Below, piece by piece: positions 1 to 64,000 of a DNA stretch of 64,000 nucleotides. The number at the start of each line of letters is the position of its first letter. Positions within the stretch are counted from its first letter, which is position 1. Location of the stretch: NCBI RefSeq assembly GCF_964204645.1, contig NC_134029.1, positions 9,016,850 to 9,080,849 on the forward strand. The letters are read 5' to 3'. Source of the stretch: Tubulanus polymorphus. Its lineage: Eukaryota > Animalia > Nemertea. The notes beneath the pieces were generated by a model, which did no database searches, had not been told where the DNA came from, and worked only from the letters and a program-made list of their open reading frames with translations. The position numbers and the translations under genes are program-made.

Positions 1-494
1 TACCGTAGATATTATTCAAATATTCTAAGGTGTTTATTTACATAAGCCGTCGGTGTATAATCAGGCTACGACCCTGTTCAGTTTTTTTTTTCGAGATCAA
101 AGATGACATTTAATGATGTCGTGTCTTAGACTCCGACCCGCGTTCACGAATACTTGATAGCTTATACGGATGGATTCATTAGATTTTCACGTCACCCGAG
201 ACACAAAAAAGCTTTCAAATTAACCGGATACGTTTCACGTTTTACGCTTTCGGTACACTTTTTTGCGAGACCTAACTTCGCACTCGATCAGAAACTTCAA
301 AGGACTATGAACGCTCTATAAAATGAAAATGTTTTTTAATACAAAATACTTTTTGATAAAAGTTCGACAAGACTTTAAAATCGATTAATCTTATTTTTTT
401 ATTCTGATTGATTATGCCACCCAGTGGAAAACATTGGATAACTTACAAAGCTCGAATTTACACAGCACGAAAGGCAGTCAAAATGTTTGGCATG

Positions 495-727
495 CAGGGC
501 GAAATTCGGTTTTCTTCGCTTGTCGACTAGAGGTGCGAACTAATAACCGAACGCACTATTTAGTTCGGTCGTAACATATTTCACAGTGTAGGCCATCTTG
601 AAAATTAGGCTGAACTACAGCGACCGCGCTCAATCACGTGGTCGACTAGTTCCGGATGATAACTGACATTCGGTTTTGTTTAGTTATAGCCGGCCGACTA
701 ACTCCGATAACCGGAGTTCGCTGGCAG
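495..727 (+). mobile_element. Non-autonomous DNA transposon (MITE) family A, decayed copy
   Basis: Begins CAGGGCGAAATTCGGTTTT. Shares the GTCGACTAG, AACTAATAACCGAA and CTGACATTCGGTTT blocks with copies at ~28030-28210 (-), 29541-29706 (+) and ~42690-42826 (-). Confidence 0.6.
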
Positions 728-3339
728 CTAGCTCCTTCGCCGACCACTCGAGGAAAAATGTTTCGGACGTCGTTGGCTAATATGAAGCTTCAATAATTGC
801 TATATCTGAGGATAAACAGAGGCGGATCTAGCTTTTGAGAATAGGGGAAGCGCACATGAAATATTGGGTCACTACTTACACGCGTTTGTGGCCGCATTGG
901 CGCCGCGGCCTTTATCAGCAAACGCCGCAGGCGCGAAAAACCAAAGAATGAAAAATCAGATGCATTTAGGTGTATTCTGGGCACTTTCCTGGTTTGAATT
1001 AGGATCGAAATATGCTCACAATTTCACCATTTTCTTTAAAACAAATTCCAAGGTAATCTGACCGACAAAAGGGGGCGCGCGTAGCCCGCGACCCCCTGGA
1101 TCCGCCAGAAAATCTCAACAAGAGCAACATTATCAGGCGTATCAGGATTCGCAGCCGTACTGCAATGAATGCCAGATTGTTATGATATTTAGTTATTTTG
1201 TCATCATCTTAGTTTCTCAATACATTTTCTCGTATGGAAAGAATCAGCGGTTGTTCACTTCTTTCTTGTTCAAAGCGAGCCGGAAACATGGCAAATTCTT
1301 TCGAGTCACGTTTCGAATAAACCGATGGACATGCTACAATCGATATCTATACAATAATCTCCCGATAGTTTTCATGTCGATCATGATAGTTTTCATGTAA
1401 CACTCAACGTGAAGTGAAGAACTGGAATTTCATACCTGCTATTCATGTATTATTTGTACAATGTCTAGTTTACCAATAATGCCATATTGTAGCGATAAGA
1501 GTGAGCTCTTGTCAACTGTGTGAAGCGGTAATTGCCCCGGCGCTTGTGGACAAGAGCCTCTTTCGTCAGCCTCATCAGAGCGCCGATATTGCTTTTCGGA
1601 TGAGACGACATGGAGTGCGTCTAGCTCGAATTGACCATCTTGTGTGTGCGCACACAAAACGAGAACGTAGGCATATTGCGACCACAAACAAACCAATAGT
1701 CAGGCCACCGAATGTGTTCATTGTTACCTTTGTATGTCTTTGCAATACCACCACACACCGAATACCACGTTGACACTATTTGTTTATTTCTCTATACTCT
1801 TTTTTGGGAAACATTTGAAACGTAATTCTAACAGTCAGAGGCAGCGGAGTTGATATCTCACCTATGTATATTATGCTTCTGAAGTGCATTTGTTACTCAG
1901 TCTCTGGGCCTGGACGCGGATGAACTAAACACAAGGCGAAAACAATTTCCTATGCTATTTGCTTTCACTCATTTTATACGTTACACTTTATTGTTTTATC
2001 CCATCAGATTATTCTTTATAACCTTAAATGGAATCAAAGTAAATTGACTTAAATTTCCCAATTAGAAAAAAAAGATATTTGAAGCTTAAAGGGATAGTGG
2101 AAGTTGTTTTGCAACACTGTTCATTGGGCGATCAAAATCGTTTCGTAGAATTGGTCGACCGGACATTGTTTGGCTCAACGGAAGGCCGTTGAGAAGTTCA
2201 CGACCGCGTTACCCGAACGTCGGATTTTAATTAAAGCCGATGAAAATTCCTGGACGTCGAAAAAGAAGATTTATCGGGAATTGAATTAAGATTCTTTCCG
2301 GTCGCCTTTCACACGCGAGCAGCCGACATTAGGGTGGATTTGCGTTTTAAGCTAGAGGAAACCTTGAAAGAATATGTGGAAACTACGCAGTGAGCTGCTT
2401 AGTACTCTTTAAGGCAAGTTTAGGAATTGCAGTTGATGATCAACCGATCGGTTTCTATTAAATTCGTATTGCGAAATCGGTCATAAAAATCAATATTTTT
2501 CCAATAATGATTATTTCTTCAGAAAAAGTGGAATCTCTAACTGCCAGAGAAAGACAAATGTGGGTAAATACTGAAAATCCATACAACCATGTAAATCAAA
2601 ATCGTTTCCATCCGAACAAATTTATTTAGAAATAATGATGATTGATTATGAAATTTGTAATTAAAAAATACTCAAGATCAACCGGGCAGACTTAGTATCT
2701 ATTTTTTGATGTGGATGGTATCAAAAGCAAACACATTTATGATTTCCGCTACAAGTTTAAGAATACATGATCTCGACGGTCAGAAAACCGTGACCACAAA
2801 TTGTTATTACCATTGTTGTTATCATTATCATTAGACATGGAATTGTGCAAAAGTACGTTTTTCCTTCGAATGAATGCAATAAGCAAGTCGAAAAGAAGAA
2901 GAGATTATTAATACACATTAATTTTGATCGGGGGGGGGGCTCATTTGCAAACTCCTCTGCAAAACGAGAAATAGATCACGACCATTACATAAACGCTCGA
3001 CTTATCCTAGTTTTCCAGTTACGAGGTAATGGTTTCCAGGCGGCAAAATATGATAGACATCTAACATATTTTCTCTAATCATCTTCACGTTCAATCAACA
3101 TATTTCCAGTTAATCAACGACGCAACGATGTTCACTCCATAACAGCAAACGCACGTGTTTTGCATAAGGCTAAAAAACGATTACAGGTGTACCAACAACT
3201 GACTCGAACGGAAGATAGAAAAAAATGAAAAGAAGATTGGAATATGAATCATGAACCTTCGAGGTTTGTTAATTGGTTCAGTCGTAGTAACCTACTGATA
3301 CACAGAGAAAAGTTGAAGTGACAGAAATAATAGCTACCA

Positions 3340-3915
3340 AGAACTGTATTGCATTTGTCACATCCCCATTAGATTACTGAACGTATAACCTTCCATCAAC
3401 TATTATAACTACACAGCTGTGCGGCCCGACTTCTAACCCGCTCACAGAAACATGTACACGGTACCCCAATAATGCACAGTCTTCATTGGTTGCCTATTCA
3501 CCAAAGGATAATTTAAAATCCTTGTTCTCACTCTTATACAATTGTTCATAACCCGGCACCAGCCTATCTTTCTGACTCGTTATAACTACATTCGAAATTA
3601 AATTCTACTATAGGGTTATAACACACTCATGTAAAATCCGTCTTGTTGAACCACTATATCGAACAGAGTTCTCTGTGGTTCATGATCTTTTTCTGTCTCA
3701 GCACCTCGTTTGTGGAATAATTAGCCAATACGTATCCGTAATCGACCATCAGTGGAGTCTTTGGATCTCGCTTAAAAACATTTTTATACAAAGAGTTCTA
3801 GAAATAAGTTTCCGTTTTTAAAAGAACAAAATATCATTATAAAGAGCTTTGAGATTGTTTTAGTGTAAATCGCTTTTAGATTATAAATCATTATTACACA
3901 TGTACTACTATTACG
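3340..3915 (+). mobile_element. Decayed 3' end of an L2/CR1-group LINE
   Basis: Broken frames give FVTSPLDY, AARLLTRSQKH..TPIMHSLHWLPI..RII, PAPAYLSD, APRLWN and SRLKTFL, the typical post-RT C-terminus of L2 ORF2. An L2-like 3' tail follows (AAAGAGCTTTGAG...ATTAT). Confidence 0.75.
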
Positions 3916-5762
3916 ATTATATTTTCGGTGATAAAATAAAGTCAAAGGCTTTTATATATCTAAATCTCTTCAAAAAGCTACTTGGAACGAAAATAAGAAT
4001 GGAATATGTCAAATGTTGGGTACAATGTTCGCGTCAAATAATTGAACAACACACAATTGAAAAAAAAGGAAATAACATTAGCGTCCGGGTACGACACAAT
4101 ACTCGAAGAGTAACACTGGGATACTCCCGAGATTAAAGTAATCTCGTTACAGATGCCGAGAAATGTAACGAGATGACAAAACGTATTCCACTGTGTATAT
4201 TGGTGGCAATGAGCTGTTGTGACAGCTGTCTAGATTACCGGTACTCATAGCTGTTAAAGTATACGTACGCATGTGTCTTCCGTTGTCTCACGACAAAAAC
4301 CCGAGTAACGCGAATGCCCAAAATCCATTTTAAGCATTTATCCAAAGCGCTCTTCGTGTCACCTGAATGGATAGAAGTCAAAAGCGTAATCTATAGCAGC
4401 AGCAGGAGATGAATTCCATTTTCTTTCGGTTTGTCCGTTTTTCCAAGTCAAAAGAAATAAATATTTTTCCAAGTTACTATTGATAAGATACCTGAATGAC
4501 ATCACCCTCCAGCTGTTACTAAATTCAAATAGAAGAACTTTAATTGAGTTGGCCATGTTTGTGAAAAAAATGTTTGCCACCCTCCGCTTGAAATAATTGT
4601 TATTATAATATTTCGCACGTCGAATGTGCACTTTTATTGATACTCAGGAAAAATCAATTTAGAGAAGCAAATACCAAAAAGCCGATAGTTACCAATATCT
4701 TTGATTGAACTGAAAAAGGGGTGATCATATTCGATGGTTCACCACAAAAATCATATAATTGATCTCCCATATATTCGACGCATATTCAACAGTGCGCAAA
4801 AAATCACATAATTGATTTCCCATATTCGACGTATATTCGACGGTTCGCTGCGTGTAATAATTTAATTCGTTTTCCATATTCGATGGATATATAAGCCCAT
4901 TTAAGGATATCTATGGATATTCGACTGTTAAGAAAAAAGGAGGAAATCCATATTCAGAAATAATTAATAATCAATTAGCCTCAGTAAGTAAGTAATTAGC
5001 AGTCTGATCCATATCAAATTTGCAGAAATAAGAATTCAAAAAACGGCGATTTAAATGGTAGATTCAGCTCATTTTCGACAAAAATTTTCGAATTCAAACA
5101 TGTTATGCCCCGTGTGGTTGTACCTATTGTGGATTAGATAAACCACTGAAACTAAAACTGAAACTGAAAAAAAGTGTCTTATCACGAGTGATGCAGACGC
5201 GGACGCGGACGCAATCCAGGAATAGAAAAAACAGCCAGAAAAAAGAGTATGGATGATAAATGAAGCCGGTGGCTTTATTCTGGTATCAGCTTTCCGAACC
5301 TCGAAATGCAGTTCATTATTAATTGGTTGTTTGGTTTGATGGTCAGATTATCCAATCACGGCGTTTGCTAAGCCGATTGGCTAATGTATTATGTGTATGA
5401 CCTTCGTAACTGCGCACATATCCTCAAAATCACCTCTAATCACAAAGGAGTGTGTGACACGATTTCGTATGGATATCGTGTCTCGCTGTGATTGCTGCGT
5501 GACCAGGACGATGGTGAGAAATGACCTCTGCTTGACTAAACCTAATCAATTTGAAATTCGTTTCCAAACGATTCTTTGCGAACTTGATTTTGAATATTGC
5601 CTAATTTGGACAAGTCCCCCGTGACACTTTGATTCAAATATGCAAATTCCATCAATTTCAGTCAGAGCCCAGTTATGCAATCATGAAATATCCCCGAAGG
5701 TTGTTCTCCAAAGGTGGTAATAAATCTTATGACTGATCTTAACTGTTTTTTGAAAAGCTACA

Positions 5763-5887
5763 GGCCGGTTCCATAGTGAGGGCTTAGACGTTAGGCTATC
5801 TTTGTTCTATAGCGAATCTAACAATTTAAGGTCAGTCCAAAGATTGAAGACCACTTTTGGTCTTAAGTCTAGACTATGGAACCGGCC
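5763..5887. mobile_element. Short MITE with GGCCGGTTCCATAGT terminal inverted repeats (Harbinger-like)
   Basis: GGCCGGTTCCATAGT ... ACTATGGAACCGGCC inverted termini about 125 bp apart. Confidence 0.5.
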
Positions 5888-7066
5888 GGCCCAAAAAAAA
5901 GTTTTTTTTTCATAATTCGATCTAATCTATCTATAAAATCAGACTTTATAAGACTTTATAAGAAATAAGACTGGTCTTGTGTCACGCAGTACCAATAGAA
6001 AAGGATTCTGTGCACAGTGATATTATGCATAAGATGGACGAGGACACTGGAATGAACCATTCTGACAGATATGGAAGAGGACATTGTTGATATAACCCTT
6101 TCCGAATTGGCACTCTCGCGCGCTCGACTTCCTCCTGTGACCTTGCCGCAGAGGACATGGATCATTAAGGTAGCATGTTTTATTAAACGAGCTGAAAAGC
6201 AGCAAGTGACATTTATGGGAGCTTGTTATCGGAGGGTCAATACGATGTCGATATCGGCCACACTGGAGGTGCCACATCCATCCAACCGCCGGTAGCCCTT
6301 GGCAAACCAATTCCACGATGTTGCGGACGAACGACGAATTTTTGAAATTGTTTAAGCGTTGTTGGTTGGCTGCAAGTCAATATAACGGTATGCGCAAGAA
6401 ACCAATAAAGGAAAATGGTTTCATCGTGTGTTTGAACTGGTCCGGCTTTGCCGCGAGGTACACAAGGCTTATTGGATTACATCTTATTTACGAAAAGCTC
6501 TCTGGTCGAACATGTCTGATTCCGTTGAACTCACCGGAAAAAAAATCCGATATGAAACGCGCAAGGTCGCGTGGTGCCAACTTTGCCAGCGAGAACGAAT
6601 ACTAAAATCGTTGACAGGCCTACCATTCTTTGAAAGAAAAATCCTTTTCCGACGAAAGCCAGCTCATCTTGACACTTGCACGTAAGAAGTGTCTGTTATT
6701 CATGAAGGCCGGAAGTAGACATCACATACTTCCGGTTGATGTTGCTCGCTCGTAGCTATTTCAGCGTGTTTTTCACGACAGTGTGACGTCTTGAAAATAA
6801 AGACATTCTCAATGATTATGGCAATGAAGCCTAGAGCTATGGAAAAATATTCGCAATCGCAGATTTAGAAATAAATTGTCAAGTTGTATGGAAAACATAC
6901 CAAGTATCTATATGTTAATACGATGTACCAAATACTGACGCCGTGGAGAAGAAAGTCAATCATGGTATTAACTAATGCAGAGGCTATGAACGGATCTGAA
7001 AATATTAATAGGGGGCCAGACGGAGGGAGACAAAATTTCAGCCAATCATCGAGCAGGAATTGTAAT

Positions 7067-7072
7067 TATAGA
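7067..7072 (+). repeat. Left 6-bp target-site duplication (TATAGA) of the Polinton
   Basis: TATAGA immediately precedes AGTAATAG at 7073 and recurs at 23254-23259. Confidence 0.95.
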
Positions 7073-7229
7073 AGTAATAGGGATAATGGGCTTTCAAGCC
7101 AAAGGTCGAACGGTCGAGCTCGTAAAAAATGAAAAACATAAAAATAATTACAATTTCTACTTGAATTACTCGCAAAACTCATAAAAATGAAAAATAAATT
7201 CTCACACGCTCGAATTTATTTTTCATTTT
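7073..7229 (+). repeat. Left terminal inverted repeat of the Polinton
   Basis: Reverse complement of 23096-23253. Only one A-run indel and one substitution seen. Confidence 0.93.
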
Positions 7230-7391
7230 TTACTCGCTAAAAAGTAACGAGTAATTAATGAGTTGTTTGAATTGATATTTTAAACATATTTCAATATTCA
7301 TATTTGTATGAGTTAGATTTTTAAACATAAAAGTGTGAGTAAAGTGTGAGTGAAATAATTCATATTTAAAACATTGAATATTTATATTTGA

Positions 7392-8039
7392 ATGAGTTTT
7401 AATAAAAATTTTGTTATAAAAATGAAGAAAGAAGAAGAAGAACCCAACTTTAAAATCGAAATCAATGAAACCAATAAATCATTTTCACAGTTTTACATTA
7501 AAAATTATATTTCAGCAACAAATTTAGTGTCCGCAAGGTATTATAAAATTGATAACATAACTATGATTAATCAAATATCATCAAATGAAACATATTTAAT
7601 TACTGAACTAGTAGATACTTTTGATAATGGCGTTAAAAATCCTAAAATATTCAATACAGTTTTAAATTTTAAAGGAACTTTAGATGAAAACATAATTAAT
7701 ATTCTTAAAACTCCTTTCAATGAAAGAAATGATGATATAATACTTTCAAAAGATTACAATGATTTGATTAACTTAAGAATTGAAAAAAGACAATTATTTT
7801 ATTTCAATTTTGATAATAAACAAATTATCTATAATGAAAATTCATCAAATATTGGAATTCAATGTGAATTAGATAATAATAATTCTTATAAAGATATTGG
7901 AATTCAATGTAATTTTGATGATGAAATTGTTGCGCCTAAATATAATCCTAATGAAAGCGTTTTATGTAATTGTGGAAAATATTATACTCGCAGCAATAAA
8001 TCACACCATCTTAAATCAAAATATCATAACACATATTAA
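7392..8039 (+). pseudogene. Probable N-terminal part of the pPolB ORF with a C-terminal zinc-finger-like motif, truncated at a deletion junction
   Basis: First ORF inside the left TIR. Ends in CNCGKYYTRSNKSHHLKSKYH and abuts the polymerase C-terminal fragment out of frame at ~8030. Assignment to pPolB is positional inference. Confidence 0.55.
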
Positions 8040-8551
8040 AGATAAAAACTGATAACATAACAGATGATTTAAAAACATTAAAACACCATTTTGATTTTAG
8101 TAATTATCCAAAAAATCATGAATTGTTTAGCAATGATAATAAAAAAGTTCCCGGTAAATTCAAAGATGAATTAGGTGGTGAAGAAATGATAGAGTTCATA
8201 GGTATTAGATCTAAAATGTATAGTTATAAAACTAAAACTCATGAATCAAAGAAATTGAAAGGAATTACCAAAAGCGTTGTTGAAAAGAATATTCATTTCA
8301 AAGATTACATCAATTGTATATTTAATGAAGAAGTTAGAAAACATAAGATGAAATGTTTAAGATCTGAAGATCATGAAATGTATATTGAAGAGATAGAGAA
8401 GATAAGTCTAAACCCATTTGATGATAAAAGATATATTTTAGATGATGGAATCCACACAGTCGCCTATGGTTGCAATTTAGATGAATATATAAAATTCAAA
8501 AGAGAAGAAACAAAAGAAAATGAGATTATGAAAAGGATTCTAGCGTGTTAA
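8030..8551 (+). pseudogene. polB: Protein-primed family B DNA polymerase (pPolB), C-terminal fragment only
   Basis: Open frame from 8030 reads ILKIKTDNITDDLK..FDFSNYPKNH..NKKVPGKFKDE..EFIGIRSKMYSY..KLKGI..FDDKRYILDDGIHTVAYG, the Polinton pPolB segment that directly follows YxDTDS. The exonuclease and motifs A, B and C are absent. Confidence 0.92.
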
Positions 8552-8579
8552 TCAATTTCAATAAAAATTTGTATAATAA

Positions 8580-8921
8580 ATGGAGAGTAAACAAGTACAC
8601 AGTGAATTCTTAGATAGAATTAAAGATACTTCAAGCGTCAAATCTGTAGATTATAAATTTAAAAAACTAACTGAGTTAACAATTCACAAGAAATATTTAA
8701 TTACTAACATTGAAACAATTACTAATAAATATGGAGATAAATTAGTAATTCATTTAGAATATGAAGGATTAAAAGGAAATAAATATAAATTCAGAACTTA
8801 TTTACCAGATAGATTTCATAGATTATCAAGTGAAGATTTAGAAGAATTATGTTCTGGAGATTTCTATTTCGTATACAAAGGTAAGAATGAAAAAGGGCAC
8901 CATGAAATAGATTTCGAATAA
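8580..8921 (+). CDS. Polinton hypothetical protein, 113 aa (possible OB-fold/ssDNA-binding)
   Basis: Intact ORF with TAAATG start directly after pPolB. The KYG..LV and YLPDRF pattern looks like Polinton-associated small proteins. The fold is a guess. Confidence 0.65.
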   Translation: MESKQVHSEFLDRIKDTSSVKSVDYKFKKLTELTIHKKYLITNIETITNKYGDKLVIHLEYEGLKGNKYKFRTYLPDRFHRLSSEDLEELCSGDFYFVYKGKNEKGHHEIDFE

Positions 8922-8938
8922 GAAAATATGTAAAATAA

Positions 8939-9694
8939 ATGGTGGAATTAAAAGAATACAGAATATTTGTTGATTCTAGAAAACTTACAAATTATAAATC
9001 ACATAATTTATTAGTACAATTAGATAGAGAATTCAAAAATTGTGTTGATTTAAAATTAGTTAATATAAGTTTATGTAATTCTTTTTACAATGTATCGGAT
9101 AAAACTTTTGAACATAGAGGGTTTATGATTTATATGAGAAATAAAGATAAATGGTTTCATATATTTTTAAAACCAGGATTATATAATTTAGAATCATTAG
9201 CGCAGGAAATTAATAGAAGAGCTCGGTTGAAAATCGGGGGCACTTCTGTATTTGAAATTAAATTTAATAAAATTGATAGTACTAATAAAATTAAAATAAA
9301 GGTATCTAATGAACAACATAAATTTATGGTAAACAAACCAATGGCTAAAATGTTAGGAATTAAACCGCTTACAGTTACTGGAAACGCAGAAGGCAGCTCA
9401 AATATAATACCTTTTACACACTTTTATATTTATTGCAATTTAATCGAGCCTACAAAAACTTTCGAAGCAACTAAAGAAACAATTTGTAATTCAAGTATAC
9501 TAAATATTTTACCGCTAAAAAATGTTAAACAATTTGGAACTCAAATAAATTATAATTTAACAGAATGTGATTTTAAACCTTGCATTCCTAAATTTAATAA
9601 TTTTAAATTAGAAATAAGAAATCATAATGGATACTTAATTGATTTGAATAACTTTCCTGTAATTTATGAATTAGTTATAAGATGTAAAGAGTAA
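8939..9694 (+). CDS. Minor capsid protein (penton, single jelly-roll)
   Basis: 251 aa with IFVDS, NSFYNV, LKPGLYNLESLAQEIN, FYIYCNLIE, SSILNILP and LEIRNHNGYLIDLNN..VIYELVIR, the typical Polinton penton pattern. Confidence 0.85.
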   Translation: MVELKEYRIFVDSRKLTNYKSHNLLVQLDREFKNCVDLKLVNISLCNSFYNVSDKTFEHRGFMIYMRNKDKWFHIFLKPGLYNLESLAQEINRRARLKIGGTSVFEIKFNKIDSTNKIKIKVSNEQHKFMVNKPMAKMLGIKPLTVTGNAEGSSNIIPFTHFYIYCNLIEPTKTFEATKETICNSSILNILPLKNVKQFGTQINYNLTECDFKPCIPKFNNFKLEIRNHNGYLIDLNNFPVIYELVIRCKE

Positions 9695-9710
9695 TTTTTC
9701 ACTTATATAA

Positions 9711-9950
9711 ATGAATATAACTGTTGGACCGAGTATATGTTTTGGGTTTGATTTTAAACGTGAGAAAGAAATGAAATTTAACATTAATGATGTAATAACA
9801 CATATCAAAAATATTGCATTTTCTAATGAAACAACATTTGAGTATGAAACAACAATAGATAAAGAAACTTTAAATGTAGAAAAGATTACTGAGTCTTTAA
9901 GATTTTACGAATTAGATGAAGATTTTATCATCGATATATTAAAAAAATAA
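9711..9950 (+). CDS. Polinton hypothetical protein, 79 aa
   Basis: ORF in the co-oriented gene run, with T-tract/TAAATG start. Confidence 0.55.
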   Translation: MNITVGPSICFGFDFKREKEMKFNINDVITHIKNIAFSNETTFEYETTIDKETLNVEKITESLRFYELDEDFIIDILKK

Positions 9951-10057
9951 TAATTGAAATATATGATAATCATAAAACTAGTAATGAAATAAATGTTGAA
10001 TTAATCATAAATAAGATAACTAAATATTTTGATGATAGTAATTTTTTTGATTAATAA

Positions 10058-10279
10058 ATGAGTGATAATAAGTGGATAATAACTGGATTATATAATGGAG
10101 CATTACTATCAGTTGGAACGGTTGGTTATTCAATGGTATTAAAAAAAGTATTCAAAATGGGAAGTGTTAATGTTGATAGATTTGATATAAATGATATTTT
10201 AAAATTAACATTAGCAGTTACTTTATCTAATTTAACAATTGATTATTTGGAAAAACAAAAATATATTCCTCCCATATAA
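10058..10279 (+). CDS. Small hydrophobic/amphipathic protein, 73 aa
   Basis: T-tract/TAAATG start; hydrophobic helices GALLSVGTVGYSMVL and ILKLTLAVTLSNL. Confidence 0.7.
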   Translation: MSDNKWIITGLYNGALLSVGTVGYSMVLKKVFKMGSVNVDRFDINDILKLTLAVTLSNLTIDYLEKQKYIPPI

Positions 10280-10302
10280 ATGCATAATTTTTTGCTAAAT
10301 AA

Positions 10303-10725
10303 ATGGCTTCTGCAATTATAACTATTATAGGATCGGCAATCGTTAACGCTTTAGCATTTACTGGTGGTGGATATTTATTTAAACACATTGATAAAAATAG
10401 TTCATTAGGAGAACAAAGAAGACATAACTTAGCGTTAGAGAAATACAATAAAGCTGCAGAAGAATATAGAGAAAAGAGGCAAAACTATATGGATTACATC
10501 AATAAAGAATTATATGATCAGAAGATTTCACATAGAGATTTTCAATCAGTTGATGATGCAATGAGTTTATATAACGCAGTAACAAATAAAGAAAAATTAC
10601 ATCTATACAAACCTAAATTATCAGATTATTATACCCCAAGTAAAGAACAACAGAAATATGAAATAATTTGGATTTTAGGTGGAACAGTTATTGTTATATT
10701 TGTTGCTTATAAGTTTACTAATTAG
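10303..10725 (+). CDS. Predicted membrane protein, 140 aa
   Basis: N-terminal hydrophobic segment MASAIITIIGSAIVNALAFTGGGYLF, a coiled-coil-like middle and a C-terminal TM (IIWILGGTVIVIFVAY). Confidence 0.8.
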   Translation: MASAIITIIGSAIVNALAFTGGGYLFKHIDKNSSLGEQRRHNLALEKYNKAAEEYREKRQNYMDYINKELYDQKISHRDFQSVDDAMSLYNAVTNKEKLHLYKPKLSDYYTPSKEQQKYEIIWILGGTVIVIFVAYKFTN

Positions 10726-10744
10726 TAATTTTTTTTCTAAATAA

Positions 10745-11179
10745 ATGGAAGATAAAGTTGATAGTATTGATATTATTCCTCATGATATAAATAAAACTAA
10801 ATTAAAAACATATTTAGAAAAACAAATATTAGAATTTGAAAGTGACTTAAAGATAAAAAAGAAAAAATATTTAAAAAGTAAAATTATATATTATCTGATT
10901 ATAAGTGGTTCGGTTACAATTAGTTCTGTAATAACATTTCTAGCAATATTCAGTCCATTAACACCTTTAGCTATATCAATTGGTGTATTAGGATTAAGTT
11001 CAAGTGTTTTAACTGGTATAAGTTCAAAATTAAATATAAAAAGTAATAAAGAAAAAATTAAAACTAATATAAAAGAAATTAATAAATTAAAGAACACACT
11101 AGATTATATAATAAGTTTAAATGGCCATATAACAGTTGAAGAACAAGATAAATTATTAAAAGAATTAATAAATTATTAA
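10745..11179 (+). CDS. Predicted two-TM hairpin membrane protein, 144 aa
   Basis: IIYYLIISGSVTISSVITFLAIFSPLTPLAISIGVLGLSSSVLTGI flanked by Lys-rich coiled segments. Confidence 0.78.
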   Translation: MEDKVDSIDIIPHDINKTKLKTYLEKQILEFESDLKIKKKKYLKSKIIYYLIISGSVTISSVITFLAIFSPLTPLAISIGVLGLSSSVLTGISSKLNIKSNKEKIKTNIKEINKLKNTLDYIISLNGHITVEEQDKLLKELINY

Positions 11180-11195
11180 TTTTTTAATTATATAA

Positions 11196-12584
11196 ATGGT
11201 AGATAGTTTTCCAAAAGCTTTCCAATATAATAAATCAATTAAATATAATATTCCAGCAATAGATTTTAATAAAGATATTACATATAGAAATGAAGTTTTA
11301 GATTCATTAACTAATTTAGAAATTTATGTTACTGAAACTAATAATTTTAATGCAAAGATGGAAAATATATTTCATGTATATTTAATTAATTTTAAAAAAT
11401 TGAAAGATGAAAAACAATGGTTATTAAAATCTAATATGAAGTATTGGCAAAATCAATTAAATTTTGCTGTTTATTGTGCAACAACAGGATGTGGAATTAG
11501 TTGGAATGATCATTTGAATAATTCTAAATATAAATTAATTCAAAGTTTATTTAGATTTCATACATACTTTCAAATCAGAATAATATTAAATGAATTAGAG
11601 TGCGCTTTACCAGGATCTAGATATTTTAAAGAATTAGATAATAATATTAATTTATCAAAGTTTTATAAGATTTGTAATGAATTTAATATAGATATAAATA
11701 ATTCTGATTTTAGAACAAAAACTGGAACAATAAGATCACTTCCTTGCCCTAAAAAGATTGCAGAATATTGTGCACTTCCCATACCATCTAATAGTTTTTA
11801 TAATATCTATAATAAAAAATTAGGTTATGGTAAAATAGAAACAAAGGATTTAGAAACATTAAATTTCAATAAATTACCAAAATTTTATGATAATTTAAAA
11901 CAAGAAAACAATAATGGTTGGGTTTATTTCATTTTAGAAAATAGTGAAGGTTTTACTAAATCAGGTATAGAAAGAATAAATCAATCTATTAGAACTTATT
12001 TGATTTGTATTCTAGGATCACAAGTTGAAACAAGATCACCGATAATTGGAAATTTGAATACATCATTCGATACACAAAAACAATTTAAAGTTTTATTTGA
12101 AGATTCAATTCATAATGATAAAAATAGATCGATTCCAGAAAACATTATAAGATATCAAAATTATTTAGATAAATCTCATGTAAGACTTAATTATTGTATA
12201 GGCCCTAATCTATTAATTATTTCTAATGATTTAGTATTAAAGATGGGAAACATAATTGGTTATAATAATCTAATTAAAACCGCAACAATAAATAATTCAT
12301 TTGGATTGAATGATATAAATAAAAAGATTATTACTGCTCCAAAATTAATGGAAGGTGAAAAAAATAAAAAACACATTCAATCAACTGAAACTAAAACTAA
12401 GAATATTAAATTAAATAATGATTCTAAAATAAAAGATTATAATACATCAGAAGATATAAAAACTGATAAAATTCAACATGATATAATTAAACTAAATGAT
12501 GATAATAAATCCCATGAAAATACTAAATTAGCTATAACTTGTATAGGAATTGTAATCGGAGGAATATTATATTTTAAATTTTAA
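11196..12584 (+). CDS. Uncharacterised 462-aa protein with C-terminal membrane anchor
   Basis: Long intact ORF with YWQNQLNFAVYCATTGCGIS and FRFHTYFQIR blocks; terminal TM LAITCIGIVIGGILYF. Confidence 0.82.
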   Translation: MVDSFPKAFQYNKSIKYNIPAIDFNKDITYRNEVLDSLTNLEIYVTETNNFNAKMENIFHVYLINFKKLKDEKQWLLKSNMKYWQNQLNFAVYCATTGCGISWNDHLNNSKYKLIQSLFRFHTYFQIRIILNELECALPGSRYFKELDNNINLSKFYKICNEFNIDINNSDFRTKTGTIRSLPCPKKIAEYCALPIPSNSFYNIYNKKLGYGKIETKDLETLNFNKLPKFYDNLKQENNNGWVYFILENSEGFTKSGIERINQSIRTYLICILGSQVETRSPIIGNLNTSFDTQKQFKVLFEDSIHNDKNRSIPENIIRYQNYLDKSHVRLNYCIGPNLLIISNDLVLKMGNIIGYNNLIKTATINNSFGLNDINKKIITAPKLMEGEKNKKHIQSTETKTKNIKLNNDSKIKDYNTSEDIKTDKIQHDIIKLNDDNKSHENTKLAITCIGIVIGGILYFKF

Positions 12585-12600
12585 TTTTTTTATTATGTAA

Positions 12601-14330
12601 ATGGCAGAAGGTGTAGAAGATATTCCATTTGATGACATGGGAAATAATAATGAAGGATATATTGATGATGATTATAATGATACAGAAACTAATATTGATA
12701 ATGATGATGAATCAGCATATAATACTAATTTAGGTGAAGATGATGATTATGATGATGATGATCCCGAATTACGTGAAAGATTAAATAAATATTTAAAAGC
12801 TCCTGAAATTGGTAGAATTTCAACTAGAAGAGAAAGAAAAGAATTTATGGAACTATTAGTAAAACAACAAGAAAAAAATCCTGATAAACCTATGGAATTA
12901 TCTAAAATGAAATCTAGAGTAACAGATACAATTGTTAACGAATTATTACCAACAGTTGTAATAGATGAAATTGATTCAGAAGGTGTTGTAGAACAAATTT
13001 TTAAAGATGACCCATATTTCACAAATAATTTAGAATTTAAAAATGATTCGTGGTATTATAATGTTAATTTAAATAACAAAATTGTATCAATTCAATTATC
13101 TAAAATGGGTCAAGAAAATATTTATGAACCTGAAATGCGAGCAACATCTACAATTGAAGGTTCAAAAGGTGGTAGAGAATTTCTTAGAATTATATGGAAT
13201 GCACTCGATAGAATAAATAAAAAAGAACCAATTCCTAATATTGATATAAACAAATATTCACCATTTAAAAATCCATTTAAAAATCCAAATCCTACTGATT
13301 TTGATCCAGAAATGGAAGAGAATAGAAATCGATTAGATAGATTGAGATCTTCAACACCCGAAACATCGAGAAGAGACACTCAACCAATTGATAATTATTC
13401 AAGTCAATTACAATTAGAAAAACAAATTGATAGATTAAGAGATTCAGAAGAACTGATGAATAGTATATCAGATACATCTGGTTCTGAAACTGGAATAAAT
13501 CGACTGCAATATTTACTAGAAAAAGGATTTCTTAATTTAACTGATGAAGAATTAGAAGCATTTCCTGAACAAATACGTAGAGAAATTAAAGGTATACAAG
13601 TATCAGCTGATGAAATTGCTAATATTAAGATGAGATTTTCTAAAATAACCATGTTAGAAAAAGAATTAGTTAATGTAGATGAAGAATTAAAACAATTAGA
13701 ATTAAATAGAGATCATCAAGTAGTTTATGAAGCTGATTATGAAAGCAGAAAGTTAGCTTTAGTAAAAGAAATAGATGATTTAGAATATAACAAAATATTA
13801 TATATATATATATAAAATTACAAAAAGAAGAAAGAGATATATTATTAAAATCATATGATCTTAATCATATTAAAAAATTAAAAGTTATTTTTAAAGATTT
13901 GTTGATTAAACCAGATTCTGAAATATCATTAAAAGACAGAATAAGATTATTATTTAAATTAGAAGGTATAACAATTCTTTCAATTGTAACAGCTGTAACT
14001 ATGGTATTTACAACAATTGGTTTAGCAATATCAAATGCTTTGAAATCTACTCCTACTCCCACTCCCAATAAACCGGATAAACCTCCAGGTAATAATTCTA
14101 TACAAGATAAAGTTAAGGATGGTTTAAAGAAATTAGCAAAATATTTATGGGAACTATCAAAGAAATCTGCTGCAGCTTTACCAGGAGTTATTGCTTCAAT
14201 TGTTGGTTTTATATTGAAATCTGCAGGAAACATTATTAACTTTGCTGCTGAACATATTATTTTATTTTTAATTACAGTTGTAAGTGCTATTATTTTTGGG
14301 TTAGTGAATATGATATCAAAAAATAAATAA
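12601..14330 (+). pseudogene. Large acidic/coiled-coil multi-TM protein (~575 aa), frameshifted at a (TA)n run
   Basis: ORF 12601-13815 ends inside the TA run at ~13799-13814, and the 13899-14330 frame is open back through that run. Removing one TA joins them. TMs: GITILSIVTAVTMVFTTIGLAI and IILFLITVVSAIIFGLV. Confidence 0.8.
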
Positions 14331-14352
14331 TTAATTTTTTTTTGTTAAATAA

Positions 14353-15600
14353 ATGAGTGGGAGTTATATAAGTCCTTCGAAGAATCATAGAATATCTAAT
14401 GCTATTAAAGCAGAAAGATCACATCATATAATTACTCATAACCCTTCAAATATTAATCCCGATGAAACTTTATATGTTAGAATTCCTAGATTAACACAAA
14501 ATACTTTTTATGTTCCAAATAGTATTTATTTATCAGCTCATATAAAAGTAATCGGTAATAATAATAATTATGTTGTTGATAATGTTGGAAGATATTTGAT
14601 TAAAAAGTTAACAATAAAGATTGGTCCGGAAACGGTTTTCTCATTAGATGATTATAATTTATTTATGCATTATAAAGATTTATGGTTAACTAAAGAAAAT
14701 AGAAATAATATGATATTTCAGGGTATTCAATCAGAAAACCAAAATAAATTAAGATCAGAAGCTAATAGCGCAATATTAACTAATGATGTAGATAAATTGA
14801 TAAAAAGTATATATGGAAGTAAATATAAAATTCCATTAGACTTTGAATTGATAAATAATAATGCACCTTTATATAAATACGCAATTCAAGAAGACGTTAT
14901 ATTTGAAATAACATTTGCTCCTGTAAATGAAATTGTATTATCTAGCGTTGTTAAAGATATGAGTTATAAATTATCGAATATATGTTTAGAATATGATACA
15001 GTAACTGATGAAAATATTTCAAGTATAATTCAAACCCAATATAATCAAGGATTTTCATTATTATATGATTATATTGATAAATTTAAAACTGTAACTATTA
15101 ATGCAAATGATGAAATAATTAATGAGAATATTAACTTTCCTAGAAGATCTATTAAAGGTATATTAATATTTTTTACCATTGGAACGTATACTAATGGTGC
15201 AATAAATGTTGACAATTATTATAATCCTGAAATAACAAAAGTAGAAATAACTATCGAAGGAATAGCAAATAAAATATTTTGTCAAGGAATGAGAATGATT
15301 CTTCAATGGCCAGAAATTAGAAAACATTTTATGAATGAAAAAATAAAATCATCTGAAGATTGTAACATTAATCAAATTGATTATTATACCGGTAATAAAT
15401 ATGCATTATGGTTAGATTTTAGAACAACTGAAGATAATTCATTACATGGTTCTGGGAAAAAACTACAAAATACAAAAGATGGAATACAATTATTCATGAC
15501 AAAGAAAAAGGGAATCAAAAATTTTAAAATGCACATTTATATTATATCTGACGCGCAATTAAATATTGTAAATTCTCAATTAGATAGTGTTATGTATTAA
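14353..15600 (+). CDS. Major capsid protein (double jelly-roll)
   Basis: 415-aa beta-rich ORF with NPSNINPDETLYVRIP, LIKKLTIKIG, YKIPLDF, YKLSNICLEYD, RSIKGILIFF and YALWLDFR blocks. Size and pattern match Polinton/PLV MCPs. Confidence 0.85.
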   Translation: MSGSYISPSKNHRISNAIKAERSHHIITHNPSNINPDETLYVRIPRLTQNTFYVPNSIYLSAHIKVIGNNNNYVVDNVGRYLIKKLTIKIGPETVFSLDDYNLFMHYKDLWLTKENRNNMIFQGIQSENQNKLRSEANSAILTNDVDKLIKSIYGSKYKIPLDFELINNNAPLYKYAIQEDVIFEITFAPVNEIVLSSVVKDMSYKLSNICLEYDTVTDENISSIIQTQYNQGFSLLYDYIDKFKTVTINANDEIINENINFPRRSIKGILIFFTIGTYTNGAINVDNYYNPEITKVEITIEGIANKIFCQGMRMILQWPEIRKHFMNEKIKSSEDCNINQIDYYTGNKYALWLDFRTTEDNSLHGSGKKLQNTKDGIQLFMTKKKGIKNFKMHIYIISDAQLNIVNSQLDSVMY

Positions 15601-15632
15601 AATTTTAACTTTAATAAAAATATATATAATAA

Positions 15633-16880
15633 ATGGAAGGTGGAATATATGAAATACAATCTCCAAGTGAAATGATATCAGATATATATTATATATTACC
15701 TTATGATGAATACAGTAAGTATTTTGGAGATTACTTTAATCAATTCAAATATAGAATAAGTAAAATAGATAAGAATATTGAAACTAAAATAGAAGATAAT
15801 ATTGAACCTAAAATAGAAGATAAGAATGAAACTAAAATAGAAGATAAGAATGATATTGAATATAAAATAGAAGATAATATTGAACCTAAAATAGAAGATA
15901 AGAATGATATTGAATATAAAATAGAAGATAAGAATGATATTGAATATAAAATAGAAGATGTAACAGGATATGTATCTTATAATATACCCTCTACAACATA
16001 TGATATTGAATCAAAAAAGATAAATGAAAAATATTGTGACGTATGTAAACAGTATAAAAGTTATAAGAATTGGGCAACTCATCTTAATTCACTCAAGCAT
16101 AAGAAAAATAAGAATAAGATTTTAAATGAATTGAATAATGATAGTGAAATTGATAATGATAATGTTAAAGAAGATAAATATTGTGAAGAATGTGATAAAT
16201 ATATAAGTCGTAGTAATTTTTCAAAGCATAAATTAACACAGATACATTTGGATAATATAGAAAGAAATATATGTGAAAAGTGTAATGTTGTTGTATTACC
16301 TAAAGATAGAATTAAACATGATAATTCTTTTGAACATACAATAAAAGCTGCTGATTTAAATATCCTTTATAGAGTACCAAGTGTATTTTTTGATATCGAA
16401 AATAATGATCATAGGAAATTATATAGATCAATTTTTATCGATTATGTAAGAAATAATCCAAAACAAGTATTATCAGATCTAAAAACTCGTCGGATGATTA
16501 TAAAAATTGATCTAAATAATTATTGGGGTATATATTATTTCATAAAATTTAAAAATATAGATTTTTTAACAGAATTGAAAAAAGTTGCTGCTAATGATAA
16601 TTATGATAATAAAAGTGATAACTTTGATGAAATAATTCAATACTACAGTTATGAAGATTTTTCACAGGATGTTATAAATAAAATAAGAAATGAAGCAAAA
16701 AATAAATATAAAAATATAAGTGGAGACAAATTAAACCAATATATTTATTTAACTTATGAATTCTGGGTTAAGGGTTTGAATGGTAATGGTTATCATTTTA
16801 AACTATTAGGTGAAAGAAGATCAGAAGAATTAAGAGATGCATGGAGCAAATTGTTTTCAGAATTAGAATCAGAAAAGTAA
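15633..16880 (+). CDS. Triple C2H2 (U1/matrin-like) zinc-finger protein with internal KIEDKN repeats, 415 aa
   Basis: Fingers CDVC..H..H, CEEC..H..H and CEKC..H..H; tandem 21-27-nt coding repeats at ~15760-15960. Confidence 0.78.
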   Translation: MEGGIYEIQSPSEMISDIYYILPYDEYSKYFGDYFNQFKYRISKIDKNIETKIEDNIEPKIEDKNETKIEDKNDIEYKIEDNIEPKIEDKNDIEYKIEDKNDIEYKIEDVTGYVSYNIPSTTYDIESKKINEKYCDVCKQYKSYKNWATHLNSLKHKKNKNKILNELNNDSEIDNDNVKEDKYCEECDKYISRSNFSKHKLTQIHLDNIERNICEKCNVVVLPKDRIKHDNSFEHTIKAADLNILYRVPSVFFDIENNDHRKLYRSIFIDYVRNNPKQVLSDLKTRRMIIKIDLNNYWGIYYFIKFKNIDFLTELKKVAANDNYDNKSDNFDEIIQYYSYEDFSQDVINKIRNEAKNKYKNISGDKLNQYIYLTYEFWVKGLNGNGYHFKLLGERRSEELRDAWSKLFSELESEK

Positions 16881-16907
16881 TTTAAAATATGAATATAATA
16901 CCCTTTG

Positions 16908-17472
16908 TGTCTTTATTGTCTTTAGTAGTTTAGTACTTTTAGTACATAAAGAATAAATCTTTATTTTATTAGTAGTGAATAAAATTATTTTTAAAACTAC
17001 TAAACTACTAAAGACAATAAAGACATAAATATATATATAACACTGTTTCAATAATTATATTTATTCATCTGATGGATTTTATATATTACTGTTTCAATAA
17101 TTAAATCTATTTATCACACATATTTATTATATATATCATAGATTTATCATTTATAAAAATTATTTATATATTTTATTTTTCTAAGTACTAATTAAATAAA
17201 GATTTATTCTTTATGTACTAAAAGTACTAAAAGTACTAAAGATAATAAAGACATAACAAAACATATATAGATGTAATAAATATCATAGATTTATTTATCT
17301 CACATATTTATTATATATATTTGATTCAGTAATGATAAATCTATGTGTGTTTGTTATGTCTTTATTATCTTTAGTAGTTTAGTAGTTCTATTTTATTTTA
17401 TTCACTACTAATAAAATAAAGATTTATTCTTTATGTACTAAAAGTACTAAACTACTAAAGATAATAAAGACA
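16908..17472. repeat. Nested inverted repeats between the convergent gene blocks
   Basis: Unit 16908-17025 has 28-bp self-complementary arms (TGTCTTTATTGTCTTTAGTAGTTTAGTA). 17357-17472 is an inverted copy of the whole unit, and a partial copy lies at ~17194-17260. Confidence 0.85.
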
Positions 17473-17530
17473 TTAGGGGAGGTATATAATACATATCTAA
17501 TACATATCTAATACATAGGTATACAAATAG

Positions 17531-18145
17531 TTATTTTATAAATTTATATTCATATGGAAATTGTAATCTCATAAGTAATTTGGAACCTTTATTATTCTTT
17601 AATTTATTCATATATTCATCATGTAATTCAGTAGGTATAATTTGATTTTCTTCTAATGATTGTTGCATAGATTTTCTATCTTTGTTGTAGAATAAAACTA
17701 GAAATCTTATATTCTCTCTAAAGTCTTTCACAATTGAATTATATTTCTGATTTAAAACCCATGTTGTTATCCCAAAATGTCTACCAGAGAAAGCTAAATA
17801 ACATAACTCACTTTCTCTAATTTTAGAATCATGTACATTTGCGCAATCATCAATAATAAATAATGTATTAGATCCTTTATAAATATCTAATGCAATTTTT
17901 ATACAATTATCTAAATTATCTTTTACTGTTTTAGAATTTAATATAATAAACTTTTTATCTTTAAAAACTATATCTCTATTATACGTTTCATTCATTTCAT
18001 AAGTTGGGCAGAATAATATTATATTATCAAAATGATTCTGATAAATAGTTTCTAATAAATCTAATATGAAGTGTGTTTTACTACAATTTGTAACTCCAGT
18101 AACTAACATATTATGTGGTTCAAATATAAACAAATCTTTATTCAT
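17531..18145 (-). CDS. FtsK/HerA (A32-like) genome-packaging ATPase with Walker A variant GVTNCSKT
   Basis: hhhhGxxxxSKT, Walker B LFIIDD, and SGRHFGITTWVLNQ (GRH...Q motif). Confidence 0.9.
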   Translation of the reverse strand: MNKDLFIFEPHNMLVTGVTNCSKTHFILDLLETIYQNHFDNIILFCPTYEMNETYNRDIVFKDKKFIILNSKTVKDNLDNCIKIALDIYKGSNTLFIIDDCANVHDSKIRESELCYLAFSGRHFGITTWVLNQKYNSIVKDFRENIRFLVLFYNKDRKSMQQSLEENQIIPTELHDEYMNKLKNNKGSKLLMRLQFPYEYKFIK

Positions 18146-19223
18146 TTATTCTTTTAATTTTACTAGATAAAATCCATTCATTAAATTTATCATCTTATCC
18201 TTTATATTTCACCAAAGAATACTTTTTTCCTTTAAGAGTTTTAGTTTTCAATACCTTTTCTATTTTGTATTCTATTTCATCTGGATTTGGTACTAATGAT
18301 AATTCTTGTTCATAAAAATAACCTAATATTTCTTCATCTTTTAAATCAAACAATTTATAAACAAATGGTTTAGTTAATATTATCTTTTTAATTTTAAATA
18401 TTTCTTCTGTAAAATTAGGGGTATAACCTTTATAAAATGTTTTTCGATATTTAGAAATTCTAACATGTTGTCCTATTTTGAATTTAGGTTCTCCGAAATC
18501 ATGTGTAACAAATGCACCATATAAATTATTCCAAACTATTTCTGAATTTTCTTCTTTTCTAGCTTGTATAGGTTTCATATTTATAGAACTATGTTTAGAA
18601 TTATTATAACCTTTAACTAAATCATCTAATACATCGATATATTTATATGTTTCATTAGCGGTGAAATATTTCCACATTCTAGTTTTCAATGTTTTATTAA
18701 ATCTTTCTATAACAGATGCTTTTTTATCTGAATGTGTTGAAAAATATTCTACATCGTTATCAGTTAATAGTTTTTTAAAATGTTTGTTATAAAATTCTTT
18801 ACCTTCATCAAATTGTATTTTATCTGGGATAGCTTCTTTAAATATTAATTTGAAAGAATTTGTAACTTCTATACCAGTTTTATTTTTAATCGGGATACTC
18901 CATGCGTATCTACTGAATATATCTATAACATTTAGTATCCAAAAATATCCTTTGTTATATTCTTCTAAGTTTTTCATATCAATTAAATCAGCTTGCCATT
19001 GTTGGTCAATATATGAAACCATTACTTTTCTTGTTAAATATTTTTTATCCATTTTCTTGTGGATTTGATATGTTGGTTGATTTTGTAACCATGATTTTAA
19101 TTCACTTTATTTTATATTACTATTATCAGATTTAATTTTATCCCATAATTCTGAAACGTTAGAATATGATACTTCACTTTCTGGGTTGTAATATAACGCT
19201 CTTAAATATTGTTCTTTTTTCAT
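18138..19223 (-). pseudogene. int: Retroviral-type (rve) integrase with C-terminal chromodomain and two in-frame TAA stops
   Basis: Frame reads MKKEQYLRALYYNP...NIK*SELKSWLQ...WQADLIDM...IDIFSRYAW...FDEGKEF...IERFNKTLK...YKIEKVL..KYKG*DDKFNEW. Stops are at 19107-19109 and 18195-18197. Confidence 0.93.
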
Positions 19224-19229
19224 CTTATT

Positions 19230-19655
19230 TTAATCCATTAATAATAATCTTGGTTTATTTTCAATGACTTTATCATTTGACTTATTTTCTGGTATGATAG
19301 GTTTACTGTCTGTACACGGATAACTAAGTTTCCGATTGTCATTGGAATCATCTTTATCGTAAGATTTGAATTTTGATTTATATATTACACCGGATAATAT
19401 AATAACTGTTACTAATCCAATTGTAATATATAATTTATAATTACTTCCAGCATTAGAAGAATTAGATGGATTATCATTTGAATCAATACCACCGTGTGGG
19501 TGCTGTACGGCACCATCAGATAAAGTCTGTGATTCATTTATATCAGTTAATTTCTTTTTCTTAGCTTTTTTTAATTCTGATGATCTTTTACCTAATTCTC
19601 TTGCCCATTTAATTTGTTTCTCGGATCTAGCCTTTTTCTTAACTCCATCACTCAT
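19230..19655 (-). CDS. Single-TM protein with basic N-terminus, 141 aa
   Basis: TAAATG start, Lys/Arg-rich head, TM LYITIGLVTVIILSGVIY. Confidence 0.75.
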   Translation of the reverse strand: MSDGVKKKARSEKQIKWARELGKRSSELKKAKKKKLTDINESQTLSDGAVQHPHGGIDSNDNPSNSSNAGSNYKLYITIGLVTVIILSGVIYKSKFKSYDKDDSNDNRKLSYPCTDSKPIIPENKSNDKVIENKPRLLLMD

Positions 19656-19664
19656 TTATTTTAG

Positions 19665-20231
19665 TTAATTTTGTTCTGATTCATTTTCTGTTTCACTGTT
19701 TGGTTGTAGTACATCTGTTTCGTTCTTACCTGATTTATATTCCATAGGTTTGATGTTCGAAAATGTAATGACACCAGTAGAAATTAATGTCATAACCGAT
19801 CCTAATTGAAATGAAGCATAACCGACCCATTTTTGTAATTCAGTCATAACTAAATAGTCATTTTTCAAATCATTATATAATTTATTTTCATCATCAATTG
19901 GTATTAACTGGTTACATAATTTTGAATAACATTTGACAATACCATCTGAAATAGAATCATTTATTCTAGCTAATCGAGCTTCTTCATAAATCTTAAAATA
20001 TTTTATTACTTTATCGGGTTTCATAGCATCTAATTCTTGAAAAGTAATAGTCTTAGTTAAAAACTCTTTAGTTTTTCCACCGGCAATCAATAGTTCTATA
20101 TGGTGCTTACAATATAAATAGTATTCATAATCTATAGAATTAGAAACAACTGTATCTTTATTATCACTAATACCTAAATCATCTAATGTCTTTTCAATAT
20201 CAATATTATTCTTACTCAATTTCTTTGACAT
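19665..20231 (-). CDS. Polinton hypothetical protein with a hydrophobic C-proximal segment, 188 aa
   Basis: T-tract/TAAATG start; segment WVGYASFQLGSVMTLISTGVITF. Confidence 0.75.
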   Translation of the reverse strand: MSKKLSKNNIDIEKTLDDLGISDNKDTVVSNSIDYEYYLYCKHHIELLIAGGKTKEFLTKTITFQELDAMKPDKVIKYFKIYEEARLARINDSISDGIVKCYSKLCNQLIPIDDENKLYNDLKNDYLVMTELQKWVGYASFQLGSVMTLISTGVITFSNIKPMEYKSGKNETDVLQPNSETENESEQN

Positions 20232-20645
20232 TTATATTAGAGGAAAAAAGCAAAAAAAATATTATAAGTATTCTTCAAATGATACTAGTATCTCTTTAGG
20301 TTAATACTAAATTGACTAGGTTAGTTAAAGTTAAAGAATTTCTATTCAAATCTATTCAAAATCTATTCAATCTAATGTCAATTAGAATTACCAAAAGAAA
20401 ATATTGAAAAATATAATAGAATTCACTAGCTAGTTGAAGTTATTGTTTTTTTATTATATTTTATTTAAATTAGGATTTAGATTATCTCACTACTATTGTC
20501 TATCTATTAGGAGCAGTAATTATAACTGTCCAGATAAGTCATTTCGGATCCTCGATAATAAATCCTCAAACTGAAAATAAATTCAAAGAAACGACTGGTG
20601 GAAATCTTATTTCATAAACACATATATTTATTATACAAATTTTAG

Positions 20646-21006
20646 CGATCAATAGTAGAACAATGGAGAACAATAGAAATGCGGTTCAATCGGACCGGTT
20701 ATTGCGCAATACACAGTTATATTCTTATTCTGTAAACTACAACATTCAAACATAGAAATGTAACCAATCAATATTGAGCAGCTGTTTCAGTCAACAACGA
20801 TCAATAATAGAACAATGGAGAACAATAGAAATGCGGTCCAATAGGACCGGTTATTGCGCAATACACAGTTAACAGTAAACAATACAATACAGAACAACCG
20901 CCGCCATTAACAACGATCAATAATAGAACAATGGAGAACAATAGAAATGCGGTTCAATAGGACCGGTTATTGCGCAATATTTAGTTAACAGTAAACAATA
21001 CAATAT
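20646..21006. repeat. Three direct repeats (~75-100 bp) in the non-coding region, putative enhancer
   Basis: CGATCAATARTAGAACAATGGAGAACAATAGAAATGCGGT...GGACCGGTTATTGCGCAATA at 20646, 20798 and 20914. Confidence 0.85.
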
Positions 21007-21075
21007 TAAAACAGATATATACAATCGAGATTACATTTTTGATATCTATATTACAAAGACCTTCAGTGTTATAAT

Positions 21076-21542
21076 TTATAATTTTGTCCAGAATTCTTTA
21101 ATTACTGGATTGTTTCCAATCATTTCTTCAATTTCTGGTAAATATCTGACTACTTCACTAAATGCTAATCCTAATATTTTGAATTTTTCATATTTTATTA
21201 ATCTACCTACTCTTCTCAGTTTTCTTTCAAAACCGGCATTGATATCTCCACTCATTTTCTTAGTTTTCGATTATTTGAGTCCCAACAGCAATTTAAGTCG
21301 CGTTGCTGGTAATTTTGGTAATTGTAGTTCGCGCGGTAATTGTTTATTATGTATTACATCACTCAGAATTTTCACCATTTCTTGATGATAGTCCAAATGT
21401 TCTTATAATTTTGTGAAGTTTGTTCGTCAATTACGAGAGTTTCATCCTCCATTTCTATTGATTCCTGTGTTTCACTATCCAGTAGCAATCGTTCCTCATC
21501 CGTTGGTTGGCTTAGAATTTCTGGTTGATCTTTGTGTTCCAT
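21076..21542 (-). pseudogene. Disrupted Polinton ORF (frameshift and nonsense codons)
   Basis: MEHKDQPEILSQ... from 21542 shifts into a frame ..HQEMVKILSD..LGLK*SKTKKMSG..KEFWTKL*. Confidence 0.45.
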
Positions 21543-21869
21543 TTTAATCTAAAAGATATCGTGAAAATGAATTACTGTACTTAAATATGTTTAAAGGTTT
21601 CCCTACTTCATAATAACTACAAAAAACGGTACTTACATTTAGATTTAGAACTGTAAACTGTGTTTTGAGAGAGAATATCCAATACGTACTATGTATGTGA
21701 AAGTTGATTTCTAACTGCCGACGTGGCGCACGTTCAACCAAACTAATTATTTCTGCACAGATGTTCTTTATGATGAAGTTAATTAATTCTTTAGAATTGA
21801 AAACAAGATATATTTGGCAACATATGTTTTAGTAGTAAGCAAAAGCTATGTATTATATACATACAAAGC

Positions 21870-22574
21870 TCAAATAGAATTGCCAGCTTTCTTACCACTG
21901 ATCAAAACCTCAGAATGCGGTTGATTCTGTGAAATACTATTCCATAATTCAACAAATGTCTTTGCTTTATCCAGTTGATCTAAATATAACTGTAAATCTA
22001 GTTTATTGGATTTAATAATGTTTTCCTTCTTTTCTAAAGGTCTTAGATTCTTCCAATTCCAAATAAGTTTTTTATTGTATTCATCATTCATGTTAAATTT
22101 AGATATTGGTAACACATGATCAATATGAAAGTATTCACCATAATTATCTATATTCATTTTATCATCGAATTGATATATTATCCATGATTTTAAGAATTCA
22201 TCTGAACAACCCAATAAATTAGATAGTGTTTTTGAACGCGTTTCTTTGTTGAATAATTTTGATACTTTAGATCTCAAACATTGTTTCATTTTAAAATTAA
22301 AATCTGTTTGATATCTTTCTTTATGATAATTTCTATTATACACTTTAATATGTTCTAAATGATTTTCTTTCCATTGCTTATTTTCATCTTTGCGTGTTTC
22401 GGTATTATTTCTATAATTTTGTTTGTCACTTAGTTTACTACAAGTTTTACAATAACTTTGCTTACCATCTTTCTGAGTTTTATAATTATAATATTCCGAG
22501 AGTTGTTTATTTATTTTACATTTAGAACATTTCTTATTGTTTATATTTATAGCTTGTGATTGTTCCGGCTCCAT
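21870..22574 (-). CDS. HNH endonuclease with N-terminal C4 zinc ribbon (giant-virus/phage type)
   Basis: KCSKC..CKTC, LLGCS..FLKSWI..QF, NYGEYFHIDHVLP and NWKNLRPL..KENIIKSNK. Confidence 0.85.
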   Translation of the reverse strand: MEPEQSQAININNKKCSKCKINKQLSEYYNYKTQKDGKQSYCKTCSKLSDKQNYRNNTETRKDENKQWKENHLEHIKVYNRNYHKERYQTDFNFKMKQCLRSKVSKLFNKETRSKTLSNLLGCSDEFLKSWIIYQFDDKMNIDNYGEYFHIDHVLPISKFNMNDEYNKKLIWNWKNLRPLEKKENIIKSNKLDLQLYLDQLDKAKTFVELWNSISQNQPHSEVLISGKKAGNSI

Positions 22575-22651
22575 TTATTATACATATTTTTATTAAAATT
22601 GATTAACATTTTAGAATCCTCTTCCATTTCTTCGACCAACGTCATCCTTTT

Positions 22652-22903
22652 TCATTCCTCGCTGCTTTTGATAAGTTGTTTCGATTCCTTGATATCAAAT
22701 TCCTCAACGTATTGTTCATTATTTGGATCAGTGTTCCATAATTCAATAAATTTCTTTCCTTTTGTTAACTGTTCTGAATATAACTGTAAATATTCTAATT
22801 TCAATTTATTCTCTAAATGTGTTTTAGTTTTATTGTGTCTTGCTTTTTGAGACTTATCTATATTTATCTTACATGTTGGACAGTAGTACTTATTTGCTTC
22901 CAT
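22652..22903 (-). CDS. Small C2H2 zinc-finger protein, 83 aa
   Basis: YCPTCKINIDKSQKARHNKTKTH; preceded by the same upstream motif as 22574, 8580 and 15633. Confidence 0.7.
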   Translation of the reverse strand: MEANKYYCPTCKINIDKSQKARHNKTKTHLENKLKLEYLQLYSEQLTKGKKFIELWNTDPNNEQYVEEFDIKESKQLIKSSEE

Positions 22904-22985
22904 TTTAATACTAAATTTTTTATTAAAATTGATTTTAGAAGTTCAATGATTTAAATGTTATTCATATATATATGAATATTTTAAG

Positions 22986-23253
22986 AGTAATAGGGATAAT
23001 GGGCTTTCAAGCTAAAGGTTGAACGGGCGGGTGAGTAAAAATGAAAAAACATAAAAATAATAACAATTTCTACTTGAATTAGGAGTGAAACTCATAAAAT
23101 GAAAAATAAATTCGAGCGTGTGAGAATTTATTTTTCATTTTTATGAGTTTTGCGAGTAATTCAAGTAGAAATTGTTATTATTTTTATGTTTTTTCATTTT
23201 TTACGAGCTCGACCGTTCGACCTTTGGCTTGAAAGCCCATTATCCCTATTACT
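22986..23253. repeat. 268-bp imperfect terminal palindrome that includes the right TIR (23096-23253)
   Basis: 22986 restarts AGTAATAGGGATAATGGGCTTTCAAG. The arms fold around the loop GAGCGTGTGA at ~23114-23123. Confidence 0.92.
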
Positions 23254-23259
23254 TATAGA
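23254..23259 (+). repeat. Right 6-bp target-site duplication (TATAGA)
   Basis: Follows ...CCCTATTACT and is identical to 7067-7072. Confidence 0.95.
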
Positions 23260-25470
23260 CCATCACTGTATCAAAACTACAATTTTACGGTACAATACTC
23301 CATCCATGCAGTCGCAATGGTCCAGTTAGTAAGAGCACAAGACTTGCACCTAGTAGATCAGAAGTTTGAGTCTCGGGTTGCTATAGTTCCCGGTCTATAC
23401 GACTGCAGGTTATCAAAGTTCATTTGATCTCCACGGGCATGGGCATATACCACATAATTCTTAAAATGATAATTTCTAAATGGTATTTTTGAATGAATCA
23501 AAAAGTTTGAAGTTTTGGCCTAAGAAAATGACCAGTGGTTTCCACGGGTATTACTCAAGTATACAAAAGTATTGCTTATTAGCGCACCTTCAATGTCCGA
23601 AGAAAATGTTTGGTTCGCAAGATTAATCGAATTAAAACAAAAACAAAAGTAAAAAGCCATAAACGTCATATGGGTGCAGTGCAGCATGGGGTTCGCATCT
23701 CCTGACCGTCGGTATTAAGACTCCATAACAAATAATTAATGTGAAATAACCCACGTGCAGAACAGTCGCATTTGTTTTTGATTTACCTTTTAGATATTTG
23801 CCTGTGGACATGATATCATCCGCGATATGGTTGATTGATTGGTTGAGACCACACGAATGTTACTTGAAATAGTGTTTTTTTCGGCATCAAGAAACCTCGT
23901 TCGTTTCTACGCTGAGTCGCTAATTAACACTCCATCTATATTGCATCTATACGATCGCTAAACGCAACGCTCTTCAGTGTTTGAAATGTCCCGCAAATCA
24001 GACAATTGAACGCATTTGGTGCAGAAACTTTGACCAGCCGAAATTATAACCATAAATTCTTGTGTTTAGACGTACACGCACACCTCATTCATTCGCGAGC
24101 CACAGACCGGACAAGAGCTCTCGAAGTTTTATTCCTGGACACAAGCGGGCATACGGTAATAGTTTATGCTGTTAATAATTGCGTGCAATTTAAAACTAAA
24201 GTTATATAAACTATTGGAAATTTCTAAAGAAATTATCAGGTAATTCAAAAGATGCTATAGTAGTCTCTAATTTTGAATTGAAATTTAATATGTTTAGATA
24301 CATTATTTGGATTTGGGAAACACCGAGGTAACCATCGACACAGGGTGTATCTTTAAAGTATCCAAAGGCCCTTTATACTTGAAAGGCCCTTTAAATCAAC
24401 AAGTTCATTAATTCCAAATATATTTCCTGTCTCGTACATGTCATCTCCCCATGACGCTTCCGTAGGTATATAACTTATGATGACGCAAGGCCAGTATACG
24501 TAATTCTCACTCCCCGTTGTGCAGACAATACAGCAATATAATAGATATGGGAAATCCCGGGACCTCCCAGGCGAAAACATACCGTAGGGATGCATCAAGT
24601 ACCCTCAATTAAACATGGAAACAATCAAACTGTGGCTGTTATCGGAAAAAAAATCCTTTAAACTTTGAAAATTGCCGTGACAAATAGCTTTGCCCGTGCA
24701 TGCAAATAATGTGACGCTCAACCACTCGCGCGCGCTTTGCGCTTATTTCAACCGGTGGCCGCACGCGTTACTATGAGGATACTTTTATTATTGCAATATC
24801 AACAAACTCCTCGAATAGATTTCTATCTTTAGTGAAAGTTTTAAATCATGAAATAGTTACGACAAGCGACACAAAATTGCTATTTTGGGGGGCGCTTTCC
24901 TAAAAGTTACGTATTCTTTTAATCGAAGATATTATGTCAGGACTACGTAATTCCAATTTCCAAGTTTTTAAGAAAAGTGTTCGTTCGCGGCAAAATGTCC
25001 GCCTCAATGTACCACATATCGGGACAAAGAGGTCAGGCTAAAGCTTGCCTTGTTTCATTCTTCGTGGATTTCCTCCGTGGACAGGAAACCCCGAAACCTT
25101 GATTTTGTGATCCTCAATTAGACATCAATCCGACGTGATCGTTGCGAAGTTTGAACCGCAATAAAAAACCTCTTTGTTGTTGATATGAATTCAATCGGTA
25201 AAATATTTACTGATATCTGATAACGATAAAAAATTCTTTGAAATGAATAAAGCTGGCGCTGAAATATAGTTACTTGGAATAATCGGTAAAGCAATGAAGT
25301 GGTTTCAATGTAATGAAAAATATTAGTCGAATGTTAAACCGATTTTGTGAATCATCATGGTACAATGGGCCAACATTGTACCTTTTACCAAACACTAACC
25401 GCACCCCTGACAAGGTTAGAAAGTTGTGCAACACAATGAAAATTAAACTATTACTTACTATGATATATGG

Positions 25471-25640
25471 TACAGAAGCGTCCTGGTGACATATATATTA
25501 AGAATTAAATTTTCGGGATTAATTCCGAGTTATTCCGAGTCAGTAACTCGGAATAAACCCCGAAAATCGCTTTCAACTAGGAAAACTAGTTTAACCTCAA
25601 AAATTTGTCTTAATAGATATGTCCCCAGGACGCTTCCGTA
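25471..25640. mobile_element. MITE with ~33-bp TIRs (TA-flanked)
   Basis: TACAGAAGCGTCCTGGTGACATATATATTAAGA ... TCTTAATAGATATGTCCCCAGGACGCTTCCGTA, with an internal TTCCGAGT/ACTCGGAA hairpin. Confidence 0.65.
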
Positions 25641-25825
25641 ATAATGGAATAGTGCATGAACTGTCAAGTTGTGATATATGTTACACATACATACAATACT
25701 ATATATTGATGGATTTTGAGAGATTACCCAATATTCACTGGTTTATCTATGAGTCACCGCTCTTCAAATAGCAATAAAACCAAACTTCCTAACGGCGGTT
25801 ATCCACTTTCTTTTCCAGACAGAAA

Positions 25826-28800
25826 ATGAAAACCTTCCTATTGACAGGTTTTTTGGCAGCTCACATATTCTCACCAGTTTTGGCGTCAGCGAAACGACAG
25901 CTAAACGGAGAGAATGACGTGAGCCTTACAAACGATATTCCCACTCCCAATCCCGCAGTAGCGTATATTAGAGATTATATGACAGCTGAATACCGAAAGA
26001 CCCTGCGAGATGATATGAAGAATTGTAAGGGTAAAGAAAGCACTTTCGATTCGGCGGCTGTAGTCAGCAATGTTCCGCAGTGTTCTATCGTTGGCACGTG
26101 AGTTTCATTTCTAATAAATCCTCTCCGAAAAACTCAAAAATTATTTCATATATATCATATAAGCATGTTTATAGAATAGACACAAGTATACTTGTATTTA
26201 TCAGTGCTATGTAACCACTTTTTTGCAGAGATATTCTACGCAAGAACGGATCCGCAGTAGATGCTTTTATCGCTACAGCCGTTTGTCTGGGTACGATAAA
26301 TTCTCAATCCAGTGGTATCGGTGGAGGATTCTTCATGACTTACTACAAAAAGTAATCAAATATAAGGGTGATGGTAGGGAAGATCAGTAGCTTTTTCTTT
26401 CGTTGTAGATACGTAAGCTAATCACAAGTACTAAACCCCAGCTGTGCATCGGTTTAGTAATGTGTCATTGTGTCCGAAAATTTACAAACAATGAAATGCA
26501 CGTTCGTTCCCTTTTCTTCGTTAAATAATAAATCGTTTATATCTAGCAAAGATTTTCAAAGCTTCTTAACTAATGTACATAACTATTAGAAAAAGCCGGA
26601 ACCAAGCCCTACATTCGTGTACACATATTCAGAATGCAATGACTGCAATACATGTATGCATAAATTTCATTATCAACAGCATCACTTAGTAATTCATTCT
26701 ATAAATTAGCCTAGAATTATTGTCGTTTCAGAAGTGAGAAAAGGTCCTATGCTCTCGATGCATTTTCTGTAGCGCCTAACGCCCCCTCGCAGGACTTCTA
26801 CGTTGAGCATGCGAATTCATCATGGTCCGGTATGTTTCTCTGTGACCCTAAAATAGAAATCTCTGTGGTGTACGCTGTGGCGTTTGGACTGCGAATATTT
26901 CACCGAGCTGAGATGACCGAATACGGAGTTGATAAATTGAGAAAATGAGCGTTTCTGCTTTCTAAGTTGTTTAAGTTTTTGCCGGTATAGGTGGTCTATC
27001 AATTGCTGTACCCGGTGAGGTTGCTGGCTACTGGAAGGCGCACCAAGCATTCGGCCGTTTGACATGGGTGGAGCTGTTCGAACCGTCAATCAAATTGTGC
27101 GAGTCTGGGTATGCCTTGACTCCAGCTAACTACATGGCACTTCTACTCCTACGCGTGTATGACACTCTCGATCCAATCTCTCGGTAAGTTTGTTTCAGCT
27201 TGGATCTTGAATGCGAGTTCCATGTTCCAGTTGTAATATCAATTATGACCCACTCTTCTCCAAATGTTTTTCTCAAAAACCAGATTTGATGGGCCCTCAA
27301 AATGTTTGATTGCATTCAAATGAAATGCACTTAGATGCTTGCATATTCGGCATCTGTCTATATAACACTTAATTTGCATTTTACTGCAAATTTCGTCAAC
27401 TTCGAAAACAGCCTTAGGTAAATTACCAGATGATATTGTAAATGTGTCCGCTATTTTCAGGTCTATATTTATCGACCCCAAGACCGGTGATCTTTATAAA
27501 GCCGGTGAAATAATTAAAAGGCCAACCTACTGTAAAACGCTGAAAGAAATTGCCGAGCAAGGGGCAGCTACATTCTACACTGGTTCGTTGTCGAAGAAAA
27601 TTCTTGAAGACCTTTACGAACAGTGTACGTAAGTTAGTTAGGCATTGTTTTCATTATTTCTGCGAAATTCGACGTGATGGCCCACTTAGTTTTAGTTTTT
27701 GATCCACGGATCAAAGCAGATTTTTGTTTCCGGTTACCATAAAAGTTAGAATTAAAGTTTATCACTGCACAAAAAATGACAAAATGACAATGACAAAAAT
27801 GCCCAAACTTGGCCGCCCAAAAACGTCCGACCAGGCCCGAGCCGAATTCTAGCACGAGACAAATGATTGCGTTTGAATTGCAACTGGTTCAGGAAATGAC
27901 CCACTTCGCTTTATTTAAGCATTGTTATCGAGTAAATGGTTCGCGTGTGAACGCGCTCTCTAATTAGGCGCGGGCCAAATTTGGCTCGAGTCTGATCCGG
28001 GCCAAATCGTCTCCGAGTGATCGCGGCTAAAGTGAAACCGAATGTCAGTTAGTCGGGACTCTGGTCCAGAGATGGTCGACTATGAGATTCAGCGCGGTCG
28101 CTGTCTACTCGGAAGCCGACACTGTGTAAGACGTTACAACCGAACTAAGTGCATTCAGTTATTAGTTCCGACCACAAGTTGACTAACGACGAAAAACCGA
28201 AGTTCGCCAAGGCCGCCGGCATTTATGTTGAAAAATCTTTTGTCATATGTCATTTTTCAGTCATATTTTACAAAATCAGTGAGTGTACTTGAGATGATAC
28301 CTATGGTGGCTGATTCGGGCCATACTAAAAAATTTTTCTGTACGGCTCCAGCAACGATAAAAAAATTTTCGCATTGGCCCATTTTTGGTTTTCTCGCGAG
28401 AAAATTCAAAACATTTTGGTTTTCTCGCGCGAGAATTCAGAAATTTTGGTTTTCTCGCGCAAAAATTCAAAAAGTTTTGAATGCTCGCGCGAGAATTCAA
28501 AACTTTTGGTTTCATCGCGCGAGAAAACTAAAACTAAACATTTTGGTTTGAAAAATTTTTCTGACTGGCTAGAAGCTGGATAAAAATTTTTTACAATGGC
28601 CCATTTTTTTGTTTTATCGCGCGAGAATTCAAAACTTTTGAATTCTCCCGCGAGAAAACCAAACTTTTTGAATTCTCGCGCGAGAAAACCAAAATGTTTT
28701 GTTTTCTCACGCGAGAAAACCAAAAGTTTTGAATTCTCGCGTGAGAAAACCAAACTTTTTGAATTCTCGCGCGAGAAAACCAAAAAACGGGCCAATGTGG

Positions 28801-31800
28801 TAAATTTTTTTCATCGTTGCTTTAGCCGTACAGAAAATTTTTTTAGTATGGGCCGAATCAGCCACCATAGATACCTGATGCAGCTGTGAATTACGTTACG
28901 TCCATGTGTATATAAATGTTATGCATTTACAGCATCATCCCAGATCACCGCGCAGGACCTGAAGAACTATCGAGCAAAATGGAGGAAACCGATCATGATG
29001 CAGCTATCTGAAAATCGCCGTATCCACATTCAGCCTCCTCCATCCAGTGGGGCAGTGACCGCGTTTATACTTAATATTTTGAATGGTGAGTATAAAGCCG
29101 GGTGTACATGGGTTGCATCGCGATTCCGACCACTATTCCAAAGTCTTCTACATCCTTTAGTTTTAAAACATGAAATTCAAACGTTAAGTTCATGTATAAG
29201 CGCGCAAATACGGGAAATCTGCTTATGGCTGCTCAGGCCAGCATGTTAGCTACGCAGTGAAGTGGTTTACGCCCCATATACCCAGCCTAACTTTTGAAAT
29301 TATCAAACCTGTAGACTGGGCTAGGTAGCGCAGTGGTTTCGAAAGTGGTTTTTTAAAAACAACTGTAAACAAGAAAACTAACTTGAAAGTTAATTGAAGC
29401 CTCGGAAAAAAGCACATTATATTGCTTACTATTGTCGAAAACAAATCGTATAATACAAATTATATATGATATTAGGGATCAATACAGTTATTTTGGATTT
29501 GAGTACATCGATAATTAATTACATTGAATTGACCGGCAACCAGGGCCAAATTCGGTTTTTCGTAGCTTGTCGACTAGTGGTAGGAACTAATAACCGAATG
29601 CACTTTATTTCCGAAATATTTCCAGAATATAGTTCCGACTTACTGACATTCGGTTTCACTTAGTTTGACTATAGTCGACTAAGTCCGATAACCGAAGTTG
29701 GCCCTGACTAGCCCCGATATACTGATGACGTAGTGCACACCCTCTCAAAAATAATTATTAAGATTTTTTTATCAAAAATGATATTAGAGTTATGAAATAT
29801 ATTCAATTGCAAAACAGATGCCAATAATTCACAATAAGCCTTTTTACAGTTTCCAGGCGCCATTTTTTGGGTACCCGCCGGGTCCGCATTGTTGAATTTT
29901 TCGTCCCTATTTTTTCCCCGTTTAATATTTTTATTTCGTTCATATCTCTGGATTTGATTAAGATAGAAACAAAGTAAAAATATCGATGAACTCGTTATTG
30001 TTATTTTCGAAACGTAAATAGTGATGATGTTGCGCATATCGACCTAAACAGTATCCTTATAATTCATACCAAAGATATCAACGTATAAACATCATTGTAT
30101 GGTTTCTACGGCGTCAAAAGATGTTGAGGAAATATACTCGCTAAGAGTTCTATGGATCCAAAAAATCCCGAATTCCGTTTCCAGTGCGCAGGGTACTATA
30201 CCTGAAGCAGTGGCAATCACATACCAAATCATGATGACGAACATTTTTCAGGATATAATTTCACCGTCGAGTCAACGACGACAAGTCAACAAAAGTCGGT
30301 TTTCCTTCAAAGATATATCGAAGCGTGTAAATTCGCCTTTGCCGCTCGTTCACATCTGGCTGACCAGTCATTCTCTGACGTAAAACAAGTGAGTGCATAT
30401 AAAAATTATGAAGTAAAAACACCTACGAAGCTTTTCGATAGCTGGCGCCAAGCTTCAATGGATACCCCTTTGCGGGGTGATAATGTAGACCTGTTTTTAT
30501 TTTTACTGACGTGTCTGCAGTTCCTAGCCACGTCTGGTGGGTCGTTCATTTCATAGTTATAACTATAGACACCGTGTACGTGACGTCATTGTTTGTTTGC
30601 CCGTCAGTGTTTGGGACTGGCTCTACATATTGTGAAGCCTTTGTCCGCATCATTGGTACCAGTTTCATCTTGACCCGTTGATAACCGTAGAATGGTAGCA
30701 ATGTAAAGGTTGACGACGGACTACGACTATCACCCTGAACTATCACCTCCGCTAAACGTCACTGCGGAGCTCAACTTGAATACCAAATATCGATGATTTC
30801 ACCACACACACTGGTATGGGCTTTCTCGGAAATAGCTTGATACCCATAGTTTAGTCAACAAAATACGAAAAAACGAACTATTCAGTGACTTAGGGAGCAT
30901 CTCAAAATTTTTGCGTCGCATTAGAAAATCAATGGTTCGAACTTTGGCATGTGTCTAATCAATGAGTGGAGATGTGTATGGAAGAATTGGAACTAGTAAA
31001 AATTTGAAATACCCCCTTATTACGTGATAGATTAGTTTAAACAGTACCTATCGTATTTTGTGCGTCTGTTATTGAAAATCCTATGATTGTTTTTCTACGT
31101 TATAGATTGTTGCCAAAATGACTTCTCGTCAATACGCAGGAGACATTCGCAAGTTGATTAGCGATTACGTCACCCAAGAGCCGTCTTATTACGACGGCGT
31201 GATTGGAGAACAAGGAAAATACGGTACTTCGCATATATCGATAGTTGCCCCAAACGGTGACGCTATATCCGCTACCACAACGATCAATTACTAGTAAGAA
31301 TTATACGAAATATTTCAGTCAGGACAGAACGCTGCAGTGAAAAACTTCATCCTCCCTCGACAGGAATTTGAACCTGATGGTCTCGCTGGACTCAGCCACG
31401 GCACGAAACGCCACCAAACTTGACCCAGTGCGCATGTTTGCCGCTGATCATATTGCCCGTTGATGAGCTTAGACAAATTTCCCAGAAAAAACTTCAAATG
31501 GAAAAGATGGTTTTAAAATAAAACATTATTTATGATTGGCTAATAATGAAATCATCTAACGGCGCACCCGGGCTAGTGTGACAGGGTTTCGTACCGTAGT
31601 GAGTCTCGATGCAATCAGTTTCGAATCCCTGTCGGGAAGGAAAATGTAAAAATGTGACCGCTTGTTATTTTTGTCTTTCGTAGTTACGGATCGGGCGTGG
31701 TTGGAAGACGTACGAATATACCGTTCAATAACGTAATGAATGATTTTTCAATACGGAATACGCCGAATATGTTCCACCTGACAATATCCCCTGTTAACAA

Positions 31801-33165
31801 CGTACAACCGGGCAAACGGCCGATGTCGTCATCATCGCCTATCATAGTAACGGATTCGAATGGTGACGTCACAACAGTCATCGGGGCCTCCGGTGGAAGC
31901 AAGATACCATCAACCGTTTCATACGTGAGTAATGCTACATCATTAGTTTGTTTTTTTAGGATCAATTGTGTTGATCCTTATAGAATGGTTCTGAGAGTAA
32001 CTTTCTGTTAGCTTTTGATGGCACAAATTGTAACCACTGGATATAAACAGCTGATATTTTGTCATTAGGAGGGAAATAGGTGGTGGGATTGATATGGCAA
32101 GTTTCGTCCATCAGCTCTGAGCTATTTGGATGTGCTGGGAGAGAATATGCAAAATTTCAATGAATTTTCCCCCATTCTACTAATCGATGCTTGACCTAGT
32201 TTCATGAAATTACAGGGAAAGCCCTTCACAAGGGCATCGCTTGTAAATACCTCTAGAAGGGCTTTCACAGTGACATTATCAAGAAATGTTCTCTACCATG
32301 TACTTGTGACTCAAAGGGAAAACCCATTACCATCATGTATATCATCAAAGTTGAACATGCTTGCTACAAAGTGCACCATGATTTCATCTTTATCAGCTCA
32401 CGTTATTGCAAATCCAAGAACAAATCGCGCTCAAAACTAAAATGTACTCAGTTGATCCTACTGGACCCATGGTCCTTTATTAGATCATATCAGCAAAGAA
32501 CAAAAAGCCAAGTGACATGTATAAATACATGCCCAGTCACCCGCAACAATTCTGTTGGATTAGATTCCTTACAACAGAAAACATTTTGCTCCATATTGAA
32601 TTGAATGGCGTGATATGCGTATATGGCGCTTGGGCAGTCGATACGAGTATGTATTTAGAAAAAGACTCGGTTCATCGTTCGGATTTTACTTTTGATTTAG
32701 GGCGTAATTCAACGGATCCATTACGACTCTGAAATCAATGAATATATCATTTTCATTTTCGAATTTCCCTTTTCAATCAGGTGTTGGCAGAACTGTTCTG
32801 GCTCGGTAAAAGTCTGAAAGAAAGCATCGACGCCACTCGACTGCATCACCAGTGGCTGCCGAACGTTATAACCTACGAAGACGATTTTTTTCAAACGGTA
32901 ATAAGTAATTTTTGGGGGCAGCTTTTTTATGCGTATACTGCTACGCATGTTGCGTATTATCTCCGCGCATTCAATTATCTCGCGTATGTCTGATAATATT
33001 GACATTCATTTGCAGATATATTTTCGTATGCTCGAGACCATTGGCCACCAGCTCGAACCGTTGAAAATTCACGGTTCCGTAGTGGAGACCATAACGCGAG
33101 ATCAGAACGGTAGACTTCACACTTACTCTGATACCAGAAAAGACGGTTGCGCGGACGGAATCTAA
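25826..33165 (+). CDS. ggt: Gamma-glutamyltranspeptidase / glutathione hydrolase-like protein (secreted, 11 coding exons)
   Basis: Approximate GT-AG exons: 25826-26097, 26229-26351, 26732-26829, 26991-27183, 27461-27625, 28933-29086, 30252-30389, 31106-31294, 31684-31924, 32781-32897, 33016-33165. Motifs GSAVDA, SSGIGGGFFM, AVPGEV, PPPSSG, GTSHISIV, TTTIN, PGKRPMSS, GASGGSKI, RLHHQWLP, DTRKDG. Confidence 0.93.
27810..28029 (-). mobile_element. MITE family B fragment (fuller inverted copy at ~45917-46234)
   Basis: Shared blocks GAATTCTAGCACG..GATTGCGTTTGAATTGCAACTG, ATGACCCACTTCGCTTT and GGGCCAAA repeats. Confidence 0.6.
28302..28869. mobile_element. Foldback-type element with long TIRs built from ~29-bp subrepeats, in a GGT intron
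   Basis: TATGGTGGCTGATTCGG...CCGAATCAGCCACCATA termini, internal TTTTGGTTTTCTCGCGCGAGAATTCAAAA repeats, and GATACC on both sides. Confidence 0.85.
29541..29706 (+). mobile_element. MITE family A, best-preserved copy (CAGGGCCAA...TTGGCCCTG; hAT-like ends)
   Basis: CAGGGCCAAATTCGGTT / AACCGAAGTTGGCCCTG inverted termini; no clear TSD. Confidence 0.7.
31320..31432 (-). mobile_element. tRNA-derived SINE-like fragment
   Basis: Minus strand has a B-box-like GGTTCAAATTCC; a similar + strand copy lies at ~31561-31650. Confidence 0.4.
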
Positions 33166-33939
33166 AAACCGTAGAAACGAGTGTCCGACTAGATTGTAAA
33201 TGGGGACCAATTGATGGGTTTGCGAATGGCATTTAGAAATGGAAATGCGACGACATGGTTTTTGTTTTTAAGATATCTTTATATGTTTTTGTTAAGAAAA
33301 CATCTTTTTTTGTAAAAAAATATACTCTGTGACCCTTATTACAGGCCTGTTATTACGTTTGATTTTTATTTGATGGAATATTCAAAATTTCATCCGTTTG
33401 AAAGGTAAGAATAAAACATTTACCTCGGTTTTTATAGCGATTTGTATTAATGCACTAAAAATTAGTGATTTTTTTATGTCATTACTTTGCCATTTTGGAT
33501 ATCGTCCGATTTTTACAACAATTTCTTTCGGAAGGATACAACCGTTATATGATATTGTATTTCGTTTCATTCGTGTAAGTTTAACACTTAGTGGTTTATT
33601 AGTGTTGATTGATTGGGTTTGTTTTTTGTGAATTATAACAATTAAATTAAAAACAAAATAACTCAAATAATTCGTTACGTTCAAAATATCTCTACCTCGT
33701 TATCTGCGTTTCAAATCACCCATTAGAATGAGGATCAATTCAGCGAGCCGACAACCTTTCTCCGCAGAAAAAGGTTACAATTCATTCGAATGCAGTGGTT
33801 AACGTTGTTACGAAGATTGATGCCATAAAATAGAGTGAACGTATGACACACATACGCGATTTAATATATTCTGTTTTACATTTTACCACCATTTCGATAC
33901 AATATTCTAAATACATACAAAACAACAATGTCAATGCGT

Positions 33940-40766
<6,827 letters not shown>

Positions 40767-42412
40767 TATCTTGTACCAAGTTCAGGCAAACTCGTTAAGG
40801 CAAGCTCTTTTGCAGCAAACGTTTTTCTATTAAGCCGTCGAAAGAAAAGTTACTTCTCTAACTCAATAAGAATCACACTGAAGCGAAAGTGATCAAGAAT
40901 TCCGAAGTTCTTGTTGACAAATAGACAATTGAAAATATCGAAATGCATGCCAATGTACTATTCAATGATCGGATGATTTCCGTAATTTACCAGTTATAAA
41001 TTCACCTACCTTAAATCCCTATTTTACATCATAGTAACGACTTGTTACGTACGTTTTTGTTGGCTCGGTATCATATTTATCAGAATGATTAAAACACAAC
41101 GGTCAGATTTTAGCTATGGTAACATATGCGACTGGCCATAATCCGTGAACTGGAGCTTTCCTCTACTAAAGGTCAAGTTCGTACTGTTCTAGTCGTCGCA
41201 GATGCTGTTTAAGCGATTGCAATAACTCCAATGACAGTGAATATGTTCTCTGGTCTATTATCATACGTAGTTTGATAGAAAAAAAGTCAAACACGTGTTA
41301 CACGTGTCGCATCAGTTAGCTAGGCGGTGTTCGAATAACCATGTTGAACCTGTCACTTCGACGGAACGATGTTAATCTACATTATTTGTTTTGGTAATGA
41401 CCGCACGACGAGGACTTAAATGTCAACATTCATTACCAGATGTAGGCTTTTCATTCGAATGGAGAAAAAATTACTAAAAATTCCTCGCACTCCTTAAGTT
41501 AATCAATTATGGAATCCTATAGCTAAAATCAAAATGTGTGGTTAATTGATTTAAGCGCACGACCACCATAACGAGGATTATACCATGAAATAGTTCTTCG
41601 TTCGTCTATTTGGTGAACAAACCTCTCTGTTACCAGCGAGATAACGCACAACCAATAGAGCCGAAACTATCGATATTCATTATTAACTGAATCATAGACT
41701 CAATTCAAAGTTTTCATATCGACATGCGATATGAAAAGGTAATGCGGCGGTTATGCATCGGTACTATGGTGATCTTTCCCCTCCCATGCGGCGAGAGAAA
41801 CGTAACTGTCAAAATTGGTTCCCGGTGAAAGTCGTTATTGAACCGTTTCTATATCAAAAGTTAATTAGTAGCAGATATAAAGGTCCGTAACCACCGACAT
41901 GGGGGACATCACAAATTCTCTGAAGTCCAGAACGATGCAGATTAGTTTGTGTAAACCAAAAGCTATTTAGCATCAGCTCGGCACGATGTCCATGATTAAG
42001 GGTGTGGTTTGCTCGATCTGAGAATACTGACTGCGTCAACATGAACCCAAACGACAATGGCTTCTCGCTAAACCAACATCAATTTGTTACTGAGTTTGTT
42101 GTCTTTTTTCATCGAACAGCCGACGAGAGACGACTTAATAATGTACTCCGTACGTATTGGACAGGTAAACACGCGAACAACAAATTACATAAAGCTACAT
42201 TAATCTTCTGATGTTTGCGGTTATATTTCTTTATCAAGAATAATGACGAGATAAATCATCTGATTATGTTGGAGCTACGGTTCTCCCCTGCCCGTGATAC
42301 ATTTGAGTACCTAGTTGTTATACGTACATATCTAATGTATACACATGGAGCAATAAACAGAATTGTGATGCAATAAACCGAATTGAATAAGATTGCGATA
42401 TTTCATCGTGGC

Positions 42413-45400
42413 CTATGCAATAACTCGCAGCGTACATAGCCAGAAAAATAAATTGAAAAGCGCGAACACGAAAGGAAATGCGATTCTAGCTCCGATTTCT
42501 ACTTCCATGTATCTTTTATATTTTCGTTGTTTGTTCTTTTCAAATTTGCCGCAGCGTGGGTCGACCTCGGAATCGGTAGGTTTTTCATTTGTCTCCGTAG
42601 TTACTTGTTCAACTTTTTCCTACGAATTTACAATCAACATAAATTTATTTATATCTTAAAAGATTCAACCGTTTTTCGTTTTGGGTGACAGCCAACGTCG
42701 GTTATCGGAGTAAGTCGACTGTTCGAACTAAGTGAAACCGAATGTCAGTTAGTCGGAAAATTAAACGCATTCGGTTATTAGTTCCGACCACTAGTCGACT
42801 AGATGCGAAAACCGAATTCAGCCCATACTGTACCCTCTCGCGTTGCTTCATTTCAGCTGCTCTTAGTTCCTCTTTCCGAACGAGAACATTCACGACGGCA
42901 AATTCTAACAGCGCGGCAAACACGAATATCAGACAGACGGCCATCCAAACGTCAATCGCCTTGAATGCGTGACAAGAAAAGAAAAGCACAATGCATCTAA
43001 TTATCTAAGCTAATATGAACAGAAGTTTGAATAGTAAATTTGGCGAGATAGCTCTCAAATTTGCCGCACCCGTACTATGGATGGCCTGCTATCTACTTGC
43101 AGTCGAATCTTTAAAATCAAATCTGAAAACTATGGTGACTGATTTGGGACATTCTTAAGAATTTCTCTTTACGGCTAGGAAAAAGAATTCTTACAATGGT
43201 TCAGTTTTTGTTTTTATACATTCAAAACTTAATGTTTTTCTCGCGTGAGAATTCAAAAAAAGAAACGAACAATTGACCTGGTAAAGAAATATCATCTTGC
43301 ATTTAGCCATACAGAAAGATTATTTAATATATCCGGAATATCCTAGACGAACCCATTTGTCCTTATTTTCATCAAATTAATAATTTCATGTCGAATATTC
43401 CACCGAGGAGTGCATTTTAGTTTAGATAATGTCTCATTTTATGTTGAGTGCAAAGTAAAGGTCCTAGTATTCTAGTGCATTACATTTCATTTTATTGAAC
43501 ACGGTTCTGAGATGCATTTCATCAATTTTCCATCTCTCTGTCCAGTGTTACGTATTGCCCAATTATCTCGTGACCTACGATATGTTACAAATGCAAGTCC
43601 CGACAAATAACTCGCAGGAATTGTTTATTCGGCAATCTGTTCAACCACTTGAGTGCAGTTAAGTTAAGTTAAGTTAAGTTAAGTTAAGTTAAGTTAAGTT
43701 AAGTTAAGTTAAGTTAAGTTAAGTTAAGTTAAGTTAAGTTTATTTTGCATAATAGATTGATATAAAGATATGTAATTATACAATACGATACAGTATGAAA
43801 ATATAATAACAATCAATCACTGTAGCAATAGATTTTGCGAGGAATTAGGAACAGCCAAAGTTGGCTTACACTAGTCCTAACCCCTCGTCCATTCACTCCC
43901 ACATGCACACGTTACCAAACATTAGGATACATACATATATTCAAAATGGAAGAACAAGCAAGTAGCACGCAAAGGGTATCAATCAATATTTAGAAGTAAG
44001 GAAATGATGAAGACTATTTTTAAAAGCTGATGGAGATTGAGGGCATTTGAGGCTTGTGCTTAAACTGTTCCAGAATTTGGCCCCTTGGATTTTGACAGAC
44101 TTGTATTTGTAATTGGAGTTGTTATTTTGCGTAGATGAGTAGTCGCTGTTGAATGCATGTCTTCAACACAATTGAATAGGATGCACATAAAGTAGGATTT
44201 TTTTTTCAAGGGCCTACACATCATTTACGCATAAAATGAAGTTGAATTATCTACAAAATGCCAATGCATTTCCGATATATTGGAGGAGTTATAGAACTCT
44301 CGGTAACGTGTGAATTGTAACGAGTTTATTCAGTTTCGAAGTGTAATAGTTTTGTGCTGCTGTTTTACTTGCCCATAAAACATATTTCTAGACTAATAGT
44401 CAGGGGCCGGTTTCACAAAGCGTAATTAACCCTTAATTATGATTAAATCACTAATCATGACTAAATTATCATGATTTAATCAAGTTAGGTGTTTCACAAA
44501 ACGTAATTAACTTTAATTATAATTAAGTTAATTACAAAATTTAATTCTCCTCTAGAGTGTAATTAAACCATTTAATCATCATTAGTTTATTATTAAAAAC
44601 AAAAAGCTGCAGATATTATTCATGGAATTTGGTGTTTATTAATTGACGACGGCAATTCCTACACTCATTCAGTTTTTCAGATTGTTTGGCTCAAATAATT
44701 AGGATTTTTTGCCTTTTGTAAAAAAGGCATGTCAATACTCTAAATTCTATTGATTATTTTCAAACGTCCTATGTCTTTTTGTCAGCACGACCACCACATA
44801 CTTAGAAGTATTGAATTAATTGATTTTGTCCATACATATGATAGATTTCTGTCAGTAGAGTACATATCTATGGAGTTAGTGTTAAAAAGTGTTAATCACT
44901 GCTCGGAAATAAACCCCATTTACGAGGATTTTATTTTGCTGACTGGAGGTGAGTTTCTATTTAAAAACTTTTGAGACATCTTGCTAAGTTTTTCCACTGG
45001 TTCCTAAGACCTTTCAGAGCAAACTTTAACTCCCAAAGGAGTGAATTTCTCTTTTCCTCTAAACAAGGAAGGTTGTTGATGCTTGGACAGCAAATGGCTG
45101 TCTAAAGTTCCGCCATTTTGATACAGTTAAATTGTAATTAAGTTGCCTAATTGTGTAATTAGTTAATTTTGTAATTAAACCCTTTCGTGAAACCGAATTT
45201 TAATCGCAATTAACTAATCATGATTAAGGAAATTTAATCATGATTTAGGTCCTAATTATAATTAAAGTTAATAATGCTTTGTGAAACCGGCCCCAGAATA
45301 ATAGGTTGAAAATAGAATAGTTTATCGCATAATTTTCAACCTCTTTTGCTTTGACATTGCAGGCAGAACAGTGTTGATCAATGAAAGAAGTAATTGCTGA

Positions 45401-48400
45401 TTTCAACATTCATGTCCATCATTATCTTATATATTTTACATTCTTTTTTGTAATCTTGTATTTGTAAGAGTGTTTGAATTGTGCATATAAAAATGTTTAA
45501 TTTTGTATTTGTACTATATATAGTTCTATGAAAATAAATCAATATCAATATCGTTCATTAGCTATACCTACTTTAACGTACGACACCTTTGGAAGTTGCG
45601 CTACGATGCCAGATATTTGGGTAGTCATCGTCAGCACGGTGAGCAGTCCGAGCGAAATTCGAGCGGGTGTGGCATGAGGGTCGAGCCAAAACGACACCCA
45701 GGACAGCATCACGATCAGTATGCTGGGTATAAATGTCTGGATCAGGTAAAACCCGTATTCACGCGTCAAATGTAACCGCACTAGCACACAAGGAAAAGTT
45801 CCTATAAAGTATTAATATGAATCTTAGAGATGAGCATTCGCGGAAAATTTGCATGATCAATTTCAATTTCTGTGTCGACTCAGAACAATGCACCCCTGGC
45901 CTTCTTTCAAGTAGGTAAGCCACGATCACACGGAGACGACTTGGTACGGGCCAAATTGGCACGGATATGGCTCGAGGCAAATCTGGCCCGTGTCTCACGC
46001 GTAAACCACCCACTCGATACTAAAACAATGCTAAAAGAAAGCGAAGTGGGTCATTCCAGAAACAGTTGCAATTCAAACGCAATCGTTTCTCCCGTGCTAG
46101 AATTTGGCTCCTCAGGCCAGGACCGACGTTTTTGGTCGGGCCAAACTGGCGCGCGTGTGAACCGTTTTTCTGGGCCAAACTAAGCACGGGCCAATTGGGC
46201 CAAACGGGCCAAAATCGTTCATGTGATCACGGTTATGTACGGAATACACGAAAAGCTGTGTTAAATAATTTCTATAGAGGATATGTACCGAGTCCATATT
46301 CTTTTGAACAGTTTTCGTAAGTCTTATTGATATTCTTGTTGAATTCTGGCAACTCCATCTCCGAATTGAAGACGACCGGATTCGTAACGTTACGCCAATG
46401 AAAAGCCACGTCTTTAGTCGTAAAACCAACTGCAAAACAAATGCAAATATGCGTTTCTCACTCGAAATTAGAATCAAACGTTCATCTCGACTTTCGAGTG
46501 GCAATGGTGAAGGAACTCACATGATTCCATTTCAATCGAGCATGCCTGGTTGTCCAAAGGGTAAAATTCTAGCTCCATGTTGCATGTAAGTACGAGAGCC
46601 AGTCTGAAAAAAATGAATTCATCATTTGATATGAAATACGCGTAGAGCAATATAGGGAAATTTTGACAATATCCACCATTAGAAATAAGAAATTGCGAAT
46701 ACGGCTACCTTTGACTGAATACTATGTCGCCTTCTGGGGACACCCTTAGCAACTTATTAGGGACTGTGATCTCGTGCATTTTAGCTTGTTTCGCGTTTCT
46801 GAAGTACACATCGGGTACCCAGATATGCGATGATCTAGCGTGGCCCAAATTTAGGCTTTCGTTAAACATCTGCTTGAACGCCAGTCGAGAGTCGCGCCAA
46901 CGCTGTCTCAAATTCAAATCCACTTCGAATTGCTGCGTGTAGTATGATAAGAAATCGTTGTTGAGCATGTGCAAATAAAAGATATCTTAACGTTACTTTC
47001 AGTTCGCAAAGGTTGTGAAGAAGGAGAAACATTCATGTTTCTCCTATTTCAGTCAATAATTGGAATAACAGAAAAAAAGTGAATAAGATACAAAATATTG
47101 TGTATTTGAAACTGATACATCGATAATAGAAATGATATATAATTTAAGTTCATCAAGCGAGGACTACAGAGCTAATTGGAATACAATAAAAACTTATGTT
47201 TTATAAAAGAGTGAATGGGGATCTCGAGGGACCGCCACAAAATGGCGCCCATATAGAAACTGGAAACTTCTCTATTGAATTTGTTTAATCCTATAAAGAC
47301 TTTCCCCAGACAAGATAGCGAATACACTGACATTGATATTCCAACACTTACCATATTGACAGCGTCGATAGAACCAAAATGATTTATGTACATTTCCATT
47401 ATTACGTTGACAGGCTCTCCTGGTGAAAATGATTTTTTACACATTATTGAGCTTTTATTACAGTGAAAGCACCGATGAATAAAACATTGAAGTCGTCAAA
47501 AGAAGACGAGTACAGTATATATCGTCGTGCTATGCATACTGACCGTCATTAGCATTGGGCCTTATATCTTTCTTATAGCCCAACATCAGTTCGTCGAGAA
47601 ACAGGTCGGTATCTGAGTTCTTAGTCGTGCTGTGAGTTGACTTGAATATGCTGATGAGCCGTACAGGTAAAAACAATTAAATACAGTAGACTCCGCTTAA
47701 TTCGGATCATTTTGGACCAACAACAAAATTCTTACGGGAAATTAGGATTAAAAGTTATTTTCTTGTATATCAATGAACAAATGGACTGCAAATATTGTCC
47801 GGATTTAGTGGGTTTGACTGTGATTAGTCATTTCGTTCAAGAACTTATCAGTTGGTCAGAGCATAACATCCTATTACTGTGTTATTATTATTAACAAGTT
47901 TCTGTAATCAAAAACTTGAATACGAACGCCGACGCTGTTTTGATAAACTGTCAAATACAAAAAGTTCCTTGTCAAAATCGGCTCCGTTATTCGAAAGAAA
48001 GCGATAGGGCCAGATAATGATAAATTTTCAGTAACGTATTGGTTCATTGTAGCTTCTTTTCATATTGACCTTAATGAACTTTCAATTAATCACGGGAGAG
48101 CAAAATGTGCTCGTCGTGTAGCGAAGATCACGTCTAGTTGATAATTTTCGATATTCCATATGGACAATTAGCTAATCCCTGATTTCCCAAAATGACGATT
48201 AATGACTTGAATGATTAGATTATGTAACAGGGTTAATTGAAAAAAATGTATCGTTATGATTTGCTTGAAAACATTTTTTTTAAAACAGCGATTTCAATCG
48301 TTTTCAGGAAAGATCTAAATTTTCGCCACCGAAACAACTGGCTTTTGATAAGATTTTTACTCCCCGACTGAACCAAAATAGTGCTCTTCCACTAAACAAA

Positions 48401-48517
48401 CCATCTAAGCAGTTGGAAAGAAGTATTGAGACTAAGAATAGTGTTATTTTACCTTAAAAGCAAAATTCCGAACGATAAAAGCGAACGACCCCTCCAAATA
48501 TCCATAGCACGCCCCAT
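42413..48517 (-). CDS. Cys-loop ligand-gated anion channel subunit 2 (GlyR/GluCl-like)
   Basis: Approximate exons: 48453-48517, 47544-47665, 47353-47420, 46709-46933, 46521-46603 ([15 protein letters not shown]), 46288-46429, 45572-45801 ([17 protein letters not shown]), 42834-42959, 42413-42619. The first two exons are less certain. Confidence 0.9.
43657..44400 (-). mobile_element. Decayed LINE 3' end (CR1/L2-group) with (AACTT)n tail
   Basis: Minus frame [39 protein letters not shown], then a UTR and a pentanucleotide run at 43657-43740. Confidence 0.65.
44404..45293. mobile_element. Non-autonomous PIF/Harbinger-type element, 890 bp
   Basis: TIR GGGCCGGTTTCACAAAGC / GCTTTGTGAAACCGGCCC, 3-bp CAG duplication on both sides, and TAATTA-rich subterminal repeats. 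Confidence 0.85.
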
Positions 48518-51466
48518 CAGTCCAGAAAGTTCAGAACGAAACAACAAATAGATATCGCTATGTGTCTCTCCAATATAACGTGAGTCACTTGAAAAACCCG
48601 ATAGAAATTCCGCTCAACACAATTTTTTACGTCACAAGCCGACAAAATCTACCGAAATCTCAATTTGAATTCTGCACTATCTTTTTTGTCCTATCTTTGG
48701 GAAGCCACCAGAGGAATCGATTTGCAAAGCTTAATGTCCCTGAAGAAATCTGTTTCAAGCCGTTATCCGTGGAATACTGTATAATGATTATTCGCTAGGC
48801 CTACTTAGCCTCGGATAATTCCTCCGTTCGGCAATTCAGCAGTCTCACTAACTCGCAGTTCAGGCAACTTGAAGCCTCTTCGCGCTATAACGGATTTCAA
48901 TAATCAAATTGCCTGATTAAGGGTTTTTATCGGTAATTGTCAATTTCTGCGAAGCAACAACCGAGAGTCTTGCAAACATTTTAAAAACGTTCAGCGTCAC
49001 AATCACATAAAACTATAAATGTTGTATTTGATTTACTTGGCGTGTCGTCACGAAAGATGGGTAAGCGACTGACGATTTCCCCCACAAACTCTAGATAAAG
49101 TTTAGCATTCCCAACGTATGTATCCATGGCCTTATCGGCATACTTGCACGGGAATTATGGCCTACATCAGCGGCGTACTGTGCTTGAATCTGTCGTGTTT
49201 ATGGCGCTGCTTTTAATTGGTATTCGGGACTCAAATTCCCAAGGTTGAAATTCAGCGAGGAAAATATATTTCACATGTTTATCATTCATCAATCTCGTAG
49301 AATCTAATACACACATTTCCAAACCTCTGCCTTCTTTTCATATGGATTGGTCAATTAGTACGTCCACACGATAGGAAGGCGATCAGTGAAAATGCAAGCA
49401 AATGCGTGTGGGGGAGGGAGGGGTATTGACAGGCCTAGTACGTACGCATCATTTGATGCCTTTTTGATACCGAGCATTGAGTTTACAATGTGTTACAACT
49501 CAATAAAACACTTATTTTTGTCGTTCTAACGATCATCGTGAAGGCCGCGTCGCCAGAATTTACAAAATTGCAATGAGGATTCTGATCGTGTCCAGTTCGT
49601 GTTTATTTTTTGCGTACATATTTATTGAACGATCCCTAAGACATGTCATACACGTCCTCCCTTGCAAAAAAGATTTCCCGATGACGACACTAATTTACGC
49701 AAGTCATCCAGAAAATAAAAATTCAATTTCAATTGATATTCTCGTATTCGCAAAATACTGCCCTGCACCATCGAAACGACTCGTAAGTAAAAGGTAAGTT
49801 CTCGATCCTGAGAAACTTGAACAACAACGACAAATTTTGATTCGAACGATTCCGACGATTTATTTCACCATAAAAGTAATAAATGCAGAAAGAATTTTTT
49901 TTATTTTTTAGCTCACACGTAAATGTATTTACATTGCAATTTGAATATGAATTTTAATAATATTCATCAATTACTTTAAGATAGTACAAATGATAGAAGA
50001 GCGTAGAATGAAACAATATTTATCATATCGTTATAAATCGAGTCAAACCGACAGGCAACTGTGGTGAGCGATTCCAGCCCAAACTTTGGTTCGATCGGCC
50101 CCAGCGACTACGGTAATAAGATTTTGCGGCGGACAGATAAACATGTATTCATATTTATCGGAGATCCGAACCAAGTGGAGTCTGCTTTATCATTGGGGCC
50201 CTAATCGACCATATAGTAAAAGATCCAAAGGGCCGTGAATAAAGCACGTATATACGCCTGTAAGTACGAAAACGAAAGGGAGGGAGGCTAGGGGTCAGCT
50301 CAAAGCGTCCAACCTATTTAAAGGGGGATGGTTAATGTTAAAAGTACGTATTTTGTGCACGAAACACGATGTGATTTTAACAAATATCTCTGTCTGCAGT
50401 AGTTCTTGTGTTCGTTATCAGAAAATAAATCGTTTGTATTCGAGTTTATGCCTTTTTTCATTCAGACGAGGTTAAGGATTCGAACCTTAAGCTGATGACC
50501 TTTATAGCTCATTAACATTGTCTCATTGTTTCAATGAACTGTATTCATTGTACTGGGGATGGGAGGTGTCGAGTAAAGTGCGTAATATACGCATAGGGGT
50601 TCCTCAGAAATGTACTAAAAGCGTACATGGGGGAAGGGGGGTTGAAAATCGAGAATTTTGAGCGTCCGTTCTTTGTGCGCGGTCCCTAATCATAATCTGA
50701 CAACGCGGCGATAACATGTGTGGTACCAAAAAATCAACCATTTAGAGCCACTCGCTTTAATCAATGGGATACCGGCACTCACCAGATGGCACCACAAAAC
50801 ACTAGGCCATTCGTAGTGAAAATCAGTTCATTTTCAATCCGAAATTTATCAATCGAGTCATCGGATAGATTTAAGATTGCCTTTCTCACTCAGTATATGG
50901 TATAGATTTCACTGAAAATTGATTTACCACAATGAAAAATTGGATTCCAATTTGACTAAAATGTAGAAGGAAATTGAAGCGCGGTGGCCCGGTGCAACTA
51001 GCGGCACAGGCGGAATCCTCGCTTGCCACAGTAGCGTTGCCGGTATCCCATTAAATTTCATAAGATTCGCAACAGACGTTACATGATATAAACTATAGGC
51101 CATTAAATATTACAGTATATAGTTTATGCTTCGATAAGTTGATTATGCTTTTTACATGCGAAACAAAACAAGATGCACATATATTCACTTTACTTCGATA
51201 CTTTCGGGTGCGGGAACAACCTACCAGGTAAACGCCAATGAGACAAAAATGAATTGCTAATCGCTTTCCGTAAACCCAAAGCACACAGCTAACTCGAAAA
51301 AAAACATACTCCGAAAAGGGAAGTGCTGTTTGTGATTACTAGCACATTTATCTCGCGAAACAAAAAACACGTTCGATTGCATGCTATGTGCGATGTCAGA
51401 GTAGCTAAACAAGAAACGTCGATGCACTATAGGCAGTCAGTAAAATCGAGCTCATCGCATGACATC

Positions 51467-51793
51467 CATCTTCACCCGTCAAGGGATTCGAACCCACTAC
51501 GCTAAAGCTGTTCCCCGAACCCCTTGACCTCACGAGTCGTTGGAGTTGTTACTAGCCGACCGGAATCCAGTCGTACCAATCACAGCGCTTGTAACAAACG
51601 ACATTGGGCTTCTGTTGGTTTTTCCCGTTAAATGGACCAATCAGCGAACGTTTTACCGAACAAGGAATTATTTCGCAAATCGATGTATGACGTCATGCGC
51701 AACAGCGCCAGTAATGAAATCACGCTTCGTGAGGCCAGGGCGCTGGTGGAAGCGAGTTCGGGAGTGATACCGGACCCCTGGCAAGCGAGGATG
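51467..51793. mobile_element. ~327-bp non-autonomous DNA transposon family C, copy 1 (8-bp TSD ATGACATC)
   Basis: Imperfect CATCYTC... termini; ATGACATC at 51459-51466 and 51794-51801; inverted homologue at 62731-63058. Confidence 0.8.
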
Positions 51794-52407
51794 ATGACAT
51801 CAAAATCACTGCCGTTTTGGCATTACATGTTCGATTAATACTTTTTCCCGTCGCTAGTGGCGCTGTAAGTTTGTTGCAATATGTTTTTTGTCGCATTGTG
51901 TGGACGTAGCCGAATCAAACATCGCGAAACACATAGCAATAAATGTGTTTCTTGTTTTGTTTTGCAAAATATGCTTGTGAATCATAACATGTGGTGCAAC
52001 CAGGCGTATCATATGGTTACGCACGTTCCCATAGTATTATGTGTATGCAAAACACGTATGAATATCTCTAGAACGATAGTGTAATACAAAAGACGTTTCT
52101 CAAATATAGTGAAATGTTTAACACGTTTCTCAAGAACAGTGTAGTGTTTAACACATTTCGAACATGTATGCCGAGCCGACAATTCTACGGAGTAGAATCC
52201 GCTTCATTCGGATCGTTGGGGACTAACAAAATTCATCCGGTTCACGGGAAATCCGCATTAAAATGGCATACCTGTTCAATACACATAATCATAAATTCAT
52301 GGATTTTTGATAAAATGTTAATGCAATTATTCATCCCTTTTAATGCTGCGACTAATCTACTTGACGTGGAAGATTATATATCGAATACCTCGTGACCTTA
52401 CGCGACA

Positions 52408-55400
52408 TCAGTAGTCGAATATTTGAAAGGCGACAAGCCAGTATATAAAATTGAATATAGCGAAGATTGCAGGAAATGCAATTCGGCTGCCAACGTCCAC
52501 TTTTTCATATATTTTCATCGTTCTTTTTTTCTTCGCTCGATCTCCTTCGCTCGTATTTTCAATGTGTGATTGTATTTCCGAACTGGTCATCGAATTGGTT
52601 TTTGTATGTTCCTTCTGCAATAATGGAAATTACTAAATCTATGAGCAGATACATTCCTCAAAGTTTTTCGTCAAATTTCATGATTGTTCCTTAAATTTTG
52701 CATTTGGTAAAAAGAAACATACATTTCTTACACAAACGCGTAGGAACATATTTGGCAATCAGGTCCGACTTATAAGGATCGAGTTAAGCAAAATGTTGAA
52801 TTCAGAACTGAACTTGAAAAACTAACCATAAATGGAACACTATTGTATCAGCCTATTCGAAACCACCTGAGCTAAACAGAGCCCAGATTTATGTTCTGAA
52901 AAACCATAGAAAATCTGGGTTTGGTTTAGGATAAGGGGCTGCCCATAAAAAACGTCCACACAAAACTGGTGCAAAATTTTGACCACCCCTCCCCCGTGTC
53001 CGCAGAATGTCCTCAATGGATTAACCCAATATTCCCTTTGTCCATGTATAACACACTTAATGATTTGTTCTGGCTTACAGTAATCAAGCAGGAAGAAGGA
53101 TGTCCACATTCAAACCCCTTCCCCTGGTCCACAAAAGTCCGAACTCCTCCTATACCTTGGACGTCTTTTGTAGACAGCCCCAAAGGCTCGTAGATACCTA
53201 AACACCGGCCGAGCAAAACAGTGAAACACTTCTCATCACTGCTCTTAGACTTACGAGAATTTTCATGAGCGTGTTATTGATCTTCGATGTGTCGATCGCC
53301 TTCTTCCATGTTCGAGCGTGGTCTTGTCTGACCAGGTAGTTGACCACCGCAAATTCGAGAGCTGCCGCGAACACGAACGTCAAGCACACAGAAACGTAGA
53401 CATCAATAACCTGGAAGTGATCATTGTTCATAATCATTGTCACTCATCATTTACTACATCGATATTGATTTAATGTGCGGGTATAACGATTTGCGTATAG
53501 GGTATTATGTTTTCATTTTCCAAAGTCACGCGCTTTAATTAAGTGCTTAGCTGAATCATGAAAGCCATTCCAATACGTCATTGTCGCGGTGCGTCGTATT
53601 GGCCGAATAGGCACGAACGACTCTGTGAAAAAAATGTCGACTGCCATTGATGGGCAATAGAAGTCTTGCACTCGATGTCATAGCTTGTTTGCCGACCAGT
53701 GCTGAAAATTGCCGTACTTTACAACAAAAGATCGGGGTATTTATTTACCGAGAGTCTGCCATGTAAATCACGTGTTTGTTCGCCAATCTGGCGTAGTTAA
53801 GTCGAAAAGGCATATGTCTGCAAGGATTGTAGGTAAAATGGCTAAGGAAAAACGGCCAAGGAAAAAAATGACCCTAGAAAAATTTATGAAAGTAAAATTG
53901 GAAAGTAAACTATCTACCGGAAATGTTATCAACATCGACATCTTTATCTCACGACATTATTTGTTTTCTATGAGGCATATTATATAATTTGAGTGAGGTT
54001 TCTATGAGGTATAGTTTCTATGAGGCATATTATATAGTTTGAGTGAATCAATTAGAGTACATATATACCTATAATGAATTCAGTATAGCATATAAATTGG
54101 GATTACTATACACAATGCAAGTCGAGTTGTATTTTTCTGTGGGGCCATCGAGTTCAAGGGCAAATACGTACAGCACAACACCGTGGAGGAAATCATCCAC
54201 ATAATGACTACCAGCGTCATAGTCAGTGAATAGGTTATTGAAAATTTGATTCATATTAAATCTATATGGCAGCGACCAATGCGTTATTCATACGTTTAGC
54301 TGGCCACATGTATTCCCACATTGAGTTAAACTATTCTAGTAAATGAGCATGCCGTTCCGTTTGAACAACTTCCCAGCGAACTAAAATACCCAAACTAATT
54401 CAGGAATTGATCTAACAATCCCAAGAAATGACACGTCAAAATAATGAACTATGAATTTAGTTTAGTTGAAATTAATTAAATCGTAGTTAATTTTTGATTA
54501 AATTTTCCATGGCAATTTTTCCGTTCACTGGCTGCAAGACCTGATGATGACCGTTGTGCGAACAATATACGCGTCACCTCGGGGCAGATGGTGCTTGCAC
54601 GTAGATGATTGCCAATGAAATAATAATGTAAATTGTATCCCCCTAAATAAGCGCTCTATCATTGTTAATGAAATTACCATATACGCTACTGCTAAACTAT
54701 TAATAAAAGGTTGAAGTAAATCCGATATCGAATATTTCACTTGTTATGTTAGCATTTTACAATAACAGTGGAACCTCGTTATAAAAAACTCAGGTTACAA
54801 CGATCCATCGGATGTAACAAATACGGAATTTCGTCCCAAGAAAGACAATTCGATTGATTTCATACTGGATATAACGAACAATCGGTTATAACGACCATAT
54901 TTTCTGGTCCCGTGAAGTTTGTTGTAGAGAAGTTCTACTGTATCTTTATTCAAGTTGAATATTCTTAGAATTTATGTACTAGTACCTAGATTTTAGAATA
55001 TTGACTTTAATGTGGACATAGCAATCGATATCGGATATTGTTTACGAGATGGTTTCCATATAAATCGTTGCCCAATGCATACCTTGATGTAAGATACGTT
55101 CGGAAGACGATACATGATAGCGACTGACTGGCCTGATATAGTAAGAACGGTTAATAAACCCAGTGATATACGAGCCGGCGAAGCGTTTGGGTCCAGCCAG
55201 AACGAAACCCAGGACAACATTACGGTGAGAATCTTCGGAGTGAATATCTGTATGAAGTAGTAGCCGTATTGCCGCGTCAGTAGAAAACTCGCCATCCGGC
55301 ACGGATGAACCCCTGAAGTATATATTGAAAGAAGGAACGTTAGAATGGCTAATTAGTAATTCTGACCTTCCGTGTAGTGAAGCCTAGCGCCACAGCTTAA

Positions 55401-58400
55401 GTGTAGAAACACCAACACAATAAACAGTGGCAGCGACGAGTGGATCACCCGTGGGCCATGGAGTTATGAACTAGACAGACATACGGGGAATCATGGAAAT
55501 CATCACCTTTTAGATAAGGATTGTTAAGCTATTTTTTCTCATCGCTTTTGGTGTTGTAGATTTGTTTCGGTCTGTTCTTGTTTCGCTATGCGTCATAGCG
55601 GGTAAACTCTCGAAAAACATATAACACAACACTGTTTCATGTTTTAAGTTATTGGCGCCTCGAAAGACGTTACCACGCATTATGACCGTAATAAACGTTA
55701 TAAATAACCATTGATAAAACAGTCCATCTGTGTTGAGACAATTAACGAGAATCTCACACCGAAGACGAGAAAAAGATATTTCACAATTTCTGTAGTATCT
55801 CAGTATTCCTGAAGATGACTATTATTTCATAGTCGAAACGTTGAATAAACTACCAGCTCAAGGAAACATTTTCGGACTTTATATTATTTTCTCGTCTTTA
55901 TTGTGGGATTCTCGTTATACTAATATGAATGTTATAAAATCCTTTACTACTCGGGGTTGTCGTAAAACGTCATCTGTATGTGAGTAGTTAGAAATAATGA
56001 ATTGCTATTTCGAACTCGCAGCATTAACTGGTGACCTTTTCTGATATGTCTTTTGCCTACTTATTGATCGAGGATATCTATGATGGACTAGTATTTAGTG
56101 CTTTATAATCACGGAGAATTTTATGACGAACTTGTACGAAGCTGTAAACGGCTGATAGACTGTTCGCCGGCAACATGTTGCACTAATTACCGACGAAGAA
56201 CGCCATAAACGATGAACATAAGACAATTGTGAGCAACAATCAGCGTCCATTGAATTGAAAAGAGAAAGTAAACTCACACAAAAAATAGGGAACACTAACT
56301 ATTACATCATGTACAATTTATGACTTACTAATTTCCTAAATGGCCCAGGTTATTCCATGGACTCGGAGAGTCCATGCTTATTCTTTGGTTGCATCGATTA
56401 AACCTCCCTACTCATCGCACCTTTACACCCTAATTATTTTTCCCAAAGGCGCCATCATTTCTTTATGAATAATTTCCTTGTGCATGTCGTATGCATTGGT
56501 GCTTTGTGCTTCATCGCAATTATTGGTGATTACAGATATTCTACGCTTCGTAACGAAAAAGAGGGCTATCCGTTTATCCCATAATCATGATTATTCTAAT
56601 ACTGCCCAGGAATCGGATGTGATCGTGGTATCGAAGCAGAAAAATGTTTTAGCAGATTTCCCTAACGGTTGTGCAATCGTGATTATTGACGTGATATAAA
56701 AATCAGAATCTACATAGATCTATTTACAAAAAATAAACCACTCGCGATGTAGTAGAAATGGATTCGTGTGTTTACGCATTCGGATGATTTCGCAAAACCC
56801 AACAAGTCGTTTCAGTAAAGGAAGAAGCTATTTCGATTGCCGCGTACAATGTTTGAGTAGCTAACGACAGACAGGGGCGGATCCAGACTGTCGCTGGTAT
56901 GCAGCACGTACGATGGTCGCCATTTCGAGTACCCTCGAGAAATTTTCACGAAAAGGCACCACCTGTGCACAACAGGTGAAAACAATTGATCAAGTAAACA
57001 ATTTTTCATTCAATATGATCAGTTTTCACTTGGAATCTGCCCCGTTGAAATTTCTTTTCTATGTTTCTCCGGTGCCGGGAAAATGCATTAGAATAACATG
57101 AAATTTCATATTTTTGAAATGTTCATCAAACGTCGAAACTTCGTCCCTCGCCGGGCATGGATGGCCCTTTATAATAGATTATCAATGACTCATTCATTTT
57201 ATTGCGCTGTAGCCATTCAGTAGCCCTGGATACACCCCTGGATGATGCACTGGCGTACAATTACAAATCAGCGACAATTAGCAGATGAACGATATCGCCG
57301 CCATTTTGGTGAGCCGTGCGATTCAATACGTAATGTTTCATTGCAAGATTTAGAGCCGTATTTTGCAGGTGGCAGGCCCTCGAGAAATTTAGGAAAAGTA
57401 CTTTTTTCAGATATCATTGTTATTTCCTATAGAATTGCCCTTTTCTGGTTTCTCTAGCCCCAAAAATTTCAAATGCTAGGTACGGCCCTGGCTATTGGTC
57501 CTGTGGGTTAGTTTCGGAATGTTTCTGGCGCGCATTATAGCTGGCGAACTAGATCAACACAAAATATGTTCCTTGTTTCGTTGTTTTTCCTCCTGTGTAT
57601 TCTAGCCTTATAAATGGCCGAAATATTCGAGGGTTTGATAAATATTTCTTCCACTAAATTCAGTTCATTATATTTCATTTCAATTTTATCATCATTGGTT
57701 TTTTCGCTTGAAAAAGCAATTTCCTCTCGTTGCAATAGGATTTAATCCATTGCCCTCGAATATCACGAACAAAAACTAGCAACTTAACTGCATAGGTCAA
57801 AATCAATATCGAAAAATTTTTGTGGGTAACGCACTCTCTTTTTAATCAATAATCTTAATTAGGCCGTTGTGTTCATTTTCAAGTTTCCGTTTGAACATGT
57901 TTCATATGTTTTGCATATTCATGTCGGTTGAACGGAATACGTAAAGCTTTGCTTGTACAACGGTCCATTGAATAGCTAATTCGGGCAATACCTTACTCGA
58001 CAAGATATACCTGACTCGATTTAGTAATCTTATAAGAGCTAAATGTTTCCTGAACGACGATCAATATTTCATTTAGGTTTCAACAGTATTAAGTTATTTT
58101 GACTAACGACCGTTCTGCGAATCGGCCCCAAGATCATCACCCCGTTGTGTTACGATGGAGTAGAAAAATTCGATTTCATTTTTAGAGTTTCGTTGAGCAG
58201 GTGCCGTCGGAAGATAATACTGATAAAAACACTTTTATATCACATTGGCCAGATGTCATGACAATATATCATACTTAGGAATGCTAGGAATACTAAGGAA
58301 CATAATAGCGAAAACGTCAGATAATTTATAATAGCGAAAACGCATAGACGCAACGTCATTGCAGACTTACCGATGCCTTCATATAGTTTTTCGCAATTCC

Positions 58401-61399
58401 TTACTGTAGTGGTCATGTTCGTGCTGAACTCGGGTAATTCTAAATCGCTGTTGAACACTACCGGCTTATAGGCCTTCCATCTGAATACCACGTCCTTTGT
58501 CGTGTGCCCAACTGAAGGCATATTCAAAAAATCATATAGAAATTGATCAATCGTTCACTGATTCGGATATTTTCCAAATTTTGGTTAAGAATGTAGTTTC
58601 CATAACTAAACTTTGGTTGGTGTTCAATGTGATAACGTTTTGGACGAGTGAATACAAGTCAATTTGCACAATGGAAGTTAGCGTAAGCACCTCGCAAAAA
58701 CAAACATTGAGATCGATCCCTGATAGGAGTTGAGAAACTGCAAGCAATGAAACCCTGGTCGATTCAAATACGACACTGCTGAACACGTTTTTCGAATAGA
58801 ATAGAGTTTAGGGTATCTGAGCTGGTGCGAAGTGCAATTGGCTCTTTCGACCATTTGATATATAAAACTTGTCGCACTCAAGTAGCACTACGTGATGTTA
58901 ACAACACAGAACCCCGTTGAAATGTAATCAGTTATAAATCATTCACAGCCCTCCCCTCTAATTTCGGATGTGACATGGTGATAATCGAAATGACAAATAA
59001 TAAAAACTAATGGGAATAGGTTTACGCCCTATTCGCAAACCATCAACGAACCAACACGTCTTTGTTCACGGTTCCCCTTTTCATTCTCAATATGGCCAAG
59101 TAACTAATTTTCAATTAGTCTAGTGGTACTCTATTTATTCAGTAGTAACGATATCTATACGTTATCCATTTCATCCAGTCACCTGTTGCCCGAAAAAGGA
59201 AAGTTCCCGAAAACGTTCGTATTTAATGAATTAGCTGACTCATTTGAAAATGAGATTTATTGTGTTTACGCTGTTATGGTTGTAGAACTTCTACCTGAAC
59301 TCTTTACTGAAGATTTAGGTTCAATTCAGCTTTCGAAATCACGTATCAGATATGAATATACGATTTTTCGATGTATATTACTCACAGGATTCCATGGCCA
59401 TGAAACAGGTTTGCTGGTCGAGCGGAAAGTATCTCAGGTCCATGTGACAGTATAATTTCAGCCACAGCCTGAAACGAAAACAGAAACACAGTAGAAAAAG
59501 GTTAAGGTGTATTCGTGAATCATTTTCAATTTGTAATTAATTGATTACGATGAAAAACGAAATACATATACTGATATATACCTGCGCGTTGGACGCAGAA
59601 TATACGTAGGCTTCAAACCAAAATATATATCGCAATCTGTCTCAAAAATTTCCCCGAGGTTTTGCAATATTTAGTATTCATCTAATCAACGGAGATGATA
59701 CCCCCTTGTATGTTGTTGAATGTTTAAATCATTCACTGGGAGTAGTTGGCACGAAAGACCACAACCACAAAATATAGAGAAGCGATAACGGGTTTTCTGC
59801 ATTAGAGTTGTTCAATATGCATTCCCTGTCCTCGTTCGAGACTCAATTATTTTCCCGGGAAATTCAATACTGGTGTCGGCAGTCGGCCTACGGTTTAACA
59901 TAAGAAATGAATTACACTTTCCTTGTAAAAATTCCAAAAATACCACACTAAAGATTCTTGATGAAAAAAAATATTCACAAACCAACCATATTTAACTAGA
60001 TTACGATTTCCATGAGAACCTTCACGTTTATTGAAAACTATGCATTTAATCCGATGATGGTTACTTTCTAGCTAGTACTTAGTAAAACGGTTCAATAGAA
60101 TTTAATTACATATTAATTGAATGTTTTTCGTATCGTAGTAGGCCTACTCTTCATGGAACTCATAAGAGTCGTCTAAGCCTGGCAGCATGAATAATCAAAC
60201 AAACAAATTCGTTCGAAAATTCTCGATAATTCTGGGGAGATTTTTCGAACGTATTTTGAACCCAAAATCTAAAACTAAATTCAATAACTGTAGACCAGGG
60301 CAACAACAGTGGACCTTGGAATTTGACCATCACCTTTGACTATACAAAATGCGACCATTCGGCATTAGTCTGATCATTCGATTCGGTACGGGCGTTTCAT
60401 GAGCGTAAGACTTTATGGCGTTGCGAAAACACGTATCCGGAGTCCAGATGAGGTGCGCCGCATGGTAGCCTAGATCGACGTATTCGGTTATATCGTCGAA
60501 GGCCAATCGTGGATCGGTCCAACTCTGCCTTAAATTTAAGTCGATAACGTACGCCTGTAAACAGAGCACATGGGAATAGAACTTTAATTAATGACAATCA
60601 GTTAATAACGAAGATGCGAAACCACTCGCTTAACGAGATTTGACTACCGATACCGTCATCAAATCAGCTGCATATAACAAGTGATGCATATATACACAAG
60701 TGCGCATTAATTCTATTACCATGCGCTTACCATGTTAATGGCATCAAAGGACCCGAAGTGGTTGATAAACACGCTGAGGGTAATATTGACAGGTCCTGAA
60801 AAGAAATACGACACTAGAGACCTATTGTAATACGTACTAAAACAATATTAACGCTGGGGCAGATATTGATTCATGACACATTAGGTGCCAAAGGATGCAG
60901 AAAATCTACTTGGTAGTGTAATGAATGCTCGAAGTATTGTGACGATAGAATAACGGGTATTTTACGTATGGAACATGCGAGACTGCGAAAAATATCTGGA
61001 TACGTATCGTCGAGTCTTATGTATGCACTGGTTGCCCGTCTCGAAAAATTAGCATTCTGTTTTTACGCGTTCAAGGGTTTAGAGATAGATAAGCCGAGTA
61101 ATGAAAACTACGAAGTCGTGAGGGAATGCCTTACCTGCATCCTCGAAAGGCCGAGAGTGTTTGTGATAATCACTACTCGCTAAACGGTCTAAATAATCCG
61201 ATAACTTTGCGACACGAATTCCAGGCAAACTACAAACAGAAATTCAAAATCTCGCCATGAGAGTAAGAGAGTTGGCGTTCATTATGCAATGTATGAAGTC
61301 TGAATAAAACAGCACAGAATCGTCTTGAAGTAAACACAAACATCCATGAATGATTTACCTGATGATGAAAAATATCCATGTTTTGAGGTGCCATAACAT
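52408..61399 (-). CDS. Cys-loop ligand-gated anion channel subunit 3 (GlyR/GluCl-like, divergent TM2)
   Basis: Approximate exons: 61359-61399, 61135-61229, 60731-60796, 60334-60554, 59386-59468 (CHMDLRYFPLDQQTC), 58371-58512, 55084-55312 ([17 protein letters not shown]), 53255-53410, 52408-52613. Confidence 0.9.
52934..53181. mobile_element. Tourist/Harbinger-like MITE
   Basis: GGGGCTGCCCATAAAAAACGTCC ... GGACGTCTTTTGTAGACAGCCCC inverted ends. Confidence 0.55.
54766..54940. mobile_element. Tc1/mariner(pogo)-type MITE
   Basis: CAGTGGAACCTCG ... GAGAAGTTCTACTG-TA termini with internal GTTATAAC repeats. Confidence 0.55.
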
Positions 61400-61854
61400 T
61401 TCGCGTATCAAATTGGTTGCATGTCAAATTTATCTATACAAATGTCTAAGCACGTCGTTTCTTTTCAGAGATTTTATCGCGAACGTGCGATAGAGGCACA
61501 TTGATACAGATGTATGCAATTACAACGGAACAGCACGGTACGCTGGCGCGACACGAGTATAATAGTGTGTACTCAGTCGTTAATGCGCATTGTCTCGTCT
61601 GCGATACTGCCACATGCGACTGGTACTGGCACTGGCGCAGGCACTGGTACTGGTACTGGCTGTATTTGTACTCCTGTGATAGACTAGTACTCTATTTTGT
61701 TTTATGACATTTTATGATATAGATGTACTTGGTATCGGTGATGGTTTTCTAGTAGCTCGGTACTGGTACCAGTACATTTACCGTTTTAATCAGTACTCTA
61801 TGGTGCTTCTCTACTTTGTATCGGCCTAGTCTTGAACTGGTTCTGATGCCCTAG

Positions 61855-62095
61855 CTGGGGCGGATCCAAGCTACTATCCCACTGTATTGCAGAATATAGT
61901 CAGAAAAATGTGGATAACATATTTTCTAAAAGTACCTAATGTAACAGGCCCAGAATGCCATTAGATACAAGGGAAAAGTGTCATTTTTAGAATTTTCCAG
62001 GAAGAACCCCAAACCACCCTTTAATGAGCTTCACCGCTAGCATATCATTGAGCAATAATCTTTAAGAATATATATACCGGCTGGATCCGCCCCTG
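61855..62095. mobile_element. MITE with (C)AGGGGCGGATCCAG-type ends (related copies at ~56872-57240 and ~818-1108)
   Basis: GGGGCGGATCCA ... CTGGATCCGCCCCTG inverted termini. Confidence 0.55.
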
Positions 62096-62730
62096 TGCTG
62101 GTACAGACAGTACTGTATTCCGATATTAATATTCATGACACTTAGTACTAGTGAGTGATGGTGATGGTTATATACTCTGATACTAAATGTATATACCCAG
62201 TTTTCTGAAAATGGGACCCAGTTTCTGAAACATAACTCTGGATACTGATCTGAACTAGTTGACATGTTTTTCACGCGGTACTCTGGTACTGGTACGCTGT
62301 TATGGGATGTTCAAAAATGAATACCAGGGTTCCATCACAATGATCGCAAAGATGTCCGATTCTAAGAACGGAATGAGTGATATTTGCCAAGCTAATTGTA
62401 GTTTGTATGATTATTGACATTGCTGATGATAATCCTAATTTAAAGCAATTGCTGATCTTAACTGAATGTTGTGGCGAATATGTAGTTTTATTTTTGTAGA
62501 GAATAAAATTTTTTGTGACATCACGTGGAGTCACGTGATGCTTATCAGTTGTCAGTTACTCTTTGCCTCCGCCCCTCCTGACAACGTGGTTAAGCATTAC
62601 CTCGCGATCCTACAGAGCGTAGAAGCACGAGAAGGACACTTCGTTTCACCGACTTCAATGTCATTTACAGTAATAAATGACCTTATATCAATCAACTACA
62701 TGTCTTGTTTATTTTGCTTCAAACAAAGCT

Positions 62731-63058
62731 CATCCTCGCTTGCCAGGGGTCAGGTATCACTCCCTACCTCGCTTCCACCAGCCCCCTGGCCTCACGAAGC
62801 GTGATTTCATTACTCCCGCTGTTGCGCATGACGTCATATATCGATTTGCGAAATACTTCCTTGTTCAGTAAAACGTTCGCTGATTAGTCTATTTAACGGG
62901 AAAACCAATAGAAGCCTAAAGTCGTTTGTTACAAGCGCTGTGATTGGTACGACCGGATTCTGGTCGGCTAGTAACGACTCCAACGACTCGTGAGGTCAAG
63001 GGGTTCGGCGAACAGCTTTAGCGTATAGTGTGTTCGAATCCCTTGACGGGTGAAGATG
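62731..63058. mobile_element. Family C transposon, copy 2 (9-bp TSD AACAAAGCT)
   Basis: AACAAAGCT at 62722-62730 and 63059-63067; reverse-complement homologue of 51467-51793. Confidence 0.8.
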
Positions 63059-64000
63059 AACAAAGCTCGTCGTTTTCCATTTCTCACGGAGCGAGGATAT
63101 CATAAAATGTTACGTGTATTTGAAAAATTACACTTGGACACTGTTCGATCTTTTCATCTGTGCATTTGGATGTGCTCGAACTAATGTCCCGAGTTGGATA
63201 GAATCCACTTATGAATATTCATAGGAGGATAGATTTAAATTGTACTTAGGGATTTTACAATTCGACTTGGTAAAGAAGAATATTCCCTTTTTACCACAAT
63301 TCAAAATTGCTTTGCATCGAAACTCGTAAGAAGCCCTATTGTGTGAATTTCTTCGATGTTACATTGTTTTCCGATATCATGTAAAAGACAAATACATATA
63401 TATATGTCATACGGCAGTTTAATGTTTTTCACACGTTGCTTATTCGGGGAAGAGACCAGAAATGTCTAATGATTTGATTTCCGTTGTATTCATCGGTGAA
63501 ACTGAAATTTTGCAAAATGGAAGGTATTTTGCAAAATGGAAGGTATGAATATACGAGTACGAATCACTGAAACTAGTACAAGCATAAAGAGATATCAGTT
63601 TTTTGTCCACTTGGGACTTAAGTCCCAAAGGGGTTATTGCGTTCACTTTTCGTCCGTCTGTCCGTTCGTCCGTTCAGTTATTTTGGGGAGTTTTGAAGAC
63701 GATTTCGGTGGATTACTTTGAAATATCTATTTGGTTACACCATGCATCTACCCTAGACGCACCTGCAACCCAAAAACTGGCCCGATCGTTTTCAACATGG
63801 CTGATTGGTTGCCACTGTTGTACACCAAAATCAGCATTTTTACACATTTTTTCGAGGAAAATTTTGAAGACGCTTTAATCAATCTTCTTGATGTTTCATG
63901 TATGTATATCCTCACGAGTCCATCGGCATAAGAGCAGTCGGGCACAACAAGATTGCCATCCTGTAACCTCGTCTTGCCCAAAAAGTTCATTTTTGCCCGA

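What the first reader, a model, noticed from the sequence alone, without database searches (positions are those of the whole stretch)
7073..23253. Polinton-like endogenous virus with about seven membrane proteins and no maturation protease
Seen: TSD, TIRs, pPolB remnant, penton, MCP, packaging ATPase and integrase. Five consecutive hydrophobic/TM ORFs sit between penton and MCP (10058-14330), and two more sit upstream of the integrase (19230-20231). No adenain/Ulp1-like Cys protease is recognisable. Established: canonical Polintons usually carry that protease and are modelled as non-enveloped icosahedral virions, whereas tectiviruses such as PRD1 have an internal membrane built from small TM proteins. 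Inference: a distinct animal Polinton/PLV lineage with a lipid-containing virion.
Basis: partly seen in the sequence, partly recalled or inferred. Interest (0 to 1): 0.88.

Follow-up and report, generated by a model that had tools for sequence, protein, structure and literature searches.

The report
Poxvirus-promoter Polinton-like virus with membrane genes
A multi-copy, broken virus-like element in an animal genome carries a conserved block of predicted membrane-protein genes beside its capsid gene, and nearly all its genes start with a signal matching poxvirus promoters, so it likely parasitises a pox-like helper virus and may build a membrane-containing particle.

Summary
The element is real: 6-bp target duplication, AG..CT ends, inverted repeats, a double jelly-roll capsid protein (MCP), an A32 ATPase, an integrase and a polymerase remnant. 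It is multi-copy, and this copy is broken. The lineage and the missing protease are not new: the MCP matches Nematostella Polinton-3_NV, listed without protease in 2014 and placed among Polinton-like viruses (PLVs), which lack that protease.

The membrane block holds up with corrections. It is five genes, one of them frameshifted; two of the seven candidates are only weakly hydrophobic and one is SLATT-like. The block is syntenic and under purifying selection in a relative with 74% MCP identity.

New here: 14 of 17 gene starts read TAAATG, against 28 of 584 other ATGs. The membrane block and MCP share the vaccinia late signature (T-run, T at -10); the penton candidate and several accessory genes show the intermediate-like A-run. 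I infer a helper-dependent, cytoplasmic, virophage-like cycle with the membrane genes as late morphogenesis genes. An internal-membrane virion is plausible but unshown. The scan's earlier notes held nothing on this element.

The parts
7067..7072 (+). left target-site duplication TATAGA
7073..7229 (.). left terminal inverted repeat, begins AGTA
7392..8039 (+). ORF, 215 aa, zinc-finger-like C-terminus (by eye); possibly an N-terminal replication-module gene
   Evidence: no significant family
8030..8551 (+). C-terminal remnant of protein-primed polymerase B; the upstream part is missing in this copy
   Evidence: 344 reads run on unlike the window before 8031
8580..8921 (+). conserved 113-aa ORF, A-run + TAAATG start
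8939..9694 (+). candidate penton/minor capsid protein, A-run + TAAATG start
   Evidence: fold not tested
9711..9950 (+). small acidic ORF, late-type start
10058..10279 (+). TM1: 73 aa, weakly hydrophobic, 90% identical in L001, dN/dS 0.07, late-type start
10303..10725 (+). TM2: 140 aa, hydrophobic N- and C-terminal segments, dN/dS 0.14, late-type start
10745..11179 (+). TM3: 144 aa two-TM hairpin, SLATT-like (four SLATT models, all below cut-off), dN/dS 0.24, late-type start
11196..12584 (+). TM4: 462 aa, confidently folded mostly helical domain, long linker, conserved C-terminal hydrophobic tail; large unnamed family
12601..14330 (+). TM5: one gene (variable acidic N-part, coiled-coil-like middle, three hydrophobic segments), frame broken in the (TA)n run at about 13799-13814
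14353..15600 (+). [quoted passage not shown]
15633..16880 (+). variable accessory ORF with zinc-finger-like motifs, A-run + TAAATG start; low read depth in its 3' half
17531..18145 (-). A32-type packaging ATPase
18146..19223 (-). RVE integrase, interrupted by two in-frame stops (about 19107-19109 and 18195-18197)
   Evidence: one 359-362 aa ORF in L002 and L004
19230..19655 (-). TM6: 141 aa, basic N-part, one clear TM segment; fast-evolving (dN/dS 0.67)
19665..20231 (-). TM7: 188 aa, weakly hydrophobic 26-residue uncharged run, dN/dS 0.19-0.24, late-type start; distant match also in L007
21870..22574 (-). endonuclease VII/HNH-like ORF
   Evidence: phrog_1035 E=3.8e-18
22652..22903 (-). small zinc-finger ORF
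22986..23253 (.). right end: 268-nt near-perfect palindrome that contains the right inverted repeat, ends TACT
   Evidence: z = -25
23254..23259 (+). right target-site duplication TATAGA

Best explanation
This is a broken, integrated copy of a multi-copy Polinton-like virus of the Polinton-3_NV type, without a detectable maturation protease, whose gene starts match poxvirus late and intermediate promoters, so it is likely transcribed by a co-infecting pox-like virus in a cytoplasmic factory, where its late-type membrane genes likely help build a lipid membrane under the capsid. Shown: ends, copy number, capsid fold, conserved gene block, purifying selection, start motifs in two classes. Inferred: the integrase keeps the element latent in the host genome; a helper's RNA polymerase and late factors read the TAAATG starts; polymerase B replicates the excised linear genome; TM1-TM5 and TM7 are made with the MCP and insert in ER-derived membranes with their soluble parts outside the ER lumen (no signal peptides); TM4 would tether capsid to membrane through a long linker; the A32 ATPase fills the particle, as in PRD1 and NCLDV particles. 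My odds per step: pox-like helper dependence about 0.65; membrane block acting in particle morphogenesis about 0.6; internal membrane specifically about 0.4.
For: TAAATG at 14 of 17 starts versus 28 of 584 other ATGs (p=4e-15); 15 of 15, 7 of 7, 5 of 6 and 3 of 3 chosen starts in L001, L002, L004, L003. Among xAAATG sites T at -3 is at 41 of 42 starts versus 69 of 269 others, and the TAA is the upstream gene's stop in only 1 of 15 window genes, so this is neither an ordinary A-rich start context nor stop-start coupling. T at -10 in 16 of 16 starts of the block-plus-MCP and 4 of 4 TM7, versus 24 of 69 non-start TAAATG sites; penton candidate 0 of 2 and A-rich instead. This matches the vaccinia late and intermediate consensus as worded in PMC11980589. 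T5-N4-9-TAAATG: 25 matches versus 2.5 expected; 8 of the 9 distinct sites in the element are gene starts. Shared helper promoters are how dependence was argued for PgVV/Gezel, Sputnik and mavirus. Block order penton-TM1..TM5-MCP kept in L001; TM5-MCP adjacency in L002-L004; TM4 next to penton-like gene and MCP in distant L006. dN/dS 0.07-0.29 for TM1-TM4, TM5 C-part and TM7, like MCP 0.26. Read depth over TM1-TM3 (about 810-1050) equals or exceeds MCP (about 850) against about 15 in the right flank (run X6). TM4 tail hydrophobic in 86 of 120 and 44 of 74 relatives, N-terminal hydrophobic stretch in 0 of 74, control 0 of 112 MCPs. L001 carries a deoxynucleoside kinase.
Against: No helper virus, transcript or particle was observed. 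The element encodes no fusion or entry-complex homologue that I could detect, which an internal-membrane particle might need. No membrane gene matched a tectivirus, poxvirus or NCLDV membrane-protein family in Pfam, PHROGs or NCBIfam. TM3 is SLATT-like, a class proposed for abortive defence or egress in polisuviruses. The distant relative L006 has TAAATG at 0 of 3 starts yet keeps TM4, so the promoter type and the membrane block are not tied together across the lineage. The motif classes were defined after I saw them, and homologous genes in L001-L004 are not independent. The integrase start in this copy and in L004 lacks TAAATG. The motif could also suit another AT-rich cytoplasmic virus; ASFV uses a TATA late initiator. 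TM1 and TM7 are only weakly hydrophobic.
Confidence: 0.42

Rival explanations
1. Helper-dependent as above, but the capsid is a plain protein shell; the late membrane proteins act on cell or helper membranes: pores for egress, SLATT-type abortive defence against the helper, or anchors that let the particle or genome ride in the helper's membrane or occlusion body.
For: TM3 matches four SLATT models below cut-off; holin-like and SLATT proteins are reported across polisuviruses with exactly these proposals (10.64898/2026.10.13.758929); PLVs occur in entomopoxvirus occlusion bodies (PMC11296320); late timing fits egress too.
Against: Five genes held in fixed order between penton candidate and MCP with MCP-like constraint is more than defence genes usually keep (inference); TM4 has thousands of relatives with a conserved tail.
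Confidence: 0.3
2. The hydrophobic proteins are membrane-lytic entry proteins packed inside a protein-only capsid, like adenovirus protein VI or the PLA2X, GasderminX and cupiennin-like proteins of adintoviruses.
For: Canonical Polintons encode three classes of predicted membrane-active proteins (PMC8502044); TM1 and TM7 are amphipathic-looking rather than strongly hydrophobic; a three-helix part of TM4 has adenovirus capsid chains as its best but non-significant structural matches (Z 3.5-4.5 over 53-54 residues).
Against: Those proteins are thought to be released by the adenain protease, undetected here; TM3, TM5 and the TM4 tail look like true membrane anchors; no PLA2 or gasdermin family hit.
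Confidence: 0.12
3. The element is autonomous and nuclear; the start motif is an element-specific translation or host-polymerase signal in very AT-rich DNA that only resembles poxvirus promoters.
For: Element GC is 20-28%; it has an integrase and is multi-copy in the host genome; L006 lacks the motif; no AT-rich helper-independent Polinton was available as a negative control.
Against: T at -3 at 41 of 42 starts, where a purine is the usual eukaryotic preference (established knowledge); two upstream classes that sort by gene function and reproduce the vaccinia -10 T rule; no room for a TATA box to act on these genes at that distance.
Confidence: 0.16

Closest known systems
Polinton-3_NV of Nematostella vectensis (chimeric animal element with PLV-type MCP; PMC4028283, PMC4642659)
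   Same: MCP of similar length (412 vs 415 aa) carrying 24 of the 25 residues invariant in my alignment A1 (read by eye); ATPase present, protease absent, size 16.6 kb (Table S1); pPolB plus RVE integrase with a PLV-type MCP.
   Different: Table S1 lists no penton for Polinton-3_NV, here there is a candidate. The passages and supplements I read say nothing on membrane genes or promoters. I could not compare its other genes.
PLVs / Aquintoviricetes such as PgVV (Gezel-14T); animal members noted in Octocorallia, Hydrozoa, Bivalvia and corals
   Same: Minimal module MCP + mCP + A32 ATPase without protease; helper promoter sharing in PgVV.
   Different: RVE integrase and pPolB rather than tyrosine recombinase/helicase; poxvirus-type instead of mimivirus-type motif; block of membrane genes.
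Entomopoxvirus-associated PLVs (PMC11296320)
   Same: Animal host, proposed parasites of poxviruses.
   Different: They encode the adenovirus-type protease and, in three of four, a phospholipase; the main text has 0 hits for promoter, TAAAT or membrane.
Canonical Maverick-Polintons / adintoviruses (Polintoviricetes)
   Same: pPolB, RVE integrase, TIRs, 6-bp duplication, AG..CT ends, A32 ATPase.
   Different: Different MCP lineage, no adenain, none of PLA2X/GasderminX detected.
Tectiviruses (PRD1) and NCLDVs with inner membranes
   Same: Double jelly-roll MCP (closest folds iridovirus and PBCV-1), A32/P9-type ATPase, several small membrane proteins in the structural region.
   Different: No detectable homology of any membrane protein; lipid in the particle not shown. 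A working analogy only.

Membership tests
Maverick-Polintons (Polintoviricetes groups 1/2) | pPolB and RVE integrase | tested here: met
   remnant pPolB and broken integrase
Maverick-Polintons (Polintoviricetes groups 1/2) | TIRs, 6-bp target duplication, AG..CT termini (recalled definition) | tested here: met
Maverick-Polintons (Polintoviricetes groups 1/2) | MCP inside the Maverick-Polinton MCP clade | tested here: not met
   indirect: MCP matches Polinton-3_NV, which published trees place with PLVs; my own tree had no named references
Maverick-Polintons (Polintoviricetes groups 1/2) | adenain/Ulp1-type maturation protease in this copy | tested here: not met
   0 of 76 frames hit such a family at E<=1; no positive control
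Polinton-3_NV-type animal PLV | PLV-type MCP combined with pPolB and RVE integrase | tested here: met
   24 of 25 invariant residues by eye
Polinton-3_NV-type animal PLV | protease absent from complete natural copies of this subfamily | tested here: inconclusive
   none seen among the ORFs of partial loci L001-L004 (Pfam scan of 13 L001 ORFs); no complete sister copy was retrievable, and reads show sister copies differ at 21659-22790
Aquintoviricetes / PLV | double jelly-roll MCP and A32 ATPase | tested here: met
Aquintoviricetes / PLV | [quoted passage not shown] | tested here: inconclusive
   candidate 8939-9694 conserved in L001, weak DUF5901, not folded
Aquintoviricetes / PLV | placement by ATPase/MCP phylogeny with named references | not testable with these tools
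   no reference sequences were retrievable
Virophage-like helper-dependent virus | promoter motifs shared with a large DNA virus | tested here: met
   against the consensus
Virophage-like helper-dependent virus | replication only on co-infection with the helper | not testable with these tools
   needs infection or transcriptome data; no RNA holder listed
Internal-membrane icosahedral viruses (tectivirus/NCLDV type) | homologues of known inner-membrane proteins | tested here: inconclusive
   no family or fold match; weak or missing matches exclude nothing
Internal-membrane icosahedral viruses (tectivirus/NCLDV type) | lipid bilayer under the capsid | not testable with these tools
   needs particles

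The most novel reading that the evidence does not exclude
A widespread animal lineage of integrating virophage-like viruses that runs on poxvirus-type intermediate/late transcription and builds a protease-free icosahedral particle with an inner membrane from its own six or seven membrane proteins: a tectivirus-like architecture among eukaryotic polisuviruses, and a genomic footprint of unseen pox-like viruses in invertebrates.
Probability: 0.3. Interest if true: 0.9.

Novelty: new variant of a known kind. Interest (0 to 1): 0.68.

Why it matters
No Maverick-Polinton virion has been observed, and whether animal Polinton-like elements need a helper is open. Poxvirus-type promoter classes give a cheap test (reporter assay, 5' poly(A) leaders) and predict a pox-like virus in the host. 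A conserved membrane-gene block in a protease-less lineage bears on whether the tectivirus inner membrane survived in small eukaryotic DNA viruses, as it did in NCLDVs. If the element hinders its helper, multi-copy insertions could act as inherited antiviral defence in animals, as proposed for protist virophages.

Tried and rejected
No whole genome is held. No relatives in viral contigs with MCP, A1, A2, ATPase or integrase or in phage records. No complete sister element was retrieved. TM4 as a hidden cysteine protease (conserved Cys94, Cys99, His106, His122): the model is mostly helical with His122 on a helix and gave no significant match in BFVD, PDB sequences or 48,161 chains (best Z 4.5); not supported, not excluded. 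A reticulon hint for TM5 (E=0.033) did not recur in four natural homologues; dropped. PulA_N1 hits on TM3 cover only its C-terminal helix; treated as spurious. MCP-TM4 complex prediction gave no answer (score 0.00, alignments not used). Atlas searches gave no usable hit. Searches of two MAGs holding distant fragments for TM5, TM2 and Peptidase_C5 were empty and uninformative. No RNA holder listed. The MCP tree (quick method, 42 rows, no named references) only shows a seven-member close clade. Poxvirus early terminators TTTTTNT and AATAAA counts were not informative. Earlier-finding look-ups returned nothing on this element.
Full report
The element and its limits. The stretch 7073-23253 drops to 20-28% GC (31% in one bin) against about 33-44% in most flanking bins. 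It begins AGTA, ends TACT and is flanked by TATAGA on both sides, with inverted repeats at 7073-7229 and 23096-23253. In raw DNA reads of a run with the same species label as the best holder (X6, not necessarily the same individual), depth is about 400-1050 over most of the element and about 15 in the right flank, and 879 and 886 reads have mutually unlike loose ends at exactly 7073 and 23253. It is therefore a multi-copy integrating family, tens of copies at 85% identity or more. Flanking exon-like fragments look animal (names recalled).

Hallmark genes. The 415-aa ORF 14353-15600 has 926 relatives among 3928 candidates and folds as a double jelly-roll closest to iridovirus and PBCV-1 capsid proteins. 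ATPase and integrase pass Pfam cut-offs. The penton is a candidate only. This copy is broken in three places: the polymerase keeps only its C-terminal part (aligned just downstream of a polB-like ORF in L007; 344 reads run on unlike the window before 8031); the integrase has two in-frame stops; and TM5 changes frame in a (TA)n run, which could also be an assembly slip.

Protease. None of 76 stop-to-stop frames of 45 aa or more hit an adenain or Ulp1 family at E up to 1, without a positive control. TM4, the only large unknown with conserved Cys and His, gave no protease-like match. No complete sister copy could be fetched, and sisters differ in the right accessory region, so absence in the subfamily is likely but not shown.

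Lineage. In the published alignment of Polinton-3_NV (PMC4028283 Fig S3) I found by eye 24 of the 25 residues invariant in my 38-sequence alignment; the miss is E321. Table S1 lists that element as MCP+, ATPase+, penton-, protease-. Its MCP groups with PgVV; Yutin et al. call such anemone elements chimeras of a PLV-type MCP with pPolB and RVE and state that PLVs lack the protease. Later papers place cnidarian, and some bivalve, elements outside the Maverick groups. The lineage and the protease loss are thus known.

Membrane block. The six ORFs at 10058-14330 are five genes. All five lie in the same order between penton candidate and MCP in L001 (MCP 74% identical); TM5-MCP adjacency recurs in L002-L004, TM6-TM7 in L001, L002 and L004, and a TM4 homologue lies beside a penton-like ORF and MCP in L006 at 36% MCP identity. 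dN/dS is 0.07-0.29 for TM1-TM4, the TM5 C-part and TM7, 0.67 for TM6 and 1.41 for the poorly aligned TM5 N-part, against 0.26 for MCP. Hydrophobicity is clear for TM2, TM3, TM5 and TM6, weak for TM1 and TM7. TM4 has 3388 relatives at E up to 0.001 among 50%-identity representatives; its tail is hydrophobic in 86 of 120 and in 44 of the 74 full-length among 144 further relatives, none of which has an N-terminal hydrophobic stretch. TM3 is SLATT-like below cut-off. Membrane-active, holin-like and SLATT genes are already reported in Polintons and PLVs in general; I did not find this block described, but supplements of the two 2026 preprints are closed and may list these gene groups.

Start signals. 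Of 19 ORFs examined I scored 17 starts, dropping the internal ATGs at 8186 and 14001: 14 read TAAATG, against 28 of 584 other ATGs. The misses are 7392 (whose eleventh codon is a Met behind an A-run), 19052 (internal to the broken integrase) and 22903 (TAAAATG). In relatives I scored the ORFs I judged to be genes (15 of 19 in L001, 7 of 11 in L002, 6 of 9 in L004, 3 of 7 in L003, 3 of 11 in L006): 15, 7, 5, 3 and 0 had TAAATG. T at -3 holds at 41 of 42 xAAATG starts versus 69 of 269 other sites, and the TAA is the upstream stop in 1 of 15 window genes. The block plus MCP has a T-run and T at -10 in 16 of 16 starts, TM7 in 4 of 4, background 24 of 69; the penton candidate (0 of 2), ATPase (1 of 4) and other genes (4 of 10) are mostly A-rich. 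PMC11980589 describes vaccinia late promoters as TAAAT(G) with a conserved T ten bases upstream and intermediate ones as TAAA lacking that T with an A-preferring upstream stretch. ASFV uses a TATA late initiator. The classes were defined after inspection and homologues are not independent. I found no report of such motifs in Polintons or PLVs (searches; zero hits for 'promoter' in the main texts).

How it most likely works. Shown: a multi-copy integrating element with capsid, packaging and integration genes, a conserved membrane-gene block, and poxvirus-type start motifs that put the block in the same class as the MCP. Inferred: latency in the host genome; transcription by a pox-like helper in the cytoplasm, on the same logic used for PgVV, Sputnik and mavirus; late synthesis of membrane proteins without signal peptides, which argues against an outer-envelope glycoprotein and fits proteins linking a membrane to a capsid; packaging by the A32 ATPase without proteolytic maturation. 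I put this whole reading at 0.42; membrane proteins acting in egress, defence or hitch-hiking with a naked capsid at 0.30; an autonomous nuclear element at 0.16; packaged lytic entry proteins at 0.12.

Papers seen. PMC4028283: passages, section 7, supplements 1 and 4. PMC4642659: passages, section 7. PMC8502044: parts 2-3 of 6. PMC11131425: passages, parts 2-3 of 9, section 8. 10.64898/2026.06.19.733378: passages, part 3 of 5. 10.64898/2026.10.13.758929: passages, part 3 of 5, first part of section 10. 10.1101/2022.07.28.501842: passages, section 9. PMC10120064, PMC11071308, PMC11296320, PMC11980589, PMC7163114: passages only. PRD1 and NCLDV inner-membrane biology, Kozak preference and Polinton end rules are recalled.

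Verdict. Observation partly confirmed; interpretation partly supported. A new variant of a known kind: known lineage, but an apparently undescribed conserved membrane module and poxvirus-type promoter classes that make helper dependence and virion architecture testable. Interest 0.68.

Noticed in passing
window 22986-23253: The right end is a 268-nt near-perfect palindrome (z = -25): the terminal sequence recurs inverted inside, so each end may fold into a hairpin; opposite-strand joints near 7168-7230 suggest the same at left ends of sister copies. It may bear on replication priming.
   Followed up: partly
window 16881-17530: Long inverted repeats between the two converging gene blocks (z = -23) with low read depth: a copy-specific foldback insertion or an expanded terminator.
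   Followed up: partly
window 20232-21869: 1.6 kb without an ATG-started ORF of 70 aa or more, with three 116-nt repeats at 20610-20993 and high read depth; possibly decayed accessory genes or a regulatory region.
   Followed up: no
L001 10340-10981: A sister element carries a deoxynucleoside kinase (dNK E=1.7e-31) with a late-type start.
   Followed up: partly
P0046 cluster, P0442, L006, L007: Relatives are filed under bacterial or archaeal names (Bartonella sp., Sulfurimonas sp., two MAGs), probably host DNA carried into those assemblies.
   Followed up: no
window 11196-12584, residues 267-328: Three adenovirus capsid chains are among the top structural matches (Z 4.5, 4.0, 3.5 over 53-54 residues); below significance; by recall these chains may be the vertex cement protein IIIa.
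   Followed up: partly
window 28890-32011, 35047-35487, 54993-55352: Exon-like fragments resembling a gamma-glutamyl transpeptidase and two Cys-loop anion-channel genes (names recalled, not tested).
   Followed up: no
window 38054-38449: A (TA)n array of about 400 bases.
   Followed up: no

Follow-up and report, generated by a model that had tools for sequence, protein, structure and literature searches.

Mavirus and the EMALEs of Cafeteria are integrated elements that carry an rve integrase and whose promoter motifs, according to the available passages of one report, match the late promoter of the helper virus (10.1101/2025.10.09.676808). Dependence on the helper was demonstrated experimentally in that system, with a protist host, a mimivirus-family helper, and a motif and capsid class different from those described below, whereas for the Polinton considered here we only infer it. 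Vertebrate Mavericks have been proposed as anti-iridovirus virophages, again with giant-virus activation in an animal (PMC8097293); in the accessible portions of that paper the argument is made from host range, no promoter-motif evidence was found, and 'promoter' there refers to a host gene. That animal Mavericks may be virophages has thus already been published, and our literature search found no promoter evidence for it. The entomopoxvirus-associated PLVs are small Polinton-like elements, co-sequenced from occlusion bodies and proposed to be poxvirus parasites in an animal, with capsids that, compared here by description only, are very distant from the known groups (Barth et al. 2024, PMC11296320); the main text of that paper contains no occurrence of promoter, motif, TAAAT or transcription. 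The yeast linear replicons pGKL1/2 share a poxvirus-type TAAAN initiator, as stated in excerpts of PMC6211774, but remain unintegrated, lack a capsid, and have their polymerase encoded on pGKL2. In vaccinia itself, to judge from the sections available of PMC11980589, late promoters place TAAAT(G) over the start codon with a conserved T 10 nt upstream, and intermediate promoters are A-rich upstream and end in TAAA.

The window, a 64,000-nucleotide stretch of the genome of the nemertean Tubulanus polymorphus, contains a partly decayed, integrated Polinton/Maverick of 16.2 kb (7073-23253). It shares with animal Polintons/Mavericks (Polintoviricetes) terminal inverted repeats (TIRs), a target-site duplication (TSD), an rve integrase, a double-jelly-roll capsid, an A32 ATPase and a putative polymerase remnant. 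The TIR arms, ~157 bp each, are 96-99% complementary, and the TSD is of 6 bp, a feature of Polintons/Mavericks. The features of the element are as follows.

7067..7072, + strand: left TSD copy, TATAGA, identical to the hexamer at 23254-23259
7073..7229, + strand: left TIR, ~157 bp, first bases AGT
7421..8039, + strand: 205-aa ORF of no assigned function, with A-class TTTAATAAAAA-N8-TAAAAATG upstream (ORF finder start, 7392)
8042..8551, + strand: 169-aa probable C-terminal polymerase remnant, from similarity to a 1253-aa Polinton-like protein of locus L135
8580..8921, + strand: 113-aa ORF, TAAATG, A-class
8939..9694, + strand: 251-aa probable minor capsid protein (identity inferred), TAAATG, A-rich upstream
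9711..9950, + strand: 79-aa ORF, TAAATG and T-run, seemingly broken near 9935-9950 (L003 counterpart, 126 aa)
10058..10279, + strand: 73-aa ORF of hydrophobic sequence, TAAATG and T-run
10303..10725, + strand: 140-aa conserved ORF with 10 clade homologues, TAAATG and T-run
10745..11179, + strand: 144-aa predicted two-helix membrane protein with a weak SLATT-like match, TAAATG and T-run
11196..12584, + strand: 462-aa conserved Polinton protein with 23 homologues among the fetched loci, TAAATG and T-run
12601..14330, + strand: 404-aa and 109-aa ORFs (ORF calls), TAAATG and T-run at 12601
14353..15600, + strand: major capsid protein, double jelly roll by structure model and Foldseek, T9 run and TAAATG
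15633..16880, + strand: 415-aa ORF with zinc-finger-like repeats by domain scan, TAAATG, A-class
16885..17500, no strand: AT-rich fold-back non-coding region between converging gene blocks (z -20 vs 20 shuffles)
17531..18145, - strand: A32-type packaging ATPase (Pox_A32 E 5e-11), TAAATG
18195..19223, - strand: rve integrase, broken (rve E 5.5e-9, above cut-off)
19230..19655, - strand: 141-aa ORF, with TAAATG as start motif
19665..20231, - strand: 188-aa conserved ORF, TAAATG and T-run
21870..22574, - strand: 234-aa HNH-endonuclease-like ORF (42 homologues, one with PF01844), TAAATG, A-class
22652..22903, - strand: 83-aa zinc-finger ORF by domain scan, A-class motif, TAAAATG
23096..23253, - strand: right TIR, pairing with the left TIR
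23254..23259, + strand: right TSD copy, TATAGA, matching the left copy

The remnant at 8042..8551 aligns with the C-terminus of the L135 protein (34% identity over 148 aa, E 3e-17), and a polymerase Pfam match is absent for both; on the basis of motifs its product would be pPolB. The name HNH for the 234-aa ORF likewise comes partly from a motif. The 251-aa minor capsid candidate, with a weak DUF5901 match below cut-off, is kept in 6 clade loci, and the 462-aa protein found no match by atlas, PDB-sequence or fold comparison. The 404-aa and 109-aa ORFs are likely one gene split at an (AT)n run near 13800. The integrase loses its reading frame between 19223 and 19052 and ends prematurely at a stop at 18195, intact relatives being 359-362 aa long. 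No protease family, including the cysteine protease expected of a Polinton, was found among the 19 window ORFs scanned; the copy carries deletions, and 20300-21800 is degraded. No tRNA genes were found. The element, originally proposed to be virophage-like, is integrated, with an rve integrase and a candidate helper-type promoter, and its type is that of a decayed Polinton/Maverick. The capsid model (pLDDT 87.5) has the PBCV-1 capsid as its top Foldseek match (E 9e-17), and the mavirus capsid appears at rank 39 with 11% identity. The absence of introns also claimed for the element is consistent with the uninterrupted ORFs on which it was judged.

All 14 ORF starts for which TAAATG had been claimed carry it (8580, 8939, 9711, 10058, 10303, 10745, 11196, 12601, 14353, 15633, 18145, 19655, 20231 and 22574), and exactly eight of them, as predicted, have an upstream run of at least 5 T, ending 5-9 nt before TAAAT. 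Counting the non-overlapping window ORFs of at least 70 aa, TAAATG is found at 14/19 starts. By comparison, it occurs at 15/232 internal ATGs that are out of frame (Fisher p 2e-11), and TAA accounts for 57/722 triplets in the 40 nt preceding these ORFs (binomial p 3e-12). The enrichment is not an artefact of AT content. The five ORFs without TAAATG comprise internal Mets of broken genes (8186 and 19052), an antisense ORF (13865-14233), and the starts at 7421 and 22903, which have TAAAA(A)TG variants; immediately before the integrase start, at 19223, the sequence reads AATAAG rather than TAA. Two upstream classes can be distinguished, T-rich before the capsid and membrane genes, and TTTAATAAAAA before the zinc-finger, HNH-like and minor-capsid-like genes. 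The tight gene spacing reported earlier is seen between intact same-strand neighbours (9-32 nt), with wider gaps at broken genes or non-coding stretches. Short gaps had also been read as a sign against RNA polymerase II, an argument that is not specific, motif-less relatives being equally compact.

Among relatives, TAAATG is present at 94/115 starts in 22 clade loci of 20-44% GC and at 45/54 starts in the 13 of GC of at least 30%; the clade and control groups were drawn post hoc, and these locus counts are not independent because one clade represents one evolutionary origin. All 54 other loci together have it at 7/330 starts. The 11 AT-rich relatives outside the clade have it at 1/42 starts, although these loci have an A-run of their own before the ATG (AAA in 27/42) and may not be neutral controls. 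The same start rule was used for control loci because taking the first ATG after a stop favours an in-frame TAA. Three clade members (L015, L057 and L061) have TAAATG at 0/21 starts, bringing the clade total to 94/136. In a quick capsid tree of 68/81 capsid rows, from which rows under 300 aa were left out, a single 22-row clade holds all 18 TAAATG-labelled rows (SH-aLRT 100). Among 80 related loci, only a single capsid clade has fixed TAAATG with a T at -9, a difference from animal Polintons at large. Within that clade TAAATG persists while capsid identity ranges over 33-76%, is found on genes specific to a lineage (a deoxynucleoside kinase, for example), and is present on both strands of 9 head-to-head gene pairs spaced 14-30 nt; motif-less relatives have equally short head-to-head gaps (34 pairs in 26 loci).

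The upstream spacing resembles that of vaccinia. A T lies 9 nt before TAAAT in 80/95 starts, in 41/53 starts of distant loci, and in 47/57 starts with no same-strand gene ending upstream; T is enriched 9-11 nt upstream, and G+C falls to 0-4% at -12 to -10. T stands at -10 in 70/95 gene starts vs 49/154 non-gene TAAATG. The clade thus shares with vaccinia TAAAT(G) on the start codon, a T ~10 nt upstream and an A-rich variant ending in TAAA, its T peak, which precedes the T of TAAAT by 9 nt and the first A by 10 nt, lying at most 1 nt away depending on the counting rule. Unlike the vaccinia promoters, the window motif belongs to an element that is integrated in its host and has no RNA polymerase of its own. 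At the sequence level the poxvirus-late-type promoter reading proposed at the outset is supported, the motif being conserved through the capsid clade down to ~33-37% identity and present on both sides of head-to-head pairs. The mimivirus/iridovirus early motif AAAATTGA was not enriched upstream, the counts for a relaxed pattern being 2 (forward) and 4 (reverse) out of 114. TTTTTNT is depleted (O/E 0.35-0.51), but so are T5 runs as a whole, and the result was therefore set aside.

A T-tract plus TAAATG on most genes makes reliance on the RNA polymerase of a large DNA virus likely, and we think it probable that the genes of this partly decayed Polinton/Maverick and its lineage are transcribed by the polymerase of such a virus during co-infection, and not by host polymerase II. 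Gene starts in this lineage combine TAAATG with an AT-only core and a T near -9. By analogy with vaccinia, initiation would occur inside the AAA of TAAAT, the mRNAs would be near-leaderless with 5' poly(A) made by slippage, and the T and A classes may correspond to late-like and intermediate-like timing. If mavirus is a guide, intact family members would stay silent until a helper infects, and would then replicate, package and re-integrate; for the window copy, polymerase and integrase would have to be supplied by another one. The integrase start without TAAATG and the motif-less loci L015, L057 and L061 count against the proposal.

The helper would probably be a poxvirus-like virus or an invertebrate iridovirus. 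As regards the pox-like or NCLDV helper originally envisaged, the motif matches poxvirus late architecture, but a pox-like virus is not the sole option because iridovirus-like contigs also use TAAATG (4/6 and 5/11 gene starts). Capsid and ATPase scans of a viral contig collection found no relatives, and no helper lineage emerged from searches with the L003 deoxynucleoside kinase (4 close proteins and one 37% contig), the HNH-like gene (42 homologous proteins) or the 415-aa gene (7 weak matches). A bolder proposal, which we hold only tentatively, is that a widespread animal Polinton clade consists of integrated virophages tied to the intermediate and late programme of an undescribed invertebrate poxvirus-like virus, and kept in many copies as an inducible antiviral reservoir, in which case the helper of any given animal Polinton lineage could be foretold from its promoter motifs.

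The strongest alternative, which we nevertheless consider unlikely, is transcription by host RNA polymerase II in the nucleus, T-tract-TAAATG being a compact core promoter, or a context for translation start, that is specific to the lineage and whose poxvirus resemblance is incidental. The family is highly multi-copy in host DNA runs, for which nuclear transposition is the simpler account, and relatives without the motif share its gene set and equally tight spacing. Polintovirus hallmark genes are moreover expressed in coral colony transcriptomes, according to the available part of a report on polintoviruses of unspecified clade and helper status (10.1101/2023.10.06.561300). Set against this, a TATA-like element adjoining the ATG could not serve as TATA box for the same gene, and the fixed -9 T agrees with poxvirus spacing. 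The metazoan Kozak context has a purine at -3, and a T there is the opposite. AATAAA, awkward in nuclear transcripts, occurs undepleted at 4.8 per kb on clade coding strands, although the test for internal depletion did not separate clade from controls, which are not clearly depleted either.

Less probable again is that the motif is a relic of former dependence on a cytoplasmic DNA virus, in what is now mainly a transposon of this host or a decaying element. The window copy has lost most of its polymerase, its integrase is broken, and three clade members lack the motif; however, retention of the motif across 33-76% capsid identity and on non-homologous accessory genes implies recent selection.

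Very unlikely, in our estimation, is that no lytic helper is involved and that the genes are transcribed by a companion element which persists in the cytoplasm and encodes a poxvirus-related polymerase, in the way that pGKL2 serves pGKL1 in yeast. Yeast linear plasmids, as protein-primed replicons, speak for such an arrangement, and we know of no such companion in animals, which speaks against it. No RNA polymerase family was found among the 19 window and 34 relative proteins scanned, a weak point against the companion as the loci are fragments. In favour of it, excerpts of PMC6211774 describe both the TAAAN initiator and slippage-made 5' poly(A) in the yeast plasmids. Finally, that the motif is a by-product of the upstream gene's 3'-end or translation signals (AATAAA overlapping the ATG, stop-start coupling or a trans-splicing polypyrimidine tract) appears already largely refuted and is the least credible reading, for although 39/95 starts read AATAAATG and the T-run often directly follows the upstream stop codon, 56/95 are not AATAAA, TAA serves as upstream stop in only 3/95, AG is rarer near gene starts (24/95) than near non-gene TAAATG (89/154), and the motif with its -9 T remains in the 57 starts without an upstream same-strand gene and in the 9 head-to-head pairs.

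The interpretation first offered for this locus is thus partly supported, and the window Polinton may be regarded as a virophage candidate in an animal. The expression of animal Polintons and their possible virophage nature have long been under discussion. One clade now offers a sequence handle on both, a poxvirus-type promoter that is conserved and correctly spaced and that gives predictions for the start sites, the 5' poly(A) leaders, a division into two timing classes and the type of helper. If transcription by a helper virus is the true reading, it would point to pox-like or iridovirus helpers in invertebrates that are new to science.

The window becomes AT-richer from 7 to 23 kb, with a GC content of about 24%; there, an element bounded by inverted repeats of about 157 bp and flanked at both ends by a duplicated TATAGA encodes an rve integrase, an A32 ATPase and a 415-aa capsid protein with a predicted double-jelly-roll fold (pLDDT 87.5; top PDB match, E 9e-17). 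The integrase is broken at two places, only 169 aa are left of the likely polymerase and two further genes are apparently split; the element is a decaying Polinton/Maverick.

Features of the window
7073-23253: Polinton/Maverick element, 16,181 bp
28381-28785, 37952-38449, 39630-39921, 43649-43743: host tandem/palindromic repeats (30-nt array, AT microsatellite, 60-nt array, GTTAA repeat)
28890-32011 and 35047-55352: host exons, gamma-glutamyltranspeptidase on the + strand, three glycine-receptor-like channel exons on the - strand

An AT-rich fold-back region (16885-17500; 93-nt inverted arms, z -20) lies between two converging gene blocks, perhaps as a miniature element that inserted there or with a role in replication. 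An additional terminal-repeat copy at the right end (22978-23201), pointing the same way as the left repeat, creates a long palindrome, and a 116-nt repeat occurs three times in a degraded, more GC-rich section (20610-20993). The host is an animal, because the flank carries exons of a glycine-receptor-like Cys-loop channel and of gamma-glutamyltranspeptidase (three matches each, in 6 of 30 scanned frames); the three channel exons on the - strand suggest a tandem channel cluster. In DNA run X1, 15,753 contigs match the region at at least 90%, and two exactly matching pieces at about 8.4-8.6 kb reach depths of 4,676 and 3,416 versus 45 for the flank contig, which indicates a multi-copy family, depth being no copy number.

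All 14 ORFs listed in the original prediction begin TAAATG, and the T-runs reported for eight are present, 5-9 bases long and ending 5-9 nt before TAAAT. The motif marks 14 of 19 non-overlapping element ORFs of at least 70 aa, compared with 15/232 for internal ATGs out of frame (p 2e-11) and 57/722 for TAA among local triplets (p 3e-12); in the host flanks TAA precedes 58 of 1852 ATGs. The ORF-calling rule is biased to in-frame TAA, and control loci were called under the same rule. TAAATG is a real, well-supported sequence feature.

Capsid homologues numbered 926; the comparison used 80 loci out of 179 confirmed in metagenomes. TAAATG stands at 94/115 ORFs in the window and 21 loci (20-44% GC, near-duplicates L002 and L013 excluded), including 45/54 in the 13 loci with at least 30% GC, versus 1/42 in 11 AT-rich non-clade loci (26-39% GC, after removal of three near-duplicates) and 7/330 in all 54 other loci, the locus groups having been defined post hoc. 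In a quick maximum-likelihood phylogeny with 68 capsids, 18/18 labelled rows group inside one 22-row clade (SH-aLRT 100); because one clade is one origin, locus-level p-values overstate independence. Clade members L015, L057 and L061 have TAAATG at 0/21. In L057, TATA-like words precede the genes, and positions 5082-5579 give a weak match to VLTF3, a poxvirus late transcription factor (E 3.6e-5, below the cut-off). The close relative L003 carries a deoxynucleoside kinase gene (10340-10981) with T-run and TAAATG, and in protein P0197 a kinase of this kind is apparently fused to an HNH-like part. TAAATG also stands at 7/7 starts (one forced by the search pattern) in L135, a Polinton-like contig that encodes integrase and ATPase, so the trait may have more than one origin. 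In this second Polinton-like lineage (L135, 1-9034) the integrase has an N-terminal protease-like region weakly matching a viral cysteine protease (E 0.0014).

Across 95 gene starts, T occupies the positions 9, 10 and 11 nt before TAAAT in 84%, 74% and 72%, A is maximal at 13-15 nt and G+C are almost lacking at 10-12, versus a flat profile at 154 non-gene TAAATG sites. The T at -9 is kept in close (39/42) and distant (41/53) loci, and at 47/57 starts with no same-strand gene ending upstream. In the available text of PMC11980589 and PMC5294985, vaccinia late promoters have TAAAT(G) over the start codon and, 10 nt upstream, a conserved T; the intermediate promoters have an A-rich upstream region and a TAAA that TG does not always follow. 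Two upstream classes, T-rich and A-rich, track gene identity in the close clade: the capsid gene is preceded by a T-rich region in 5/5 loci, and AATAAAAA-type upstream regions precede the 415-aa gene in 3/3 and the minor-capsid candidate in 2/2; for the 113-aa and HNH-like genes the class differs from locus to locus. Within the window, five of six TT(T/C)AATAAAA(A/T) sites are followed, at a distance of 8-9 nt, by a TAAA(A)ATG gene start. Two unrelated genes have A-class promoter regions (8530-8599 and 22555-22624) that share 83% over 70 nt, one inverted relative to the other, as though a promoter cassette had undergone duplication.

Several observations run against transcription by a helper polymerase. 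The short gaps offered in its favour are indeed found in the element, which is compact, but they are not specific, as motif-less relatives are equally compact (34 head-to-head pairs over 26 loci, some starts possibly miscalled). Moreover, an A-run precedes ATG in 27/42 cases among the AT-rich controls, which may have their own initiator, and expression of coral polintovirus genes is reported in the accessible part of 10.1101/2023.10.06.561300; the AATAAA and TTTTTNT tests were uninformative. In eight AT-rich Polintons outside the clade (L016, L019, L020, L021, L023, L027, L043 and L056), TA(A)n immediately precedes ATG, possibly another initiator type. 

Among rival readings of the motif, overlap with a poly(A) signal would account for only 39/95 starts, those with AATAAATG. 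A trans-splice acceptor fits poorly, AG being less common before genes (24/95) than before non-gene sites (89/154), and a stop-start arrangement occurs at only 3/95. Nine head-to-head pairs have the motif on each strand, at a spacing of 14-30 nt.

Candidate helpers were sought among 80 viral contigs selected by a T-tract-TAAATGG pattern (80/120 with flanks), where TAAATG accounts for a median 7% of the other starts and at most, in L261, for 5/11; L085 has TAAATG at 4/6 starts, none forced by the pattern. These two iridovirus-like isolate contigs, with about half of gene starts TAAATG, both carry MSV199-family genes, and L261 additionally RNase III and NIF phosphatase; by gene content, they are probably invertebrate iridovirus. 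Their -9 T, at 5/9 unforced starts, fits less well than the poxvirus description, the sample being small. Iridoviruses pass through a nuclear phase, and their viral polymerase is thought to be late-acting (PMC5294985, section 9).

That animal Mavericks are virophages has already been proposed (PMC8097293), and PLVs have been found with entomopoxviruses (PMC11296320), as far as the accessible portions of both papers go. The terms promoter, motif, TAAAT and transcription are absent from that portion of PMC11296320, as are promoter and motif from that of a 2026 survey (10.64898/2026.10.13.758929). In the open-access main texts and records covered, no study of TAAATG promoters in Polintons turned up; related work, accessible in part, includes 10.1101/2025.10.09.676808, PMC6211774, 10.1101/2024.03.23.586382, PMC4542343 and 10.1101/2025.04.19.649669.

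Anatomy, motif, spacing, clade conservation and the two classes are directly established, and the 19 window and 34 relative proteins include no RNA polymerase family. Transcription of the element's genes by a helper virus polymerase, as a virophage-like dependence on a cytoplasmic large DNA virus would entail, is somewhat favoured; the full scenario, with antiviral defence as a putative role, is rather doubtful. With such a helper, its polymerase would initiate within TAAAT, transcripts would bear 5' poly(A) leaders, expression would proceed in stages, and the helper would trigger replication and re-integration of the element.

Follow-up and report, generated by a model that had tools for sequence, protein, structure and literature searches.

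To our knowledge, neither the excision nor the replication of a Polinton has ever been observed, and the racket model of Kapitonov and Jurka is reportedly a proposal made from sequence alone. The element described here shares with Polintons/Mavericks the terminal inverted repeats (TIRs), a 6-bp target-site duplication, AGT...ACT ends, an integrase, an ATPase, a double jelly-roll capsid protein and, in relatives, a polymerase (excerpts of PMC8097293), but it differs from them in carrying an extra internal copy of its end at one terminus only, which produces a flush fold-back. The terms 'hairpin' and 'palindrom' have 0 occurrences in a vertebrate Maverick survey, and 'hairpin' has 0 in a nematode survey.

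Terminal palindromes have been described in Halocafeteria virophages and PLV subtype 4, for which hairpin priming was proposed (excerpts of bioRxiv 10.64898/2026.07.28.741278). The likeness lies in a palindrome adjoining the target duplication of an integrated Polinton-related element; those palindromes are placed inside the TIRs, measure 52 nt in the example given, are found mainly with non-pPolB elements, and in the same excerpts are reported with no conserved mismatches, covariation or one-ended layout. The left-end hairpin of the parvoviruses MVM and LuIII contains a mismatched bubble, which renders the two arms of the dimer bridge unequal, and a single orientation is reported; in MVM, a GA/GAA mismatch leaves only one arm an active origin (excerpts of PMC1185569). 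Parvoviruses differ in possessing the NS1 nickase and packaging ssDNA, whereas the present element integrates with a target duplication. The geometry of its hairpin would allow second-strand priming of the parvoviral 3'-hairpin kind. Streptomyces telomeres (Tap/Tpg), which are primed by a terminal protein, also form 3' single-strand fold-backs with sheared G-A pairs (excerpts of PMC5449611). Theirs, however, are short palindromes, several at each end and with GNA loops, combined with internal origins; our hairpin is a single long stem, confined to one end, whose tandem GA steps are internal. Poxvirus telomeres are likewise AT-rich, incompletely paired terminal hairpins whose mismatches matter (excerpts of PMC8956199). 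They are covalently closed, with extrahelical loops and flip and flop forms at both ends, in contrast to the single end, one dominant orientation and purine-rich appositions found here.

The window analysed in this study, a stretch of 64,000 nucleotides of Tubulanus polymorphus DNA, contains a 16.2-kb Polinton/Maverick at 7073-23253, and its right end, 22986-23253, consists of an inner arm, a tip and an outer arm. The element is a low-GC island (20-31% GC vs about 35-42% in the surroundings) bounded by a 6-bp target-site duplication, and it ends in AGTAAT...ATTACT, a motif of the AG...CT type that differs by one base from the Polinton end motif (AGT)2 (excerpts of PMC8097293). The features outside the right end are as follows.

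7067-7072, no strand: left copy of the target-site duplication TATAGA, from terminus comparison
7073-7230, + strand: left TIR, made up of outer arm, tip and 19 bp, with the full inner arm absent; identity to the reverse complement of 23096-23253 is 98.7% (157/158 bp)
7183-7230, - strand: small hairpin within the left TIR, with a 19-bp stem and the same tip as the right end
8042-8551, + strand: remnant of a protein-primed DNA polymerase, last 169 codons only, by homology to the protein of metagenome locus L004
14353-15600, + strand: double jelly-roll capsid protein (Foldseek E 2.6e-16, TM 0.63 to the PBCV-1 capsid)
17531-18145, - strand: A32-type packaging ATPase (PF04665, E 5e-11)
18195-19052, - strand: rve integrase, ORF of 285 aa (PF00665, above cut-off)
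21870-22574, - strand: HNH/endonuclease VII-like ORF near the right end (phrog_1035, E 3.8e-18)

The element is a non-autonomous member of the class because its polymerase has been cut down to this remnant, which is 82% identical to residues 1073-1241 of the intact 1241-aa protein of L004. From its motifs and gene context we take the latter to be a protein-primed PolB; Pfam and PDB sequence searches left it unnamed. An Endonuclease_7 match slightly below the Pfam cut-off lies inside this polymerase; HNH insertions are known in Polinton polymerases (excerpts of 10.1101/2023.08.22.554363), and such insertions have been put down to intein invasions (excerpts of PMC11071308). The structure model of the capsid protein reached a pLDDT of 80. 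The integrase is short compared with the 357-371 aa of most of its closest relatives, several of which have a chromodomain. Among the 19 ORFs scanned with Pfam, no protease (the maturation protease may be deleted or too diverged) and no nickase of the Rep/HUH/NS1 families was matched. The long ORFs close to the right end lie on the - strand, and the endonuclease VII-like ORF sits about 400 bp inward of the hairpin.

The right end, 22986-23253, is a 268-base imperfect palindrome with the following parts.

22986-23113, + strand: inner arm, 128 nt, an internal, directly oriented copy of the element end that begins at the terminal AGT
23114-23123, + strand: tip, 10 nt, a tandem G-A/A-G followed by a 2-pair mini-stem and a 2-nt loop
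23124-23253, + strand: outer arm, 130 nt, ending in the terminal ACT; the TIR proper is 23096-23253
23254-23259, no strand: right copy of the target-site duplication TATAGA

The two arms share 116 identities, with 12 mismatches and two 1-base indels, and the 3' end of the + strand pairs flush with the internal copy of the terminus, the first 27 pairs being perfect. The initial annotation had described a full imperfect palindrome on the right and one arm, the loop and about 19 bp on the left, and both coordinates and letters agree with it. Folding, which that annotation had proposed as a check, gave stable structures on both strands and a stronger one on the + strand: as ssDNA, -112.3 kcal/mol (z -25.6) for the + strand and -102.2 kcal/mol (z -22.6) for the - strand, with 0/200 shuffled controls folding equally well, and as RNA, -171.9 vs -147.2 kcal/mol. 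A panhandle between the left and right ends is predicted to be more stable (-148 kcal/mol) than the fold-back of the outer arm (-115 kcal/mol).

All 12 arm mismatches on the + strand are G-T, G-A or G-G (binomial p 0.0005), with 0 of the C-type (C-A, C-T or C-C), whereas the - strand hairpin carries C-A, C-T and C-C mismatches. The principal sites are listed below.

23013-23020, + strand: T-G wobbles at 23013/23226 and 23020/23219, both without a listed variant in the reads
23027-23034 with partners 23205-23212, + strand: bubble 1, comprising G-A, G-T and T-G, then a tandem G-A/A-G at 23033-34/23205-06
23082-23087 with partners 23151-23156, + strand: bubble 2, comprising G-G, a tandem G-A/A-G, T-G and G-T

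One tandem 5'GA/3'AG step is formed by each of the two bubbles and by the outermost two bases on either side of the 'loop', giving three in the hairpin; bubbles and loop base alike are tandem G-A appositions with G-T or G-C pairs on their flanks, not open loops. Tandem GA-AG in DNA shows very strong sheared stacking (excerpts of PMC8163305). The clustered differences annotated earlier (inner GGTTGAA vs outer GGTCGAA, inner GGGTGA vs outer GAGCTC) were confirmed to the letter, and bubble 2 was absent from that list. When decay was simulated with 12 random substitutions, all mismatches were G-type in 2/100,000 runs and at least two tandem GA steps arose in 1/100,000. Symmetric CpG decay was rejected, as it would yield A-C as often as G-T. 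The conserved mismatches, G-T and tandem G-A, bias the structure towards a folded + strand. In the small hairpin of the left TIR, the G-A form of the tip falls on the - strand. YGAG motifs show a strand bias near the ends, with 6 vs 2 for the hairpin and 5 vs 1 for 7231-7391, compared with 28 vs 34 in the body.

A second, diverged terminus occurs elsewhere in the window.

40207-40350, + strand: stranded right end, from a short-arm and diverged member of the family

The arms of this relic measure 68/66 nt and fold at -38.6 kcal/mol (z -11.3). It had been annotated as sharing the wobble, the bubble differences and a matching 10-nt tip, and each was recovered: the T-G of GGTTGAA/GGTCGAA at 40241/40317, bubble 1 at 40253-55/40303-05 and the tip at 40275-40284, so that two tandem GA steps (bubble 1 and tip) are kept. 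Of its 13 arm mismatches, 8 are G-type, 0 C-type and 5 A-A or T-T, the pair map being approximate near its two indels. The upstream flank is AT-rich and resembles the subterminal region of the element. Because no target-site duplication surrounds 40207-40350, we interpret the relic as an isolated right end, not as a free mini-element. A free MITE (144-268 bp) was likewise rejected, there being no target-site duplication around either 22986-23253 or the relic.

Other copies were studied in one raw-read DNA run (X5), of which about 12% was read and in which variants are unphased. Depth was 6-7 in the flank and 3,100-4,300 over the outer arm, and 1,860 reads were clipped at 23253 with little agreement among the clipped sequences; these values correspond to roughly 460-710 termini at different sites, provided that the flank is single-copy. 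Depth fell to 0.4 at 23266-23270, as the sample lacks the window insertion, which suggests recent activity of the element. An assembly artefact was rejected, since the same end layout is present in the raw reads of this sample. The interior depth beside the inner arm, 1,839, was 0.43-0.60 of the outer-arm depth, and the depth of the inner core was 0.30 of its partner's; these ratios are compatible with an inner arm at roughly every second end, although reference bias lowers the inner depth.

Forty of the 124 differences in the reads were listed; 34 entries (33 positions) lie in the hairpin, and four upstream and two flank entries were dropped. The lowest share of a listed variant was 22%, and the remaining sites presumably vary less. 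Seven compensatory pairs were found among the listed sites (15 inner, 16 outer), against a mean of 1.14 and a maximum of 6 in 20,000 permutations; both sides changed to a new Watson-Crick pair at 22996/23243, 23001/23238, 23010/23229, 23012/23227, 23024/23215, 23050/23188 and 23053/23185. No variant is listed for ten of the 15 non-Watson-Crick appositions, among them the tandem GA steps in bubble 1 and the tip; the other five all vary into Watson-Crick pairs. The inner arm is present in other copies, and the mismatch positions are non-random across copies. These results agree with the earlier claim that the bubbles are selected structure and not decay, as do the exclusively G-type mismatches and the decay simulations. 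We hold with high confidence that the hairpin is a selected structure, a well-supported conclusion.

The copies are not uniform. Both arms occur in versions that lack 57-60 nt, a relic-like short form. In 347 reads, tip-trimmed variants lack 23088-23151, and the stem ends with the bubble 2 GA step as its tip. A further 326 reads exit the inner arm at 23023 into an outer-arm-like continuation without the bubble 1 step, which may represent a subfamily without bubble 1, misplaced left ends or an inverted form. Because of these 326 reads and because the A-G of bubble 2 is lost in 25% of reads, the GA steps are not universal among copies. Pairing is broken by variants at 23061, 23071 and 23073 and by two shifted triplets, unless their partners are among the 84 unlisted entries. 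The read variants may reflect a few subfamilies. Further inward, depth over part of the nuclease ORF (22355-22507) dropped about tenfold, to 42-85 vs 700-850 nearby, and 80 reads skip 22592-22925 (region 22591-22926); the subterminal genes vary among copies, and the nuclease ORF is not uniformly kept in the family.

The right-end palindrome is likely a working single-strand fold-back, and its role would most probably lie in starting DNA copying. A single + strand with a 3' fold-back is indicated by the flush register, the strand bias and the covariation. The reading we put forward, at slightly under even confidence, is that the single + strand primes its own copying through the fold-back, while the mismatches identify the outer arm as the genuine end. 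Duplex DNA would in this way be made from a single + strand that had been excised or displaced. Excision, or strand displacement starting at the left end, would render the + strand single-stranded; the local fold-back would then form ahead of the 16-kb panhandle and present a paired 3'-OH with template before it. Extension would yield a duplex with a hairpin end; once the hairpin itself was copied through, the arms would lie side by side in a dimer bridge. Differences between inner and outer arm could then let an integrase, polymerase or nuclease accept only the outer arm as an end, so that one orientation would be regenerated, the left TIR would be a copy of the outer arm and the 268-bp unit would not be mobile alone. 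The mismatches would thus meet two constraints, differing at recognition sites and costing little + strand pairing energy. Candidates for the hairpin-opening nuclease are the endonuclease VII-like ORF and the Endonuclease_7 match inside the L004 polymerase. Asymmetric handling of the dimer bridge is favoured by analogy with the MVM left end, and self-priming combined with such handling would account for a left TIR of the outer type. Several observations count against the fold-back primer: the protein-primed-type polymerase in L004 would make a hairpin primer needless, the terminal palindromes of virophages and PLVs accompany mainly non-pPolB elements, and the GA steps are not universal among the copies read, whose variants are unphased and come from a single run. 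The fold-back would also have to win on speed, because the panhandle is more stable.

The same structural evidence would serve a different, rather doubtful reading by analogy, in which a local panhandle rebuilds a duplex origin for terminal-protein priming by the polymerase of the element itself and templates repair of a shortened 3' end, with no full-length priming. The intact polymerase in L004 suits this reading, as do the Streptomyces 3' overhangs with sheared G-A pairs and repair by fold-back extension (excerpts of PMC5449611); under it, no flop form is expected and no dimer has to be resolved. Against it, a polymerase could act directly on a 3'-OH that is paired and has template before it, and further extension would presumably need blocking; a true, more stable panhandle is available, and the requirement for one end only is left unexplained. 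That one-ended layout, together with the YGAG strand bias at the ends and the endonuclease VII-like ORF close by, would suit a packaging or excision signal, with a cruciform or oriented duplex sites read by the ATPase, the integrase or the endonuclease VII-like protein and marking the first-handled end; the mismatches of the vaccinia hairpin serve virion assembly, not DNA synthesis (excerpts of PMC8956199). We regard such a signal as improbable, since a cruciform involves both strands and yet the - strand hairpin contains C-A, C-T and C-C, since duplex binding sites need no compensatory pairing, and since the read depth collapses over part of the nuclease ORF.

It is also quite improbable that the hairpin is a functionless by-product of fold-back template switching in a few master copies, which would have created and homogenised the arm, combined with deamination of the exposed + strand as the source of the G-T bias. 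Changes of C>T and A>G on one strand yield exactly G-T appositions, copying from one arm to the other would pass for compensatory change, all seven pairs could stem from a few subfamilies, and some outer-arm reads may have been placed on the inner arm. Homogenisation would, however, erase mismatches, whereas the tandem GA steps persist in the relic and across the reads; G-A appositions require transversions and are not a deamination product; and inner-arm alleles are supported by 237-951 reads each, with only 113/8,874 reads fitting two places. Selection for an RNA hairpin from the + strand, such as a Dicer decoy or a terminator, is highly improbable. The stronger + strand RNA fold speaks for it, G-U pairs and tandem GA being common in RNA, but the arm ends exactly at the DNA terminus, the long right-end ORFs lie on the - strand, and Rfam returned only generic miRNA precursors far below gathering scores.

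The fold-back primer predicts hairpin-closed or palindromic junctions at 22985/23253. No strand-switch joint at 22985/23253, dimer bridge or hairpin joint was found among 15 of 82 joints listed, the weakest with 16 reads, and the X5 reads showed neither a pile-up of molecule ends nor free molecules, although host DNA need not hold replicating forms. An inner T>C at 23013 or 23020 was likewise absent from the 40 listed differences. Fewer than 319 reads were clipped before 22986, against the 1,860 behind 23253. One orientation therefore dominates; an equimolar flip/flop is excluded, and an inverted form lies below about 20%. The initial annotation had called for a search for flip/flop forms, and equal forms were not seen in the raw reads. 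Its comparison with poxvirus and parvovirus telomeres stands as regards the incompletely paired terminal hairpin, but not as regards equimolar flip/flop or a Rep/HUH nickase.

Retained by hundreds of copies, a one-ended, strand-favouring fold-back argues for a single-stranded intermediate and identifies its strand (+) and its end (right), and the tandem G-A steps are a concrete candidate recognition feature. A hybrid replication route in an animal Polinton lineage would combine protein priming on the left with parvovirus-like self-priming on the right through a single-stranded + genome with a tandem G-A asymmetry code; we consider it speculative and rather unlikely. If true, the tandem G-A steps would make the dimer bridge resolve in one orientation only, and the route would link Polintons with ssDNA viruses that use protein-primed polymerases.

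The pattern of the shared outer-arm core had 0 matches in viral contigs and 0 in metagenome contigs; 16 prokaryote-genome matches had no inverted repeat over the match and were rejected as chance. Protein-guided scans of viral contigs gave no locus, and searches for the hairpin in relatives gave short AT-rich matches at most, among 80 of 104 confirmed metagenome loci. No terminus was present at the one contig end examined in each of L004 and L005. Terminal palindromes are already published for protist virophages and PLVs; in Creative Commons PMC papers and bioRxiv we came across no fold-back that is one-ended, flush with the terminus and punctuated by conserved tandem G-A steps.

Several other features of the element and its relatives were recorded. 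A short extra inverted repeat (7229-7254) lies just inside the left TIR, and 7229-7391 contains five GAGT/YGAG motifs on the + strand, with a core identical to the GA steps; these may serve as binding sites or as a promoter for the left gene block. A 116-nt non-coding repeat occurs three times at 20610-20993, between a 188-aa ORF and the nuclease ORF. AT-rich repeats and hairpins occupy 16990-17475, where two gene blocks converge, and palindromes recur at the corresponding position in relatives L001-L003 and L005, possibly as transcription-end signals. In L004 (337-7154), the intact polymerase is immediately followed by a nuclease, two small ORFs and an integrase, all on one strand; this gene order differs from that of the window element, and L005 differs again. 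Close capsid and integrase homologues deposited as Bartonella proteins (P0046, P0128-P0135, P0151, P0240) come from short contigs, 0.5-1.6 kb where given, and are probably host DNA contaminating those assemblies.

Around the relic, a 61-66-nt tandem repeat occupies 39620-40040 just upstream, and an exon of a neurotransmitter-gated (Cys-loop) ion channel lies at 38549-38776 on the - strand (PF02931, E 5.6e-15); at about 1.4 kb from this exon, the relic may be intronic. Elsewhere in the window, host repeats include a 30-31-nt tandem array (28381-28785), a long AT dinucleotide-type tract (37952-38449) and a GTTAA microsatellite (43639-43753).
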